Of a stretch of 64,000 bases of DNA, positions 1 through 64,000 are shown piece by piece. Under the pieces are notes generated by a model, which saw nothing but the letters and a program-made list of their open reading frames with translations, was not told where the DNA came from and did not search any database. The stretch's first letter is position 1, and each line of letters begins with the position of its first letter. Position numbers and translations under genes: made by a program. This DNA is from Alphaproteobacteria bacterium. Its GTDB lineage: Bacteria > Pseudomonadota > Alphaproteobacteria > UBA6615. The stretch covers positions 142,561 to 206,560 of the forward strand of contig JAJFIX010000045.1 of the NCBI GenBank assembly GCA_021774575.1, in the 5' to 3' direction.

Positions 1-1152
1 TCATTCGGTTAATGCCGGAAGCGGCGCATAGTCGGGGAAACTCGGGGTCTCCACAGTTAATTCTGGGCCGCTCAGACTTTCCAGAAATGCGACGAGATCG
101 CTGACATCATCGTCCGTCAAATTAAGGGGGCTGATGAGCGCGGTTTTGGTCGCCCGAAAATCATTGTCACCGCCGCCCTCGTTATAAAACTCAACGACCT
201 GGCGCAAATCAGAGAAGGCACCGTTGTGCATGTAGGGCGCGGTATGGGCCGTGTAGCGAAGGGAGGGGGTGCGAAATTTACCCAAATCCCCATTTTGTTT
301 GGTCCGGTAATAGAGGCCGGCATCGTCTTTTAGAGTCCGATAAAAAGCTTCCGAGACCCCTTTCGAATATTGCTCATACCGAAAGGTTATTTGGGCGAGC
401 CCATCTTCGAGCCAACGTTGGGTTCGGGGGACGCCAATATTGTAATATCGTTGATCGGTGAGCAGCGGCCCGTTGTGGCATTCGATGCAATTCGCGGGAC
501 CGTTGAATAGGGCGAGCCCTCTTTTTTGCGCCTCGGTCAAAGCAGTGCGATCACCGTTCATGAAGAGATCAAAATCTGTGTCGCGTTGCACCAATGAACG
601 CTCGAAAGCGGCGATAGCCTGCCAGGCATTTCTCAGTTGCGGCCATCTATCCCCAAAGACGTCACGAAACCGCTCGCGATATTCGGGAATGAAGGCAAGT
701 CGCGCCTCCATCATATCCGCCTCGCCATTTCCCGCGACCGCACCGGAAGCGGCAGATGCCGCCTGGGATTCGAGGGACGTTGCAGCACCCGCCCAATCTA
801 ATTCGGCATAATAGGCGGAATTAACGATCGACTGACTATTGCGCCAGTGGACCGAACCCTGATAGCCCCGCGAAACATCGTCTGCAAAGGCCCACCCCTG
901 ATCGGGGACATGGCAGGAGACACAAGCGATCGACGTATCGCCGCTCAGCCGCGTGTCGAAAAACAACATTTTTCCGAGCTCGACTTTTTCCGGCGTAATC
1001 GGATTGTCGGCCCGTTCGGGCGGCGGTCCCAGCGGCGCCAGCGGCGGGTTTTCCTCGGCCAGCCCTACCCTGACCAGGGTCACGAAAGCGAGACCGAAAA
1101 CCGCCAGTCCGACCAGCCCGAACAGAAAATTATGTCGCCCCATGGCCTTCAT
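1..1152 (-). CDS. Di-heme cytochrome c peroxidase (CcpA/MauG family), periplasmic
   Basis: 383 aa with an N-terminal signal peptide. Two CxxCH heme motifs (CVSCH, CIECH). Overall similarity to bacterial CCPs. Confidence 0.85.
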   Translation of the reverse strand: MKAMGRHNFLFGLVGLAVFGLAFVTLVRVGLAEENPPLAPLGPPPERADNPITPEKVELGKMLFFDTRLSGDTSIACVSCHVPDQGWAFADDVSRGYQGSVHWRNSQSIVNSAYYAELDWAGAATSLESQAASAASGAVAGNGEADMMEARLAFIPEYRERFRDVFGDRWPQLRNAWQAIAAFERSLVQRDTDFDLFMNGDRTALTEAQKRGLALFNGPANCIECHNGPLLTDQRYYNIGVPRTQRWLEDGLAQITFRYEQYSKGVSEAFYRTLKDDAGLYYRTKQNGDLGKFRTPSLRYTAHTAPYMHNGAFSDLRQVVEFYNEGGGDNDFRATKTALISPLNLTDDDVSDLVAFLESLSGPELTVETPSFPDYAPLPALTE

Positions 1153-1160
1153 TCCGCCCC

Positions 1161-2756
1161 CTAGTTCCTAATCTTCGGCCAATTTTCAATCGCCAAGTAG
1201 CTGGTCGAAATATTTTCCTGCCAGACAAAGTCAGGCCCTGTAAGCGGTTCGCCCGACAGGGAAATCAGGAAATTTACCAAGTCACTTTGTTCCTCAATTG
1301 AAAGTCCCAGCGGTCGGATAAGCGGGTCTTTATTTTGATCCTGGCCGGCACCTTCGTTGTAGAATGCGACCACCTCATCAAGGGTCGCGAAAACGCCGTT
1401 ATGCATATAGGGCGCGGTATAGATTAATTCGCGTAAGGTAGGCGTCATAAAGGTTCCGATATCCGCCCCGTCCACCCGATGAGTTCGGACATGCGCGCCG
1501 ACATCGCGCCGGATATTCATATAGTTTTCAATGCCGATGAATTTTGCAAAGCTCACATAGGTGATGTGGCGCAGCGGGTCGGCCCAAATTTCTCGATTTT
1601 CCGGCACGGCGATATTGTGTGGCGTGTCATCGGTAAATCGAGATCCGGAATGGCAATTTGCGCAACCGGCCTTGCCGGAAAATAACCCCAGGCCACGTTG
1701 GGCCGACGGCGACAGGCTATTTGGAAATGGAGAATTTCGCGAGGTCAGGGTTTTTAGAAATTCGGGTATCGCGTTGCGAACCCCGCCGTTACTTGGCTCA
1801 CCCAAGCCTGCTTCAGCAAACATTCGGACATAGATGGGATCTTGTTTCAGCCGCTCTTGCATGAGCCGCATATCCATGTTCATGACATAGGTTTCGGTAA
1901 TCGACTCCCTGGTTACGTCATTGAGGTTTGTGCCTATTCGCCCATCATGAAACCAGGCCGATTTATGTGCTGTATTAATAAGGGTCGGTGTGTTGCGAAA
2001 TCCGAGAGATCCCGGATAGGCATTGGAAAGCGCCAACCCATCCGAAAAACCGTGCTCTGGATCGTGACAGGATGCACAGCTTATTGCCGCGTCGCCTGAA
2101 AGCCGAGGGTCAAAGAAAAGCCGCCTGCCCAGCTCGGCCATCCGCGCATCAAATTCGATTGGCGCGACAAAGCCATCCTCAAAGTTACCCCCTGTAGTAA
2201 CCGGCCCATTATTTGTCAGAATTTCTGGGAGCTGCGGGCCCAATATTTCGATCGGCACGACAGCCCCAACGTCTGTCGCCAATTCGACCAGAGGTCGCGG
2301 ATCCGCGCTCAAACTGTTTAAGAATAAAACCAAGTCGGCCCTATCGCCGGCATCCTCGATGCCGGGAAAATTCATTTTAGTGCCGGGCACGAATGTACGC
2401 GGATCTTCGAGAAAGGCGAGGAGTTCGCGCGCCCCCCAGCTACCTTGCTTTTGGCTCAATGAATTCGAATAGGAATATGTGCGAACTCTGGCAAATGGCC
2501 GCCCAAAAACATTCCAAAGACTAGGACCCACCCCAAATTGGCGTAGGCCAAAGCGATCAAACCCGTGACAACCCTGACACTGGCTGGATAATTCCTCTCC
2601 ACGAGCGCGGTTTGCACTGGCAAATAGGTTTTCCAGATTGACGTCGATCGGGTCAGCGACCGCCAGAGAGAACGAACTCAATAGCAATATGGCCGCACTG
2701 CCAATATTTAGTCCGCACCCTAAATAACCCATTCCCCCCCCAAAAAAGATCGGCAC
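1161..2756 (-). CDS. Tri-heme cytochrome c peroxidase family protein (YhjA-like: extra N-terminal c-type heme domain plus a CCP core)
   Basis: 531 aa with three CxxCH motifs (CQGCH, CASCH, CANCH) and a signal peptide. An alternative start at the second Met (about 2732) lies directly after a G8 run that could act as the RBS. It sits 8 bp upstream of the di-heme CCP, which suggests one operon. Confidence 0.75.
   Translation of the reverse strand: MPIFFGGGMGYLGCGLNIGSAAILLLSSFSLAVADPIDVNLENLFASANRARGEELSSQCQGCHGFDRFGLRQFGVGPSLWNVFGRPFARVRTYSYSNSLSQKQGSWGARELLAFLEDPRTFVPGTKMNFPGIEDAGDRADLVLFLNSLSADPRPLVELATDVGAVVPIEILGPQLPEILTNNGPVTTGGNFEDGFVAPIEFDARMAELGRRLFFDPRLSGDAAISCASCHDPEHGFSDGLALSNAYPGSLGFRNTPTLINTAHKSAWFHDGRIGTNLNDVTRESITETYVMNMDMRLMQERLKQDPIYVRMFAEAGLGEPSNGGVRNAIPEFLKTLTSRNSPFPNSLSPSAQRGLGLFSGKAGCANCHSGSRFTDDTPHNIAVPENREIWADPLRHITYVSFAKFIGIENYMNIRRDVGAHVRTHRVDGADIGTFMTPTLRELIYTAPYMHNGVFATLDEVVAFYNEGAGQDQNKDPLIRPLGLSIEEQSDLVNFLISLSGEPLTGPDFVWQENISTSYLAIENWPKIRN
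2734..2747. repeat. Homopolymeric tract C8 followed by A6 (G8/T6 on the coding strand) at the 5' end of the tri-heme CCP gene
   Basis: Read directly: cccccccc aaaaaa at 2734-2747. It falls in codons 4-8 of the longest ORF, or in the RBS region of the alternative start. Confidence 0.9.
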
Positions 2757-2956
2757 GGACTATGTTCCTGCTCGCATTCCGCAGCCGGTCATGAACAGGC
2801 GAAATGTGAACGGCACTATTTGTTGGACTTAAACTCGCGAATGGATCGCGTACCGAACCGTCGTACCGACCGTCATTTCGACGGGCCGACAAATACACGG
2901 CACCTTACCAAGTCGCGCCTAGGCATAGATCCTCGTTGGACAATGCATTTCTCGCA

Positions 2957-2970
2957 TTGACCTGGGTCAA
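2957..2970. promoter_or_regulatory. TTGAC-N4-GTCAA palindrome: candidate FNR/FixK (Crp-Fnr family) box upstream of the CCP operon
   Basis: TTGACCTGGGTCAA, a 14-bp dyad in the FNR/FixK format (TTGA-N6-TCAA). It lies about 200 bp upstream of the CCP start in the 274-bp intergenic region. Confidence 0.3.
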
Positions 2971-3030
2971 TTAATTAAACTTTGTGGGTAGGATGAGTGT
3001 GGCAACGCCGGGAAATGAAAAAACCGAATA

Positions 3031-3603
3031 CTAATTACTGTCTTTCCAGCGTTCGACGGTGCCGGTATCGATATCGAATAAATCGAGCAACCGGCCGACC
3101 GTATGGTTGATTACCTGATCGAGGGATTTCGGTCTCATATATAAAGCTGGCACGATGGGCGCGACGACCGCCCCCATTTCTGCAAGCTGGGTCATCGTTC
3201 GCAAGTGACCAACATGGAGCGGGGTCTCGCGAATGCCCAAAACGACACGCCGCCTCTCTTTCAGTGCCACGTCAGCGGCACGGGTCAGAAGCGTGTTTGT
3301 GATTCCGCTGGAAATTTCGCTCATGGTCTTGACCGAACAAGGCAGAATCAACATTCCCCGGGTTTGGTAGGACCCCGAAGAAATAGCGGCTCCTATGTCA
3401 CCGACTGGATAACTGACGGACGCCATTTCACGTAAGGTGGCTGGCTTAAAATCTGTCTCATATCCGAGTGTGAGTTCGGCAGCTTTCGACATCACAAGAT
3501 GGGTTTCGATATTTGTATCGCGCAATAACTCGAGCACGCGAACGCCATAAATCGCACCGGACGCACCGGATATGCCAATGATTAGGCGGTCGGTCGATGT
3601 CAT
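3031..3603 (-). CDS. ubiX: Flavin prenyltransferase UbiX
   Basis: 190 aa; N-terminus LIIGISGASGAIYGVRVLELL, typical of UbiX/Pad1. Confidence 0.9.
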   Translation of the reverse strand: MTSTDRLIIGISGASGAIYGVRVLELLRDTNIETHLVMSKAAELTLGYETDFKPATLREMASVSYPVGDIGAAISSGSYQTRGMLILPCSVKTMSEISSGITNTLLTRAADVALKERRRVVLGIRETPLHVGHLRTMTQLAEMGAVVAPIVPALYMRPKSLDQVINHTVGRLLDLFDIDTGTVERWKDSN

Positions 3604-3785
3604 GAATGTTGCCCGTCAATAGATCGAATAATATTCTTGGTAGGTCAATTCGGGCGATATTCCCGAAACCATTATGAGCGGCCAACAGAGCACACTTGCT
3701 CCCGCTTTTTCAATAGCCATAGCTTTCAGCAACCCAAGCTAAGGCGATTATAGTTGAAAGCTCATATATCGATTTGGGATAAAGT

Positions 3786-4256
3786 TTAGGCCGCTTCTTC
3801 GCACATTGACGGGTCGGATAGGACTAAATCCTCGACCAAATTAAGTAATTGCGACGGCAGGAACGGTTTTGACAGCACTCTATCGGCGCCGAGGCTTTTC
3901 GCCATTTCCAGGAACGAGAGATTTCCAGTCCGTCCACCGCCCGACATGGCGACAATCTTTACGTCATTGCATAAACGGCGCAATTCCAAGATCGTCTCTA
4001 TACCCTCTTTTTCCGGCATCATAATATCGGTCACAACGATGTCGGGTAGAGCCCTTTCAAAAACCTTCAGGCCATCCACACCATTGCACGCAGACTCAAC
4101 ATCATACCCGTTCTCGGCCAAAATATCGCAGACAGTCGCACGCATTTCCTCATTATCCTCAACGACCAAGGCTTTTAACCGCTGCTCGGTCTCCGATTTT
4201 TCATATTCGGACCGGAGGATTTCAGTACCATCCTCGACCCTGAAATAGTTCGCCAT
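3786..4256 (-). CDS. Single-domain response regulator (CheY-like receiver) with a roughly 30-aa N-terminal extension
   Basis: REC motifs are present (VVEDNEEM, VVTDIMMPEKEG, SKPF). I chose the start at MANYF because GGGAGGG lies 5 bp upstream. The longer ORF-track start at 4274 lacks an RBS. Confidence 0.8.
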   Translation of the reverse strand: MANYFRVEDGTEILRSEYEKSETEQRLKALVVEDNEEMRATVCDILAENGYDVESACNGVDGLKVFERALPDIVVTDIMMPEKEGIETILELRRLCNDVKIVAMSGGGRTGNLSFLEMAKSLGADRVLSKPFLPSQLLNLVEDLVLSDPSMCEEAA

Positions 4257-4634
4257 AAAACCCTCCCGTGGCAAATTTTACCTGATTTTGCGTAGACGAC
4301 GGAAGCGCGGTATCGGCACCAAATTTTGGATTGAAATACTGATACCTTAAATACCTTAAAAAACATTACATAAAAATTACCAAAACTTTATGCGGTGTGT
4401 ATTTGCGAAATATCAAGATTTGATAAAAGTTTTTAACAATTGAACAATATTTCCCCTCGGCGTCGGACGCCCAATTGACCAAAGGGTCTTTGCTAATTCC
4501 GACACCCGTTAATAAATCGGTAATCACTTTAGACATATTTTAAAATATGGATAGCACCATTTATATAGTCTCTTTGTATTGTCTTAGGATCCTTTAACGG
4601 CAATTTCGCTCGATATTTTAGGAACGCATCGCCA

Positions 4635-5834
4635 ATGAACGTCCACAAAGATAATAAATTGTTATCGGAAATCGCTCAGCCCTGGAGTTCGGTGCAGAAG
4701 TTTTCAGATGCACTACTCGGGCTGAATGTTGGCGTCGCCCTGTGGGATGCCGATGATCTGTTGGTTAAATGCAATGACTATTACCGGAATGCCCATCCCT
4801 TCGCCGCGGAGCATTTGCTGTCTGGCTCACGTTACGAGGATTTCATCCGCAGTGTTGCCAAGAATGCCTGCGTGCCTGAGGCCGCCGGACGAGAAGAGGC
4901 TTGGATCGCAGATCGTATGAAAACCCACAGAATTGCCGGAAGCATTACCGAGCAAGCGCATGGAACCAAATGGTACGAAGTCCGCAAACAGTTACTTCCC
5001 GACGGAAGTATGATCACCCTCTTTTTCGATATTACCGAACGCAAGAGAGTAGAGGAGCAGCTAGAGGCAACGCTGCAAAACCTTAAACGGTCGAACGAAG
5101 AGCTTGAGCGCTTCGCCTATGTCGCGTCCCACGACCTTCAAGAACCGCTGCGCAAAATCCAAATGTTTGGCGACCGGTTACAAAAAGATCTCGGCAGTGA
5201 GTCCTCCCAAAGCGCCGTGGAATATGTCGGCCGAATGAGGAACGCTTCGGCGCGCATGCAAGTGTTGATTAATGATCTTCTCTCTTTCTCCCGGCTCAAC
5301 ACGAACCAACAATCTTTCGAGCTTGTCGATCTCGATCAAATCGCCGCTGATGTGATTGCAAATTTGGAAGTTACCTTGGCCGAAACTGGTGCGACCGTCG
5401 ACCTGGGTCCTTTACCAGTTCTCTATGCCAATCCAACTCACATGTCGCGCCTGCTTCAAAACCTCATAGCGAATGCGATCAAATTTCATAAACCGGATCA
5501 AAAGCCGGTGGTAACAATACGTGGATCCAGCGCCGCCAACACCCAACCCCAAGGGCAAAATTTCACCAACTCCGAAATCTGCGAAATTACTGTCGCAGAC
5601 AATGGCATTGGATTTGAACCGGAATATAGCCACAAAATTTTTGAATTATTTCAGCGACTTCACGGTAGAAGCGAATTTGCGGGAACAGGACTCGGGCTGG
5701 CAATTTGCCGCCGCATTGTCGAGGCCCATAATGGCACAATTTCCGCTACAGGAATTCCTGGCAAAGGCGCGATATTTAAAATCCTCTTGCCCCTTCAACA
5801 ATCCCAGCAGGTAGAATTCGATGACGCAGCATAG
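4635..5834 (+). CDS. Cytoplasmic PAS-domain sensor histidine kinase with a bacteriophytochrome-type H-box
   Basis: No TM segment. N-terminal PAS-like region. HisKA signature ASHDLQEPLRKI. HATPase_c G-boxes (DNGIGF, GTGLGLAI). Confidence 0.85.
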   Translation: MNVHKDNKLLSEIAQPWSSVQKFSDALLGLNVGVALWDADDLLVKCNDYYRNAHPFAAEHLLSGSRYEDFIRSVAKNACVPEAAGREEAWIADRMKTHRIAGSITEQAHGTKWYEVRKQLLPDGSMITLFFDITERKRVEEQLEATLQNLKRSNEELERFAYVASHDLQEPLRKIQMFGDRLQKDLGSESSQSAVEYVGRMRNASARMQVLINDLLSFSRLNTNQQSFELVDLDQIAADVIANLEVTLAETGATVDLGPLPVLYANPTHMSRLLQNLIANAIKFHKPDQKPVVTIRGSSAANTQPQGQNFTNSEICEITVADNGIGFEPEYSHKIFELFQRLHGRSEFAGTGLGLAICRRIVEAHNGTISATGIPGKGAIFKILLPLQQSQQVEFDDAA

Positions 5835-6288
5835 CGGGATCAAAAACCATACAATAACCATCGTAATGGCCGATGACGATTGCGATGACAGAATGTTAAC
5901 GCGTGAGGCCCTAAACGACAGCAATCTTCTAAATGGATTTGATGAAGTCGAAGATGGCCAGGAACTTATGGATTATTTGCGCCGGACCGGTTCCTACAAG
6001 AATCTTGCCGGAACACCGCTGCCCGGGCTTATTTTGCTCGACCTAAATATGCCGCGCAAAGATGGGCGCGAGGCCTTAAGTGAAATTCGAGCCGATCCGG
6101 ATTTACGGAAAATTCCGGTTGTTGTTTTAACAACGTCCAAGGCGGAGGAAGATATTGCGCGAACTTATGATCTCGGCGTGAACTCTTTCATTGTTAAGCC
6201 AGTCTCGTTTGATGCCCTAACAAAGACAATGCGTGCATTCACCCAATATTGGGCAGAAGTCGTCGAACTTCCTAGACTTAGTGCCTAA
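5821..6288 (+). CDS. Single-domain response regulator (Rcp-like receiver)
   Basis: 155 aa; acidic pocket MADDDCDD, phospho-acceptor context LLDLNMPRKDG, and T/K motifs. Overlaps the upstream kinase by 14 bp. Confidence 0.85.
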   Translation: MTQHSGIKNHTITIVMADDDCDDRMLTREALNDSNLLNGFDEVEDGQELMDYLRRTGSYKNLAGTPLPGLILLDLNMPRKDGREALSEIRADPDLRKIPVVVLTTSKAEEDIARTYDLGVNSFIVKPVSFDALTKTMRAFTQYWAEVVELPRLSA

Positions 6289-6298
6289 GGAGCAAAGA

Positions 6299-7966
6299 AT
6301 GTCGAAGCCGGTACATGTTCTGTTAGTCGAAGACGACGAGGACGATTACATCCTGACCAAGGGCATGTTGATGGACTCACCCATTCGGCGATTTGAGATC
6401 AAATGGGTCGCTGATTACGACGAAGCCGTCCAGGTGATAAAATCGGCGAAATTCGACCTCTATCTGATCGATTATCGTCTTGGCAGAAAAGACGGGCTAG
6501 ACTTGGTGCGCGAAACAATCGCAGCCGGGTGCACGGCTCCTATAATTTTGCTAACGGGCCTGGATAATCGAGATATTGACGTCGAAGCAATGGAGGCCGG
6601 CGCCGCCGATTACCTTGTTAAGGGCCAAATGTCGCCGCTCATTCTGGAGCGCTCCATTCGATATGCGCTTGCTCGCCAGAATCACTTGGCAACAGAGCGA
6701 AAATCTAAGGAGATGCTCGAAAAAGCAAATAAACGCCTCGCCGAGCTTTACGAAAAAGCGCATCAGTCCGTCGATAACGTCTCCCACGAATTCCGGACGC
6801 CGCTCACCGTAGTCAAAGAATATAGCTCGATTTTACGCGACGGGCTGGGTGGCGAGATAAACGAAAAACAAAGGGAATTTCTGACAATCATCCTCGACAG
6901 GGTCGACGACTTGACCTTCCTGGTAGATGACATGCTCGACATCAGCAAACTCGAGGCCGATTTACTTTGCATTTATCGTCGGCGCACGCGCTTAAGCGAC
7001 GTTATCGACCGAATTCGCCCTATTCTTGAACGCAAGGCATTGGCCAATAACGGCAAACTAAAAATTGAAATTGACGACCCCGAACCATTCATTTATTGCG
7101 ATGGCGAAAAAATCGGTCGGGTCCTCATTAACCTCGCGGTCAATGCATATAAATTTTCAGGCGAGGGCGGCGTTGTCTCGATCATCGCCAAAGTCGACCG
7201 GGAAAGATCCGATCTGTGCGTTTCTGTTAGCGACAATGGCCCAGGTATTTCGCCAGAACAACTCCAACCCATATTTGACCGGTTCCAACAAGGAGATAGC
7301 CAGACCCGAAGTGCGACAAAGGGCTTTGGGCTTGGGTTGAATATTGCCAAAGAATTAGTCGAATTAAATTACGGCAATATTTCCGTATCTAGCGAAGTCG
7401 GAAACGGCAGTTGCTTTAGCTTCACTGTGCCCATTTTCGACCCGCTAACGGTTTTTGAACGCTATACCAGCGGCCTGTTACTGTCGGGCAACGGTTCTGC
7501 CGCTATCTCTCTAATTTCCGTAGGATTGGAACCAGGTGCGGATTTGGCGGGTGTCGAGGAGATAGAGCAAATCTTGCAAGTCCAATTGCGGCGGCACGAT
7601 TTACTCTTTGAGACGGGACCGAGCAAATGGGTCCTATGCTCAGCAGCGGACAATTCCGGCCCAGACCTTGTAATCGAAAAAATTTCAGAAGCCATAACAC
7701 AGGCTAATTCGTTCCTTCCCGAAGATGAATTGCCCCCTGTGTCGCTCAACATCATTGGGACATGGAAAGTACCAGGCGATATCGCCGGATTGTTTGCCCG
7801 ATTTAATCAAATTCGCGCTGCCGACGCCGGGAATAACAGCCATAACACGCACACGGAATTTGTGAATACCGCAACGTCAGACCTGCCGATTCCGTCGTTA
7901 CAGATTGAATTAGCTGGTAGCGAAAATGGACCAACACCAAATATAGGCGGCGAAATTGGAAGATAA
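6299..7966 (+). CDS. Response regulator-histidine kinase hybrid (REC-HisKA-HATPase) with an uncharacterised 180-aa C-terminal domain
   Basis: N-terminal REC (LLVEDDEDD, LIDYRLGRKDG), H-box SHEFRTPLT, and HATPase G-boxes (DNGPGIS, GFGLGLNI). The C-terminal 180 aa match no motif I recognise. AAGGAG precedes the 6299 ATG. The ORF-track start at 6233 is upstream of the stop of the previous gene. Confidence 0.85.
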   Translation: MSKPVHVLLVEDDEDDYILTKGMLMDSPIRRFEIKWVADYDEAVQVIKSAKFDLYLIDYRLGRKDGLDLVRETIAAGCTAPIILLTGLDNRDIDVEAMEAGAADYLVKGQMSPLILERSIRYALARQNHLATERKSKEMLEKANKRLAELYEKAHQSVDNVSHEFRTPLTVVKEYSSILRDGLGGEINEKQREFLTIILDRVDDLTFLVDDMLDISKLEADLLCIYRRRTRLSDVIDRIRPILERKALANNGKLKIEIDDPEPFIYCDGEKIGRVLINLAVNAYKFSGEGGVVSIIAKVDRERSDLCVSVSDNGPGISPEQLQPIFDRFQQGDSQTRSATKGFGLGLNIAKELVELNYGNISVSSEVGNGSCFSFTVPIFDPLTVFERYTSGLLLSGNGSAAISLISVGLEPGADLAGVEEIEQILQVQLRRHDLLFETGPSKWVLCSAADNSGPDLVIEKISEAITQANSFLPEDELPPVSLNIIGTWKVPGDIAGLFARFNQIRAADAGNNSHNTHTEFVNTATSDLPIPSLQIELAGSENGPTPNIGGEIGR

Positions 7967-8372
7967 ACCGACCGTCGTCGTCATTGACGATGACCTTCAC
8001 ATTACCGAGGCCTTGAGCCTCCGGCTGACTATGGCCGGGTGTAATGTACGAACCGCCGACAACGGCTATGCTGGCCTCGCCCTGATCAGCGAATGCAACC
8101 CGGATGCTGTTGTGCTCGACTTATCTATGCCTCAGATGGACGGAATAACAGTATTGACCAGTCTAAACGATAGCGGCCTCAACGAGGTCATCCCAGTCGT
8201 AGTTCTTACAGCTAGAGTCTCTGACAAGGTCAAACGAAGAGTAATGGAACTTGGCGCATATGGCTTCATCCAGAAACCTTATGACGCCGAATATTTGGTG
8301 ACAACATTGCAATCGGCAATTAGCAGGGGCCATCAGGATATGTCGCCAATGTCATTCACAGCACGGGGATAG
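7956..8372 (+). CDS. Single-domain response regulator
   Basis: 138 aa; VVVIDDD, VVLDLSMPQMDG, KPY. Apparent TTG start overlapping the hybrid kinase stop, so the start is uncertain. Confidence 0.75.
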   Translation: MEDKPTVVVIDDDLHITEALSLRLTMAGCNVRTADNGYAGLALISECNPDAVVLDLSMPQMDGITVLTSLNDSGLNEVIPVVVLTARVSDKVKRRVMELGAYGFIQKPYDAEYLVTTLQSAISRGHQDMSPMSFTARG

Positions 8373-8376
8373 CGTT

Positions 8377-9315
8377 ATGCCTGATCAAAAAACTGTTTTC
8401 ATTGCCGCGCACGATCCGCAATTTCTGCAACAAATTACCAAGCGCTGCGCAGGTCTTGGTCTGGACGTGCACTCGGCGTCAGACGGCATGGATGCGTTAT
8501 GGCAAATATTGAACGGTCAATTTGGATTGCTCATTCTCGATTGCGATATGCCGGGCACGGATTGGTTTGACCTTGCGGAAAAATTGAAGATAAAAAGTAG
8601 TCAAAAACCGGTTTCCCAACCGATTCCCAAACCAATTCCCATCGTCGCCCTTGGTCAAGATTCCGAGCAAGACCATGAAGAGCGCTGGGCTGCTTTAAAC
8701 GCCTATTATTGCCATAAGGGCCTTGATACCTGGGCCAATTTGCGATCCATTATTTCCAAAGAATTCGACCTTCAAACACCCGGCTCGTGCATAATCGACA
8801 CGGTTCCTGTACTCGAGACCGCCCCTGTTCGACCGCCTAAAATTCTCGTCGTCGATGACGACCTCCGAATCACGGCTGTGATGAAATATCGGCTTGAGGC
8901 ATTTGGCCTGACGGTGTTTCGGGCCAAAGACGCCACCGAAGGCGCGGCAATGGCGGTAAAGGAACTTCCAGACCTCATTATCACCGACTACAATATGCCG
9001 GGAGGTAGTTCCGGCGAAAATATGGTCTTTACTCTGAAGAGAATTGAGACAACCAAGAACATCCCGGTCATTGTCGTCACGGGCCAAAATATGGACGGGC
9101 GAACCGACTTTGTGCTGCGCCGTGAAATGTTAGGCAGGGGCGGGGCGCAGGCCTACCTGGAAAAACCATATGATTTTGACCAACTGGTCGCTGAAATACG
9201 AAAATTGATCCGTATTCCGGAAAAAACCGACGCCCCTGTAGCTCCCCAGTCAAAGGCGAGCACACAGAAAGAAGCGCATGGTTCGCCAGCAACGCTGTTA
9301 GCTGTCGGCAACTGA
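8377..9315 (+). CDS. Tandem-receiver protein (REC-linker-REC) with no output domain
   Basis: 312 aa. The C-terminal REC is canonical (ILVVDDD, IITDYNMPGG, KPY). The N-terminal REC-like domain is divergent (ILDCDMPGTD). The linker is Pro-rich. Confidence 0.75.
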   Translation: MPDQKTVFIAAHDPQFLQQITKRCAGLGLDVHSASDGMDALWQILNGQFGLLILDCDMPGTDWFDLAEKLKIKSSQKPVSQPIPKPIPIVALGQDSEQDHEERWAALNAYYCHKGLDTWANLRSIISKEFDLQTPGSCIIDTVPVLETAPVRPPKILVVDDDLRITAVMKYRLEAFGLTVFRAKDATEGAAMAVKELPDLIITDYNMPGGSSGENMVFTLKRIETTKNIPVIVVTGQNMDGRTDFVLRREMLGRGGAQAYLEKPYDFDQLVAEIRKLIRIPEKTDAPVAPQSKASTQKEAHGSPATLLAVGN

Positions 9316-9393
9316 CTTAGGGGAAATATTCCATCTGAGAAGACGGCGAAATTATATTTTCGGCGAGCGGCCGGATCGAATAATCCTTCGCCC

Positions 9394-9906
9394 TTATTCG
9401 TATTGGATCAATACCGCGAGGACGCCAGAGTAGTTGCCCGCAGGCTGGCCGGAGCCTAGATTGAGTGTGGCGCCAATCCTAATAGCGTATTGAAAATCGG
9501 CCGAATCTATTATGCCGTGGGATAGAGAAAAATTCTCCGCCGTTAAACTGTCATTTCCCGACCATAGGACCACCATTTGCACCGGTAATTTTATTTGGTA
9601 CCTGCTGTAGCCGCCGATCGAGCCAAACATTGCTGGTCGACCGCCGGCAATTTCACTGACACTGCCAGAACTATGAATTTTCGCGTCGGCGCCGATCGTC
9701 AGCGTTCCGCCTCCCACGCCGGAAACAATATGATTAACGCTGAGATGCTGTAGGGCGACGACTGACGTCGTTTCGAAAACTTGGACCGTTGCCGTGCCCG
9801 TTGCAGTCGCACCCGCCCAAACGGAAGCAATACTCGCATGAACACACACGGCGGCAATGATTGCGCCAAGCTGAAGCTTACCCCGTATTTTCCTGCAGAA
9901 CACCAT
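9394..9906 (-). CDS. Secreted beta-rich protein, DUF4402-like (SCPU/Csu-pilin-like fold family)
   Basis: 170 aa with a signal peptide. Gly/Thr/Ser-rich with a C-terminal ...GATLNLGSGQPAGNYSGVLAVLIQYE motif resembling DUF4402. No adjacent chaperone or usher. Confidence 0.45.
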   Translation of the reverse strand: MVFCRKIRGKLQLGAIIAAVCVHASIASVWAGATATGTATVQVFETTSVVALQHLSVNHIVSGVGGGTLTIGADAKIHSSGSVSEIAGGRPAMFGSIGGYSRYQIKLPVQMVVLWSGNDSLTAENFSLSHGIIDSADFQYAIRIGATLNLGSGQPAGNYSGVLAVLIQYE

Positions 9907-10061
9907 CGCAAATATATTTGGCCTTCAACAATTTCTGGGCGGAAAGAGCTCGAAAATGCTTATATGGCACCGTTACGATATCATGGCCTTGTGTGAGCAC
10001 TTTCGTTCAACTGTTAAAATTTATCTAACAGAAATTTAAGAGATCAGGCTTGAGCTAAATA

Positions 10062-13000
10062 TTACTCGTGCGGCCCCAGCCTCGCCCGAATTCGCTTTGC
10101 CAATTCCGCCTTACTATAGGGCTTACGCAATAGGTCTCCCACAAGTTCAGCGCGAAACGTCGAATCACCTAATTCTTGCTGAGACCAATCCGCAGCAAAG
10201 CCCGATGTGAGCAATATTTTTATATCCGGACGCGCCCTATTTGTGTCCATTGCAAGACGAAACCCATCGATTCCGCTCGGCATGACGATATCGGTAAATA
10301 ATAAATCAATTTTTTCCGGCCCACCAATAATCTCAAGGGCTTGCTTACCATCGCTTGCCGCAAGCGTGTCATACCCCAACTCAGTCAAATGCGAGACGGC
10401 AATATCGAGTAGATCCTCTTCATCTTCGACGACAAGGATAACCTCACTACCTTGAGGCAGCACCTCTTCGTTTTTACTCTCGATCTCCGCCTCATCCGAG
10501 AGCCCGATTGCTCGGGGCAAAAAGAGTCGAAACACCGTGCCTTTCTCGAGTTCGGACTCCAACTCAATATGACCGCCGGAACGTTCGACAAACCCATACA
10601 CCATACTAAGGCCTAGGCCAGTTCCTTTACCTCTCGGCTTCGTCGTGAAAAATGGGTCAAATATACGCTCGCGGAGTTCTTCGGCTATGCCCGTACCCGT
10701 ATCGGATACCGAGACCATGACAAATTCTCCGGGCCGACTTCCTGGATGACGTTTTACATATTCCTGGTCCAGCACTTTATTGGCAGTCAAGAGTTTCAGC
10801 GTGCCGCCATCAGGCATAGCATCGCGGGCATTTAATGTAAGATTGACGATTACGTCATCAAAATCCCCCGGATCAAAATCGGCATTCCATAAATCTTGGG
10901 ATAGCTGAGTAATCACCGCAATCCCAGAGTTTCCGGATTTAGAAATCATTTCTCTAAGATCGAGCAAGCATTTGTTCGCCGATGAAATCTGTTTTCCAGA
11001 GGAGGTAACACGCGAAAAGCTCAGCAGTCGCTCGGTAAGCGCGGCACCACGATTAACCCCCCGAAGTGCGGTCTCAATATGTTTCATCGCCACCTGATCT
11101 TCGGATCTAATCACTTTTAACAATTCCAAATTTCCCATGACGATACTCAAAATATTATTGAAATCATGGGCAATCCCACTCCCCATTTCACCGACCGCCT
11201 GCATTTTTTGCGCATGGTATAGCTGTTCGTCATGGGCCCTTTCGTCGGTTATATCGTGCAAAACACCAGTGGCACGAGTTGCTTTTCCGTCTTCGTCACG
11301 CAAGCATTTTGCTTGGGTTTGAAATAGACGGTAACTACCATCTTTTTTCCGCAATCGATATTCGCACGACCATGTGTTCTCACCTCCGTCGAGAAAGGCT
11401 TCAAATTCTTTGATAATGCGAGGACGTTCTTCAGGGTGCAAATGCGCCCTTAACGTATCTTGGCTGGAGCTAAGTTCACCAATGTCATAGCCCAGCATTT
11501 CGCCAAATCTCTCGGAGAAAAACATCTGCTTTCTCGCGACTTCTAAATCCCAGACCGCGTCCGAAATGGCACCCGTCGCCAACCGGTACCGTTCCTCATT
11601 TTCCTGCAGGGCGGTGGCAATTTTTCTCTGCTGTGTAATATCGGTTGAAATGGTTCCGACATATTGGATATTGCCATGCGCATCATGTATCGGAAATTTT
11701 GTCGCCTGAATTGCAATTTCCTCACCTTCGTTTTGCCACGATATGACACGCATCATATCTACCCCGGTGCGAAAAACTTGCTCATCAAAACCGGCCGATG
11801 CTGTGGCTAAAGGATGCTCGGAAACATTGCGCGGATTTTCCCAGAGCGCTTCATTCAAACCAATGCCCAGACGCTCTCTCGCAACGGCGTTGGCGATTTT
11901 CAAATCACCCTTTCGGTCTTTTACACTGATGCCGGTCGGCGCATTATCCAGGATTGCAGCCAGAAGTCCCTCACTTTCCTGGCGCGCGAATTCGGCTTCT
12001 TTCAACTCCGTAACATCGCGCCCTGTTGACTGATATTCCGCAATTTCTCCATTTGCCCCGGGAATTGCCGTAACCAGCCATTGATACGCTCGCTTCTCTC
12101 CATCCGCGCGAGTCAATACGCCGTGAAAAGTTATCGGTTCTGAGCCCGGCTTAATCTGCGCAATACTCGCCATAAATCTTTCCCGATCGGCCGGTTCCAT
12201 TCTCTGGCCGAACGGTGTGCCAACCAGTTCATCGAAAGATTTTTGATAGACCCGCTGATAGGCCAAATTGACGAAGCTGATGCTTTCGTCGGGCCACCAG
12301 CGGCTTACGGCCTCCTGCTGGCTATCGACAACGGCACGATAGCGCCCATCACTTTTTTCCAGGGCGCCAGTCGTTTTCATATGTTCCGCTATTTCGGCCG
12401 TAAGCGCCTCCTTACTCGCTCGCTCTGAAATTACTCTGTTAACGGTTGACGCAAATAGAAAAGCAAGGGCGATGCCAAGCACTGCGAAAAGGTTTCGGGC
12501 TACGCCCGTGTTCTCAACACCATGTTCAAGGGCTAAGGCTTGCCAAAAAACAAACGTAATAGTCAGAATTGCCAGGGCAGAAGATATGCCAAGCCAATGC
12601 GGAAATCGCACCAAATTATGCCGCGCTGTTTGCCAGGCAAGAGCCAACAATCCGACGCCCAAAGCAACAAAGCCCAAGGACGTATGCAATGCCATGCGAG
12701 TGAATCGCCCCCAGCCATATGCCCCTTCGAGCCCGACTACATAGCCGAGTGTGGCAACAGTTCCTAGGCCCAGAACTGCCGATCCAATTAATCCAAGGAG
12801 TAGTCCGTCGCCGCGACCTTTATCTATTTTCGATAATAGAATTGCGGCGGCAACAAGCATGAACGATAGGGCGGTATTTGGCGCCATTCGGCCCGGATGC
12901 GAGGTTTGCACGGTTACATAGTGCTGCATCAGAAACTGATCAATGCCCAGGTCGATACTAAAAACATACTGAGATATGGTTAGAAGCCCGAGCGCCATTA

Positions 13001-13247
13001 CGGTCACCGCAAGACCTGTTGCCAGTCGATCTTGCGCAATGACTAAAGCAGTCAGCGCCAGCCCACTCAATACAAATCCAAGAGCCGTATTGTATTGCAT
13101 AGGCACGAGGGCAGGGCTCAATTGAACGAGCAAAACAGAATGGGTGTGCCAGCCAATAAATGCCACAAAGCCCAAAAACGCTGCCATTCCTCCGGCAACG
13201 AAACCAAGAATTCTGTATTTTTCAGTCGAGCAATTATTAAATCTCAT
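10062..13247 (-). CDS. Hybrid sensor histidine kinase: polytopic membrane sensor domain, multiple PAS, HisKA, HATPase, C-terminal REC
   Basis: 1061 aa with about 8 predicted TM helices at the N-terminus. H-box [21 protein letters not shown]-boxes, and a C-terminal receiver ([24 protein letters not shown]). Confidence 0.9.
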
Positions 13248-13312
13248 GGACCCAAAAATCTATTATCCAGAAAAGACCAAATGAGTACGTACGCCCGCCT
13301 ATTTTGCCCCTT

Positions 13313-15934
13313 TCACCCTTCCTTAATGGCTTCGGTGTCCAAAGCCTGCCTCACTTGGATTGCCAGCTCGCCTCGACTATAGGGCTTGTGTAATAAATTA
13401 CCGGATAGGTTTGCACGAAATTCCGATTCGCCATGTTCACTTTCAGCCGGAGAAACGGCAAAGCCCGATGTGAGCAATATTTTTATATCTGGTCTTATTT
13501 TTTTCGCATTCTCCGCCAACTGAAAACCGTCGACTCCATTGGGCATTACGACATCGCTAAACAGCAAATCAATCCCTTGGGGCCCACGAATTATTTCAAG
13601 CGCCCGCGCCCCTTCATGCGCAATCAAGGTCCGATAGCCGAGCCCTTCCAAATGAGAGACAGCAACGCTAGCCAAATCTGCCTCGTCGTCAACGACCAAA
13701 ACCGTTTCGGTCCCTTGGGGCAAATTTTTGGCCTCCAACTTCCCCCATACCGCAGACTCTCCCACACCGATCGCCCGAGGCAAATAGAGACGAAACGTCG
13801 TCCCTCTTCCCGGTTCGGAATATACTTTTATGTGACCGCCGGATTGTTCCACAAAGCCATAGGTCATGCTGAGACCAAGGCCCGTGCCTTTTCCCCGTTC
13901 TTTAGTTGAGAAAAATGGCTCAAATATTCTTTCCTTGACGTCATTTGTCATGCCCATGCCGGTATCGCAAACGGACACCATAACAAATTCCCCGGCACTG
14001 CTTCCTGGGTTTAATTTTGCATAATCTTCGTCCAGCACCTTATTTTCCGTTTCGAAAGTCAAGATGCCACCATCGGGCATCGCATCACGGGCATTTAGGG
14101 CGAGATTGACAATGACGTCACCAAATTCCCCGGGGTCGAATTCAGCAGCCCATAAATCATCGGCAAGTTTATTGGTCACGTTGACACCGACAGTCACAGA
14201 TTTTTCGATCATGTCCTGAAGTTCAATGATGCACTGGTTTGCCGATGTTCTTATTTTCTTCTTTGGTTCAACACGTGAGAACCTGAGCAGGCTTTCGGTC
14301 AGCGCAGCGCCGCGAGAAACGCCCCGTAGAGCCGTATCAATGCGATTCAGCGCCTTCGAATCGTCGCGACAATTTGATTTTAGAAGTTCTAAATTTCCAA
14401 GAACTATACTGAGAATATTATTGAAGTCGTGGGCGATGCCGCCACCCAACTCGCCGACCGCCTGCATTTTTTGTGCATGATGCAATTGTTGCTCATGGGA
14501 TCGTTCATCGGTGATATCTCGCAAAATCCCAGTAATACGTTCTACTTCACCCTTATCGGATCGAACTAGCTGGGTTTTGACCGAAAACAGCCGATATCCA
14601 CCGTCCTTTTTTCGCAAACGATACTCGCGGGTCAAGTAAGCCTGATCACCGGCTAGGAAGGCTTCGAAATGACGAATAATTTCGTCGCGCTCATCTGGAT
14701 GCAGTAGCGACCTCAATGTCTCGGCTTCCGATGGGAGCTCGCCTAAATCGTAGCCAAGCATTTCCCCAAGCCGGTCGGAAATATATGTCTTGCCGTCGGC
14801 TACGGTCCGATCCCAAATCGCATCGGATGATGTTGTGGCTGCGAGTCTGTAGCGTTCCTCGCTTTCTTGAAGGGCCGCCTCGATATTCTTCTGACGGGTA
14901 ATGTCCCGCCCCACACCTTGATACTCAACCGGTGCCCCATTGCCGTCAAAAACAGCAGTGATATTCCACGAAAAATATTGGGCTTCACCGTCTGTCCCAA
15001 AGATCTCTGTTTCCACTGTGAGCGGGCCTGAACCTGATCTCATTTCCCTAATCGAGCGAGATACGGTCACTCGATCCACCGGGTTTACCTGCTGACCGAT
15101 GGGCTTTCCAATGAGTTTTCGGGAGGGCAGGCCATATAATTTTTCATATGAGGTGTTTACAAAACTTAGTGTTTCATCGGGCAGCCAGCGGCATATTATA
15201 TCTGACTGGCTATCGATAACCGCACGATACCTATCCTCGCTTGCGCGCAACCGATTTTCGGCGCCGCTGATCTTGGCCACAACATAGGATAGGATTAGGA
15301 GCCCGATACCGACACCTGCCCAAAACACGAGATTTATGACCAACCGGATATCGGATTGACTATCTTTGCCCCCTGCCTCAAATTCAGCCGCTTTATTTGC
15401 TGCAAATATGATCAGAATATCCATTGCGGCAGATAGATCGGTAATATAAGCCGTTTGCGTCTCAGAATTTAAGGCCTTTGCCGCCAACTCACCTTTTGTG
15501 CGAGCAACTTCGACAATTTCCACATTCTGCGATTCCCAGCTATTAAAAATTTCCACAACATTTTCGACATTCGATATGTCGCCGAGAAACCGCCCCCGAA
15601 CAATATCGATATTGGCAAGAAACTCGGCCTTCGCCATTTGCATATCTCGTATCGCCGCATCAAATTCGTCGTCGTTCCGAGATACGATTGAGCGTTCCAA
15701 ATATATTTGTATATGGGCAATATTAGTGTTGGCTTGCAGCAATGCATTACTGACCGCAAGCGGGTGATCATAGATGCGGGTTGTCAGGTCGGCCAAATTA
15801 TCAATTCGGCGGACTGTCCATATCTGCACGCCTATCGCGATCAGTGCCAGGACCGCAAAGCCAATAACCGCCCCCCGCACAATCGGGTTTATAGAACGGC
15901 GCATCACGAACATATTTCCTTTATCCTCCGTCAA
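13313..15934 (-). CDS. Hybrid sensor histidine kinase: TM, periplasmic helical sensor, TM, PAS x2, HisKA, HATPase, REC (paralog of the upstream kinase)
   Basis: 873 aa with two TM segments flanking a roughly 180-aa periplasmic domain. From the PAS region onward it is about 60% identical to the 10062-13247 kinase. It also shares a 32-bp identical DNA tract with it. Confidence 0.9.
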   Translation of the reverse strand: MTEDKGNMFVMRRSINPIVRGAVIGFAVLALIAIGVQIWTVRRIDNLADLTTRIYDHPLAVSNALLQANTNIAHIQIYLERSIVSRNDDEFDAAIRDMQMAKAEFLANIDIVRGRFLGDISNVENVVEIFNSWESQNVEIVEVARTKGELAAKALNSETQTAYITDLSAAMDILIIFAANKAAEFEAGGKDSQSDIRLVINLVFWAGVGIGLLILSYVVAKISGAENRLRASEDRYRAVIDSQSDIICRWLPDETLSFVNTSYEKLYGLPSRKLIGKPIGQQVNPVDRVTVSRSIREMRSGSGPLTVETEIFGTDGEAQYFSWNITAVFDGNGAPVEYQGVGRDITRQKNIEAALQESEERYRLAATTSSDAIWDRTVADGKTYISDRLGEMLGYDLGELPSEAETLRSLLHPDERDEIIRHFEAFLAGDQAYLTREYRLRKKDGGYRLFSVKTQLVRSDKGEVERITGILRDITDERSHEQQLHHAQKMQAVGELGGGIAHDFNNILSIVLGNLELLKSNCRDDSKALNRIDTALRGVSRGAALTESLLRFSRVEPKKKIRTSANQCIIELQDMIEKSVTVGVNVTNKLADDLWAAEFDPGEFGDVIVNLALNARDAMPDGGILTFETENKVLDEDYAKLNPGSSAGEFVMVSVCDTGMGMTNDVKERIFEPFFSTKERGKGTGLGLSMTYGFVEQSGGHIKVYSEPGRGTTFRLYLPRAIGVGESAVWGKLEAKNLPQGTETVLVVDDEADLASVAVSHLEGLGYRTLIAHEGARALEIIRGPQGIDLLFSDVVMPNGVDGFQLAENAKKIRPDIKILLTSGFAVSPAESEHGESEFRANLSGNLLHKPYSRGELAIQVRQALDTEAIKEG

Positions 15935-16065
15935 AAAAATTGGAGGGAAAATTTACTGTCGCGACCGGTGCGATACGGCCTTGTAAGTTCGAGCCTTGAT
16001 AGCTGGGTTAAGATATTGAGATACGGTTGCGCTGGCAATGGCCGCCCATTACTCATCATCACCGG

Positions 16066-16815
16066 CTATGCAGCTGCTATTCCGCCACCGGGTCCTTGTC
16101 CGACATGAATTCTTCCACCGCCTGCTGGATTGATACCCAAGGGGTCGCGCAACCGATACCCATACCCCCACACAGTTTCAATGTAGTCGTCCCCACCGAG
16201 GTTGTTCGAAAGTTTTTTGCGTAGGTTGCAGATGAACACGTCAATGACAGTCTCATCATGTGATTCGGCCCCCTCATAGAGATGCTGAATGAAGGCCAGC
16301 TTCGCCAAAATTGTCCCGCGCCGCATACTAAGCAATTCAATAATTTTATATTCCGTGGCCGTCAGATGAATGAAACAATCGTCGATTTCGACGGTGCGCG
16401 CTTCCAAATTTACCCGCATCTTGCCGACCTCGACAATCGACGTCGAATGCCCGCGAAACCGGCGAACGAGAGCTTGGATGCGCGCGATAAACTCGCGCTC
16501 ATCAAATGGCTTGGTTAGGCAATCATCCGCGCCAGCATTAAACCCCTCAATTTTAAAACCAATGCCCGACGAATCCGACATTATGAGGATTGGCGTGTCG
16601 TTTTTGACCATCCTCAACTTCTTTAGGAGTTCGTAGCCAGGCATGCCATTCGAACCAAGATCCACAACGATAATGTCATAGTCCTGCAGCTTATTGATTT
16701 CCACATTACTGTCATTCAGCTCGTGCGAATGGCAAATGAACCCAACCGACGTTAACATCGACGGGACAACATTTTCCTTCACCGACCCCTCAAAGAACAG
16801 CAAAGCCCTCATCAA
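16066..16815 (-). CDS. CtrA-family (OmpR-type) response regulator paralog with a degenerate receiver acidic pocket and a Gly-rich C-terminal tail ending AAA
   Basis: 249 aa, collinear with CtrA. Shared blocks include DVFICNLRKKL, IETVWGYGYRLRDP and TATEYKIIELLSMRRGT. The N-terminal LLFFEGS replaces the conserved LLIEDDS. The C-terminus is ...GPGGGIAAA. Confidence 0.75.
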   Translation of the reverse strand: MMRALLFFEGSVKENVVPSMLTSVGFICHSHELNDSNVEINKLQDYDIIVVDLGSNGMPGYELLKKLRMVKNDTPILIMSDSSGIGFKIEGFNAGADDCLTKPFDEREFIARIQALVRRFRGHSTSIVEVGKMRVNLEARTVEIDDCFIHLTATEYKIIELLSMRRGTILAKLAFIQHLYEGAESHDETVIDVFICNLRKKLSNNLGGDDYIETVWGYGYRLRDPLGINPAGGGRIHVGQGPGGGIAAA

Positions 16816-16859
16816 AACCTCCTTTTTCGCCCACAGACCCTCCGTAAGAGTGTGAGCAA

Positions 16860-17199
16860 CGCCCCCCCCAAACTAGAGTAAAACGACTTGCTTGAATGAC
16901 TGTAGCGGGAGAATGTGCATCCAATTTCCTACAAATGTGAAAAAATTATTAAAATTTTTTCCGGCCAATTATCGAAAAGAAATAAACACTCACCATTATT
17001 TAACCATTTGTTTATATTTGTTATTAAAATAAAAATGATATTTTAACTATATAATAACAATTACATTAAAATAAATAATAAAATTTTTTACATTAATACT
17101 ATTGCAATTCTTTTATACGAAAACATCATACACCTTTTGTATTGGTGCAACAGTTAGGTCCTATCCTGATATTGTCGCTAAAGCAGAGGGAATTTTCGG
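16860..17199. other. Extremely AT-rich intergenic island (about 15-20% GC) forming a divergent promoter region
   Basis: Long A/T runs (aaaaaattattaaaatttttt, ttattaaaataaaaatgatattttaac, and others). No ORF. Flanked by about 55% GC coding sequence. Confidence 0.8.
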
Positions 17200-18321
17200 A
17201 TGAAAAATTGGGAAGAGGCCACCTCCAAAATGGACGAAACAAATGCATGTTTCGGCATTCGGAAAATCTTTCCGGCTGGTCTCGGGCTGCTATTTGCCAC
17301 CACAGTTGCATTCGGCGTGGCACATGATACGTCGCTCTCAGTCTCAGTTGCCTCGACAAACATCGATCAGCATTCAACAAGCGGCCTGAATGTTGCAGCG
17401 TTTGCGAATGCCGGCGGCTCAGAAATATTGACACCTTTTAGCGCCGCTCAATTGATTGATTGGCCAAATAACAGCGAACAAATAAGCCATGGCATCAAAA
17501 TTGGGATGATTGACGGAGGCGTCAACAAGAACCATCCGGCGCTACACAACCAGGATATTACGACGCGAGAATTCACAGCAAACGGCGCCACACCAGTCCA
17601 ATTGGACCATGGGACCGCCGTTGCGTCCCTTCTTGTCGGCAACCCAAGCACCGGAGACCTGCGCGGGTTACTACCAAATGCCACCCTATTTGCGGCAAAT
17701 ATTTTTAGCCAAGACCGGAATGGGCGCATTATCGGAGACCCAATGGCTTTTTCGAACGCCATCGATTGGCTTATCGATATGGACGTTTCAGTCATCAATG
17801 TCAGCCTTACCGGCAAAACCAACGGCCATATGGAGCGCGCGATCAACAAAGCAGTGGAGCACGGCATTCTTGTGGTCGCCGCCGCCGGAAACAATCGAGG
17901 CAATAGCGGTCGAGACTATCCCGGCGCCTATCGAAATGTCCTGGCGGCAACCGCGGTTGATGCGGATCTGAATATTTATGCCTATGCAAGTCTTGGCAGT
18001 CACGTTGATTTCGCCGCACCGGGGGTTTCCCTACGAATGGCCTCCAATAGTGGATCGGAAGTATTAAGCGGAACGTCGTTTGCCGCGCCATTTCTCACCG
18101 CCACTGTCGCGCTGTCGTTACGAGACCAGGGCGCGATCAACGCCAGCACCATTCGAACACGGCTTTCAAATACGGCCAGGGACCTCGGTAGGGCCGGGCT
18201 CGACCAAGTTTTTGGGTACGGTCTGCTTGATGCCACCAGCAATGAAGGCTTGGTGGCCCAAGTTGACCGGAGGCCTAGCCGGGTCACCCCGATAGGGGCC
18301 CGCAGGTTAACAGCGAATTAA
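17200..18321 (+). CDS. Subtilisin-like serine protease (peptidase S8), secreted or membrane-anchored
   Basis: 373 aa. Catalytic triad contexts IGMIDGG (Asp), DHGTAVAS (His) and GTSFAAPF (Ser). A hydrophobic segment sits at residues 24-40. RBS GAGGGA. Confidence 0.85.
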   Translation: MKNWEEATSKMDETNACFGIRKIFPAGLGLLFATTVAFGVAHDTSLSVSVASTNIDQHSTSGLNVAAFANAGGSEILTPFSAAQLIDWPNNSEQISHGIKIGMIDGGVNKNHPALHNQDITTREFTANGATPVQLDHGTAVASLLVGNPSTGDLRGLLPNATLFAANIFSQDRNGRIIGDPMAFSNAIDWLIDMDVSVINVSLTGKTNGHMERAINKAVEHGILVVAAAGNNRGNSGRDYPGAYRNVLAATAVDADLNIYAYASLGSHVDFAAPGVSLRMASNSGSEVLSGTSFAAPFLTATVALSLRDQGAINASTIRTRLSNTARDLGRAGLDQVFGYGLLDATSNEGLVAQVDRRPSRVTPIGARRLTAN

Positions 18322-18495
18322 ACGAGGTAAACAACACCAACCTCGATAATTACCCGAATGAATTAGACTATCCCGGTTCTTTCGTAATTTCCCCAAGTAC
18401 TTAGATCGATTAAATCATTGTCGACCATCGCTAGAGGATCAGCCTCGGTGCCTGCGCTTCGACAAATGACGGATTAGCTTGGAAAGGACGAACAA

Positions 18496-19176
18496 TTGCG
18501 TGCTCTCATTATTGAAGACGACATTGCGATGGCACAGAGCATTCGCATGACCCTCGAGTCAGATGGCTTCACCTGCGCCAATACCGATCGCGGGCGGGAC
18601 GGCATCTATATCGCCGCAGCGCAAAAATACGACATCATCGTCCTTGACCTGATGCTACCCGATATCGACGGCTACAAAGTATTATCTTCCCTTAGGGGAA
18701 AGAAAAACTCCACGCCGGTATTGATGCTTTCGGGATTTGATGATGCCGATAAAAAGATTGATGGACTGAAAGCCGGGGCCGACGATTTCCTCGGCAAGCC
18801 TTTCAATGCGAGGGAATTAATCGCCCGCGCGCGCGCGATCATTCGCCGCTCTGAAAGGGCAGCTGATACCGTCGTTAAGACAGGAAAAGTAAGCGTCAAT
18901 TTGACCGCTCATACTGTCGATATTGGCGGTAGGTTGCTGAGATTGGCGAGCAAGGAGTCTAGTCTCCTCGAATTGCTCAGCAAGGATAAGGGGAAAATAG
19001 TTTCCCGAGCGACCATCAGCGACCATCTATACCCTGGCACAAACGGCCCCAACGACCTGAGGATCATTGACGTTTTTGTCAGCAAGCTGCGAAAAAAATT
19101 GTCCCGAGCAACGGACGGTGAGACCCATATCGATACATTGTGGAAGCGCGGCTATGTTCTCCGCGATCCCGTTTAA
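18496..19176 (+). CDS. CtrA-family (OmpR-type) response regulator paralog with an intact receiver
   Basis: 226 aa, collinear with CtrA across both domains (MRALIIEDD, IIVLDLMLPDIDG, KPF, IIDVFVSKLRKKL, WKRGYVLRDP). I estimate about 45% identity to canonical CtrA. Confidence 0.8.
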   Translation: MRALIIEDDIAMAQSIRMTLESDGFTCANTDRGRDGIYIAAAQKYDIIVLDLMLPDIDGYKVLSSLRGKKNSTPVLMLSGFDDADKKIDGLKAGADDFLGKPFNARELIARARAIIRRSERAADTVVKTGKVSVNLTAHTVDIGGRLLRLASKESSLLELLSKDKGKIVSRATISDHLYPGTNGPNDLRIIDVFVSKLRKKLSRATDGETHIDTLWKRGYVLRDPV

Positions 19177-19188
19177 AAGCCAAAACAG

Positions 19189-19914
19189 CTATAATTTGGT
19201 CACCGTCGCAGAGAAAATATAGCCGACCCCGCGAATAGTTTTGATGATTTCAGGGTGCCTGGGATCCGGTTCAATTTTTTTCCTCAATCGACTCACTAGC
19301 CCGTCGATACCGCGATCGAAACCTGCCCATTCACGACCATGGACGTTGTTGAGAAGAGAGTCTCGCGTATGGACCCGCTGTGGCGCATCGGCTAATGCGC
19401 GAAGAAGCTCGAATTCTGCTGTGGTGAGGGGGGTATCCGTACCCTCCGGCGATCGAAGATTTCGAGCCGCCAGATCGAACTGCCAGCCGCAAAACCCCAG
19501 CACGGTTCGCCCTTCTACTCCATGGGGGTTTCCGTTGTGAGAGGTGCCAATTTTTCGACGGCGCAGAACCGCATTGACCCGCGCCACTAATTCGCGGGGA
19601 CGAAACGGCTTCGTTACGTAATCGTCAGCACCAAATTCCAGTCCCAGAACATGGTCGGTCTCGCTCGTTCTACCGGAAACAATAATTATACCGGCGTCAG
19701 ATCGATCACGAATTTCTTTGGCCAAGGCGAGTCCGTTATCGTCTGGCAACGCCAAATCCATCAAGTAAAGGTCGATACCACGCTCTTTTTCAAGGGCGCG
19801 AAATTCCGCCGCATTTTTCGCCGATAAAATACGATGGCCTTCCCCCGCCAAAATACCACTAATGAGCTCACGGACATCCGGGTCATCTTCGGTAATTAGG
19901 ATAGTGGCCTTCAT
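19189..19914 (-). CDS. OmpR/PhoB-family response regulator (REC plus winged-helix), orphan
   Basis: Start chosen at MKATILITEDD, where GGAGAGG lies upstream. Receiver motifs and a C-terminal trans_reg_C (LTTAEFELLRAL, IKTIRGVGYIF). No adjacent cognate kinase. Confidence 0.8.
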   Translation of the reverse strand: MKATILITEDDPDVRELISGILAGEGHRILSAKNAAEFRALEKERGIDLYLMDLALPDDNGLALAKEIRDRSDAGIIIVSGRTSETDHVLGLEFGADDYVTKPFRPRELVARVNAVLRRRKIGTSHNGNPHGVEGRTVLGFCGWQFDLAARNLRSPEGTDTPLTTAEFELLRALADAPQRVHTRDSLLNNVHGREWAGFDRGIDGLVSRLRKKIEPDPRHPEIIKTIRGVGYIFSATVTKL

Positions 19915-20051
19915 GTCCTCTCCGCGCCAATCATGGCGAATTATTCGAACAGTCATTTATCTTACTGATAATTAGTGTTTACTATACCATCGGCATTTTA
20001 GCAAAAATTATTGAAATCTTCGATTGCCCGCGAATGCCTCTCTGCCAAGGC

Positions 20052-20450
20052 TCATTCTCCGTTACCATCAACTGTATCGGCGGCATCGAGTAACTTCCTA
20101 ACAGTCGAGGTTAAACGATCAATTGTGTATGGCTTTGGCAAAAACTCGACACCTGCACCAGAAAGCTTTTGGGTAACCTGCTCGCTATCTGTGTAGCCTG
20201 AGGTGTAAATAACCCTAATATCAGGAATGCGATCGCGCACGACCTGCGCGACATCGATACCGTTCATTCCTCCCGGCAGCATCATGTCCGTTAATAGAAG
20301 ATCAATCTTGGGGGCCCCATCCAGCATCGCAACAGCTGACGGGCCATCCTCCGCCTCGACAACGGAATAGCCAAGTGTGGATAGGACAGTCGCCATATAC
20401 GCCCGGACGTCAGGGTCGTCCTCAACGACAAAGATCGTCTCTCCGGACAT
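20052..20450 (-). CDS. Single-domain response regulator
   Basis: Start chosen at MSGETIFVVEDD, where GAGGAGAGGAAG lies upstream. LLLTDMMLPGGMNG and KPY. Confidence 0.8.
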   Translation of the reverse strand: MSGETIFVVEDDPDVRAYMATVLSTLGYSVVEAEDGPSAVAMLDGAPKIDLLLTDMMLPGGMNGIDVAQVVRDRIPDIRVIYTSGYTDSEQVTQKLSGAGVEFLPKPYTIDRLTSTVRKLLDAADTVDGNGE

Positions 20451-20777
20451 AAACTTCCTCTCCTCGGCAAAACCAAACACTATATATTTTCACTACGTTT
20501 TCACAAAACATCGCCGGGATTCGCAATATCTCATACATAGCGGCACCGGCGTTACAGACCATGAAGGCAGTCACTTAAGACAGGTACAATAGCATAGGCC
20601 AGCTTGCTTCGTCTCAGTGAAGTTTCCAGTGCGCTCTCGGAAAAAGAGAATTCGAATTTGCCTGGAACACACTATCAAGTGCGAGTCGTACCGCATCCAG
20701 CCAAGTCGCGTCGCCTAGGCCTTCTCGCCGGTGGTGATCAGGAGTGTGCATCAATTCTATTCATCTTTCTCGGTTTA

Positions 20778-20798
20778 CAATCGATTGCCAAATCGATT
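20778..20798. promoter_or_regulatory. Candidate LacI-family operator: 10-bp perfect palindrome CAATCGATTG followed by a second AATCGATT
   Basis: Read directly, about 40 bp upstream of the LacI gene start (20828). Central CG as in LacI-family operators. Confidence 0.3.
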
Positions 20799-20827
20799 AC
20801 GTTCACATTCGGGAGGGCAAAGTGCCG

Positions 20828-21886
20828 ATGGTAACGATATACGATGTAGCTAAAAAGGCGGGCGTTTCGGCGACGACCGTAAGTCATGTCGTTAACGGAA
20901 CGCGGACGGTCGCGCCGACGACCGAAAAGAAAGTCCGGGATGCCATCCGGACATTGAAGTACCGCCCCAACGTTCTTGCACGGAGCCTCCGCCAGAGTCG
21001 GTCCAACGTCATCGGACTGCTCCTGCCGGACTGTCGCAACCCCTTTTATGCTGAACTCGCCCGATCAATTGAGGAACGTGCCTATAAGTCCGGCTATTCC
21101 GTGATGATATGCAATTCCAGCTATAACCAGGACCGTGAGCGGGAGTATGTTGAAACGCTGGCGAACGGCCGAGTCGACGGCCTCATCGTCGCCCCGCTAC
21201 GATCCAAATCCGAAACAATAGATGCCTGTCGCGACCGGGGCTTGCCGACCGTCGTTGTCGACCGGATCTCTGATTCCGTTTTGGTTGATCAAGTTGTCAT
21301 CAACAACGAATATGCAGGCGCCCAGGCTGCCAAATATTTGCTGAAACTTGGCCACCGCCAAATTGGCTGCATTACCTATCTCGAAAATTGGACAGCCACA
21401 GCCGACAGGCGCCTTGAAGGGTTTCGCCGAACCCTGAATGAGGCAGGCGTGGATTTGCCCGATGACGCTGTCGTCTATTCAGATTTTCAATTCCTCGGCG
21501 GCCAGGCTGCGATGGAAGAATTATTGACGAAGGGCCCAATTCTGACCGCTGTCTTTGCCTGTAATGATTTGATGGCCGCAGGCGCATTAATTGCGCTGCG
21601 GCGGGCCGGTTTCCGAGTACCTGACGATATCTCTGTTCTGGGATTCGACAACAGCATTGAGGCCGTCATTACGTCTCCGGCGCTGACCACTTTTAGTCAG
21701 CCTATCGCTGACCTGTGTGGCGCCAGCGTCAATCAATTATTGCAGCTCATGAACGGCGAGACAAATAGACCGCGTCGCCACGTCTTTAACGCCCCGCTTG
21801 TTGAGCGTGAAAGCTGCGCGCCACCTCCTTCCAATACCAAGCCTCGCGGTAAAGCGGGCGTCGCAGTTATGGATAGCAAGGGTTGA
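20828..21886 (+). CDS. LacI-family transcriptional regulator
   Basis: HTH MVTIYDVAKKAGVSATTVSHVVNG plus a periplasmic-binding-fold sugar sensor domain. GGAGGG RBS. The ORF-track start at 20744 is an upstream artefact. Confidence 0.85.
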   Translation: MVTIYDVAKKAGVSATTVSHVVNGTRTVAPTTEKKVRDAIRTLKYRPNVLARSLRQSRSNVIGLLLPDCRNPFYAELARSIEERAYKSGYSVMICNSSYNQDREREYVETLANGRVDGLIVAPLRSKSETIDACRDRGLPTVVVDRISDSVLVDQVVINNEYAGAQAAKYLLKLGHRQIGCITYLENWTATADRRLEGFRRTLNEAGVDLPDDAVVYSDFQFLGGQAAMEELLTKGPILTAVFACNDLMAAGALIALRRAGFRVPDDISVLGFDNSIEAVITSPALTTFSQPIADLCGASVNQLLQLMNGETNRPRRHVFNAPLVERESCAPPPSNTKPRGKAGVAVMDSKG

Positions 21887-21890
21887 TCAT

Positions 21891-22694
21891 ATGGTAGCGA
21901 CAGGTAAGAGAAAATCCGAAACGTCGTCGCAGCGGCCAATAATTGAGGGTCGCGGCATTAGCAAGTTTTTTGGCGCGGTAACGGCGCTGAATGACGTCAG
22001 TTTCGAACTCTATCCGGGCGAGGTTTTGGGCATCGTCGGCGATAATGGTGCCGGCAAAACTACCTTAATGAAAGTCCTCTCCGGACTTTATAAAGCCAGC
22101 GAAGGCGATCTATTGTTCGAGGGTCAACCGGCTCATTTCAATAGTCCGAAAGATGCCCGCAAATTGGGCATTGAAATGGTCTATCAGGATTTGGCTTTGG
22201 CTGGCAACATGGCGATTGCCGAAAACATTTATCTCGGACGAGAGCCAAGAAACAAATTCGGTTTCTATCATCTCGGCGCGAGCCAAAAAATGGCGCGAAA
22301 GCATCTCAGCAATTTAAAAATCCACGTCAAGTCGGTGGATCAGAAGGTAGAGGAACTGTCCGGAGGTCAACGCCAGGCAGTGGCAATTGCCCGGGCCACC
22401 GCATTCGACGCCAAGGTCGTCATCATGGATGAGCCAACCGCAGCATTGGCAATCAGGGAGGTCGGCAAGGTCCTCGACCTGATCAAAAACCTCAAAGATC
22501 GCCATATTTCCGTCATTCTGATTTCCCATCGCATGGACGATATTTTTTATGTGTGCGACCGGGTCGTCGCACTATTCCAAGGGACGAATTTCGCCGAGTC
22601 GCCGCTTGAAGACACGTCACGAAGCGAGGTGATCGGGTGGATTATGGGAACTAAAGAAAACCCGGGGGAGCTTTCCCATGACCGAGTCGAGTGA
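21891..22694 (+). CDS. Sugar ABC transporter ATP-binding protein (single ABC domain)
   Basis: Walker A GDNGAGKTT, signature LSGGQRQ, Walker [11 protein letters not shown]. Start at MVATGKRK follows the LacI stop. Confidence 0.85.
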   Translation: MVATGKRKSETSSQRPIIEGRGISKFFGAVTALNDVSFELYPGEVLGIVGDNGAGKTTLMKVLSGLYKASEGDLLFEGQPAHFNSPKDARKLGIEMVYQDLALAGNMAIAENIYLGREPRNKFGFYHLGASQKMARKHLSNLKIHVKSVDQKVEELSGGQRQAVAIARATAFDAKVVIMDEPTAALAIREVGKVLDLIKNLKDRHISVILISHRMDDIFYVCDRVVALFQGTNFAESPLEDTSRSEVIGWIMGTKENPGELSHDRVE

Positions 22695-23736
22695 GGGGCA
22701 AAAAGTGGCTGACCAAGACAACCATACTCTCGAAACACATACCAGGCCCGACGGCTTGGCCCTTCGTTTGCTACCCTATATCGACAAATACGGCATTCTA
22801 ATTGTCATTTTCGTCATGGTGGCTGTTTTATATGTGACTCAGCCGGATGTCTTCTTAAGCTGGCGTAATATCACCAATATCTTCAAGCAGACAGCCGTAA
22901 ATGCCATGCTGTCTATCGGCATGTTTCTCGCCATCTTAACAGCCGGCATCGACCTGTCCATTGGGTCGGTCATGATGCTCGGCATGATGTCGGCCGGAGT
23001 CGCCCAGTTTGCCGGAATGCCTTGGCCGATCGTCCTTATCTTGGCACCACTGGCGGGCATGGGTGCTGGGCTTGTTAACGGCATCGGCATCACCAAGCTC
23101 CGTATGCCGCACCCATTTATTATGACTCTTGGTATGCTGTTCATGGCACGAGGGCTTGGCAATCTGATTTCGGGCGGCGTACCGCTAACCGGCTTTCCCG
23201 ATGCCATTCGTTTTCTCGGCAGCTACCAAATTCCGCTGGGTGAATACGATGGAACCCGTTTCAATTTACCGGTCGCATTGGTCCTGACGATTGTTGTCTA
23301 CATCGCGTTTTCGCTGATGTTGAAACATACTGTTTTGGGTCGCCGCATCTATGCAATTGGTGGCAACCCGGAAGCCGCACGCGTTTCAGGTATTAACGTC
23401 GATGCCGTTCTTATTACCGTCTATGGAATTTGCGGTTTTATGGCAGGCATTGGTGGCCTGCTGCTCATCGGTCGCACAAGTTCGGCTTTCCCAACAGCCG
23501 GAACCGGGGCTGAGCTGGAAGCAATCGCCGCGTGTATTATTGGCGGAGCAAGTTTTTTCGGAGGACGCGGCACCGTGCTTGGTGTTTTTGGCGGTGTTAT
23601 CGTAATGGGGCTAATTAAAAATGGCCTTAATCTGAATAATGTAAGCGTGTTTTATCAACAAATATTAATCGGCGCGATCATTGTCATAGCCGTATTTTTG
23701 GATGTTTTGCGCCGCGAAATTGGAACGCGCAAGTAG
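22678..23736 (+). CDS. Sugar ABC transporter permease (RbsC/branched family)
   Basis: 352 aa, multi-TM, with a typical permease core. Confidence 0.85.
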   Translation: MTESSEGQKVADQDNHTLETHTRPDGLALRLLPYIDKYGILIVIFVMVAVLYVTQPDVFLSWRNITNIFKQTAVNAMLSIGMFLAILTAGIDLSIGSVMMLGMMSAGVAQFAGMPWPIVLILAPLAGMGAGLVNGIGITKLRMPHPFIMTLGMLFMARGLGNLISGGVPLTGFPDAIRFLGSYQIPLGEYDGTRFNLPVALVLTIVVYIAFSLMLKHTVLGRRIYAIGGNPEAARVSGINVDAVLITVYGICGFMAGIGGLLLIGRTSSAFPTAGTGAELEAIAACIIGGASFFGGRGTVLGVFGGVIVMGLIKNGLNLNNVSVFYQQILIGAIIVIAVFLDVLRREIGTRK

Positions 23737-23853
23737 AATATATGTAGCCGTCTGAACAAACGATTGCCGCATATTACCCGGACCAAAAATGGCCGGGGGA
23801 TCCCAGGCGACACAAAATAGTCGCCTGAAACTTCGATTGAGGAGGAAACTAAA

Positions 23854-24768
23854 ATGAGAAGATTACCAGGGTTAGTCAGTATTTTTGCACTCACCATGAC
23901 CGCCAGCATCGCAACTGTGTCGGCTGAAACCATTGTCGTCAGCATGAAGGGCCCTGGAGCGGGCAATCCCTTCTGGGCAGCGGTTGAGGCCGGGGCCAAG
24001 GCAATGGGTGCCGAGCGCGGTGTCGACGTAATTGTGTTGGCCCCGCCAACTGAATCCGACGTCGCGTCGCAGATCTCCCAGATTGAAGATCAGCTGGCCA
24101 AAGGTATCGACGGATTGGTTCTCGCACCGACCGACCCCACCGCATTGGCGCCGGTTGTCAACGAAGCGATTGCCGACGGCGTGCCGGTTGTGTTTATTGA
24201 CACCATCGGATCCAACGCTGGCGTAACCTTTATCGGCACCGATAATCAAGCTGGCGCCGCGCTCGCCTCCGAGTTCATTTGTAATGGCGTACCGTCGGGT
24301 AGCGACGTTGCGATCCTGACTGGAATTGTCACTCAGTCAACGGGTAAAGCACGGGCCGATGGCAGCCGCGAGGGTCTAACGGCTTGCGGCATGAATATTG
24401 TCGCCGAGCAAACCGGTGAATGGGATCGGGCCAAAGGCCTGAACGTCATGGAAAACATCATTACCGGCAATCCCAACATTGTCGCCGTGTTTGCGAGTAA
24501 CGACAATATGGCACTTGGCGCGGCCGAAGCCTTGAAAAGTGCCGGCGTATTGGACGATGTGTTGCTCGTTGGTTTTGACGCCAACCCGGATGCCGCCGAC
24601 AGTATCCTGGCTGGTGAGATGACAGCAACCATTGCCCAGAACCCGGTTAACATGGGTCGTTTTGGGGTCGAGAGCGTGCTCAAACTCGCCGCCGGTGAGA
24701 CTTTGGATCCGGTTATCGACACAGGAACCGTCTTGGTAACGTCCGACAATGCGGCCGATTTTCAATAG
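23854..24768 (+). CDS. Periplasmic sugar-binding protein (RbsB-like)
   Basis: 304 aa with a signal peptide and the periplasmic binding protein type I fold. Confidence 0.85.
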   Translation: MRRLPGLVSIFALTMTASIATVSAETIVVSMKGPGAGNPFWAAVEAGAKAMGAERGVDVIVLAPPTESDVASQISQIEDQLAKGIDGLVLAPTDPTALAPVVNEAIADGVPVVFIDTIGSNAGVTFIGTDNQAGAALASEFICNGVPSGSDVAILTGIVTQSTGKARADGSREGLTACGMNIVAEQTGEWDRAKGLNVMENIITGNPNIVAVFASNDNMALGAAEALKSAGVLDDVLLVGFDANPDAADSILAGEMTATIAQNPVNMGRFGVESVLKLAAGETLDPVIDTGTVLVTSDNAADFQ

Positions 24769-24895
24769 GCCATTTGCCGTTCGAAAATTTAGTACTTAAA
24801 CGTTCTCCCAGTGAAGTCGCAGGCGGTTCACGGATCGCCTGCGGTCTTCATCTTTTTAATTCTTACGCCGCCCGTCAATTCCCCGAGAAACTAGG

Positions 24896-25927
24896 TTGTT
24901 TGCAATGACCGAGAAACCGGTTTTAATTTTAGACCCCCATCCGCGCCCGGTGGATCAAAACATCACTCCGGAAGCGATGACCCGCCTCACCTCATTTTTC
25001 GACGTTAAATCATGGACTGGCGAACCGATGCCGTCCTACGAGCTAGAAAAACATTTGCCCGAGGCCACTGTGATTATTGGCCAAACGGATCTGCCATCCG
25101 AGCGATTGAAACATGCCCCAAAATTGAAAGGCATTTTGAATATCGAAGGCAATTTTATGCAGAACATCGACTATGAATATTGCTTTCACAACATGATCCA
25201 TGTGCTCAACTGCGGCAACGGTTACGCCCAAGCGGTTGCCGAGATGGCCCTGGGTTTTGCCATTTCGCTGGGTCGTCGTATCCCGGAGTATGACCGGAAA
25301 TTCCGCGCCGGCACCGAAATCTATCTGGCCGATGCGTGTCGAGATTCGTTTTTACTTTCCGATTCCACTGTCGGGTTTATCGGCTTTGGCTCTTTGGGCC
25401 GCGCCCTTCTGCCCTTACTGGCTCCCTTCCACTGCCCGATCAAAGTTTACGATCCGTGGCTATCGCCTGCGGTCATCGAAGATCAGGGCTGTGTCGCCGC
25501 ACCGTTGGCAGACGTCCTGAGCACATCAAAATATATTTTTATTTTGGCCGCTGTCACGTCTGAAAACGAAGGTTTCTTGGGCCGAGGGGAGCTAGAAAAA
25601 ATCCAACAGGATTCTTGTGTTATGTTAATGAGCCGCGCCGCGATCATCGACTTTGACGCTTTTGTCGATTGTGCAGCATCGGGAAATTTTAGGGCCGCCA
25701 CCGATGTATTCCCCGACGAGCCAATGGGGAAGGACCATCCATGTCGAACGACCGATAACGTACTTCTATCTCCCCATAGAGCTGGCGGAATACCCCAGGC
25801 ATTTCACAAAATTGGCGATATGTGCGTTGACGATGCGATCGCTATTGGTAAGAATTTACCCCCTAGCTTAATGCAAAGAGCGCAGTGGGAATCGGTTAAA
25901 CAGATGCGATCAAAGATTGCCGAATGA
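24896..25927 (+). CDS. D-isomer-specific 2-hydroxyacid dehydrogenase family protein
   Basis: NAD-binding GFIGFGSLGR, catalytic region ...FPDEP...SPHRAG. Confidence 0.8.
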   Translation: MFAMTEKPVLILDPHPRPVDQNITPEAMTRLTSFFDVKSWTGEPMPSYELEKHLPEATVIIGQTDLPSERLKHAPKLKGILNIEGNFMQNIDYEYCFHNMIHVLNCGNGYAQAVAEMALGFAISLGRRIPEYDRKFRAGTEIYLADACRDSFLLSDSTVGFIGFGSLGRALLPLLAPFHCPIKVYDPWLSPAVIEDQGCVAAPLADVLSTSKYIFILAAVTSENEGFLGRGELEKIQQDSCVMLMSRAAIIDFDAFVDCAASGNFRAATDVFPDEPMGKDHPCRTTDNVLLSPHRAGGIPQAFHKIGDMCVDDAIAIGKNLPPSLMQRAQWESVKQMRSKIAE

Positions 25928-26002
25928 ACCGTCAACGTCGTTCACGAATGATCGACTGCGATCAATTATTGCTAACAATAACCCCTGGAGGCAGGCGTAA
26001 AA

Positions 26003-27037
26003 ATGTCTATCTATAAGGCTTCACCAGCACGCTATGATAGTTTGCAGTATCGACGCTGCGGTCGCAGTGGACTGAAATTACCGGCGATAACGTTGGGTCT
26101 TTGGCATAATTTCGGCGGCGATGATGTGTTTGAAAATGGCCGCGCAATGTGTCGCCGGGCCTTCGACCTTGGGATCACTCATTTTGATTTGGCCAATAAT
26201 TACGGCCCGCCTTATGGCTCGGCGGAAGAAAATTTCGGAACAATCTTGAAAACCGATTTCCGCTCTCACCGCGATGAGCTTATTATTTCCACCAAAGCCG
26301 GTTACGATATGTGGCCCGGACCGTACGGCGAATGGGGTTCGCGAAAATATCTATTATCGAGTCTCGACCAGAGCCTGGCCAGGATGGGGCTCGATTACGT
26401 TGACATTTTCTACTCACATCGGTTTGACCCGGACACGCCGTTGGAAGAGACAATGGGCGCACTCGATAGCGCCGTGCGCCAAGGCAAGGCCCTTTATGTC
26501 GGAATTTCATCCTATTCCGCCGAGCACACGGCGCAGGCCGGCGCCATACTCGCTGATATGGGCACGCCATTGCTGATCCATCAGCCGTCTTATTCGATGT
26601 TTAATCGCTGGATTGAAAACGGCCTCTTGGCTGAACTCGATAATATCGGCGCCGGAGCCATTGCCTTTTCACCTCTGGCACAAGGTTTGCTTGCCGGACG
26701 TTACCTCACCGGAATTCCCGATGGATCACGAGCCTCGAAAGCGGGACGACCAATTAACCAAAGCAGCATCACGCAGGAGATCGCCGAACGGGTCGAGAAA
26801 TTAAATAGCATTGCGGCGAACCGCGGTCAGACCCTGGCCCAAATGGCCATTGCCTGGGTCTTACGCCATAAGCAAATTACCTCAGCCCTCATTGGCGCAA
26901 GCTCAGTTGCCCAGATTGAGGCAAATGTCGCCAGCTTAGATAATCTCAATTTTTCCGAGGAGGAGCTCACAGAGATAGACGCCCTCGCCACGGACCAAGA
27001 TATTAATATATGGCAGGAACGTTCATCGACCGATTAG
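26003..27037 (+). CDS. Aldo/keto reductase (Tas/YghZ-like)
   Basis: 344 aa; LPAITLGLWHNFG, ITHFDLANNYGPPYGSAEE. Confidence 0.85.
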   Translation: MSIYKASPARYDSLQYRRCGRSGLKLPAITLGLWHNFGGDDVFENGRAMCRRAFDLGITHFDLANNYGPPYGSAEENFGTILKTDFRSHRDELIISTKAGYDMWPGPYGEWGSRKYLLSSLDQSLARMGLDYVDIFYSHRFDPDTPLEETMGALDSAVRQGKALYVGISSYSAEHTAQAGAILADMGTPLLIHQPSYSMFNRWIENGLLAELDNIGAGAIAFSPLAQGLLAGRYLTGIPDGSRASKAGRPINQSSITQEIAERVEKLNSIAANRGQTLAQMAIAWVLRHKQITSALIGASSVAQIEANVASLDNLNFSEEELTEIDALATDQDINIWQERSSTD

Positions 27038-27069
27038 GCAATAATTGCCGATAGATAAAATTCACTTAG

Positions 27070-28005
27070 TTAAAACCCATGTAACTCCGAACCATCGTGT
27101 GCAAGAAACGCGTCAACTTCGTCTCGACTGGGTATCCCTTTGCGTCCGCCAAACCGGGTGCATTTTATCGCCGCACTGGCGGCTGCAAATCGCATCGCGT
27201 CACTGCGGGCCATGCCCTCGGTCAAGCCGAGGGTTAGGGCTCCTTGGAAGACATCTCCTGCCGCCAGGGTATCAACGGCCTTAACCTTAAATGCCGGAAC
27301 AAAATCAACATGGTCGTCATCGTGCACGAATGCTCCCGTCGCCCCGTCGCTAACCGATAACGCCGCGCTGGTTAGTGTGCGCGCATGGGCCAAGCCCTTC
27401 TGCAAATCCTGGGTTCCGGCAAGCCGTTGCAATGCGGGCGCTGAAAAGGCGATATGGTTGGCGCAGGTCAGCAACTCATAGGCCTCTGGTCGATCAAACA
27501 CGTCATAATCAAGTACCGCCGGTAAGCCGAGGTCGCGAGCGGCCGACAAGAGCGGTGCTGCGGCCTGGGGCCAAATCGTATCGGCAAAAACACCATCGAA
27601 GTGGCGAAGATCGATCCCCCCGGTGTCAAAATCGGGCTCAAATATTGACTGCTCGGTATTATTGACAATCAGCCGTTCACCATGTTGATCCACAATAACA
27701 GCCGAAATTGGCGACTGACCTGGGACTTGCTCGGCATGTGAAACATCAACCCCAAGCCCGGCCAAATCATCCCGGATTTGATCGCCCAGGCGACCGATGC
27801 CCAGGCGCGTAACCAAAGCCGCCGAGCCCCCCAATGCGACAATTGTCGCGGCGGCATTCGCGGCTATACCGCCACCGGTTTGCTCAAATCGGTGGGAAAA
27901 AAACTTGCCTTCCCGATGGGGGATTTCGGGTATCGAAAACACCATATCCATGACCGCGAGCCCGACACACAATATGCGCTTTGTGTCGGGCGGGCGCGTC
28001 GTCAT
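27070..28005 (-). CDS. PfkB-family carbohydrate kinase (ribokinase/KdgK-like)
   Basis: 311 aa; GGGIAANAA, C-terminal DTLAAGDVFQGAL. Confidence 0.8.
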   Translation of the reverse strand: MTTRPPDTKRILCVGLAVMDMVFSIPEIPHREGKFFSHRFEQTGGGIAANAAATIVALGGSAALVTRLGIGRLGDQIRDDLAGLGVDVSHAEQVPGQSPISAVIVDQHGERLIVNNTEQSIFEPDFDTGGIDLRHFDGVFADTIWPQAAAPLLSAARDLGLPAVLDYDVFDRPEAYELLTCANHIAFSAPALQRLAGTQDLQKGLAHARTLTSAALSVSDGATGAFVHDDDHVDFVPAFKVKAVDTLAAGDVFQGALTLGLTEGMARSDAMRFAAASAAIKCTRFGGRKGIPSRDEVDAFLAHDGSELHGF

Positions 28006-28775
28006 TGCCCGCCGCGCCCCGCATCAACCAGATAACTTTGTGATGTACAGGCCCAACTGTCGTCGGCGGCGAGAAAGAGAACGAAGCGATTGAAGTCGGG
28101 CGGGTAAACGCGCTGCTTGATGCACTGCATTTCCAGGGTGCCTTCTTCGCCTTCAGGCGACCACCATTTATCCAGCTGTCGGTCGGTGACAACCCAGCCC
28201 GGTAGGACCGAATTCACCCGGATATTATCCTCCCCAAGATAGCGGGCCATGGTGCGGGTTAGGCCTTGCACCGCCGATTTTGCCGTCGCATAGCCGGGGA
28301 AAAAATCCTCTTTGATCATCCAAGATGACGAACCAATATTGATGATCGACCCGGTTTTGGCTTTGCGCATACCATAGGCCACTGCCTGAATGGCAAAAAA
28401 TTGATGGCGCAAATTGACCGCCATACGGTCATCCCAATATTCCGGTGTAACCTCTTCCATCGTATGCCGGTCATCACTCGCGGCATTGTTGACGAGTACG
28501 GTGATCGTGCCGAAATGATCGCTTGTCGCTTTGACCGCCGCACGGAGTTGCTCGATGTCGCGCAAATCTCCCTGGGTAAAAATCGGCTTGTGACCGCCGG
28601 CATCGCCGACCCTGTCAACCAGTGCATTGCCCGCATCCGTTTGGATATCGACGAAGCCAACTTTGGCGCCCTGTTCGGCAAACAGCTCCACCATATTTCC
28701 GCCAATACCGCTGGCACCACCGGTGATAAAGACAACTTTATCTTTCAGACTGGGATAGGTCGCAAATTCGCTCAT
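28002..28775 (-). CDS. Short-chain dehydrogenase/reductase (SDR)
   Basis: TGGASGIG, NNAAS, YATAKSAV. Confidence 0.85.
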   Translation of the reverse strand: MSEFATYPSLKDKVVFITGGASGIGGNMVELFAEQGAKVGFVDIQTDAGNALVDRVGDAGGHKPIFTQGDLRDIEQLRAAVKATSDHFGTITVLVNNAASDDRHTMEEVTPEYWDDRMAVNLRHQFFAIQAVAYGMRKAKTGSIINIGSSSWMIKEDFFPGYATAKSAVQGLTRTMARYLGEDNIRVNSVLPGWVVTDRQLDKWWSPEGEEGTLEMQCIKQRVYPPDFNRFVLFLAADDSWACTSQSYLVDAGRGGQ

Positions 28776-28824
28776 TTAATTCAGTCCCCGTACAACAAGC
28801 ATCGCCAAAGCGAAAAAGAATATA

Positions 28825-29619
28825 CTAATGAAGCGCCTTGCCGTCTTCGGGCGTCGTTTCACCCGGCAACTTGCCCAAAATGATCATGCCGAGGACATCA
28901 TCCTTGGTTACATCCCTGGTGTATCGGGTGCCGACCAGCTTACCGTTTTTCATCACCGACACCCGGTCCGAAAGATCAAAGACGTCGTGCAAATCATGAC
29001 TGATTAGGATGATGCCAATGCCTTCTTTCTTTAGTTGTTCAATGAGTTCAGAGACCATTGCTGTTTCCTGTGGCCCGAGGGCTGCCGTCGGTTCGTCCAT
29101 GATCAGAATTTTGGCATTGAAATAGACCGCCCGGGCAATTGCCACCGACTGACGCTGACCGCCCGACATCGTGCGCATCGGATCTTTGATATTCTTAAAG
29201 TTTGGATTTAGGCGCTGGATCACTTTGCGAGACTCGTTTTCCATGGCGTCGTCATCCATGGTGCCAAAACCAGTCATAATTTCCCGGCCCAGAAACAAGT
29301 TCGCCGGCGCATCCAAATTATCGGCAAGAGCCAAAGTCTGATAAATCGTTTCGATGCCGAGATTTTGCGCATCCCGGGGATTGTGAAGGTCTACCTTCTT
29401 CCCGTTGATCTTTATTTCGCCTTCATCAGCACGATGGGCGCCGGAGAGAATTTTCGTCAACACCGTTTTTCCAGCGCCGTTATGGCCCAGAATTCCCAGC
29501 ACCTCGCCAGGATAAAGGTCGATGGTAACGCCTTCAACGGCATGCACACCGCCAAAGCGTTTGTGCATATCGATCATTTCAACAAGCGGCGTTTGGCCGT
29601 TGGATGCTGTATCAGACAT
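28825..29619 (-). CDS. Sugar ABC transporter ATP-binding protein (XylG-like, single domain)
   Basis: [24 protein letters not shown]. Confidence 0.8.
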
Positions 29620-29633
29620 TTCTATTCACCACC

Positions 29634-30905
29634 TCAGCGCTTCCTTTTTGTATAAGCGACATCGAACCAGACAGCGAAAATAAGTACTAGCCCGAGCGCG
29701 ATCTGCTGTTGGGCGCTGGTTGTCTGCATCAGCACCATGCCATTAATGATACTGAAAACGACGGCCGCCCCCAATATTGCGCCAAATATTGTGCCAACCC
29801 CTCCGGCAAGAGCGGTTCCGCCTATGACAGCGGCGGCGATCACAAACAACTCTTGCATGAAGCCCATCAAATTACCCGCCGACTGCAGCCGGGCCGCCGT
29901 TACGATCCCAGCGACGGAGGCCAATACCCCCATAATTACAAAAATGCCAGTAGTCGTTCGCTTGACATTAATACCGGCAAGTTCCGTCGCCTCCGGATTA
30001 CCGCCCATCGCGTAGACATAGCGGCCAAATTTGGTCCGCTGAGAAATGAAAGTCATAATGATGACGGTGGCGATCAAGATCAAAACCGGCACAGGGATGC
30101 CCCGCGGAATATCCGAGCGCGGCCGCATATAACTATTCATGATCATGACAAAACCGAAAATGACAGCGCTATAGACCGCTATCATTATGATCTCAACGAC
30201 CAAAGGTTTGGTCGCAATTCCATATTTCCGCCGCCGTTTGCGCGTTCGCGCCGTTATCAAAATAATTATGGCAACCGCAACAATACCAACAATCCAGCTC
30301 CAAAATTCGCCGATCGAACCGTTTGCGCCCCCGCCGATAAGCTCAAAGTGATCGTTTAACGGAGAAATAGTACGGCCATCGGATACGACCCATGCCATCG
30401 CTCTAAAACCGAGCAGGCCGCCTAGGGTCACAACGAATGCCGGCACACCGCGATACGCGACCCAAAACCCGTGCCAGAGACCAATGACAACGCCCATGAG
30501 CAGGGTCATTATGACCGCCAAAATCCAACCCAGGTCACTATCGAGGGGCAGAATACCTGGAAGTATGGAGGGAAAAAAATCAACATGCAGCCAGGCGACA
30601 AACATGCCGGTAAACCCAACAAGTGAGCCCACCGATAAATCAATATGGCGGGCAACAATAACCAGAACCATTCCGGTTGCCATGATCCCGACAACCGCAC
30701 CCTGAACCGCCAGATTGGTCAGGTTACGCGGCGACAAAAAAAGCCCGTCGGTCAAAAAATAGAGCGCGACCCAAATAGCAATGAGCGCCGTCAGCATTGC
30801 GGTTGTCCGCAGGTCGAGCTCGGTTACCCTGAAGAACGCGTTAAAAAAACTCTCGCTCTTCTGCCCGACCGCACCCGCTCGTTCCGAACCACTCTGGTTA
30901 GTCAT
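29634..30905 (-). CDS. Sugar ABC transporter permease (XylH-like)
   Basis: 423 aa polytopic permease. Confidence 0.8.
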   Translation of the reverse strand: MTNQSGSERAGAVGQKSESFFNAFFRVTELDLRTTAMLTALIAIWVALYFLTDGLFLSPRNLTNLAVQGAVVGIMATGMVLVIVARHIDLSVGSLVGFTGMFVAWLHVDFFPSILPGILPLDSDLGWILAVIMTLLMGVVIGLWHGFWVAYRGVPAFVVTLGGLLGFRAMAWVVSDGRTISPLNDHFELIGGGANGSIGEFWSWIVGIVAVAIIILITARTRKRRRKYGIATKPLVVEIIMIAVYSAVIFGFVMIMNSYMRPRSDIPRGIPVPVLILIATVIIMTFISQRTKFGRYVYAMGGNPEATELAGINVKRTTTGIFVIMGVLASVAGIVTAARLQSAGNLMGFMQELFVIAAAVIGGTALAGGVGTIFGAILGAAVVFSIINGMVLMQTTSAQQQIALGLVLIFAVWFDVAYTKRKR

Positions 30906-31058
30906 ATCGCCCCGATCAATGGCTATCGATTATATGAAATAGCGCCAAAAGAATGCAAATTCGGAGCCCGGTCCGAAGGCAGCAGTAAGAACTACCGCCC
31001 GGCCCGAGCCCCGTCTTAATTATGCTAGCCGCACCATTATTTGTGCGACTAATCTGTT

Positions 31059-31091
31059 CCCTTAGTTACACCTTAGTTACACCTTAGTTAC
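31059..31091. repeat. Perfect tandem repeat (ccttagttaca) x3 overlapping the stop codon of the sugar-binding protein gene
   Basis: Read directly. Three exact 11-bp units. The third contains the TAA stop and the last two codons of the minus-strand gene. Confidence 0.9.
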
Positions 31092-32121
31092 AAGGCGCCG
31101 GACCACCGCTGATGCCCTGGCAAAGAGTTGCCTGGTCAATCCAACCGGCATCGACAACGACGTTTAAGTTGGCGCTGGTGATCGGTGTCGGTGCGATCAG
31201 GATCGAGTCCACAGTCGGACCGCCGTCAACGTCAAAGTCGGAAACACCGGCAAACGAAGCTGCATCGGTACCACCAACAATGGCGGCCGCCCACTCAGCG
31301 GTTTCGGTACCGAGTACGCGCACGTCTTTCCAAACGCTGACGGTCTGCGTACCTGCTGCCACCCGGTTCAGGGCGCCAAAGTCACCGTCCTGGCCGGAAA
31401 CGGGGATCCCGTCGAGGCCTGCGGAGGTCAGAGCAGCAACAACGCCACCGGCCATACCGTCATTTGAAACGACAACAGCATCAACCTCGTTATTGGCCTG
31501 GGTCAGGATATTTTCCATATTACGCTGGGCAATTTCCGGAACCCAGTTGTCGGTGAACTGATCGCCAACAACTTTGATGTCACCACTGTCGATCGCGCTT
31601 TGGAGGACTTCAAGCTGACCACCATGGACGAAGAATGCGTTCGGATCGCCGGGGTTGCCCTTGATGAAGACATAGTTACCCGTGGGCTGTTGCTCGAGAA
31701 CCGCGCGAGCCTGAATGCGGCCAACTTCGACATTGTCGAATGTCGTATAAAGGACGCCTTCAAGAGCGATCAAACGATCATATCCAAGAACGGGGATACC
31801 TTCGTCAAGTGCGGCCTGAACAGCCGGGATAACCTGCGCGGTGTCGGTCGCAACGACAATCAGGAAATCGGGTTGCTGGGTAATCAGGTTTTCGATATCA
31901 GCATTTTGACGCTCGGGTGAATTTTGTGCATCGGACTCGACGATCTCAATCCCGAGGGGCTCGAAAACACTCAGGAATGCAGCGCGATCTTTCGCCCAAC
32001 GCTCTTCCTGAAACGCCGACCAACTAATGGCAATTTTTTGTGCCACGGCCGGCGGTGTTGTCATTGCCGTCAATGCCGCCGCAGCGGCGAGACCTAGAAG
32101 GCCTTTCTTAAACAAGTTCAT
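31084..32121 (-). CDS. xylF: Periplasmic D-xylose-type sugar-binding protein (XylF-like)
   Basis: 345 aa with a signal peptide. XylF-like PBP type I fold. Sits next to xylG/xylH-like genes and close to xylA and xylB. Confidence 0.7.
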   Translation of the reverse strand: MNLFKKGLLGLAAAAALTAMTTPPAVAQKIAISWSAFQEERWAKDRAAFLSVFEPLGIEIVESDAQNSPERQNADIENLITQQPDFLIVVATDTAQVIPAVQAALDEGIPVLGYDRLIALEGVLYTTFDNVEVGRIQARAVLEQQPTGNYVFIKGNPGDPNAFFVHGGQLEVLQSAIDSGDIKVVGDQFTDNWVPEIAQRNMENILTQANNEVDAVVVSNDGMAGGVVAALTSAGLDGIPVSGQDGDFGALNRVAAGTQTVSVWKDVRVLGTETAEWAAAIVGGTDAASFAGVSDFDVDGGPTVDSILIAPTPITSANLNVVVDAGWIDQATLCQGISGGPAPCN

Positions 32122-32198
32122 AGTCTTCCTCCCACTTTTGTGTGGTTTGATGTTGTGTCGGACCGTTTCCGGCCCACTCCCTACAGGTTGAACTGATT

Positions 32199-33107
32199 TC
32201 AGCCGACCTGCCTTTCATCACCGTCAACCGGACCATTCGTGTCCGCCAGACGGAGATATCCCAAACTGGATTTTATAATTGGCACCTTGGCAACAATTTC
32301 AGGGCCGCGTAACAAAGCGAACCCGGCAACCAAAATATCGACAACAACCAGTTGCATTAACCGCGAGACAGCCGGTGTGTAAATATCGTTATCTTCTTCA
32401 ACGCCGGTAAATATTGCCAGCTGACATCTGTCCGATAAAGGCGACGGGTTGGCGGTCACGGCAATTACTTCTGCACCTTGCGACGCCGCCAAGTTTGCCA
32501 CGTGAATTAAATCTCGGGTCCGGCCAGTGTGGGAAAACGCGACAACTGCGTCGCCCGGTTTCAACCCTGCCGCTGATACAATTTGCTGATGAGCGTCGGT
32601 GTAGGCGACGCAAGAAATTCCAAAACGAAAAAATTTATCCTGGGCATCCATCGCCACCAAACCAGAGGCCCCGGCGCCATAAAACTCAATCCGATTAGCC
32701 GCCGAAAGAATGGAAACAGTTTTCGAAATAGACGGGCTGTCGATTTTATCCGTGAGACGACTGATGCAATCCTTCGAGTAGTCGCAAATCCGCGATATCA
32801 CTTTGTCGGTATCATCGCCCAGCTGAACCTGTTGATGAACATAGCGGCGATCCCAACCAACGGATTTGGCCAGATCAACCTTAAACGACTGAAATCCTTG
32901 GCAACCGACACTGCGGCAAAACCTCAAAACCGTCGGTTCACTGACTTTTGCCGCCAGCGCAACTTCGGTAATTGTCTGGTGGATAACGCCCCCCGGATCG
33001 GCCAATACAACTTCAGCGACCTTGCGTTCGGAGGGGGCAAGGTCGTCAACGGACACCGCAATGCGATGAACAAGTTGATCAGGGGCAATTTCATGCCGCG
33101 ACATCAA
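32199..33107 (-). CDS. RpiR/MurR-family transcriptional regulator (HTH plus SIS domain)
   Basis: N-terminal HTH_6 (LAPSERKVAEVVLADP...) and a C-terminal SIS domain. Confidence 0.85.
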   Translation of the reverse strand: MMSRHEIAPDQLVHRIAVSVDDLAPSERKVAEVVLADPGGVIHQTITEVALAAKVSEPTVLRFCRSVGCQGFQSFKVDLAKSVGWDRRYVHQQVQLGDDTDKVISRICDYSKDCISRLTDKIDSPSISKTVSILSAANRIEFYGAGASGLVAMDAQDKFFRFGISCVAYTDAHQQIVSAAGLKPGDAVVAFSHTGRTRDLIHVANLAASQGAEVIAVTANPSPLSDRCQLAIFTGVEEDNDIYTPAVSRLMQLVVVDILVAGFALLRGPEIVAKVPIIKSSLGYLRLADTNGPVDGDERQVG

Positions 33108-33152
33108 TAAAGGTCCGATTCCGTAGCAAAATTACATAACAAAGGCTAGATT

Positions 33153-33168
33153 TCCGGTAATTACCGGA
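33153..33168. promoter_or_regulatory. Perfect 16-bp palindrome TCCGGTAATTACCGGA about 45 bp upstream of the RpiR regulator start
   Basis: Read directly. A candidate operator. Confidence 0.35.
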
Positions 33169-33296
33169 GCCAACATCAATTTTATGTAAATAAACTACAA
33201 AACCTCGACCAATGAGTCAAACTATCGCTTCGGCTAGCTGTGCAAAAAATGGCATTATTGACGCTTAATTTTGGCAGAAATCTTGGGCCGGTTCGG

Positions 33297-34979
33297 TCAT
33301 CGGTGATCGCTAAAAACGTGCACCAGCGGATTTACCCCATTTTCCGGGCGTTGCAAAATTGCGAAAACCCTGGCGGGGAGCTCAACCCAATCGCTGAGTT
33401 CACCGCCGGGCCAGCGGACCCGCACCTCGACCGACGCGTCGGCTCCCAGGCCGAAATGGGTCCAGCCGGTTTGTCCGCCCGCATGACCGCCGCCGATCGT
33501 GATGTCTTTGCCAATAAACGGGTCCGGATCGCTCGTCTGCCGAAGGTCGATTCTCGCCCCTATTGCGGCGCTATTCCCTCCAGTCTGGGAAATACGAACC
33601 TGCAGCCAGTTTGGCGTATCCGCCGATTCACCCACAGGATCATCTACCGAATCAAAAGACGCATTGCGCCAAATTTGGGCTGGCGAACCCTGGTTTACGA
33701 CAATGAGGTCCAATGCGCCGTCATGATTAAAATCAACAAGTGCAGCGCCGCGTCCCCGCGCAACACTGGCAATGCCCGCGCCAACCGCTCCATCGCGAAA
33801 CGTGCCGTCGGCTTGACCCAGAAAAAGATTATTCGGATCGTCGACAGCAAATCCCGCCATTGAGGAGACGTTCCCCTTGGCAATAAATAGGTCAATTATC
33901 CCGTCATTATCGACATCTTCAAACTGAGCATGCCAACCGGTCGACAGCTCAGCCCCGGCAGCGCCGTTCGGCTGATGCGCGGTGACACCGCGATTCAGCG
34001 CGATATCGCTGTAATGCGGGCGCAAGGCATCCGGATCAGACAGAATATCATGATCCAAAGTCCGAAGTTTATTATCCCCCATAGAGGTCAGGAAATATTC
34101 GGGATATCCATCCATATTGAGATCGTGGGCGGCGATCCCCATGCCCCATATTTTTAGACTCTGCCACCCATCTTGCGCGCCATATGGGGCGACCCCGTCG
34201 TCGCCATTCATACGCCAAAGCTGCTCGGAACCGCCTCGATAATATTGGCGATCATTGCTGACCCGAAGATCCGCAGCCCCTTGGCCCCGCCAGCGCGTAA
34301 ACAACATTGAAAGAGCACAATGGCTGGGCGCCATAATTTGCGGTGCGACGTAGCCAACTTCGGCTTTAGGGCGGTATAGAAAATTGTCGGCACAGGTGCC
34401 AAAAGGCGCCCCCAGTGCCGTTTGGTCGATATAGTTTCCGATGGCTAGGGTTGGCCAGCGCGCGCCCTCTTCCCAGGTAGCGGCAAATGCCGTGGTCCAT
34501 TGATCGCCCCCGTCAAACCCCCAAGCGGCATTAGCTTCGAAAAACCGGCAATCGCCCAACCCCCGAAATAGCAAATTTCGACCTGCCCTCAGGACGGCCA
34601 AATCCGTAATGCCGTCGCCGTCGATATCGAGCGGATAGGCGCCAGTCACGCCCCGCAGCGCCATTTCGGTCGATACCGCCTGGCGAAATTTAAGCGGGCC
34701 ACCCAATATGCTCTGGTTGCGGAAGAGGCCGGATTTATTTTCTCCTCCAGCCAAAAACAGATCCGCCAACTCATCGCCATCGCAATCAAATGCCGCGACA
34801 CCACCGCCAACGAAATATTGAAACCCACCGCCATAGGTATGGCGTATGCCAGCGTTTTCAGTTTCCTCGACAAATACCAGATTGCCCGCGTGGCCAACCA
34901 AAGGCAGTAGCATGTACAACCCAAAAACCAGGGTCGCGACCACCTTTGCGGCTACATTAGCTTGGCTTTCTATGACCAT
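33297..34979 (-). CDS. FG-GAP repeat / ASPIC-UnbV (CRTAC1-family) secreted protein
   Basis: 560 aa with an N-terminal hydrophobic leader and multiple DxDGDG-type FG-GAP motifs (FDCDGDELADL, LDIDGDGITDL, DVDNDGIIDL, DFNHDGALDL). The C-terminus is ASPIC/UnbV-like. Confidence 0.65.
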   Translation of the reverse strand: MVIESQANVAAKVVATLVFGLYMLLPLVGHAGNLVFVEETENAGIRHTYGGGFQYFVGGGVAAFDCDGDELADLFLAGGENKSGLFRNQSILGGPLKFRQAVSTEMALRGVTGAYPLDIDGDGITDLAVLRAGRNLLFRGLGDCRFFEANAAWGFDGGDQWTTAFAATWEEGARWPTLAIGNYIDQTALGAPFGTCADNFLYRPKAEVGYVAPQIMAPSHCALSMLFTRWRGQGAADLRVSNDRQYYRGGSEQLWRMNGDDGVAPYGAQDGWQSLKIWGMGIAAHDLNMDGYPEYFLTSMGDNKLRTLDHDILSDPDALRPHYSDIALNRGVTAHQPNGAAGAELSTGWHAQFEDVDNDGIIDLFIAKGNVSSMAGFAVDDPNNLFLGQADGTFRDGAVGAGIASVARGRGAALVDFNHDGALDLIVVNQGSPAQIWRNASFDSVDDPVGESADTPNWLQVRISQTGGNSAAIGARIDLRQTSDPDPFIGKDITIGGGHAGGQTGWTHFGLGADASVEVRVRWPGGELSDWVELPARVFAILQRPENGVNPLVHVFSDHR

Positions 34980-35006
34980 GCCAGCCAGCTTAAACCGCCC
35001 GCCCGG

Positions 35007-36317
35007 TTAGACAAATCGATTGATGATATTTTCCAGCATTTCTTGGCGACCCGATTGTGGCATCGGCTCACGCGACGTGGCCGCATGGCTGGCGAGGCCT
35101 TCAAGATCAATTTGGCCGCCAAGAATATCGCGCCCCAGTTTGCCGTCCCATCCGGCATATCGGTCGGCGACAAAACGATCCAAGGTACCATCTTCGATGA
35201 TCGCCGCTGCGGCTTTCAGCCCCCTTGCCGCCGCATCCATACCGCCGATATGGGCATGAAATAGATCGTCGGGCTCAAAGGACATACGACGAAGTTTTGC
35301 ATCAAAATTAAGTCCCCCGGTGCCCAATCCACCGGACTTCAAAATGGAATAGAAAACCAGCGCGAGTTCGGGAACTGAATTTGGAAATTGGTCGGTATCC
35401 CAGCCAAGTTGCGGATCACCCCGGTTCATATCGAGGGAGCCAAGCATATTATTGGCCGCCGCATAAGCAACCTCATGCTCGAAACTATGCCCGGCCAGGG
35501 TCGCATGATTTGCTTCGAGGTTGAGCTTGATCTCATTTTCCAAACCGTATTTCTGCAGAAATGCATGAACCGAGGCGCTGTCGAAATCATACTGATGCTT
35601 GGTCGGTTCCTGTGGTTTCGGTTCAATCAAAATGGCGCCTTCAAAGCCGATTTTATGTTTATGCTCTACGGCCAAAGACATAAACCGGCCCAGCTGATCT
35701 TGCTCGCGCGCCAAATCGGTGTTGAGTAAAGTCTCGTAACCCTCGCGCCCGCCCCAAAGAACATAGTTTTCACCGCCAAGCCTCTGGGTGACGCCCATCA
35801 CCTTGGCGACCTGGGCGGCCGCATAGGAAAAAATCTCCGGGTCGGGATTGGTTGCGGCCCCGGCAAGATAGCGCCGATGGCTGAAAAGGTTGGCCGTTCC
35901 CCAGAGCAATTTTACACCAGTACGCGCCATATGGGCCTGAACAGCCTCGGCGATGTGATCGAGGTTATCGTTGCTTTCGCTGATTGATGCGCCTTCGGGC
36001 GCGATATCGCGATCATGAAAACAAAAATACGGCGCCCCGAGTTTCTCGAAAAACTCAAACGCCACGTCGAGTTTTTGTCGCGATTGGGTCAACGGATCGC
36101 CGGGCCCAAACCAGGGGCGCTCAAAAGTCGATCCGCCAAATGGATCGTTCCCCTGCCAGCAAAAACTATGCCAATAGCAGACGGCGAAACGCAGGTGATC
36201 TTCCATCGTTTTACCGGCAACGATTTCGGTTTTATCGTAGTGGCGAAACGCCAATGGATTGTCGGAATTGGGTCCTTCGAATTCGATTCGAGCGATATCG
36301 GGGAAAAAAGGCGCCAT
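35007..36317 (-). CDS. xylA: Xylose isomerase
   Basis: 436 aa; N-terminus [24 protein letters not shown] and global similarity to XylA. Confidence 0.95.
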
Positions 36318-36346
36318 CGGTCTTGCTCCTAAAAAGGGGTCAGCGT

Positions 36347-37819
36347 TTAGCTGTCTTTAAACAGGTCCTTCACCGCGGGATAGAGTTTTTTCCACCTTGC
36401 ATATCGCGAAGCCAGTTGGTCCGACAAGTTCGGGTCGGGCTCGATTATATGAGCGACCGGTGGCTGCGTCGCGACGTCACCTTGTGTTTCATTCGTGACG
36501 CAAAGCCTTGCCAATCGCGCGGCACCAAATGCCGGTCCGACTTCTCCACCGTCGTGGTAGGTCAGCTTCCGACCCAGCGTAGCCGCCAGAATTTTTCCCC
36601 ATCCGAGACTGCGCGACCCACCCCCAATGACCGAAACCTGATCAATGTTGGATCCAGCCTGGGTGAGAACTTCCTGGCCGTCGGCAAAGGCGAAGGCAAC
36701 ACCCTCCATGACCGATCGGGTCAAATCGGCCCGGCTGGTGCTTGGCACCAGGCCGAGGAATGCTCCTTTCGCATTCGGGTCATTATGGGGCGTGCGTTCG
36801 CCGGTGAGGTACGGCAGAAACAGAGGAATTTCACCCGCAAGCGGGCTATCACTCGCTTCAAACTCGTCAACCAGGGCGCTTTCACTCTCCACTCCGGTCG
36901 TCTCGGCCAACCAGGATAGGCACGAGGCCGCGCTGAGAATAACCGACATTTGATGCCAGGTGTCGGGCAGGCAATGGCAAAACGCATGAACGGCCCGATC
37001 TGGATTTGGCGAAAACCGATCGTTCGCCGCAAAATATACCCCCGACGTTCCCAGCGATAAAAAGGCCTGACCGGGAGTGACTGTACCGATACCGATAGCA
37101 CCGGCGGCGTTATCACCGGCACCGCCGGCGACAAGCACGCCAGCAGGCAATCCCCAGGCAGTAGATATTTCAGCACGCAATTTCCCAGATACCTGACTGC
37201 CTTCAACCAGGCGCGGCATTGCCGAAAGGTCGAGGCCGGTTGCCGCCAGCATTTTTTTCGACCAACACCGCCCGGCGACATCCAGCCACAGGGTGCCCGA
37301 GGCATCGGACATTTCCGACACATGCTCACCGGTCAAACGCAGCCGCAGATAATCCTTTGGCAGCAAAACCTTTGCGACACGGCCAAAAATCTCGGGTTCG
37401 TTGTCATGAACCCAAATGAGTTTGGGCGCGGTAAATCCGGGCATCGCCATGTTACCGGTGATCGCCCTGCTGTCGGACTCACGGGATTCGAGGGTCATAC
37501 ATTGGTCATGTGAACGGCCATCGTTCCACAATATGCACGGCCGCAAAACGGTGTCGGTGTTATCGAGAAGTGTAGCCCCATGCATTTGACCCGACAGGCC
37601 GATAGCGCGCACCGCCCCCATTTCCGACGGATGCTCTGCGCGCAAAATCCCCATGGCGATATCCGTCGCCACCCACCAGCTTTCCGGATCCTGTTCGGAC
37701 CAGAGCGGTCGGGGAAACGAAACCTCGAGCGGCGCGCTCGCCTGGCCAATGGTCGTTTGCCGGTCATCGACTAGCACGGCTTTGACCCCGGAGGTTCCCA
37801 AATCAATACCGATATACAT
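36347..37819 (-). CDS. xylB: Xylulokinase
   Basis: Start at [16 protein letters not shown], preceded by GGAGGGAG. FGGY kinase motifs. The ORF-track N-terminal extension lacks an RBS. Confidence 0.9.
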
Positions 37820-37823
37820 CGTG

Positions 37824-39005
37824 CTACTCCCTCCCCCGCAAGTTTGGGTATTCGCCCGTGGGGGTGGCGAATTCATCGGCTACGCCTTGCAAGGCGGCGA
37901 TCCGCCGACGCGTCGCATCAACGACCGCCGCACCGTCTAGGACGGTCAATCGAAGCTCATAGCGAGCCGCCTGCCCATGATCGAGGGTGACAAGTTCACC
38001 CCGGTCTTGGCCAAATTTTCGTCCCGGCAGGTGATTTGTCGCCGGCTCTATGGCCAAGGCATATAGGCCGGCTTGAAAGGCTTGCCACTGCAGATGGACC
38101 GGGAGTTGGCGTTGATCATATTCGAGCAAGACACCGAATGGGCCGCCACCGGAAAAATTCGGATTAATGAGTGCGGTCGGTACAATTCCGTCGCTGTCGG
38201 CAATAACCTCGTGCTGCCATACTTGCTCGGCAAAATCTTCTTGGGGGCCGACTTGCCGGCGCCACCCGACACCCTGGGCATCGAGATCATGATTGGCTGC
38301 GATCACGGATCTGACCGGCGCCAAAACTTCGGTTTCAGCGTCAAGCAAAGGAAAACCAAAATTCACGTGATAGAGCATCATGTGAACGGTCGGCCGAAAC
38401 CCTCTATTTTCGACACGGTCCTTGATGGTTATCGTCTCACCGCCGAGATCGGCCTCAATGCGCCTGACCAGGCCAAGATGCTCCCCATGGATCATCGCCT
38501 GGGTAACCTCGCCTTCGGCCCAAATCACAGCTTCGTCGCCTTGCCAGGAAGTGCCGTAGCCGATCAACCGGGCCGGTGCATTGGCGATCCGGCCATGCAG
38601 CGGGTAATCCAGTTCGCTAAACCTGGGATAGGAAAAATTACTGGCGTCACCCCGTTCGGGCCCGAGAATATGCTCTAGCCCGCAGCTGGAAACTAGCCCG
38701 GTAAACCCGCGTAAAAAGCCAAACCCGGCATCACCCTCAGGGGTTATCAGCCCCGGATGCCGCACACCGGGCGCACCGTGCCAACCAAAGGGCGTGCCAC
38801 GATATTCACCCGATAGGAGGTCGAAACCTCGATCAACGGCAATCTGAAAAGAAAGGCCAGCGCCGGTGCGCGCCTGAAGAACCCGCACCCCCCGGCCGGG
38901 CCCATCGGCCAGGGTGACGAGTTCTACACCCGCCAGCTTATCGCGCGAGCCCGAAAACGCCTCGACCTCACGTCGCGTTAGATTGCGGCCAAAAAGGTGC
39001 ACCAT
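37824..39005 (-). CDS. Aldose-1-epimerase-like protein (DUF4432 family)
   Basis: 393 aa. Resembles the galactose-mutarotase-like DUF4432 proteins found in sugar operons. Tightly coupled to xylB. Confidence 0.5.
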   Translation of the reverse strand: MVHLFGRNLTRREVEAFSGSRDKLAGVELVTLADGPGRGVRVLQARTGAGLSFQIAVDRGFDLLSGEYRGTPFGWHGAPGVRHPGLITPEGDAGFGFLRGFTGLVSSCGLEHILGPERGDASNFSYPRFSELDYPLHGRIANAPARLIGYGTSWQGDEAVIWAEGEVTQAMIHGEHLGLVRRIEADLGGETITIKDRVENRGFRPTVHMMLYHVNFGFPLLDAETEVLAPVRSVIAANHDLDAQGVGWRRQVGPQEDFAEQVWQHEVIADSDGIVPTALINPNFSGGGPFGVLLEYDQRQLPVHLQWQAFQAGLYALAIEPATNHLPGRKFGQDRGELVTLDHGQAARYELRLTVLDGAAVVDATRRRIAALQGVADEFATPTGEYPNLRGRE

Positions 39006-39010
39006 TTGGT

Positions 39011-40015
39011 TCAGACCGTTTCCCAGGCCTCGCTTTGGGCAGAATTAAAAATAGCGTCGAGGACTGCCATATTGGCGACGCTGTCTTCTAAGCTGGTTAC
39101 CGGCTGGCGCTCCCCACGAACCGCTTTGGAAAACTCCTCGGCTTCGATTGTGTACTGATCAAAGATCGGGAAGGTTTCGGTTTTTGACGACAAATTGCCG
39201 AGCTCGGACCCATCGTCGATCAAGATTGTATTGGGCCGATCGACAAAACTATTGCAAGCCACCGTCAATTCAATGCGACCCTTGGTACCGAGTATCGTCG
39301 CCCGCTGATGATCGGCCAGTTGGGTTGAGGTGATGAACCCGGCTTGCACACCGTTGCCAAAATCCATCATCACGCTTTCCAGCCGATCAGTGCCAAACTT
39401 GGGATCGCGGTCCATCAAGGAAACCACGCGTTTGGGCTCGGCCCCGAGAATGAAACGGGCCGTGGTGACGGGATAACAGCCAATGTCATAGAGCGCGCCA
39501 CCGCCGATATCGGCCATATTGCGGACATTTTCCGGGTCGTCGTTGAAGTAGGTGAAATACCAGTGAAAGGCCTTTACCTCACCAATTGCGCCGCTTTGCA
39601 CGAGCTCGCGGGCGCGCAGCCACTGGGGGTTTGAGTGAACCATGAAGGCTTCTTGAATAATTTTTCCGGTCTCATCGCGCACAGCGATCAGTGTTTTTGC
39701 CTCGTCGGCAGTCAGGGCAAGAGGTTTCTCACAAAGCACATGCTTGCCGGCCCGGGCCGCCTGTGCCGCCATCGAAACATGCAGGTGATTGGGTAACGGA
39801 ACATAAACCGCCTCGATCTCCGGATCAGCCAACAGATCCTCGTAGGCGCCATATATTTTCTCCACGCCAAACTTCTCGGCCGTCCCTTTTGCCTTTTCGG
39901 GGTTGCGCGATGCCAATGCGATTACGTTACATAAATCGCTCTTCATCATTCCTGGAATGACATGGGCGCGTGCAATATGCGCGTCGCCGACCCATCCCCA
40001 TTTCACTGGCTCCAT
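39011..40015 (-). CDS. Gfo/Idh/MocA-family NAD(P) oxidoreductase (candidate aldose 1-dehydrogenase)
   Basis: Rossmann N-terminus, EKPLALT motif. First gene of a four-gene minus-strand operon ending in xylA. Confidence 0.8.
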   Translation of the reverse strand: MEPVKWGWVGDAHIARAHVIPGMMKSDLCNVIALASRNPEKAKGTAEKFGVEKIYGAYEDLLADPEIEAVYVPLPNHLHVSMAAQAARAGKHVLCEKPLALTADEAKTLIAVRDETGKIIQEAFMVHSNPQWLRARELVQSGAIGEVKAFHWYFTYFNDDPENVRNMADIGGGALYDIGCYPVTTARFILGAEPKRVVSLMDRDPKFGTDRLESVMMDFGNGVQAGFITSTQLADHQRATILGTKGRIELTVACNSFVDRPNTILIDDGSELGNLSSKTETFPIFDQYTIEAEEFSKAVRGERQPVTSLEDSVANMAVLDAIFNSAQSEAWETV

Positions 40016-40179
40016 CGTTCGATGCCCCTTCTATTTTTGTTTGTCATGACCACGTCAAAGCAATAGCCGAAATCATAAGGTGAAGCTATTGTCTTGACTC
40101 CATGGTCAACATTCAACCTGACTACGAAATCAAAAACACCCTATGCGCATGCGATTTTACCCCTTCCGGAGTTCTAATT

Positions 40180-41370
40180 ATGAGTGACAACCCTGTTATT
40201 TCTGCCCTTGGGCGTAAACTCCGTCTCGGAGTTATTGGTGGGGGGCCGGGTTCGTTCATCGGCGCAATGCATCGGGCGGCGGCCCGTTTGGACGATCGCT
40301 ACGAACTCGTCGCCGGGGTTCTCTCTTCCAACCCGGACCGGTCAAAAACCTTTGGGGCCGATATCGGCATCTCTGCTGATCGGGCGTATGGATCCGCCGG
40401 GGAAATGCTGTCGTCCGAGGCCGGACGCGAGGGCGGGATCGATGTCTGTGCGATCATGACACCCAACGACTCCCATTTCGAATATTGTTCCTTGGCGCTG
40501 GATGCCGGATTTGACGTGATTTGCGATAAGCCGATGACCAACACGTTGGATGAGGCGATTGCCCTCCACAAAAAAGTAGTGAAGTCGGACCGCATTTTTT
40601 GCCTGACCCATAATTATACCGGATATCCAATGGTCCGCCAGGCGCGAGCTATGGTGGCCGATGGGCAACTCGGCGACATCCGAATGATACAGGTTGAATA
40701 TGTCCAAGGCGGCAATGCCGCCGATGACGCGGTGCAAGCCAATGAAGACGGCAGTCTCTCCTGGCGCCTCGATCCCGAGCGCGGCGGGCCATCGCTTGTG
40801 CTCGGTGACATCGGCACCCATGCTCATAATTTGGCTTGCTTCATTTCCGGGCTGGAGCTCACGCAAATTGCCGCACAGGTCGGCACCGTCGTGCCAGACC
40901 GCAAAGTTCATGATGTGGCGGGCGCCCTGCTGCGCTTCGACAATGGGGCGGTTGGCAATTTATGGGCGACGCAGGCGGCCGCCGGGGTGGAAAACTGCCT
41001 GCGAATTCGCATCTCGGGCTCGCTTGGAACCATTGAATGGTGGCAGGAAACACCGGCCCAAATGGCCTTCCGCCCCTTGGATGGCCCTGCCCAGATGCGC
41101 ACCAATAATGGGCCAGGCACCCTTCCCGCCGCAGCCCGCGCCTGCCGTATCGTTAGTGGTCACCCTGAGGGATTTCACGAGGGTTTTGCCAATATTTATT
41201 CCGACGCCGCCGAGGCGGTGTCCGCCCGCATAGCAGGAACAAAGGCCGACCCGTTGGCTCTCGATTTTCCAAATTCGGCGGATGGTGCCCGGGGCGTCGC
41301 CTTTGCCCATGCGGCGGTGACATCCAGCAAAGATAACAGCGCCTGGACCGATTGCCGGATCGAACTGTAG
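40180..41370 (+). CDS. Gfo/Idh/MocA-family oxidoreductase
   Basis: Start at MSDNPVI; LRLGVIGGGPGSFIG, CDKPMT. The ORF-track start at 40102 is probably too far upstream. Confidence 0.8.
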   Translation: MSDNPVISALGRKLRLGVIGGGPGSFIGAMHRAAARLDDRYELVAGVLSSNPDRSKTFGADIGISADRAYGSAGEMLSSEAGREGGIDVCAIMTPNDSHFEYCSLALDAGFDVICDKPMTNTLDEAIALHKKVVKSDRIFCLTHNYTGYPMVRQARAMVADGQLGDIRMIQVEYVQGGNAADDAVQANEDGSLSWRLDPERGGPSLVLGDIGTHAHNLACFISGLELTQIAAQVGTVVPDRKVHDVAGALLRFDNGAVGNLWATQAAAGVENCLRIRISGSLGTIEWWQETPAQMAFRPLDGPAQMRTNNGPGTLPAAARACRIVSGHPEGFHEGFANIYSDAAEAVSARIAGTKADPLALDFPNSADGARGVAFAHAAVTSSKDNSAWTDCRIEL

Positions 41371-41378
41371 GGAGCTAA

Positions 41379-42254
41379 ATGGTGATGTTGGAAAACAAGG
41401 ATATAGCCGGCGGTATTAAAACACCCAGGCTTCGCGCCCCGGCGGGAACGTGCGATTGCCATATGCACATTATTTATCCCGAACAGCGCTTCGCTTTTAC
41501 TAAGGGTAATGAAGGAATTTTCTCGGAGCATCCCCTTGAAGCCTATCGGGCGGTGGCAAAAACCCTCGGCATCGACCGGTGCATTGTCGCTCAAACGCCG
41601 CCCTACGGGTTAGACAACTCCAATACCATGGCGGCGGTCAAGGAAATCGGTTTACCCGCCCGTGCAACCGTAGCGGTCGGACCCGATATTGAGGAGGCCG
41701 AGCTGGACGCGCTGGACAAGGCGGGCGCCCGTGGCGCCAATTTTTTCATGCTGCCCGGTGGCTGTCTCGATTGGGATGCCGTGCGACCGGTCGCGGAAAA
41801 GATAAAAGCATTTGGTTGGCACGTGCAAATCCAGCTCGATGGACGCGAGCTGGGTGACTATGAGCAAGCCCTGGCCAAGCTGGAAAATGAAATCGTCATT
41901 GACCATATTGGTAAATTCCTGGGTCCCGCCGACCTTGACCATGTAGGTTTTCAAGCCCTGCTGCGTCTTGTCGAGACCGGCAAGACATACGTCAAGTTAT
42001 CAGCACCCAACGAATCCACGACCGATACGCCACCCTATATGAAAGATGCGGGGAAACGCGCGGCGGCGCTCATCGAGGCGGCGCCGGAGCGGATGCTATG
42101 GGCGTCGAACTGGCCCCATCTCGGTGACCCGGTCATGTCGGAAAAACCCGACACGGCGATGCTGCTCGACACGCTCCTTGCTTGGACGAATGACCAAGCA
42201 ATCCGTGACATGATATTGGCCGACAATCCAGCGCGCCTTTACGGATTTGAGTGA
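41379..42254 (+). CDS. Amidohydrolase-2 family protein (candidate sugar lactonase)
   Basis: 291 aa; CDCHMHI metal-binding motif. This family includes the fucono- and rhamnono-lactonases. Confidence 0.7.
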   Translation: MVMLENKDIAGGIKTPRLRAPAGTCDCHMHIIYPEQRFAFTKGNEGIFSEHPLEAYRAVAKTLGIDRCIVAQTPPYGLDNSNTMAAVKEIGLPARATVAVGPDIEEAELDALDKAGARGANFFMLPGGCLDWDAVRPVAEKIKAFGWHVQIQLDGRELGDYEQALAKLENEIVIDHIGKFLGPADLDHVGFQALLRLVETGKTYVKLSAPNESTTDTPPYMKDAGKRAAALIEAAPERMLWASNWPHLGDPVMSEKPDTAMLLDTLLAWTNDQAIRDMILADNPARLYGFE

Positions 42255-43978
42255 GGCCCACGCAGATGAAAAATAAGCCCAACAGCGGAATGTATCGCAA
42301 CCTCACTTCTTATGGGGATGACGAGTTTTCGGTGTTTTTGCGTAAAGCCTTCATCAAGGCGATGGGCTATACCGACGACGCTCTTGAACGTCCGATCATC
42401 GGCATCACCAACACCTATTCAGGTTACAACGCCTGCCATCGCAACGTTCCCGACCTGGTCGATGCGGTCAAACGGGGGGTGATGCTGGCTGGTGGGCTGC
42501 CGATCGATTTCCCGACGATCTCGATCCATGAGAGCTTTGCTCACCCGACATCGATGTTCCTGCGCAACTTGATGTCGATGGATGCTGAGGAAATGATCCG
42601 CGCCCAGCCAATGGATGCCGTGGTCTTGATCGGCGGTTGTGACAAGACGGTCCCGGCCCTGCTAATGGGCGCGGCCAGTACCAATATTCCGGCAATCCTA
42701 GAGGTAACCGGCCCAATGGCGACCGGCGATCATCGGGGCGAGCGGGTCGGCGCCTGTACTGATTGCCGTCGATTTTGGTCGGCCCATCGGGCCGGCGAAA
42801 TCAGCGCCGATGAGATTGCCGATGTGGGCAGCGAGTTGGCGCCGAGTGCCGGCACATGCATGGTCATGGGAACCGCCAGCACCATGGCGTGTGTGAGTGA
42901 AGCGCTGGGCGTCATGCTGCCCAACGGCGCGGCGATCTCAGCGGTCGCCTCACGTCGGCTCCGCCACGCCGAAGAAACCGGAGCACGAGCTGTCTCGTTG
43001 GCAACCAATGAACAACCGATGACCCTGAGCAAATTTCTGACCGCCGAGGCATTTGAAAATGCCTTGCGCGTTTTGATGGCAATCGGTGGATCGACAAATG
43101 GATTGATCCATCTCGCCGCGATCGCCGGACGGGTTGGCCTGGAAATCGACCTCGACCTGGTCGACAAAATCGGGTCCGAGACACCGGTATTGTTGGACCT
43201 AAAACCGAGCGGCGATCATTATATGAGTGACTTCCACCAGGCTGGCGGCGTCATCCAATTAATGCGCGAAATCGCCGGAGACCTTCATCTAGAGGTTCCA
43301 ACAATCGGCGGCCCGACATTGGGCGAGATACTGGACACGTCCCCACCATCCTGGCCCCAAAATGTCATCAGATCGACTACCAACCCGATCTATGACGGTG
43401 GCGCAATTGCTGTATTGAAAGGCAATCTAGCGCCGGGTGGCGCGGTCATTAAACAGTCGGCGGCCTCTCCCGAGCTCTTGACCCATACCGGGCGGGCGTT
43501 TGTTTTCTCCTCGGTGGAAGACCTCGCCGCCCGGATCGACGACCCATCTCAGGCCATACACCCCAGCGACATTTTGGTGCTGCAAAATGCCGGGCCTAAA
43601 GGAGCGCCGGGCATGCCCGAGGCTGGCGCCCTGCCCATTCCAAAATATCTTTCATCCCAGGGCGTCAGAGACATGGTGCGCATATCCGATGCCCGCATGT
43701 CGGGCACGGCATATGGCACCGTGGTCTTGCATGTCACCCCGGAAGCGGCCGAGGGCGGACCGCTGAGGTTGGTTAAAACCGGCGATGAGATTGCGCTGAA
43801 TGTTCCCGAGCGGCGTCTTGACTTGTTGGTCGCGGGCGACGAATTAACAATTCGACAAGGCGCGCATGCCCGACCTAGACCGGCCCCCAAACGAGGGTTC
43901 GGTAAACTGCATCAAGACCATGTCTTGCAGGCTGATGAAGGATGTGATTTTGATTTTTTGGTGGGAGAAAAAGCATGA
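42251..43978 (+). CDS. IlvD/EDD-family sugar-acid dehydratase (xylonate/arabinonate dehydratase-like)
   Basis: 575 aa; CDKTVPA, SAGTC(M) Fe-S cluster ligands, C-terminal ...ARMSGTAYG. Confidence 0.85.
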   Translation: MRPTQMKNKPNSGMYRNLTSYGDDEFSVFLRKAFIKAMGYTDDALERPIIGITNTYSGYNACHRNVPDLVDAVKRGVMLAGGLPIDFPTISIHESFAHPTSMFLRNLMSMDAEEMIRAQPMDAVVLIGGCDKTVPALLMGAASTNIPAILEVTGPMATGDHRGERVGACTDCRRFWSAHRAGEISADEIADVGSELAPSAGTCMVMGTASTMACVSEALGVMLPNGAAISAVASRRLRHAEETGARAVSLATNEQPMTLSKFLTAEAFENALRVLMAIGGSTNGLIHLAAIAGRVGLEIDLDLVDKIGSETPVLLDLKPSGDHYMSDFHQAGGVIQLMREIAGDLHLEVPTIGGPTLGEILDTSPPSWPQNVIRSTTNPIYDGGAIAVLKGNLAPGGAVIKQSAASPELLTHTGRAFVFSSVEDLAARIDDPSQAIHPSDILVLQNAGPKGAPGMPEAGALPIPKYLSSQGVRDMVRISDARMSGTAYGTVVLHVTPEAAEGGPLRLVKTGDEIALNVPERRLDLLVAGDELTIRQGAHARPRPAPKRGFGKLHQDHVLQADEGCDFDFLVGEKA

Positions 43979-44412
43979 AGCATTTCATTTTGAGTATTTG
44001 TCTTCTGCTTATAGGAAGCGTGAGCCTCGTTCAGGCACAGACCCAGTCCGGCAGCCCCGATTATGACGCCATCCTCAGGCTCTACAATCAAGCTCTCGAC
44101 GTTCACGATGACAAATGCGGTTATCGAATTGGCAATTCCGTTTGGGCAATTGGCGGCGGCAAGGACGAAGCCACCGGTGTCGTTGCCGGAGAATTTTTTG
44201 CTTTTGACGGGGGTCAAGAACTACGCCAGGGCTATCGCTTGACCACTGATGGCCAGGAATTGACCCTGCCCGGCCGGGCCCACGATCTCTTTTTGAGACG
44301 AAGCGATGGGACCGGTGCCTTAACATTTCGTGTCTGTAGTTTGAAAGCGGACGGAAGCCAAAACTGCACAATATTTGGCGACACATATCACATATGTTTT
44401 CTCTACGGATGA
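43975..44412 (+). CDS. Small secreted hypothetical protein (signal peptide, 4 Cys); no family recognised
   Basis: 145 aa; MKHFILSICLLLIGSVSLVQA signal peptide. The ATGA overlap with the dehydratase stop indicates translational coupling. Confidence 0.6.
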   Translation: MKHFILSICLLLIGSVSLVQAQTQSGSPDYDAILRLYNQALDVHDDKCGYRIGNSVWAIGGGKDEATGVVAGEFFAFDGGQELRQGYRLTTDGQELTLPGRAHDLFLRRSDGTGALTFRVCSLKADGSQNCTIFGDTYHICFLYG

Positions 44413-44459
44413 CCGATATTCTTTGCCGTTCAATCCAGCCTTTTACCGGAATATGACGA

Positions 44460-45437
44460 ATGCCCTTTGTGCTTGTTGCTGATGTTGGCGGAACAAATAC
44501 CCGAATGGCTGTTGCCGATAGGTTGACCGGCGCCTACGGCCATGTTCACCGCTATCGCAATGCCGATTTTAAAAGTCTGGAAGACATCGTGCACGCCTAT
44601 CGAGAAGCGTCCGATGCACCACCGGTTGAGGGGGCGGCATTTGCCGTGGCCGGCCCGGTGAATGGTCGACGGATGAAGTTAACCAACCTGCCCTGGGATA
44701 TTGACGCAGATAGTTTGGCCCAATCGATCGGTGGAGTTCACACCTATCTGCTCAATGATTTTGAGGCTCTGGCTTTGGCCCTGCCTCACCTGCTCCCGGA
44801 ACAAGCCGTTGCACTGACTGATATTGAACCCGACGAGCAAGCGCCGCGCATTGTTCTTGGGCCGGGAACAGGGCTCGGCGTTGCCACGTTGGTTCGAGAC
44901 CAAAGAGATGGTTGGCTGGCGATACCCGGTGAAGGCGGTCATATCAGCCTGCCGATCATCGACGAGCGTGACTTTCGCCTGTACCAAATCATACTGAAGG
45001 ATGTTCCCAGAGTTTCAGCGGAAAGAGTGCTATCTGGTGCGGGAATAATGCGTCTCTACAAAGCTATGGCCGACTTAAACGATTTGCCAATTCAACACAC
45101 AACACCGGCCGAAATCACGTCAGCGGCGCGATCCGGCGGCGATCAGCTCGCTGCAGACACAATGCGGCAATTCGTAACTTGGTTCGCCCGGGTGGCGGCA
45201 AATATCTCACTCGTCAACATGCCCCGCGGCGGCGTTTATCTCGGCGGTGGCATATCATTGCAAATTCGGCCCTGGCTCGAAGACGGAACCTTTGTCGGTG
45301 CCTTTAGCGAAGTCGGGCGCATGTCGGCATTATTGCGAAAATTGCCAGTCTATTTAATCGATGCCAAAACACCGGCGCTGATCGGCGCCGCCACCTATGC
45401 CGGCGACCAATTGAAGCAGGAAAAAAGCAATGTCTAG
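44460..45437 (+). CDS. glk: Glucokinase
   Basis: N-terminus LVADVGGTNTRMAV; bacterial Glk family, 325 aa. Confidence 0.85.
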   Translation: MPFVLVADVGGTNTRMAVADRLTGAYGHVHRYRNADFKSLEDIVHAYREASDAPPVEGAAFAVAGPVNGRRMKLTNLPWDIDADSLAQSIGGVHTYLLNDFEALALALPHLLPEQAVALTDIEPDEQAPRIVLGPGTGLGVATLVRDQRDGWLAIPGEGGHISLPIIDERDFRLYQIILKDVPRVSAERVLSGAGIMRLYKAMADLNDLPIQHTTPAEITSAARSGGDQLAADTMRQFVTWFARVAANISLVNMPRGGVYLGGGISLQIRPWLEDGTFVGAFSEVGRMSALLRKLPVYLIDAKTPALIGAATYAGDQLKQEKSNV

Positions 45438-46908
45438 TCGTATCGTACCAGTCCCCGAATGCGACCTGGTCATATTTGGCGGCACCGGCGACCTCTCTCG
45501 CCGCAAAATCCTGCCCGCACTTTTTGATCGGGTCATCGACGGCCAACTACCGGACACAAGCCGTATCATCGGCGTCTCGCGCACTAAAATGACAACCGGC
45601 GATTATCGCGCCTGGACCCAAGACGCCCTTGGCGACCATGAAACCGCTAAAAATTCAAGTTCACATTTCGAGGCATTTTGTGATCAAGCCCACTATGTCT
45701 GCCTGGACGTCGAGACCGGTCAGGGATGGGACGCACTCACGCAACTGCTGGCGAGTCACGAAGACCGAAAACGCATATTTTACCTCGCCGTTGGCCCGGA
45801 ACTCTTCGGTGGTATATGTCGGGCGATCGACGCCCAGGGGCTTATTACCGAAAATACAAGACTGGTAATGGAAAAACCGATCGGCCGCGACCTTGCCTCG
45901 GCCCGCGCGCTCAATGATGAAGTCGCCGCTGCGTTTCAAGAAGATCAAATTTATCGGATTGATCATTATCTCGGGAAGGAAACCGTACAAAACCTGATGG
46001 TCTTGCGGTTTGCCAATATGCTGTTCGAGCCGATTTGGAATTCAGCTCATATCGACCATGTCCAGATCAGTGTCGCCGAGACCTTGGGCGTGGGAACCCG
46101 CGCCGGATATTACGACCGGTCGGGGGCGCTGCGCGACATGGTGCAGAACCATCTCTTGCAGCTTTTGTGCCTAGTCGCCATGGAACCCTCAATGTCGATG
46201 GATGCGACAGCCGTGCGCGATGAAAAGCTCAAAGTTCTCCGTGCCCTGCGTCCAGTCACTCGGGAAAGCGCCAGCAATCAGATCGTGCGCGGGCAATATT
46301 TGCGGGGCGCAAGCGCCGACGGCCCGGTTCCGGGATATTTGGATGAGTTGGGCAGCGCAGAAAGCAACACGGAGACCTTTGTTGCGTTGAAAGCCGAGAT
46401 TGAAAATTGGCGATGGGCTGGGGTGCCGTTTTATTTGCGTACAGGAAAGCGCCTGGCCACCCGCGCTTCGGAAATTGTTGTTTCGTTTAAAGCCATTCCC
46501 CATTCCATTTTCGATGGTGGTGCCGGAACGGTGAGCGAGAATAAACTCATTTTGCGCCTTCAACCGGACGAAGGCGTCAAGCTAATGATCATGATCAAAG
46601 ATCCGGGGCAGGGCGGGTTGCGGCTGCGCCGCGTTCCCCTCGACATGACTTTTGCCGAATCTTTCGACGTACGGGCGTCCGACGCCTATGAACGTCTATT
46701 GATGGATGTGGTGCGCGGCAATCAGACATTGTTTATGCGCCGAGACGAAGTTGAAGCGGCATGGCGCTGGATTGACCCAATATTGCAAGCCTGGGACGAA
46801 ACCGAGGAACGCCCGAGCAGCTATACTGCCGGGACTTGGGGACCGACCGCGTCGGTTGCGCTGATCGAACGTGATGGCCGAACATGGCATGAGGAGTCCG
46901 GGGTTTGA
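45430..46908 (+). CDS. zwf: Glucose-6-phosphate 1-dehydrogenase
   Basis: IFGGTGDLSRRK, RIDHYLGKE. Confidence 0.95.
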   Translation: MSSRIVPVPECDLVIFGGTGDLSRRKILPALFDRVIDGQLPDTSRIIGVSRTKMTTGDYRAWTQDALGDHETAKNSSSHFEAFCDQAHYVCLDVETGQGWDALTQLLASHEDRKRIFYLAVGPELFGGICRAIDAQGLITENTRLVMEKPIGRDLASARALNDEVAAAFQEDQIYRIDHYLGKETVQNLMVLRFANMLFEPIWNSAHIDHVQISVAETLGVGTRAGYYDRSGALRDMVQNHLLQLLCLVAMEPSMSMDATAVRDEKLKVLRALRPVTRESASNQIVRGQYLRGASADGPVPGYLDELGSAESNTETFVALKAEIENWRWAGVPFYLRTGKRLATRASEIVVSFKAIPHSIFDGGAGTVSENKLILRLQPDEGVKLMIMIKDPGQGGLRLRRVPLDMTFAESFDVRASDAYERLLMDVVRGNQTLFMRRDEVEAAWRWIDPILQAWDETEERPSSYTAGTWGPTASVALIERDGRTWHEESGV

Positions 46909-47633
46909 CCATAGCTGAGCCGGACGGACTTGCAGCCGACAGTTTCACCCAAACAGAATCCCGAGAGGAATTGGCCGACCGTCTCGCCCGCGCCGTGGCA
47001 ACGGATATCAAAACCGATATTGATCAGCGTGGGTCGGCGTTGATTGCCCTTTCCGGCGGCACGACACCGAAACTTTTCTTGAAGCAATTGGCGTCAATGG
47101 ACCTGGCTTGGGATCGGGTAACCGTGACCTTGGTCGATGAGCGCTGGGTTCCCGAAACAGACGACCGGTCAAATGCCCGGTTTATCAAAAGTGAATTGCT
47201 GCATGGCGCAGCGGCGAATGCAGCTTTCATTCCCCTCTATGTCAACGCCGCAACACCCGAAGAGGGATTAGCCAATAGCCTGAAAAACATTGCCGACCTT
47301 CATCAAGGCGGTTTTACCGCCGTTATTTTAGGAATGGGCGCGGACGGTCACACCGCTTCTTTTTTTCCCGGCGGCGACAATTTGATCGAGGCAATCGAAC
47401 TAAACAGCAACAATTTGCTATACACGATGCGTGCTCCGGATGCCGGAGAACCGCGCTTAACCTTTTCCCTTTCCGCCCTGCTCGAAACCAAGGCTCTATA
47501 CTTGCACATCGAAGGCGCGGAAAAATTGGCAGTCTTGAACCAAGCCCGCATGGCGGGACCCGCCGAAGAGTTTCCGATCCGCGCTGTCCTGCGCCAGGAC
47601 CGTATCCCCACGCGTATATTTTGGTGCCCCTAG
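46905..47633 (+). CDS. pgl: 6-phosphogluconolactonase
   Basis: LSGGTTPKLF, DERWVPE. Confidence 0.85.
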   Translation: MTIAEPDGLAADSFTQTESREELADRLARAVATDIKTDIDQRGSALIALSGGTTPKLFLKQLASMDLAWDRVTVTLVDERWVPETDDRSNARFIKSELLHGAAANAAFIPLYVNAATPEEGLANSLKNIADLHQGGFTAVILGMGADGHTASFFPGGDNLIEAIELNSNNLLYTMRAPDAGEPRLTFSLSALLETKALYLHIEGAEKLAVLNQARMAGPAEEFPIRAVLRQDRIPTRIFWCP

Positions 47634-47654
47634 GGCAAAAGAAATGAGACCGAC

Positions 47655-49469
47655 ATGACGCTAAATAAAACCGTTGAGCAAGTTACCGACCGCATTCGAA
47701 CCCGGTCGCGAGATCGGCGTTCCGAGTATCTCGAACGAGTAGAGGCTGCAATCAACGACGGCCCGAGGCGTGCAGAACTTTCCTGCAGCAATCTGGCCCA
47801 TGCCTGCGCCGCGATGCCCGACAGCGACAAATCCGACCTGAAGGGTAATCAAGCCCCCAATCTGGCCATCATAACTGCCTATAATGATATGTTGTCGGCT
47901 CATCAGCCATTTGAAAGTTATCCGAGTAGGATCAGGGACGTCGCTCGCGCCACCGGTGGCACGGCCCAGGTTGCGTCCGGAGTGCCGGCAATGTGCGACG
48001 GCGTTACCCAGGGTCAACCGGGCATGGATCTATCGCTGTTTTCGCGCGATGTGATCGCCATGTCGACGGCGGTCGGCTTGTCGCACAATGTCTATGATGC
48101 GGCCCTCTATCTTGGCATTTGCGATAAAATCGTACCGGGGCTGATGATTGGCGCACTGACATTCGGCCATCTACCGGCGATCTTTGTGCCAGCAGGCCCA
48201 ATGGTTTCGGGCTTGCCGAATGACGAAAAAAACATGGCCCGCCAGCTTTACGCGGAAGGCAAAATTGGGCGCGCCGAATTACTGGACGCCGAGAGCCAAT
48301 CGTATCACGCACCGGGCACCTGCACATTTTATGGCACCGCCAATTCCAATCAAATGCTGATGGAAATTATGGGCCTGCACCTGCCCGGTGCTAGTTTTAT
48401 CAATCCTAACACGCCGCTTCGCGACGCCTTGACGACGAGTGCCACCCGGCGCGCCCTCGCTATTACTGCCTTGGGTAATGAGTTCACGCCGATTGCAAAA
48501 ATAGTCGACGAACGCGTTTTGGTGAACGGCATCGTCGGGCTGCATGCGACCGGCGGATCTACAAACCTGACATTGCATTTAGTCGCGATTGCCAGGGCTG
48601 CAGGTATCGAAATCAGTTGGGATGATTTTGCCGACCTTTCCGGAGTGGTGCCCTTATTGACCCGGATCTATCCAAATGGTCCTGCCGACGTTAACCGCTT
48701 TCAAGCTGCTGGTGGTATGAGTGTGCTAATCAGCGAATTACTTACCGACAGTCTGTTGCATGAAGACGTGCAAACTGTGTTCGGCCCAGGCCTGGCCGCC
48801 TATACAAAAGAGCCAAAACTCGATGACGCGGGCGACACCACTTGGTCACCGGGGCCGCAGAAAAGTCTGGACCCACAAATCATTGCCAGCGCTATGCTGC
48901 CCCATTCGCCCAATGGCGGCCTGCGCGTCCTGGATGGGAATCTCGGTCGGTCAGTGATCAAGGTTTCTGCTGTTAAACCGGAATTTCACCTAACCCAGGC
49001 CCCGGCGGTTATTTTTCATTCCCAAGAAGAATTTCAAAATGCCTTTGAGGCAGGTAAGCTCGACCGTGACTTCGTCGCCGTCATGCGCTTTCAAGGACCA
49101 AAAGCCTGCGGCATGCCAGAACTACATAAACTGACCCCCCCATTGGGGGTGCTGCAAGATAAAGGGTTCAAGGTTGCGCTGATCACCGACGGGCGGATGT
49201 CGGGTGCATCGGGAAAAATTCCAGCTGCTATTCACCTCACACCGGAAGCCGTTGACGGCGGACCGATTGCCAAATTGCGAGACGGGGATTTAATTCGCCT
49301 CGATGCAGACGCAGGAACTCTTGAAGTTCTCATTGAGGATAGTATATGGAATGAGCGCCAGCTGGCATCGGCCGATCTATCGGCGTCCCGTTCCGGAATC
49401 GGGCGCGAACTATTCTCCGTGTTTAGAGCCCAAGTTGGATCCGCCGAAACCGGCGCCTCCGTTTTTTAA
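47655..49469 (+). CDS. edd: Phosphogluconate dehydratase
   Basis: 604 aa IlvD/EDD family protein with the Edd-type N-terminus and CDKIVPG. Confidence 0.9.
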
Positions 49470-49480
49470 GGATCACCAAA

Positions 49481-50122
49481 TTGACCAGCTCCAAATTCGA
49501 TAAGCTAGAAACCCTGCTTAATGCTGCTCCGGTGGTGCCGGTCATCGTCGTCGAAAATGCTTCGGACGCTGTCCCCCTTGCCCGTGCTTTGGTTGCTGGA
49601 GGATTACCGGCGATCGAAATCACATTGAGAACGCCGGCAGCCCTCGACGCGATTACCGCGGTTCGCAACGAAGTAGAGGGCGCCTATGTCGGGGCCGGAA
49701 CGGTTCTGACGAGAGAACAGGTTTTATTGGTCGAACAGGCCGGGTGCGATTTTGCCGTTACCCCGGGCGTTTCCCCCGCTCTGCTCAGTTCAATCGATGA
49801 CAGCAGCGTCCCCTACTTGCCCGGCTGCGCGACAGCGTCGGAAGCGATGAGCCTTACCGAGCGCGGATATCGGTATATAAAATTTTTCCCGGCAGCGGCG
49901 GCCGGTGGCATCGCCTATTTGAAATCCCTCTCCGGCCCGCTCCCTGGCATCAAATTTTGTCCAACCGGTGGCATCAGTCTGGCGAACGCCGTTGACTATT
50001 TGTCGCTGCCCAACGTCCAATGCGTGGGCGGATCATGGGTCGCCCCGCCTGCCTTAATCGGGTCTCAATCTTGGGCCGAAATCCAGAAATTGGCCGAAGA
50101 AGCGCGCGCGCTGAAATTCTAA
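49481..50122 (+). CDS. eda: KDPG/KHG aldolase
   Basis: 213 aa, Eda family (PVIVV...AIEITLRTP..., FCPTGG). Confidence 0.9.
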   Translation: MTSSKFDKLETLLNAAPVVPVIVVENASDAVPLARALVAGGLPAIEITLRTPAALDAITAVRNEVEGAYVGAGTVLTREQVLLVEQAGCDFAVTPGVSPALLSSIDDSSVPYLPGCATASEAMSLTERGYRYIKFFPAAAAGGIAYLKSLSGPLPGIKFCPTGGISLANAVDYLSLPNVQCVGGSWVAPPALIGSQSWAEIQKLAEEARALKF

Positions 50123-50144
50123 CCCAATAGCGGAAAATCCAAGG

Positions 50145-51107
50145 ATGCCCGAAAAAACTTCAAATAATTCTGTTGGAAGGGGGGCCGGATTTGCGCTGCT
50201 GGCATTCGGCGCCTTTGCGACCCATGACGCCATCGTGAAAACTTTGGGCGAATCATATTCGGTATTTCAGATTATATTCTTTTCGATTTTGTTCGGCTTT
50301 GTGCCAGTCGTGCTTATGGTCATGGCGGATAAGTCGGAGGCAAATCTGCGCCCGCATAATCCGTTGATGGTCGCGGGTCGCGCCGCCACAATGTTGGTTT
50401 CGATGATATGTGCATTTTACGCGTTCACCGTACTGCCACTCGCAGAAACCTATGCGCTGCTGTTTGCGACGCCATTGTTGATTACAATTTTATCGGTACC
50501 TCTGCTCGGTGAAGAGGTGCGGTTGCGCCGTTGGATCGCTGTCATAATCGGTTTAATCGGCGTGGCGATTGTGCTGCGCCCCGGCGTCACGCCGATCAGC
50601 CTGGGCCATATCGCCGCGCTGGCGGCGGCGATATCGAGTGCTCTATCCTCGATTATCGTGCGGCGAATTGGGTCATCGGAGCGCAGCGCGGTGCTGATCC
50701 TGTATCCGATGCTGGCCAATATGCTGATTATGGCGATGATCCTCCCCTGGACTTATCGACCCATGCCCGTGACCGATCTCGGCCTCACAGCATCAATTGG
50801 TATTTTGATGGCCGTCGCCCAGTTTTTGGTCATCGCCGCCTATCGGCGCGCGCCCGCTGCCGTCGTCGCACCGTTTCAATATTCACAAATCGTTTGGGCC
50901 ATTCCCTTTGGCATCATTCTGTTCGGCGACACACCCGACATCTGGGTCGGCGTGGGTGCCCTAACCATTGTTGCCAGTGGTCTGTTCGTTGTCTGGCGCG
51001 AAACCCGCCACGGCGTTTCGGAAACGAGCCCGGTCCTTAGTCGTCAAAATTACCGGCCCGACACCGGCCCGGTTCCACGATTCAGGCGCAATACCAAACG
51101 GCACTAA
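50145..51107 (+). CDS. DMT-superfamily (EamA) transporter
   Basis: 320 aa, about 10 TM segments, duplicated EamA halves. Confidence 0.75.
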   Translation: MPEKTSNNSVGRGAGFALLAFGAFATHDAIVKTLGESYSVFQIIFFSILFGFVPVVLMVMADKSEANLRPHNPLMVAGRAATMLVSMICAFYAFTVLPLAETYALLFATPLLITILSVPLLGEEVRLRRWIAVIIGLIGVAIVLRPGVTPISLGHIAALAAAISSALSSIIVRRIGSSERSAVLILYPMLANMLIMAMILPWTYRPMPVTDLGLTASIGILMAVAQFLVIAAYRRAPAAVVAPFQYSQIVWAIPFGIILFGDTPDIWVGVGALTIVASGLFVVWRETRHGVSETSPVLSRQNYRPDTGPVPRFRRNTKRH

Positions 51108-51116
51108 GGACGGTAA

Positions 51117-51902
51117 TTATTCTTCGGCACCAAGTATGTTTTGGTCGAGATCAATTATCGCTCCGGTCATGATGCCCGATTGCGGACTAAGCAAAAAGAG
51201 AGAGAGGGAAGCGGCATCAGAGGGTTTGACCAACCGGCCGAAAGGCTGCTCGTCCTCCGCCAGCTCAAGCCAATTCTCCGGCTGCCCCATCGCGAGCTGA
51301 ACTTTATGTTCGTTTGGCGTGTCGGTCCATCCGAGATTAATCCCATTTACCCGTATTCGATCTTGACGCAAGGAGTGTGCCGTATTGCGCGTTAACGTCA
51401 TTAGCGCACCCTTCGATGTACTGTAGGCGGTGAGGAAATCGGGACCACATACTGCCGATACCGAAAGTATATTGACGATACTGCCCTCAATTTTCTCGCG
51501 CTTCATCAATCGTTGAGCGTCCTGAGTAATGATAAAAGGCGCGCGCACATTAACCGCGAAAATGAAGTCCCACAGCTCAACGCTGGTGTCGTCGATCGTG
51601 CCCCGGTTGGTCGCACCGGCGGCGTTTACCACCCCGTCGAGCCGACCAAACTCTCGGTCGGCCGCAGCGACAAGCCCCCGGCACGCATCGGCGGAGGAGA
51701 GGTCGGCGGCAACCAAATGCGTTGGGCAACCGGCGTCACTTAACTCTCTCGCGACCTGCCCGCCACGCTCGCTATTTCGTCCGCCAATGATCAACCCCTG
51801 CGCTCCAGCCCGGGCGCAGGCGCGGGCTACAGCCTCGCCAACCCCCTGGGTTCCGCCGGTTATCAATATAACTTTACCGTTCAAGTCTCGCTCGCTCATC
51901 AA
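51117..51902 (-). CDS. SDR-family oxidoreductase
   Basis: TGGTQGVG, NAAG, YSTSKGAL. Confidence 0.8.
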   Translation of the reverse strand: MMSERDLNGKVILITGGTQGVGEAVARACARAGAQGLIIGGRNSERGGQVARELSDAGCPTHLVAADLSSADACRGLVAAADREFGRLDGVVNAAGATNRGTIDDTSVELWDFIFAVNVRAPFIITQDAQRLMKREKIEGSIVNILSVSAVCGPDFLTAYSTSKGALMTLTRNTAHSLRQDRIRVNGINLGWTDTPNEHKVQLAMGQPENWLELAEDEQPFGRLVKPSDAASLSLFLLSPQSGIMTGAIIDLDQNILGAEE

Positions 51903-51986
51903 CTAGACCACCATCTTAAAAATTTTGGAGATGGGTTGATTTGCCACCTCAACCATCCGATAGGCAAGGCAAAACATTTTGCAGCG

Positions 51987-52985
51987 CTAGGATATGTTCT
52001 CACGCAGATGTATCGATATCGGCGTTCGCATTGGCGCCTTTGTCTGACCCAACCGGCCAAACTCAGCAAGACAGGCTTCCATTACGGCAACCGCTTGCCC
52101 ATGCCGGTCTTGGTCTATCACCGCATCGATTTCGCCGTTTATCAGAAGATCTCGTCTTTCAGGTGTAAGTTCATGGGTAATGACAACCATGTCCGAGCGC
52201 CCCGCATAGGACAAAGCCTGGGCGAGTTGAACGCTGCCAAACGTCGTGTGGTAGATCCCCGTGATTTGCGGGTTTTTGTACAAAGCCTCTGCAACCAGAG
52301 ATTTGATTTGATCTTTCTGATCGTGACTTTCAATCACCTCGACAATTCGGCAATTGTTGAACCGTGCCTGGGTGACAGCGCGAAACCCTTTTTCCCGCTC
52401 TTCTTGACCAAGCATCGAGAGCAAGCCGGCAACCAGCAGAACATCTCCACCGCTGGGGCCTAGAAACCGCCCCATCAACTCACCGGCGACGCGGCCCGCC
52501 GCCAAATCGTCCGCGCCGATATATTGCCAACGGCGACTGGCGGGCAAATCGGTATTGAGGGTTATGACCTTGGTTGTTTTTGCTGCCTCATTGATCGCGT
52601 CGACAATTTGCACTTGGTTCGGCGCGACGACGACGAGAAAGTCGGCATGCGCCGATGCCTCGCCAATAATCTCCACAAGGTCATTCGGCCGCCGGACATC
52701 GTAGAAATGAAAACCGCAGGCGACATTATGCAGACGGTAAACCTCATTGGCGTGCAAGAACGCTTTGTGCAGGTCGCTAAAATATGAGTTTTGCGCCGGG
52801 TCGGGCATCAAAATTTGAAGGCGCAATATTCGTGTCGGGCGTATCGCAAGCGCGCGATCCAGGTTTTGCCGCCTTGCTTCGGCTAGGACGCGCTGCTCCA
52901 ACCCCGGCTCAACCCCGCCACGGCCATTAATCACCCGGTCGACGGTCTTGAGACTAACCCCAACCGCCTCGGCGACATCCGCCAT
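51987..52985 (-). CDS. LacI-family transcriptional regulator (candidate regulator of the inositol operon)
   Basis: Start at MADVAEAVGVSLKTVDRVINGRGGV (HTH). The ORF-track extension to 53354 runs into the divergent promoter. Confidence 0.8.
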   Translation of the reverse strand: MADVAEAVGVSLKTVDRVINGRGGVEPGLEQRVLAEARRQNLDRALAIRPTRILRLQILMPDPAQNSYFSDLHKAFLHANEVYRLHNVACGFHFYDVRRPNDLVEIIGEASAHADFLVVVAPNQVQIVDAINEAAKTTKVITLNTDLPASRRWQYIGADDLAAGRVAGELMGRFLGPSGGDVLLVAGLLSMLGQEEREKGFRAVTQARFNNCRIVEVIESHDQKDQIKSLVAEALYKNPQITGIYHTTFGSVQLAQALSYAGRSDMVVITHELTPERRDLLINGEIDAVIDQDRHGQAVAVMEACLAEFGRLGQTKAPMRTPISIHLRENIS

Positions 52986-53132
52986 TGTCGTTTTCACGTT
53001 CGCCACCCCCAAATTGACGGTATCCCGCCAAGAAAGTCGTTTATTAATCATATAGTCCGACGTAAGCTCCGCGCCAGTAGAACTCATACAGAATGGAATG
53101 AACCCGATGTTTTCCCGAATGGCCCGCTCATC

Positions 53133-54149
53133 ATGACCGGCATCGCAATTTTTGGCGCGGGGCGTATCGCCAAGGTTCATGCGCAATCGGTAGCCGATAT
53201 CGGCGCCAATTTGGTCGCTGTTTACGATATCGTACCCGAAGCGGCGCAAACCCTCGCGGCCCAATACGGCGCAAAGGCCGCCGGGTCGCCGAATGAGGCC
53301 ATTAGCCATCCCGACGTCGACGCCGTGATCATCGCGGCGTCTTCGGATGTGCATGTCGAATTATGCCTCGAAGTCGTAAAGGCCGGCAAAAGGGTGATGT
53401 GCGAAAAACCGCTGGCACCAAGCTTGAAAGAAGCCCACGCCTGCGTGACCCAGCTGGGCGATAAAGCCGGTGACGTATTTTTGGCCTTCAACCGCCGTTT
53501 CGATCATGGCCATGCGCGGCTGGAATCCGGCGTTCGGTCGGGCGATATCGGCAATCTCGAACAGCTCATCATTACCAGCCGCGACCCCTATCCGCCGCCG
53601 ATGGATTATATACCAAAGTCGGGCGGGCTGTTTCGCGATATGATGGTGCATGATTTTGATATGGCACGCTGGTTGCTTGCCGAAGAACCGATGCGGCTAT
53701 TTGCGCAAGGGGCTTGTGTCGTTGACCCGCAAATCGGCAAGATGGGGGATATCGATAGTGCCGTCGTCACCATGTCGACACCAAGCGGCAAGCAGGCGGT
53801 GATCACCAACTCTCGCCGGGCGACATACGGATACGATCAGCGCATCGAAGCCTTTGGTTCCCGGGGCATGATCATTTCCGATAATCAGCCGGCGACTGGT
53901 GTCAAAACATTCACTGGAGCAGCATATGCTGCTTGCGAACCGATCCCGGAATTTTTCATGGATCGCTACGCCGCCAGCTACCGCAAAGAGATTGAGCGTT
54001 TCATCGACTGCGTTCGCTCAGGTCAAAACGCACCGGTATCAGCCCTGGATGGCCTGCACGCCGCCTATCTAGCCGAGGCCGCGATGGCGTCATTGAAGAG
54101 CGGGCAACCGGTCGAACTTGACGAGAACTGCGACGCTACATGGACGTAG
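53133..54149 (+). CDS. iolG: myo-Inositol 2-dehydrogenase (Gfo/Idh/MocA)
   Basis: 338 aa; IAIFGAGRIAKVH, EKPLA. Context with iolCDEB. Confidence 0.8.
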   Translation: MTGIAIFGAGRIAKVHAQSVADIGANLVAVYDIVPEAAQTLAAQYGAKAAGSPNEAISHPDVDAVIIAASSDVHVELCLEVVKAGKRVMCEKPLAPSLKEAHACVTQLGDKAGDVFLAFNRRFDHGHARLESGVRSGDIGNLEQLIITSRDPYPPPMDYIPKSGGLFRDMMVHDFDMARWLLAEEPMRLFAQGACVVDPQIGKMGDIDSAVVTMSTPSGKQAVITNSRRATYGYDQRIEAFGSRGMIISDNQPATGVKTFTGAAYAACEPIPEFFMDRYAASYRKEIERFIDCVRSGQNAPVSALDGLHAAYLAEAAMASLKSGQPVELDENCDATWT

Positions 54150-55291
54150 ATCAAAACGTAAAAAAAGTCGGTGTCGGTCTGATCGGCGCCGGTTGGATGG
54201 GCCAGGCCCATGCGACGGCTTTTCGAAATGCCGCCATGTTTTTTGGCGCGTCCGGGGTAAAAGCTGACCTTGTGACCGTTGCCGATATCAATATGGCCGC
54301 CGCACAAAAGCTGGCCGGAGATTTCCGATTTACCGATAGTGCAGACGACTGGCGCAAAGTAGTCAACGACCCCCGCGTTCAGCTGATCGATATCACGACG
54401 CCGAACCATGCCCATGCAGAAATTGCCATTGCCGCCGCAAAAGCGGGCAAGCATGTCTATTGCGAAAAACCGATGGCGCTGACCGTTGAGGATTCAGCCG
54501 CCATGGCCGATCAGGCCAAAGCCAGCGATGTGATCACTTTGGTCGGGTATAACTATTTAAAAAACCCAACCCAGGCCTATGCCAAATCCCTCATTGACGC
54601 TGGTGAACTGGGTGAGATCACCTCGTTTAGAGGCACCTTCGACCAGGACCTCATGGCGGACCCGACGGTGCCCCATAGTTGGCGACATATTAGAGCAGCG
54701 GCAGGTTCGGGCGCGCTCGGTGATCTCGCAACCCATACGTTGGCTTTTTCACAGTTCTTGGTCGGTGATATCGCCGAGACCTGCGGGCTGGCCGAGACCT
54801 TTATCAAACAGCGTTCGGATGAGAGAACGGGCACGCTTCGCGATGTCGAAAATGATGATGTGGTGCATTTCATCATGCGCTACGCCAATGGCGCGCTTGG
54901 GGAAATAGCCTCCAGCCGCATCGGAATGGGGCGCCGGCTCGGCCTGGGTTATGAGATACAGGGAACAAAGGGCGCGCTCTTTTTTACCCAGGAACGGATG
55001 AACGAGCTTCAGTTTTACGACACCGGCTTGGCCAACGGCGATCGTGGCTATCGAACGATTTATGCCGGACCCGGTCATGGCGCTTATGGAGCTTTCCATC
55101 CAATCCCCGGCATCGGGCTGGGCTATAACGACCAAAAAATTATCGAGGCCCAGGATATTTTAGTCGCCGTGTCGAGCGGGACGCCGGTGCAGCCGGATTT
55201 TGAATTCGGGCACAAGGTCAGTGTCGCCGTTGCGGCAGTGGAAAAATCCATCGCCGAGCATCGATGGGTCGAAATCGGTGAATTCAAGTAG
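54140..55291 (+). CDS. Gfo/Idh/MocA-family oxidoreductase (candidate second inositol/inosose dehydrogenase)
   Basis: 383 aa; VGLIGAGWMGQAH, EKPMALT. Confidence 0.75.
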   Translation: MDVDQNVKKVGVGLIGAGWMGQAHATAFRNAAMFFGASGVKADLVTVADINMAAAQKLAGDFRFTDSADDWRKVVNDPRVQLIDITTPNHAHAEIAIAAAKAGKHVYCEKPMALTVEDSAAMADQAKASDVITLVGYNYLKNPTQAYAKSLIDAGELGEITSFRGTFDQDLMADPTVPHSWRHIRAAAGSGALGDLATHTLAFSQFLVGDIAETCGLAETFIKQRSDERTGTLRDVENDDVVHFIMRYANGALGEIASSRIGMGRRLGLGYEIQGTKGALFFTQERMNELQFYDTGLANGDRGYRTIYAGPGHGAYGAFHPIPGIGLGYNDQKIIEAQDILVAVSSGTPVQPDFEFGHKVSVAVAAVEKSIAEHRWVEIGEFK

Positions 55292-55300
55292 TGGATCGAT

Positions 55301-57226
55301 ATGAAAGATCTTGACGTCATTACGATTGGCCGCTCTTCGGTCGATCTTTACGGAATGCAGGTCGGCGGCCGCCTGGAAGACATGAATTCCTTCCGGAAAT
55401 ATGTCGGCGGCTCACCAACCAATATTGCCGTCGGCGCCGCGCGGCTGGGATTGAAATCAGCCCTAATATCCCGGGTCGGCGACGAACATATGGGCCGCTT
55501 CATCCGCGAACAACTAGTTGCCGAAGGCGTCGACGTCGAAGGGCTGGTCACCGATACCGACCGGTTGACGGCTCTGGTCATTCTTGGCATTCGCGACCGC
55601 GAGCAATTTCCGTTGATATTTTACCGTGAAGACTGCGCCGATATGGCGCTATCGGAAGCTGACATCGACCCGGAATTTATTGCCAGGTCCGGGTGCATTA
55701 CGGTGACCGGGACCCATCTCTCCAATCCAAAAACCGAAGCCGCGGTGCTGAAGGCTATTTCTCTGGCACGCTATAATGGCGCGCGCACGGCGTTGGACAT
55801 TGACTATCGCCCGAACCTTTGGGGTTTGGCGGGACATCAGGATGGCGAAGAACGGTTCATCAAGTCCAATGACGTTACGAAAAAATTGCTCTCCACGCTG
55901 CACCTATTTGACCTCATCGTCGGGACAGAAGAGGAATTTCATATTGCCGGTGGCTCGACGAATACCCTGACTGCCCTGGCAAATGTCAGAGCAACAAGTG
56001 ACGCTATCTTGGTTTGCAAGCGTGGCCCGATGGGCGCCTCCTTATTTGACGGCGAAATTCCCCCGTCCCTTGATGACGGGCAAACCGGTCCGGGATTTCC
56101 GATAGAAGTCTTTAATGTGCTGGGCGCCGGTGACGGCTTCATGGCGGGGCTATTGCTCGGTTGGTTGCGCGACGAAACTTGGGACAAAGCGCTCACCTAC
56201 GCAAATGCTTGTGGCGCACTGGCCGTCTCGCGCCACGGCTGTGCACCGGCCTATCCGAGCTGGGACGAGCTGGACTGGTTTCTGGAAAAAGGATCGGGCC
56301 ACCGGGCATTGCGTGAAGATGCCGCCCTTGAGCATGTTCACTGGGCGACCAATCGAAAACAGAGTTGGCCCGAACTCAAAGTATTCGCCTTCGATCATCG
56401 CGCTCAATTGGAAGACATGGCCGACGCGGCCGGGGCTGATCACGGGCGAATAGACGACTTCAAATCCCTTTGCCTGCGCGCCACCCTGTCTGTCGCTGGT
56501 GACAACGATGGATATGGAATTCTCTGCGACGGACGCCTTGGCAGTGACGCTCTCTTCAAGGCGGCTGGATCCGGCTTGTGGATTGGCCGCCCCGTCGAAA
56601 CGCCGGGCTCACGGCCTTTGACGTTGGAAATTGGGCCTGACTATGGATCGGATTTGGCCGAATGGCCCGGCGAACATGTGGTCAAAGTACTATGCTTTTA
56701 CCACCCGGACGACGACGCCCAAATGCGGACGTCACAGGAAGAGACGATCATTCGATTGGCCGATGGGGCGCGTGCCAACGGCCTCGAATTTTTGCTCGAA
56801 ATCATTCCGTCAAAGGCGGGGGAGATCGAAGACGATACGACGGCGCGGGCCATTCAGCGATTTTACGATATTGGCATTCGGCCCGATTGGTGGAAACTTG
56901 AGCCGATGCTGTCAACCGCCGCCTGGACGCTAACTTGCGAGGCAATTTCGGCAAACGATCCCTGGTGCCGGGGCATTGTGGTGCTTGGCCTCGACAAGCC
57001 CGAAGCCGAACTCGCCGCGAGCTTTGCCGTTGCGGCCCAGTATGAACAGGTCAAAGGCTTTGCTGTCGGTCGCACAATTTTCGGCGATGTCGCGCGGCGC
57101 TGGTTTAAGGGTGAACTGGATGACGACGCAGCGATTGGCGAAATGAGCACACGGTTTCGACGTCTCTGTGACATCTGGTCGACGGCGCGAACCGGCACAC
57201 GAACCGGAAATGGAGGACAATCATGA
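55301..57226 (+). CDS. iolC: 5-dehydro-2-deoxygluconokinase fused to a C-terminal DUF2090-like domain (long IolC form)
   Basis: N-terminal PfkB domain (LDVITIGRSSVDLYG, GAGDGFMAG). About 330 extra C-terminal residues, as in the alphaproteobacterial long IolC. Confidence 0.8.
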   Translation: MKDLDVITIGRSSVDLYGMQVGGRLEDMNSFRKYVGGSPTNIAVGAARLGLKSALISRVGDEHMGRFIREQLVAEGVDVEGLVTDTDRLTALVILGIRDREQFPLIFYREDCADMALSEADIDPEFIARSGCITVTGTHLSNPKTEAAVLKAISLARYNGARTALDIDYRPNLWGLAGHQDGEERFIKSNDVTKKLLSTLHLFDLIVGTEEEFHIAGGSTNTLTALANVRATSDAILVCKRGPMGASLFDGEIPPSLDDGQTGPGFPIEVFNVLGAGDGFMAGLLLGWLRDETWDKALTYANACGALAVSRHGCAPAYPSWDELDWFLEKGSGHRALREDAALEHVHWATNRKQSWPELKVFAFDHRAQLEDMADAAGADHGRIDDFKSLCLRATLSVAGDNDGYGILCDGRLGSDALFKAAGSGLWIGRPVETPGSRPLTLEIGPDYGSDLAEWPGEHVVKVLCFYHPDDDAQMRTSQEETIIRLADGARANGLEFLLEIIPSKAGEIEDDTTARAIQRFYDIGIRPDWWKLEPMLSTAAWTLTCEAISANDPWCRGIVVLGLDKPEAELAASFAVAAQYEQVKGFAVGRTIFGDVARRWFKGELDDDAAIGEMSTRFRRLCDIWSTARTGTRTGNGGQS

Positions 57227-59061
57227 CCACGGTCCGACTGACGGCATCCCAAGCCCTGGTACGATTTCTGTTGGCCCAGGAATGCGCGCCCGGCGTGCCG
57301 TTCATTGCCGGTGTGTGGGCCATATTCGGCCATGGTAACGTCGCGGGCCTCGGCGAGGCCCTTTATGGCGTGCGCGATGACCTGCCGACTTGGCGTGGTC
57401 ATAATGAGCAGGGTATGGCCCTCGCGGCGATCGCCTATACCAAGGCAAGCGACCGGAAACGCGCGATGGCGGTGACGACATCAATCGGACCGGGGGCGAC
57501 CAACATGGTCACAGCCGCAGCCTTGGCCCATGTAAATCGGCTGCCGGTCTTGTTGTTGCCGGGCGACGTATTTGCCAGCCGCGCACCCGACCCTGTCCTG
57601 CAACAGATTGAAGATTTCGGCGATGGCACGGTCAGCGCCAATGATTGTTTCAAGCCGGTCAGCCGTTATTTCGACCGGATTACACGGCCCGAGCAACTTT
57701 TAACGGCTCTGCCGAGAGCGATTTCGGTTCTGACCGACCCGGCTGAATGCGGACCGGTAACCCTTGCATTGTGCCAGGACGTGCAGGCCGAGGCCTTCGA
57801 CTGGCCGGAAACCTTTTTTGCCAAACGCCTGATCACAACTCGCCGTCCGCGCCCCGATAGTGAAGAATTGCTGGCGGCCGAAACGCTTATACGCCAAGCC
57901 GAGAAACCACTGATTATCGCCGGTGGCGGCGTCCATTATTCCGACGCGGCGACGGCGCTCCGCCAGTTCGTCGAAGATCACAATATTCCGATTTGCGAAA
58001 CCCAGGCTGGAAAGTCCGCCCTCGCCTGGGATCATCCGCTCAATCTTGGGGCAATTGGCGTGACCGGTTCATCGGCCGCCAACGCGGCTGCCAAAGAGGC
58101 CGACCTTATCATTGCCGTTGGCACGCGACTACAGGATTTCACCACCGGATCGTGGAGTCTTTTTGGCCATGCTGAACGTCGTATCTTGCAGATAAACATT
58201 ACCAATTTCGACAGCGGCAAACATTTGGCCCAACCCCTAGTTTGCGACGCACAAATTGGTTTGCGGGAGCTAAGCACCAAGCTTGCCGACTGGCGTCGAG
58301 CCGATATCGACCCCGGCCTGAAAGCCAATTGGATCGCCGCACTCGACGCGGCAACCGCTGCCCCGCGCGCTGGCGACGCCAATTCATTGCCGACCGACGC
58401 CCAAGTGATCGGTGCGGTGCAACGCGGCCTGGATGACGATGGCGTCATCGTCTGCGCCGCCGGCGGCTTACCCGGCGAGCTGCATAAATTATGGAAGGCC
58501 GCGACCCCCAATAGTTACCATGTCGAATATGGCTATTCGTGTATGGGCTACGAGATTGCCGGCGGCTTGGGCGTGAAGATGGCGCTGCCGGACCGAGAGG
58601 TCGCGGTCATCGTCGGCGACGGCAGTTATATGATGATGAATTCCGAGCTGGCGACTTCTGTCATGCTGGGCCAGAAAATTATTGTCGTGCTGCTCGATAA
58701 CCGTGGTTACGCCTGCATCAACCGGTTGCAAATGGCGACCGGTGGCGCGAATTTCAATAACCTGCTCGACGATGCCCAGCACGCGATACCATCTCATATC
58801 GACTTTGCCGCACATGCGGGTGCCTTGGGGGCAACTTCAGAAAAAGTCGGGTCGGTGGCGGAACTCGAGGACGCAATGGGCCGGGCGAGCTCAAGCACGG
58901 GATCATATTGCATTGTCATCGACACCGATCCACTATCGAGCACCCAGGAAGGTGGCCATTGGTGGGACGTCGCGGTGCCCGAGATTTCCCAACGCGACCA
59001 GGTGAAAATCGCATATGAAGATTATATAAAGGCGCGCCGAAACCAACGCCTGGGGGACTAA
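57223..59061 (+). CDS. iolD: 3D-(3,5/4)-trihydroxycyclohexane-1,2-dione hydrolase (TPP enzyme)
   Basis: 612 aa, acetolactate-synthase-like TPP fold (GDGSYMM). Confidence 0.85.
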
Positions 59062-59066
59062 TCAAG

Positions 59067-59987
59067 ATGATTTATTACGGCACCAATCCCATCGCCTGGT
59101 CGAATGACGACGACCGGACCCTGGGGGGTGATATCAGCCTCGAGACATGCCTGGATCAAGCCGGTGAAATTGGTTTCGACGGTATCGAGATGGGCCATAA
59201 GCTACCCACGCAAGTCAGAGATCTACAGGCTGTACTGAACCCGCGCGGCCTCAAATTGGTTTCGGGCTGGCATTCCCTGATGTTGCTGGAGCGCGATGTC
59301 GAAGCCGAAAAAATGGCAATACAGCCGCACCTAGATCTGTTGAAGGCGATGGGCTGTGCCGTCTGCATCGTCTGCGATACCTCCCATGGAATTCATGGCG
59401 ACATCGATCGACCGCTGTCAGAGCGACCAGTACTGGAGCAGGGTAAGTGGCAAAAATTTGGGACCGATGTCGAAGCCATCGCGCAGTTCTGCGCCACCCA
59501 GGATATCGAACTCGTTTACCATCATCACATGGGAACGATCGTGCAAACCGGCGAGGAGGTTGACGCATTGATCAATGCGACGGGCCCGGCGACCAAGTTA
59601 TTATTCGATACGGGCCATGCCTATTTCGCCGGGATAGACCCGCTCGCCTTTGCCAAAACCCACATGGCGCGCATACGCCACATCCATACTAAAAATATTC
59701 GTCACGACATCATGGAATTGGCCCTTGCCGAAGGATTGAGCTTCATTGATGCAGTCCGGCAAGGCGTTTTCACGGTTCCCGGCGACCCGGAAGGCGCAAT
59801 AGATTTCGAGCCCATTTTGCAGGTCGCCGCGCAAAATGGCTACCAAGGTTGGCTTGTTGTGGAAGCAGAGCAGGATCCTGAAATCCGTGATCCCCTCACT
59901 TATCAATCAATGGGCCACGCGGCATTGCGCCAAATCGCCCAAAATGTCGGACTGGATAAAAGGTCCGAGAAAGTGGCCGCGTCATGA
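59067..59987 (+). CDS. iolE: Inosose dehydratase
   Basis: 306 aa, xylose-isomerase-like TIM barrel, N-terminus [12 protein letters not shown]. Confidence 0.85.
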
Positions 59988-60811
59988 GCGATCTATTGGT
60001 CAAACCCACTTTATTAGTCAAACCCAATGGGGTTTCAGGCAAAGTGCACGACATTACGCCCGAAAGCGCCAACTGGCGCTATGTCGGGTTTGGGCTATAT
60101 AGGCTTGCCGAGAATGAAGAGGCGAGCGAGCAAACCGAGGACCGGGAAACCGTCCTGGTCATTGTCGAGGGCAAGGCCAAAATTGAGGTCGATGGCACAA
60201 ATTTCGGGGTTCTGGGCGACCGTGCCAATGTCTTTGAAGGCAAAAAGCCGTGGTGCGTCTATGTCCCGAATGGTTCGAGTTGGCGCGCCAGCGCCACGAC
60301 CAACTGCACCCTGGCGATTTGCACGGCCCCAGGGGTGGGCGGTCACCAACCACGGGTCATCGGACCCGACGATATCGTCCAGGAAACCCGCGGCAAGGGA
60401 GCCAATACCCGCCACATCAACTCGATTGCTATGGAGCATCAAGACTTTGCCGATAGTTTGCTAGTCACGGAAGTTTTCACCCCCCAAGGAAATTGGTCGT
60501 CCTACCCGCCACATCGCCACGACGAAGATGATTTCCCCAATGTGACCTATCTAGAAGAAACTTATTATCACCGGCTGAACCCGGAACAGGGATTTGGGTT
60601 CCAGCGGGTCTTTACCGAGGATGGCGAACTCGATGAAACCATGTCCGTCGGCAATGGAGACGTTGTTTTGGTGCCCAAAGGCCATCACCCCGCCGGGGCA
60701 CCCTATGGCTATGACATGTACTATCTAAATGTGATGGCCGGTCCAATCCGCAAATGGCGTTTTCAAAACCACCCAGCGCATAATTGGATCGCGGAAAAAG
60801 ATAAAGCCTGA
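59984..60811 (+). CDS. iolB: 5-deoxy-glucuronate isomerase
   Basis: 275 aa, IolB/KduI cupin family, in operon position after iolE. Confidence 0.8.
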
Positions 60812-60818
60812 GCTTGCG

Positions 60819-60852
60819 CCAAAATGATTCACATCCCAAAATGATTCACATC
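60819..60852. repeat. Perfect 17-bp tandem duplication (ccaaaatgattcacatc) x2 in the hemN promoter
   Basis: Read directly: 60819-60835 and 60836-60852 are identical. Confidence 0.9.
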
Positions 60853-60854
60853 AA
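60841..60854. promoter_or_regulatory. FNR/FixK-type anaerobox ATGATTCACATCAA (13/14 match to TTGAT-N4-ATCAA) upstream of hemN
   Basis: Formed by the second repeat copy plus the following AA. The centre is about 42 bp upstream of the hemN ATG. The first copy is a degenerate version (TGATTCACATCC). Confidence 0.5.
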
Positions 60855-60889
60855 TGAGTTGCGCATCCGGCGCGATAGGATGACCGACC

Positions 60890-62239
60890 ATGAGCAATAG
60901 ACTTTTACAGATGCAGGAAAAGCGGGTTCCCCGCTATACCAGCTATCCAACGGCGCCACATTTTCATACCGGCATAACCCCGGCCATATATGAGAACTGG
61001 CTGCAAAGCATTGATGCCGAAGACCATACGTCGCTCTATATCCACATACCTTATTGCCATGAGATGTGCTGGTATTGCGGGTGCCATACCAAAATCTCTA
61101 AACGCTATCAGCCCATCCAAAACTACGTGCAAACTTTACGGGCGGAAATCGCCCTGATCGCCAAATCGCTGAAGACAAAACCACTGCTCACCCACCTTCA
61201 TTGGGGCGGTGGTACGCCAACAATTTTGTCTGCCACCGATTTCACCAATATCATGGAAGATTTGCGGGCTGTTTTCACCTTCACCCAAGACGCTGAAATT
61301 GCCGTCGAGATCGACCCCCGAACCTTAACGGCGGAAATGATCGGAGCCTTGAGCAAAACTGGTGTAACAAGGGCGAGTTTGGGCGTTCAAGATTGCAACC
61401 ACCATGTTCAGGTTGCGATAAACCGTATTCAACCGTTTGAGCAAACAGCAGATGTTGTGACGTCGTTACGGGCGGCGGGAATTGGGAAAATAAATTTCGA
61501 CCTCATATACGGCCTCCCCAGCCAGACGGTTGAAGACGTTGGCAGAACGGTTGAACTGGCAACCAGCCTGGCACCGGACCGGTTGGCGGTTTTCGGGTAT
61601 GCCCATGTGCCCTGGATGAAGACCCATCAAAAATTGATCGACGAAGCCACCCTGCCAAGCGGGGAAGATCGGTTGCGACAAGCGACAGCGATTGCCGACG
61701 AATTGACTTCGCGCGGATACTGCCAAATCGGACTGGATCATTTTGCCCGGGAAGACGATACGCTCTCCAATGCCTTAAACACCGACAATCTAAGACGAAA
61801 CTTTCAAGGCTACACGACCGACCAAGCCGCATATCTTATCGGTATCGGCGCCTCGGCAATTGGTTCAATGCAACAGGGATATGTGCAAAACAATCCCGAT
61901 ATCGGGACCTACACCGATAGTGTGATGGACGGCAAATTGCCGGTGGTTCGTGGCATTGAGCTGGCCGGAGAGGACCGGTTGCGTCGCCAAATCATCGAGA
62001 CATTGATGTGTGACTTGGCTGTCGATCTCAAAGCTCTTTCTATCGAGTTCGGCATCGACGAAGGACATTTTTCCACTGAGTTAGCCGCGCTCGCGGAATA
62101 CATCGACGGCGGTTTGGTTGAGGTCAAGAATGGCGTGATCGAAATTACCGAAACCGGCCGACCCTGGATGCGACTGGTCTGCGCCGTGTTTGATCAATAT
62201 CTCGAAACCGGTCAGGCGCGTCATTCCGCAGCCGTCTAA
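60890..62239 (+). CDS. hemN: Oxygen-independent coproporphyrinogen III oxidase (radical SAM)
   Basis: 449 aa; CHEMCWYCGC radical-SAM cluster motif; HemN family length and architecture. Confidence 0.9.
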   Translation: MSNRLLQMQEKRVPRYTSYPTAPHFHTGITPAIYENWLQSIDAEDHTSLYIHIPYCHEMCWYCGCHTKISKRYQPIQNYVQTLRAEIALIAKSLKTKPLLTHLHWGGGTPTILSATDFTNIMEDLRAVFTFTQDAEIAVEIDPRTLTAEMIGALSKTGVTRASLGVQDCNHHVQVAINRIQPFEQTADVVTSLRAAGIGKINFDLIYGLPSQTVEDVGRTVELATSLAPDRLAVFGYAHVPWMKTHQKLIDEATLPSGEDRLRQATAIADELTSRGYCQIGLDHFAREDDTLSNALNTDNLRRNFQGYTTDQAAYLIGIGASAIGSMQQGYVQNNPDIGTYTDSVMDGKLPVVRGIELAGEDRLRRQIIETLMCDLAVDLKALSIEFGIDEGHFSTELAALAEYIDGGLVEVKNGVIEITETGRPWMRLVCAVFDQYLETGQARHSAAV

Positions 62240-62255
62240 AAAAAACTAACCCGTA

Positions 62256-63620
62256 TCAAGACCCCAATATTAACAACACATATGCTATCGCGAGTACCAA
62301 TTGCATGGCGGCAAACGGGACCGCCACCTTAACAAAGGCACCAAATGATAATGGCAATTTCGCCTTGTGGATGATCGCCACGGCAACCAAGGTCGAAGCA
62401 GACCCGATGGGCGTAATATTGCCGCCGAGATTGGCGCCGAAAATCACCGACCACCAATAAGGTGAACTGGCAGGCAAATCCATGCCGGCAAGAATTTTGG
62501 CCAGCACGGCAGCAAGGGGAATATTGTCGGTGACCGAACTAATCGTCGCCGATGCAAACAACAAGACCGCCGGTCCGACTTTATCGCCCATGGCGAGAAC
62601 CGGTGCGAGCCCAACGCCAATAGCCGTTAGCACTGCGGCAAGTTCCATCATATTTATGATGATAAAAAGGCCGATAAAAAAGCCGAGTAAATCCCAGTCG
62701 ACCGCCTCGTAAAAACGATCTGCCGTCGCTTTGTAGCGCAACAACATGACCACCGCGAAGGAAATGGCGATATAGCCGAGCCCCAGTTCGCGAACATATG
62801 GCAGGAAGGACGCGCTCGCCATCGCGATGATGAAAGCAAAGAGCATGGTCACACCGAACCAGAAAAACCCCGGCGATGAGATGCCGTCATTTTCATCAAA
62901 CCCAGCAACCAGTTCCGCCGCCTCGGTTTTTTCCGCGTCATTTGCCAAGGGGCGAATTTTAAACAGGCGAGCACCCAGCCAAATTGTCGCCGCCGTCGCC
63001 ACCACCACATAGGGGCTCGCATTGATAAAAAAGGTAGCAAACGAAATACCCGCAGCATTCCCAATGATGATATTGGGCACCGAGGAAATCAGCGTCAGTA
63101 GGCCACCGACATTGGTCAACAATGCTTCAACCAGTAGGAACCCTAGCAATTGGTTGGACCGTTTGAGCTTGGTCACCGAAACCATGGTCAGGGTCCCGAT
63201 GATAATCATCGCCGTCACGTTATTTAATACAGCCGAAAACACCACGGTCATCAGCCCATAAAAGATCAGCAAACGCACCGGATCGCCGCGAGACATTTTC
63301 GTCAGCTTGATGGCAATCCAGGTAAACAGACCGGTTTTCGACATCACATCGACAAACACCGCCGACCCCAGAATGATCGCCACCACTTCCCAATCGACAC
63401 CGGGCACATAAACCGGAAATCGCACCGGGTGGCCGAGTATTTCCACTGTCTCGGGATGGGCAAGGCCAAATACCGACGCGAGCAGTAAAACGATGACCCC
63501 ATAAAAACCGACAATAACTGACTTTTTGGCATGCAATTTCTCTTCGAGCGCCAAAGACAAAATGAGCGCCGCCAGTAAAATGGCGAAAATAATCGTGACG
63601 GGGACGGGTACATGGTGCAT
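62256..63620 (-). CDS. ArsB/NhaD-superfamily (SLC13/CitMHS-like) anion permease
   Basis: 454 aa with 12 or more TM segments and a duplicated permease architecture. Confidence 0.6.
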   Translation of the reverse strand: MHHVPVPVTIIFAILLAALILSLALEEKLHAKKSVIVGFYGVIVLLLASVFGLAHPETVEILGHPVRFPVYVPGVDWEVVAIILGSAVFVDVMSKTGLFTWIAIKLTKMSRGDPVRLLIFYGLMTVVFSAVLNNVTAMIIIGTLTMVSVTKLKRSNQLLGFLLVEALLTNVGGLLTLISSVPNIIIGNAAGISFATFFINASPYVVVATAATIWLGARLFKIRPLANDAEKTEAAELVAGFDENDGISSPGFFWFGVTMLFAFIIAMASASFLPYVRELGLGYIAISFAVVMLLRYKATADRFYEAVDWDLLGFFIGLFIIINMMELAAVLTAIGVGLAPVLAMGDKVGPAVLLFASATISSVTDNIPLAAVLAKILAGMDLPASSPYWWSVIFGANLGGNITPIGSASTLVAVAIIHKAKLPLSFGAFVKVAVPFAAMQLVLAIAYVLLILGS

Positions 63621-63622
63621 GG

Positions 63623-64000
63623 CTAAAGCATCAATAGGGGAATTTGCCGCATTTCGACGGCCAAAGGATAGGCTGTTCCATGCATTGCGAGCTGCTCATC
63701 GTCTTTTGTATGCAGGATCAGGAGGTCAATCTCATGGGCTTCAATCAGATGCCGGTATTCATCGATTCGGCGCCCCATGGTTACGATGGCTTCGACTTTG
63801 ATCGCGTGCCCCTCGGCTTCTAGTGCCGTGCGGGCGCGGGCGATAAAATCTCGCGGCTCTTTTAAAAGCTGCTCGCCAATTGCCTCCCGAGCAGTTTGGG
63901 TATCGATCTCGGGAATGCGCGAAATTACATCCATATAGCGCTCGTATATTTGGCCGCTTTCGACATGACTTAACCAGCAAGTCCCGCCGTCAGCGGTAAA
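63623..64000 (-). CDS. Universal stress protein (UspA)-family protein, 5'-truncated by the window edge
   Basis: The C-terminal ...IDLLILHTKDDEQLAMHGTAYPLAVEMRQIPLLML resembles the Usp C-terminal ATP-binding/dimerisation region. The open frame continues to position 64000 without a stop. Confidence 0.45.
   Translation of the reverse strand, partial: FTADGGTCWLSHVESGQIYERYMDVISRIPEIDTQTAREAIGEQLLKEPRDFIARARTALEAEGHAIKVEAIVTMGRRIDEYRHLIEAHEIDLLILHTKDDEQLAMHGTAYPLAVEMRQIPLLML

Follow-up and report, generated by a model that had tools for sequence, protein, structure and literature searches.

The usual view of CtrA is of one strongly conserved master regulator, governed by its phosphorylation state and by proteolysis at set times. 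Among canonical CtrAs identity is 77-85%; the figure of more than 75% that an earlier, sequence-only reading of this DNA had assumed was a fair one. The residues by which CtrA contacts ChpT have been described (PMC9981736). The C-terminal tail of CtrA targets the protein to ClpXP, and altering its last residues stabilises it (PMC4433202). The stretch 167-191 is reported to be highly conserved, with T168 and T170 deciding promoter class (PMC6847485). A search of the literature on CtrA paralogues or second ctrA genes found nothing relevant. Plasmids can also carry additional genes of the CtrA family, away from the classical chromosomal locus, as in Methylobacterium bullatum plasmid 3 (WP_056160229.1). 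This protein, the one plasmid copy that we compared, is near-canonical, with 85% identity to Sinorhizobium meliloti CtrA and 141 of the 162 conserved columns described below, and other plasmid copies carry the NCBI CtrA annotation.

The gene described here, which we call winA, lies in the 64 kb stretch of DNA that was analysed (the window). Its product has the two-domain layout of the CtrAs of Caulobacter crescentus, S. meliloti and Brucella abortus and differs little from them in length. By sequence comparison it appears to be a much older or faster-evolving derivative than the M. bullatum plasmid copy.

Descent of winA from CtrA

The winA gene occupies positions 18496..19176 on the forward strand and encodes 226 residues between a TTG start and a TAA stop, exactly as first described. 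The sequence shows a ribosome-binding site, GGAAAGGA (18481..18488, forward strand), separated from the TTG by 7 nt, and the first residues of the product, MRALIIEDD, line up one for one with MRVLLIEDD of CtrA. One public gene call (P0001) starts at an internal ATG and gives a 209-residue protein, the 226-residue form being likewise on record; the shorter form, probably an error, would lack the acidic pocket. Pfam detects Response_reg (PF00072, residues 4-112, 98 bits) and Trans_reg_C (PF00486, residues 147-222, 62 bits), the N-terminal receiver and C-terminal winged helix of the OmpR/PhoB family. The AlphaFold model has a mean pLDDT of 86.5, with low confidence in the alpha4 region (residues 83-92), and the DNA is 100% identical in two Logan read-set assemblies, as two short contigs of the same organism, which appears in SRR15505515 and SRR15505518. 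Because it has a ribosome-binding site, full-length homology, both Pfam domains and a confident fold model, winA is genuine and intact, and encodes a DNA-binding regulator under phosphorylation control. Horizontal transfer was considered from base composition and set aside as an unclear signal, since the GC3 of winA (0.60) is like that of the rest of the window, the kinase genes alone being lower.

The NCBIfam CtrA model NF045991 scores WinA at 268.4 bits (E 5e-80), and the next family reaches 166 bits. This is below the ortholog cut-off of the model, 350 bits; Caulobacter CtrA scores 410.2. WinA aligns with CtrA from end to end with a single one-residue insertion, which bears out the earlier description of the two as collinear. 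Identity to the CtrAs of Caulobacter and S. meliloti is 48.0% and 49.8%, respectively, so that the first estimate of about 45% was close but slightly low. The closest full-length database neighbours are canonical CtrAs at 55-57%, and the overall range of 48-57% lies well below the identity found among orthologues.

An OmpR-family phylogeny had been proposed as a check, with a position outside the CtrA clade, for example in a generic OmpR subfamily, as the outcome that would count against CtrA membership. In our tree (neighbour-joining on corrected p-distances, 100 bootstraps), a method by which long branches may be misplaced, the CtrA-like clade that includes WinA was monophyletic against 16 outgroups in 82/100 replicates, and WinA fell inside the most recent common ancestor of the canonical-scoring CtrAs in 83/100. 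The tree thus does not give the outcome named as counting against membership, and WinA is a CtrA-family protein, not one of a generic OmpR subfamily. Its root-to-tip branch is 0.59, compared with a median of 0.34 for canonical CtrAs in a reference set biased towards Rhodospirillales-like sequences. Generic OmpR/PhoB regulators of known structure (PmrA/BasR, DrrD, PrrA, KdpE) share the fold of WinA, with a Foldseek probability of 1.0 and full-length alignments, and PDB sequence matches reach E 1e-37, but at only 28-36% identity. They also lack the CtrA-specific signature HLY..(loop)..IIDVF.CKLRKKL...IETVWGRGYVLRDP, most of which WinA retains. A search of contigs from other genomes with WinA returned only unrelated receivers, again at 28-36% identity. 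Since WinA falls below the 350-bit cut-off and several CtrA hallmarks are missing, we read it as a descendant of CtrA that appears too diverged to be CtrA itself, that is, as CtrA-derived and not a CtrA.

WinA falls in a tiny subfamily, which amounts to about six sequence clusters in a set of 5.8 billion proteins; besides WinA it holds MCZ6605142.1 and MCZ6763750.1 (MAG Alphaproteobacteria; P0122 and P0392), P0208, P0394, P0395 and P0396. The grouping has 100/100 bootstrap support, and its members all carry one extra residue in the alpha2-alpha3 loop together with the motifs KGKI(V/I), SGF and DFL.KPFN. A subfamily profile scores the members at 337-433 bits and canonical CtrAs at no more than 298 bits. 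The P0122 group is only 44-55% identical to WinA, and no orthologue is closer than 53% identity. The other members are without GADD, the basic KLRKKL residues and the wing tryptophan, but possess tails, and WinA is the most CtrA-like of them; their gene contexts (Tad, PG-binding) are unrelated. With the basic residues of the recognition helix lost in these other members, the lineage may be moving away from the recognition of CtrA boxes.

Receiver and DNA-binding domains of WinA

The receiver domain (residues 1-118; 18496..18849, forward strand) was delimited by alignment to regulators of Caulobacter, Sinorhizobium and E. coli. When it is aligned to CtrA, PhoB and OmpR the phospho-acceptor site is complete, with E7-D8-D9, D51 (codon 18646-18648), S79, F98 and K101 all in place, and the earlier claim of an intact set of catalytic residues holds. 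With these residues nothing is missing from the receiver, and D51 should be able to take up a phosphoryl group. The WinA model superposes on the receiver of B. abortus CtrA (4QPJ_C) with an rmsd of 1.9 Å and 52% identity. Three of the five positions in helix alpha1 at which CtrA contacts ChpT are identical in WinA (D9, A11 and S15), the remaining two being substituted (L18M and M19T). Because most of these contact residues are kept, the housekeeping relay would be at least as plausible a phosphodonor for WinA as the neighbouring hybrid kinases. The link between WinA and those kinases that the sequence-only reading proposed has a gap: a six-frame search of the 64 kb window found no ChpT, and Pfam across the cluster, including its unassigned stretches, found no Hpt domain. 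The six-frame search of the window likewise found no canonical CtrA and no CpdR.

The winged-helix DNA-binding domain (residues about 125-225; 18868..19170, forward strand) was compared with 121 canonical CtrAs and aligned with PhoB and OmpR. Column by column, the recognition helix DLRIIDVFVSKLRKKL (residues 186-201; ..IIDVF..KLRKKL) is conserved except for K188R and C195S, and the wing (W.RGYVLRDP) is kept with G216K as the change there. Elsewhere in the domain WinA differs from CtrA. Helix alpha2 (Caulobacter CtrA residues 167-176) is wholly replaced, TTLTKEMFLN becoming KIVSRATISD, which includes T168I and T170S; the alpha2-alpha3 loop carries the one-residue insertion; and helix alpha1 has lost an aromatic residue (Y155S). 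The altered alpha2 helix and Y155S could change or weaken DNA binding by WinA.

The protein also lacks the C-terminal ClpXP tail of CtrA. WinA ends 2 residues after GYVLRD, compared with 9-27 residues in 115 canonical CtrAs, of which 99 end in Ala. At columns conserved in at least 95% of the 121-sequence canonical set, WinA keeps 105/162, whereas three CtrAs (those of Caulobacter and S. meliloti, both themselves within the set of 121, and the Methylobacterium plasmid copy) keep 132-141/162. For the DNA-binding domain the corresponding counts are 48/83 for WinA and 74-77/83 for the three CtrAs.

The winA locus and a second CtrA-like gene

Directly upstream of winA is a subtilase gene (peptidase S8; 17200..18321, forward strand; Pfam Peptidase_S8, E 1.9e-39). 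The two are possibly co-transcribed; no terminator-like site was found between them on the forward strand, and a scan for sigma-70 promoters and terminators near the locus gave no more of them than shuffled sequence did, which makes it uninformative. Convergent with winA is an ordinary OmpR-type response regulator (19189..19956, reverse strand), whose best NCBIfam matches are OmpR, TorR and ArcA. It is not CtrA-like, scoring only 99.6 bits with the CtrA model and sharing 28% identity with WinA. Beyond it lies a single-domain receiver protein (20052..20480, reverse strand) with weak similarity to the CckA receiver and CpdR (PRK13557, 99.6 bits; CckA, 82.8 bits; CpdR, 69.4 bits, where the cut-off is 180). 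On the other side of winA are two hybrid histidine kinase genes on the reverse strand. HK2 (13313..15934) has, by Pfam, a 4HB sensor, PAS, HisKA, HATPase and REC domains and, by NCBIfam, a kinase core of the CckA class (383 bits with PRK13557 and 326 bits with the CckA model, whose cut-off is 1000). HK1 (10062..13247) is its duplicate, 60% identical over 542 residues, in agreement with the sequence-only reading. In all, four kinases and about 12 receiver domains lie between 3.7 and 20.5 kb of the window.

The neighbours of winA are kinases, the subtilase and sugar-uptake genes, unlike the usual ctrA locus: the canonical neighbours fliJ/fliI, chpT and cpdR, seen at the S. meliloti and MAG ctrA loci, are absent. 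A megablast search of 22 kb of the window against plasmids gave no match, and an Rfam scan of 15.8-20.8 kb found nothing. P0095 was considered as the host's canonical CtrA and rejected, being derived from other samples.

A second CtrA-derived gene, winB (16066..16815, reverse strand; NF045991, 263.9 bits), lies 1.68 kb from winA, in keeping with the degenerate copy first placed about 1.7 kb away. Its acidic pocket is replaced by F-E-G, D51 is retained, and the long tail ends in AAA; in database clustering it is a singleton (P0247). It is this degenerate copy, not winA, that lies immediately upstream of the two hybrid kinases on their strand. The locus therefore does hold two CtrA-derived genes, as the proposed expansion of the CtrA family implied, but a local tandem duplication does not follow: WinA and WinB are 41% identical and were sisters in 4/100 bootstraps, which rules out a recent one. 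The label of paralog is an inference, canonical ctrA being absent from the 64 kb window.

Upstream of winA is a perfect CtrA-type box, TTAACAGCGAATTAA (TTAA-N7-TTAA; 18307..18321), 175 nt before the start and overlapping the stop codon of the S8 gene. It is the only exact TTAA-N7-TTAA in the window, where 0.75 would be expected, and the probability of at least one box in the 196-bp stretch upstream of winA is 0.007 by dinucleotide shuffles, a post hoc statistic that rests on a single site. Boxes with one mismatch are not enriched in the window (18 found, 17.8 expected). Between winB and the S8/winA unit is an AT-rich divergent promoter region (16816..17199, 32% GC). This region contains the sole TTAACCAT half-site of the window (17000-17007), a weak signal with P = 0.05 for the region.

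Function and origin of WinA

We consider it fairly probable that WinA is a working, phosphorylation-dependent OmpR-type transcription factor that arose from CtrA and is now a lineage-specific accessory regulator, not the cell-cycle master. From its sequence features it is most likely an accessory, degron-less regulator that binds CtrA boxes. The phosphodonor would be a histidine phosphotransferase encoded elsewhere, most simply ChpT, which would receive its phosphoryl groups from CckA, with the two neighbouring CckA-class hybrid kinases as possible further donors. Once phosphorylated, WinA would dimerise and bind CtrA-type boxes (TTAA-N7-TTAA), a prediction made because its DNA-reading helix is almost unchanged. 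Its readout of the box would probably differ from that of CtrA, with the promoter-class positions T168 and T170 changed, as is the alpha2-alpha3 loop, which touches RNA polymerase in the relatives PhoB and OmpR. Because the C-terminal tag is missing, WinA may escape the ClpXP proteolysis that clears CtrA each cell cycle. Through the upstream box, expression of winA may be under the control of the canonical CtrA of the genome or of WinA itself.

The status of accessory paralog depends on arguments about rate, and the host might instead be so deep-branching that WinA is its only true CtrA orthologue, very divergent yet still running the cell cycle. The organism has no close sequenced relatives (the best match to its Edd protein, besides a 100% match on its own contig, P0271, is 71%), divergent CtrA orthologues such as that of a Rickettsiaceae MAG score in a similar range, and the window holds no canonical ctrA. 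We think this very unlikely. Two different CtrA-like genes, equally far from CtrA, stand 1.7 kb apart, WinA scores below the NCBI orthologue cut-off, the stretch 167-176, near-invariant even between orders, has been wholly replaced, the degradation tail is gone, and the usual fliJ/fliI, chpT and cpdR neighbours are missing. Moreover, the metabolic enzyme Edd is 71% identical to its counterparts in Kaistia, Ciceribacter and Kiloniellaceae, whereas for CtrA about 80% identity is the norm even from one order to another; this argues against proteome-wide acceleration, and the host does not appear to be generally fast-evolving. At the other extreme, winA could be a decaying duplicate with no remaining function, to which its long branch, its near-orphan status in databases and the lost acidic pocket of the neighbouring WinB would all be suited. 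Such decay is hard to square with an intact reading frame behind a good ribosome-binding site, with the retention of the catalytic residues, recognition helix and hydrophobic core pattern, with a confident fold model, and with identical sequence in two independent read sets, and we give it hardly any weight.

The dense two-component cluster in which winA is embedded suggests another role, as the terminal regulator of this sensory cluster. Its DNA specificity would then be new, it would have no functional connection with the CtrA regulon, and its descent from CtrA would be a matter of history alone. In WinA the sequence of helix alpha2, the helix that positions the recognition helix, has been replaced, Y155 has become serine, and the subfamily relatives have diverged in the recognition helix itself. 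The recognition helix and wing of WinA are nevertheless nearly identical to those of CtrA, and a perfect CtrA box lies upstream of its gene. The connection to the kinases is also weakened at several points: no Hpt to join them to WinA was found across the cluster, winA and the kinases lie on different strands, the kinases following winB on theirs, and clustering with kinases is not conserved in the subfamily relatives. On balance we regard this role as unlikely. A broader proposal, unlikely as a whole, is that the locus forms a self-contained auxiliary CtrA-like module. In such a module the duplicated CckA-class PAS hybrid kinases would sense the environment and, via ChpT or another Hpt, charge a degron-less WinA whose occupancy of CtrA boxes would not depend on the cell-cycle proteolysis clock, with WinB, a pseudo-receiver with an Ala-rich tail, as a phosphorylation-independent or decoy partner. 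If this were true, the environment could override or bias the CtrA regulon.

To return to WinA as an accessory regulator, it is a rare accessory variant of CtrA rather than a surprise, and its significance is limited by the extreme rarity of the subfamily and by its being known here as a sequence. What gives it interest is the combination of features: the DNA-reading surface and phospho-acceptor site of CtrA are kept, the proteolysis tag is lost and the promoter-class surface is changed. If functional, WinA would be a natural separation-of-function allele, one that could show access to the CtrA regulon outside cell-cycle control and which residues (168, 170 and the alpha2-alpha3 loop) govern promoter choice. 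Automated annotation may label such genes 'CtrA' or 'response regulator', and a below-cut-off score together with a missing tail are simple flags that separate CtrA orthologues from derivatives.

The winA gene and its closeness to CtrA

The CtrA-derived response regulator winA is encoded by an ORF of 226 codons (18496..19176, +) with a TAA stop and a TTG start, 7 nt downstream of a ribosome-binding site, GGAAAGGA. The predicted N-terminus, MRALIIEDD, matches the MRVLLIEDD of CtrA residue for residue in the alignment. Public gene calls include both the 226-residue form and a 209-residue form whose start at an internal ATG removes the acidic pocket. Pfam assigns residues 4-112 to a receiver domain and 147-222 to an OmpR-type winged-helix domain, and alignments show the catalytic and switch residues of the receiver to be complete (E7-D8-D9, D51, S79, F98 and K101). 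The ORF and intact receiver proposed in the sequence-only reading were thus confirmed, with exact coordinates. An AlphaFold model, built from an input alignment of 60 sequences, is confident (mean pLDDT 86.5), with only the alpha4 region (residues 83-92) poorly defined. Structure comparison aligns the model with OmpR-family structures over their full length, and the receiver part fits onto that of Brucella CtrA (4QPJ_C) at 1.9 Å with 52% identity. The winA DNA is 100% identical in two short Logan contigs.

The best NCBIfam match of winA is the CtrA equivalog model NF045991 (268.4 bits, E 5e-80, below the curated CtrA cut-off of 350 bits), followed by a heavy-metal regulator family at 165.8 bits. 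For comparison we used an S. meliloti CtrA from an annotated record and a Caulobacter CtrA sequence validated by its 410.2 bits on NF045991. Global identity of winA to Caulobacter CtrA is 48.0%, to S. meliloti CtrA 49.8% and to a plasmid-borne Methylobacterium CtrA 50.2%; these three share 77-85% identity with one another. The best 120 matches in a search of 5.8 billion proteins comprised winA itself and otherwise canonical CtrAs at 55-57% identity, many of which carry the source name CtrA. Set against these values, the initial estimate of about 45% identity to canonical CtrA was close.

Conservation was compared over 162 alignment columns (79 receiver, 83 DNA-binding), selected for conservation of 95% or more across 121 canonical CtrAs. 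winA keeps 105, Caulobacter CtrA 132, and the S. meliloti and Methylobacterium plasmid proteins 141 each. In the receiver the counts are 57, 57, 64 and 67 of 79, and in the DNA-binding domain 48, 75, 77 and 74 of 83, respectively.

A small subfamily within the CtrA-like clade

Sequences for phylogeny came from HMMER, run exhaustively against 1.84 billion cluster representatives. The set comprised canonical CtrAs together with numerous divergent CtrA-like singletons and the closest regulators outside CtrA; E. coli OmpR and PhoB, T. maritima DrrD and the window's own OmpR-like regulator were added as outgroups. In a neighbour-joining tree (Kimura-corrected distances, 100 bootstraps) the CtrA-like clade of 86 sequences, including winA and the degenerate CtrA-like copy winB, separated as a monophyletic group from 16 outgroups in 82/100 replicates, and winA lay inside the span of canonical-scoring CtrAs in 83/100. 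This places winA outside the generic OmpR subfamilies, in agreement with the CtrA-family assignment in its first description. From root to tip, winA measures 0.59 and the median canonical CtrA 0.34; since the tree is distance-based and its branches are long, the fine placement of winA is uncertain. winA and winB grouped in only 4/100 replicates.

winA formed a group with three database relatives (P0122, P0392 and P0208) in 100/100 replicates. A profile built from these four added just three clusters, P0394-P0396, which score 337-359 bits; canonical CtrAs come next, at no more than 298 bits. All members share the motifs KGKI(V/I), SGF and DFL.KPFN and, in the alpha2-alpha3 loop, one additional residue relative to CtrA. 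GADD, the wing tryptophan and the basic residues of KLRKKL have been lost in the members other than winA; in the alignment winA is the most CtrA-like. The gene contexts of the two members for which they could be read (a Tad pilus gene; PG-binding/SH3 genes) are unrelated, with no conserved synteny.

The searchable literature yielded no account of divergent CtrA paralogues. Near-canonical plasmid copies are present in databases, and divergent CtrA-like singletons are numerous in metagenomes. Expansion of a two-component family is in itself unsurprising; winA is genuine and rare, a regulator derived from CtrA whose changes are informative. CtrA copy number also varies in another way that is little discussed, through ctrA genes on small plasmids of Methylobacterium (37-67 kb), on a plasmid of Mesorhizobium and on Azospirillum chromids. 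The only plasmid copy examined, on M. bullatum plasmid 3 (6001-6702), shares 85% identity with the CtrA of S. meliloti. The 3.72-Mb S. meliloti record CP090106.1, labelled 'plasmid pSymB', looks like a mislabelled chromosome, since it carries ctrA, chpT, cpdR and fliJ.

Predicted DNA reading, control and standing of winA

winA retains the CtrA recognition helix, with K188R and C195S the only differences, and the wing, with G216K. According to Delaby et al. (PMC6847485), residues 167-191 of CtrA are highly conserved across alphaproteobacteria and T168 and T170 set its choice between promoter classes; T168I is a characterised suppressor allele. In winA all residues of the 167-176 segment are replaced (TTLTKEMFLN to KIVSRATISD, including T168I and T170S), and helix alpha1 of the DNA-binding domain carries Y155S. 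The CtrA residues that contact ChpT in the 4QPJ complex (PMC9981736) are mostly kept: three (D9, A11 and S15) are unchanged and two are substituted (L18M and M19T). winA ends two residues past GYVLRD. In 115 canonical CtrAs this motif is followed by 9-27 residues, ending in Ala in 99 and in Ala-Ala in 54; in both Caulobacter and S. meliloti, CtrA became more stable when its last residues were changed (PMC4433202).

The window's single exact TTAA-N7-TTAA site lies at 18307-18321, 175 nt 5' of the winA start codon; at least one such site occurred in 0.7% of dinucleotide shuffles of the 196-bp stretch upstream of winA. One-mismatch CtrA boxes were not enriched, and the window's sole TTAACCAT half-site (17000-17007, in the divergent promoter region) is locally marginal (P = 0.05). 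The promoters of ctrA itself contain sites bound by CtrA (PMC4433202), and regulation of winA through the predicted box, by CtrA or by the winA protein, is a reasonable but unproven inference.

winA descends from CtrA and has an intact phospho-acceptor receiver and a conserved DNA-reading surface; its alpha2 helix and loop are altered, it has no tail, and a CtrA box lies upstream of the gene. Phosphorylation of D51 would come from an Hpt encoded at another locus, in the simplest case ChpT, a route that the adjacent CckA-class kinases may also feed. The phosphorylated protein would then dimerise and bind CtrA-type boxes, with a transcriptional read-out unlike that of CtrA, and would be free of ClpXP cycling.

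The host is a deep-branching alphaproteobacterium and is not generally fast-evolving; its Edd (47655-49469, +) shares 71% identity with the Edd proteins of Kaistia, Ciceribacter and Kiloniellaceae. In such bacteria CtrA is as a rule the better conserved of the two proteins, and that winA is the sole CtrA orthologue of its host is improbable. Very probably it is an accessory copy beside a canonical ctrA, which fits with the second, equally divergent CtrA-like gene at the same locus, with the missing degradation tail and with a neighbourhood atypical of ctrA loci. That winA is an output regulator of the kinase cluster with new DNA specificity seems unlikely, and that it is a decaying duplicate highly improbable.

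The two-component cluster and neighbouring genes

The signalling island around winA (3786-20480) is unusually dense, with four histidine kinases and about 12 receiver domains, and its GC content (0.47-0.53) is slightly below that of the window's right half (0.55-0.59). It includes a REC-only ORF (7974-8369), absent from ORF lists of at least 150 aa, and a double-REC protein (8377-9315); a DUF4402 protein (9394-9906, -) separates the receiver cluster from the hybrid kinases. A six-frame search of the 64-kb window gave no ChpT and no canonical CtrA, and Pfam scans across the cluster gave no Hpt domain. On the minus strand winB (16066-16815) is followed directly by the hybrid kinases HK2 (13313-15934) and HK1 (10062-13247), with gaps of 131 and 65 bp. 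The kinases are 60% identical across 542 aa and have a CckA-class core (HDFNN H-box; PRK13557, 348-383 bits), scoring about 327 bits on the CckA model against a cut-off of 1000. Both genes contain an exact 32-bp repeat (10195-10226 and 13458-13489) encoding 11 residues. A Logan contig from SRR15505518 joins 10226 to 13458 across it, with loss of one kinase. Either the assembly collapsed here at k=31, or the population contains a true variant produced by recombination or deletion.

In winB, which stays a singleton when 15 billion proteins are clustered at 50%, the acidic pocket E7-D8-D9 has become F-E-G and the LPD loop is lost, with D51, S79 and K101 kept; T168I and T170A are present. Unlike tail-less winA it has a 26-residue tail ending ...GGGIAAA, reminiscent of the CtrA ClpXP tag. 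The divergent intergenic region (16816-17199; 384 bp, 32% GC) has AT-rich direct and inverted repeats at 17006-17086. Wedged between this region and winA is a subtilase gene (peptidase S8; 17200-18321, +), whose stop codon lies inside the CtrA box and whose best NCBIfam match is a type VII secretion mycosin (148 bits, below cut-off). To its right, winA faces the genes of an ordinary OmpR-like regulator and of a single-domain receiver in convergent orientation.

The remainder of the window is devoted to sugar metabolism (xylAB, edd and ABC transporters). Among 5.8 billion proteins, nothing related to Edd exceeds 71% identity, and the best matches are divided between Hyphomicrobiales and Kiloniellaceae; the host is without close sequenced relatives. 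At the left edge, two adjoining genes of the MauG/di-haem cytochrome c peroxidase family (1-2756, -), the first crossing the edge, are followed by a flavoprotein gene (3031-3603). The longest ORFs of a LacI-type regulator (20744-21886) and an ABC ATPase (21798-22694) overlap by 89 nt; these starts are probably wrong, since public gene calls begin later (352 aa and 267 aa).
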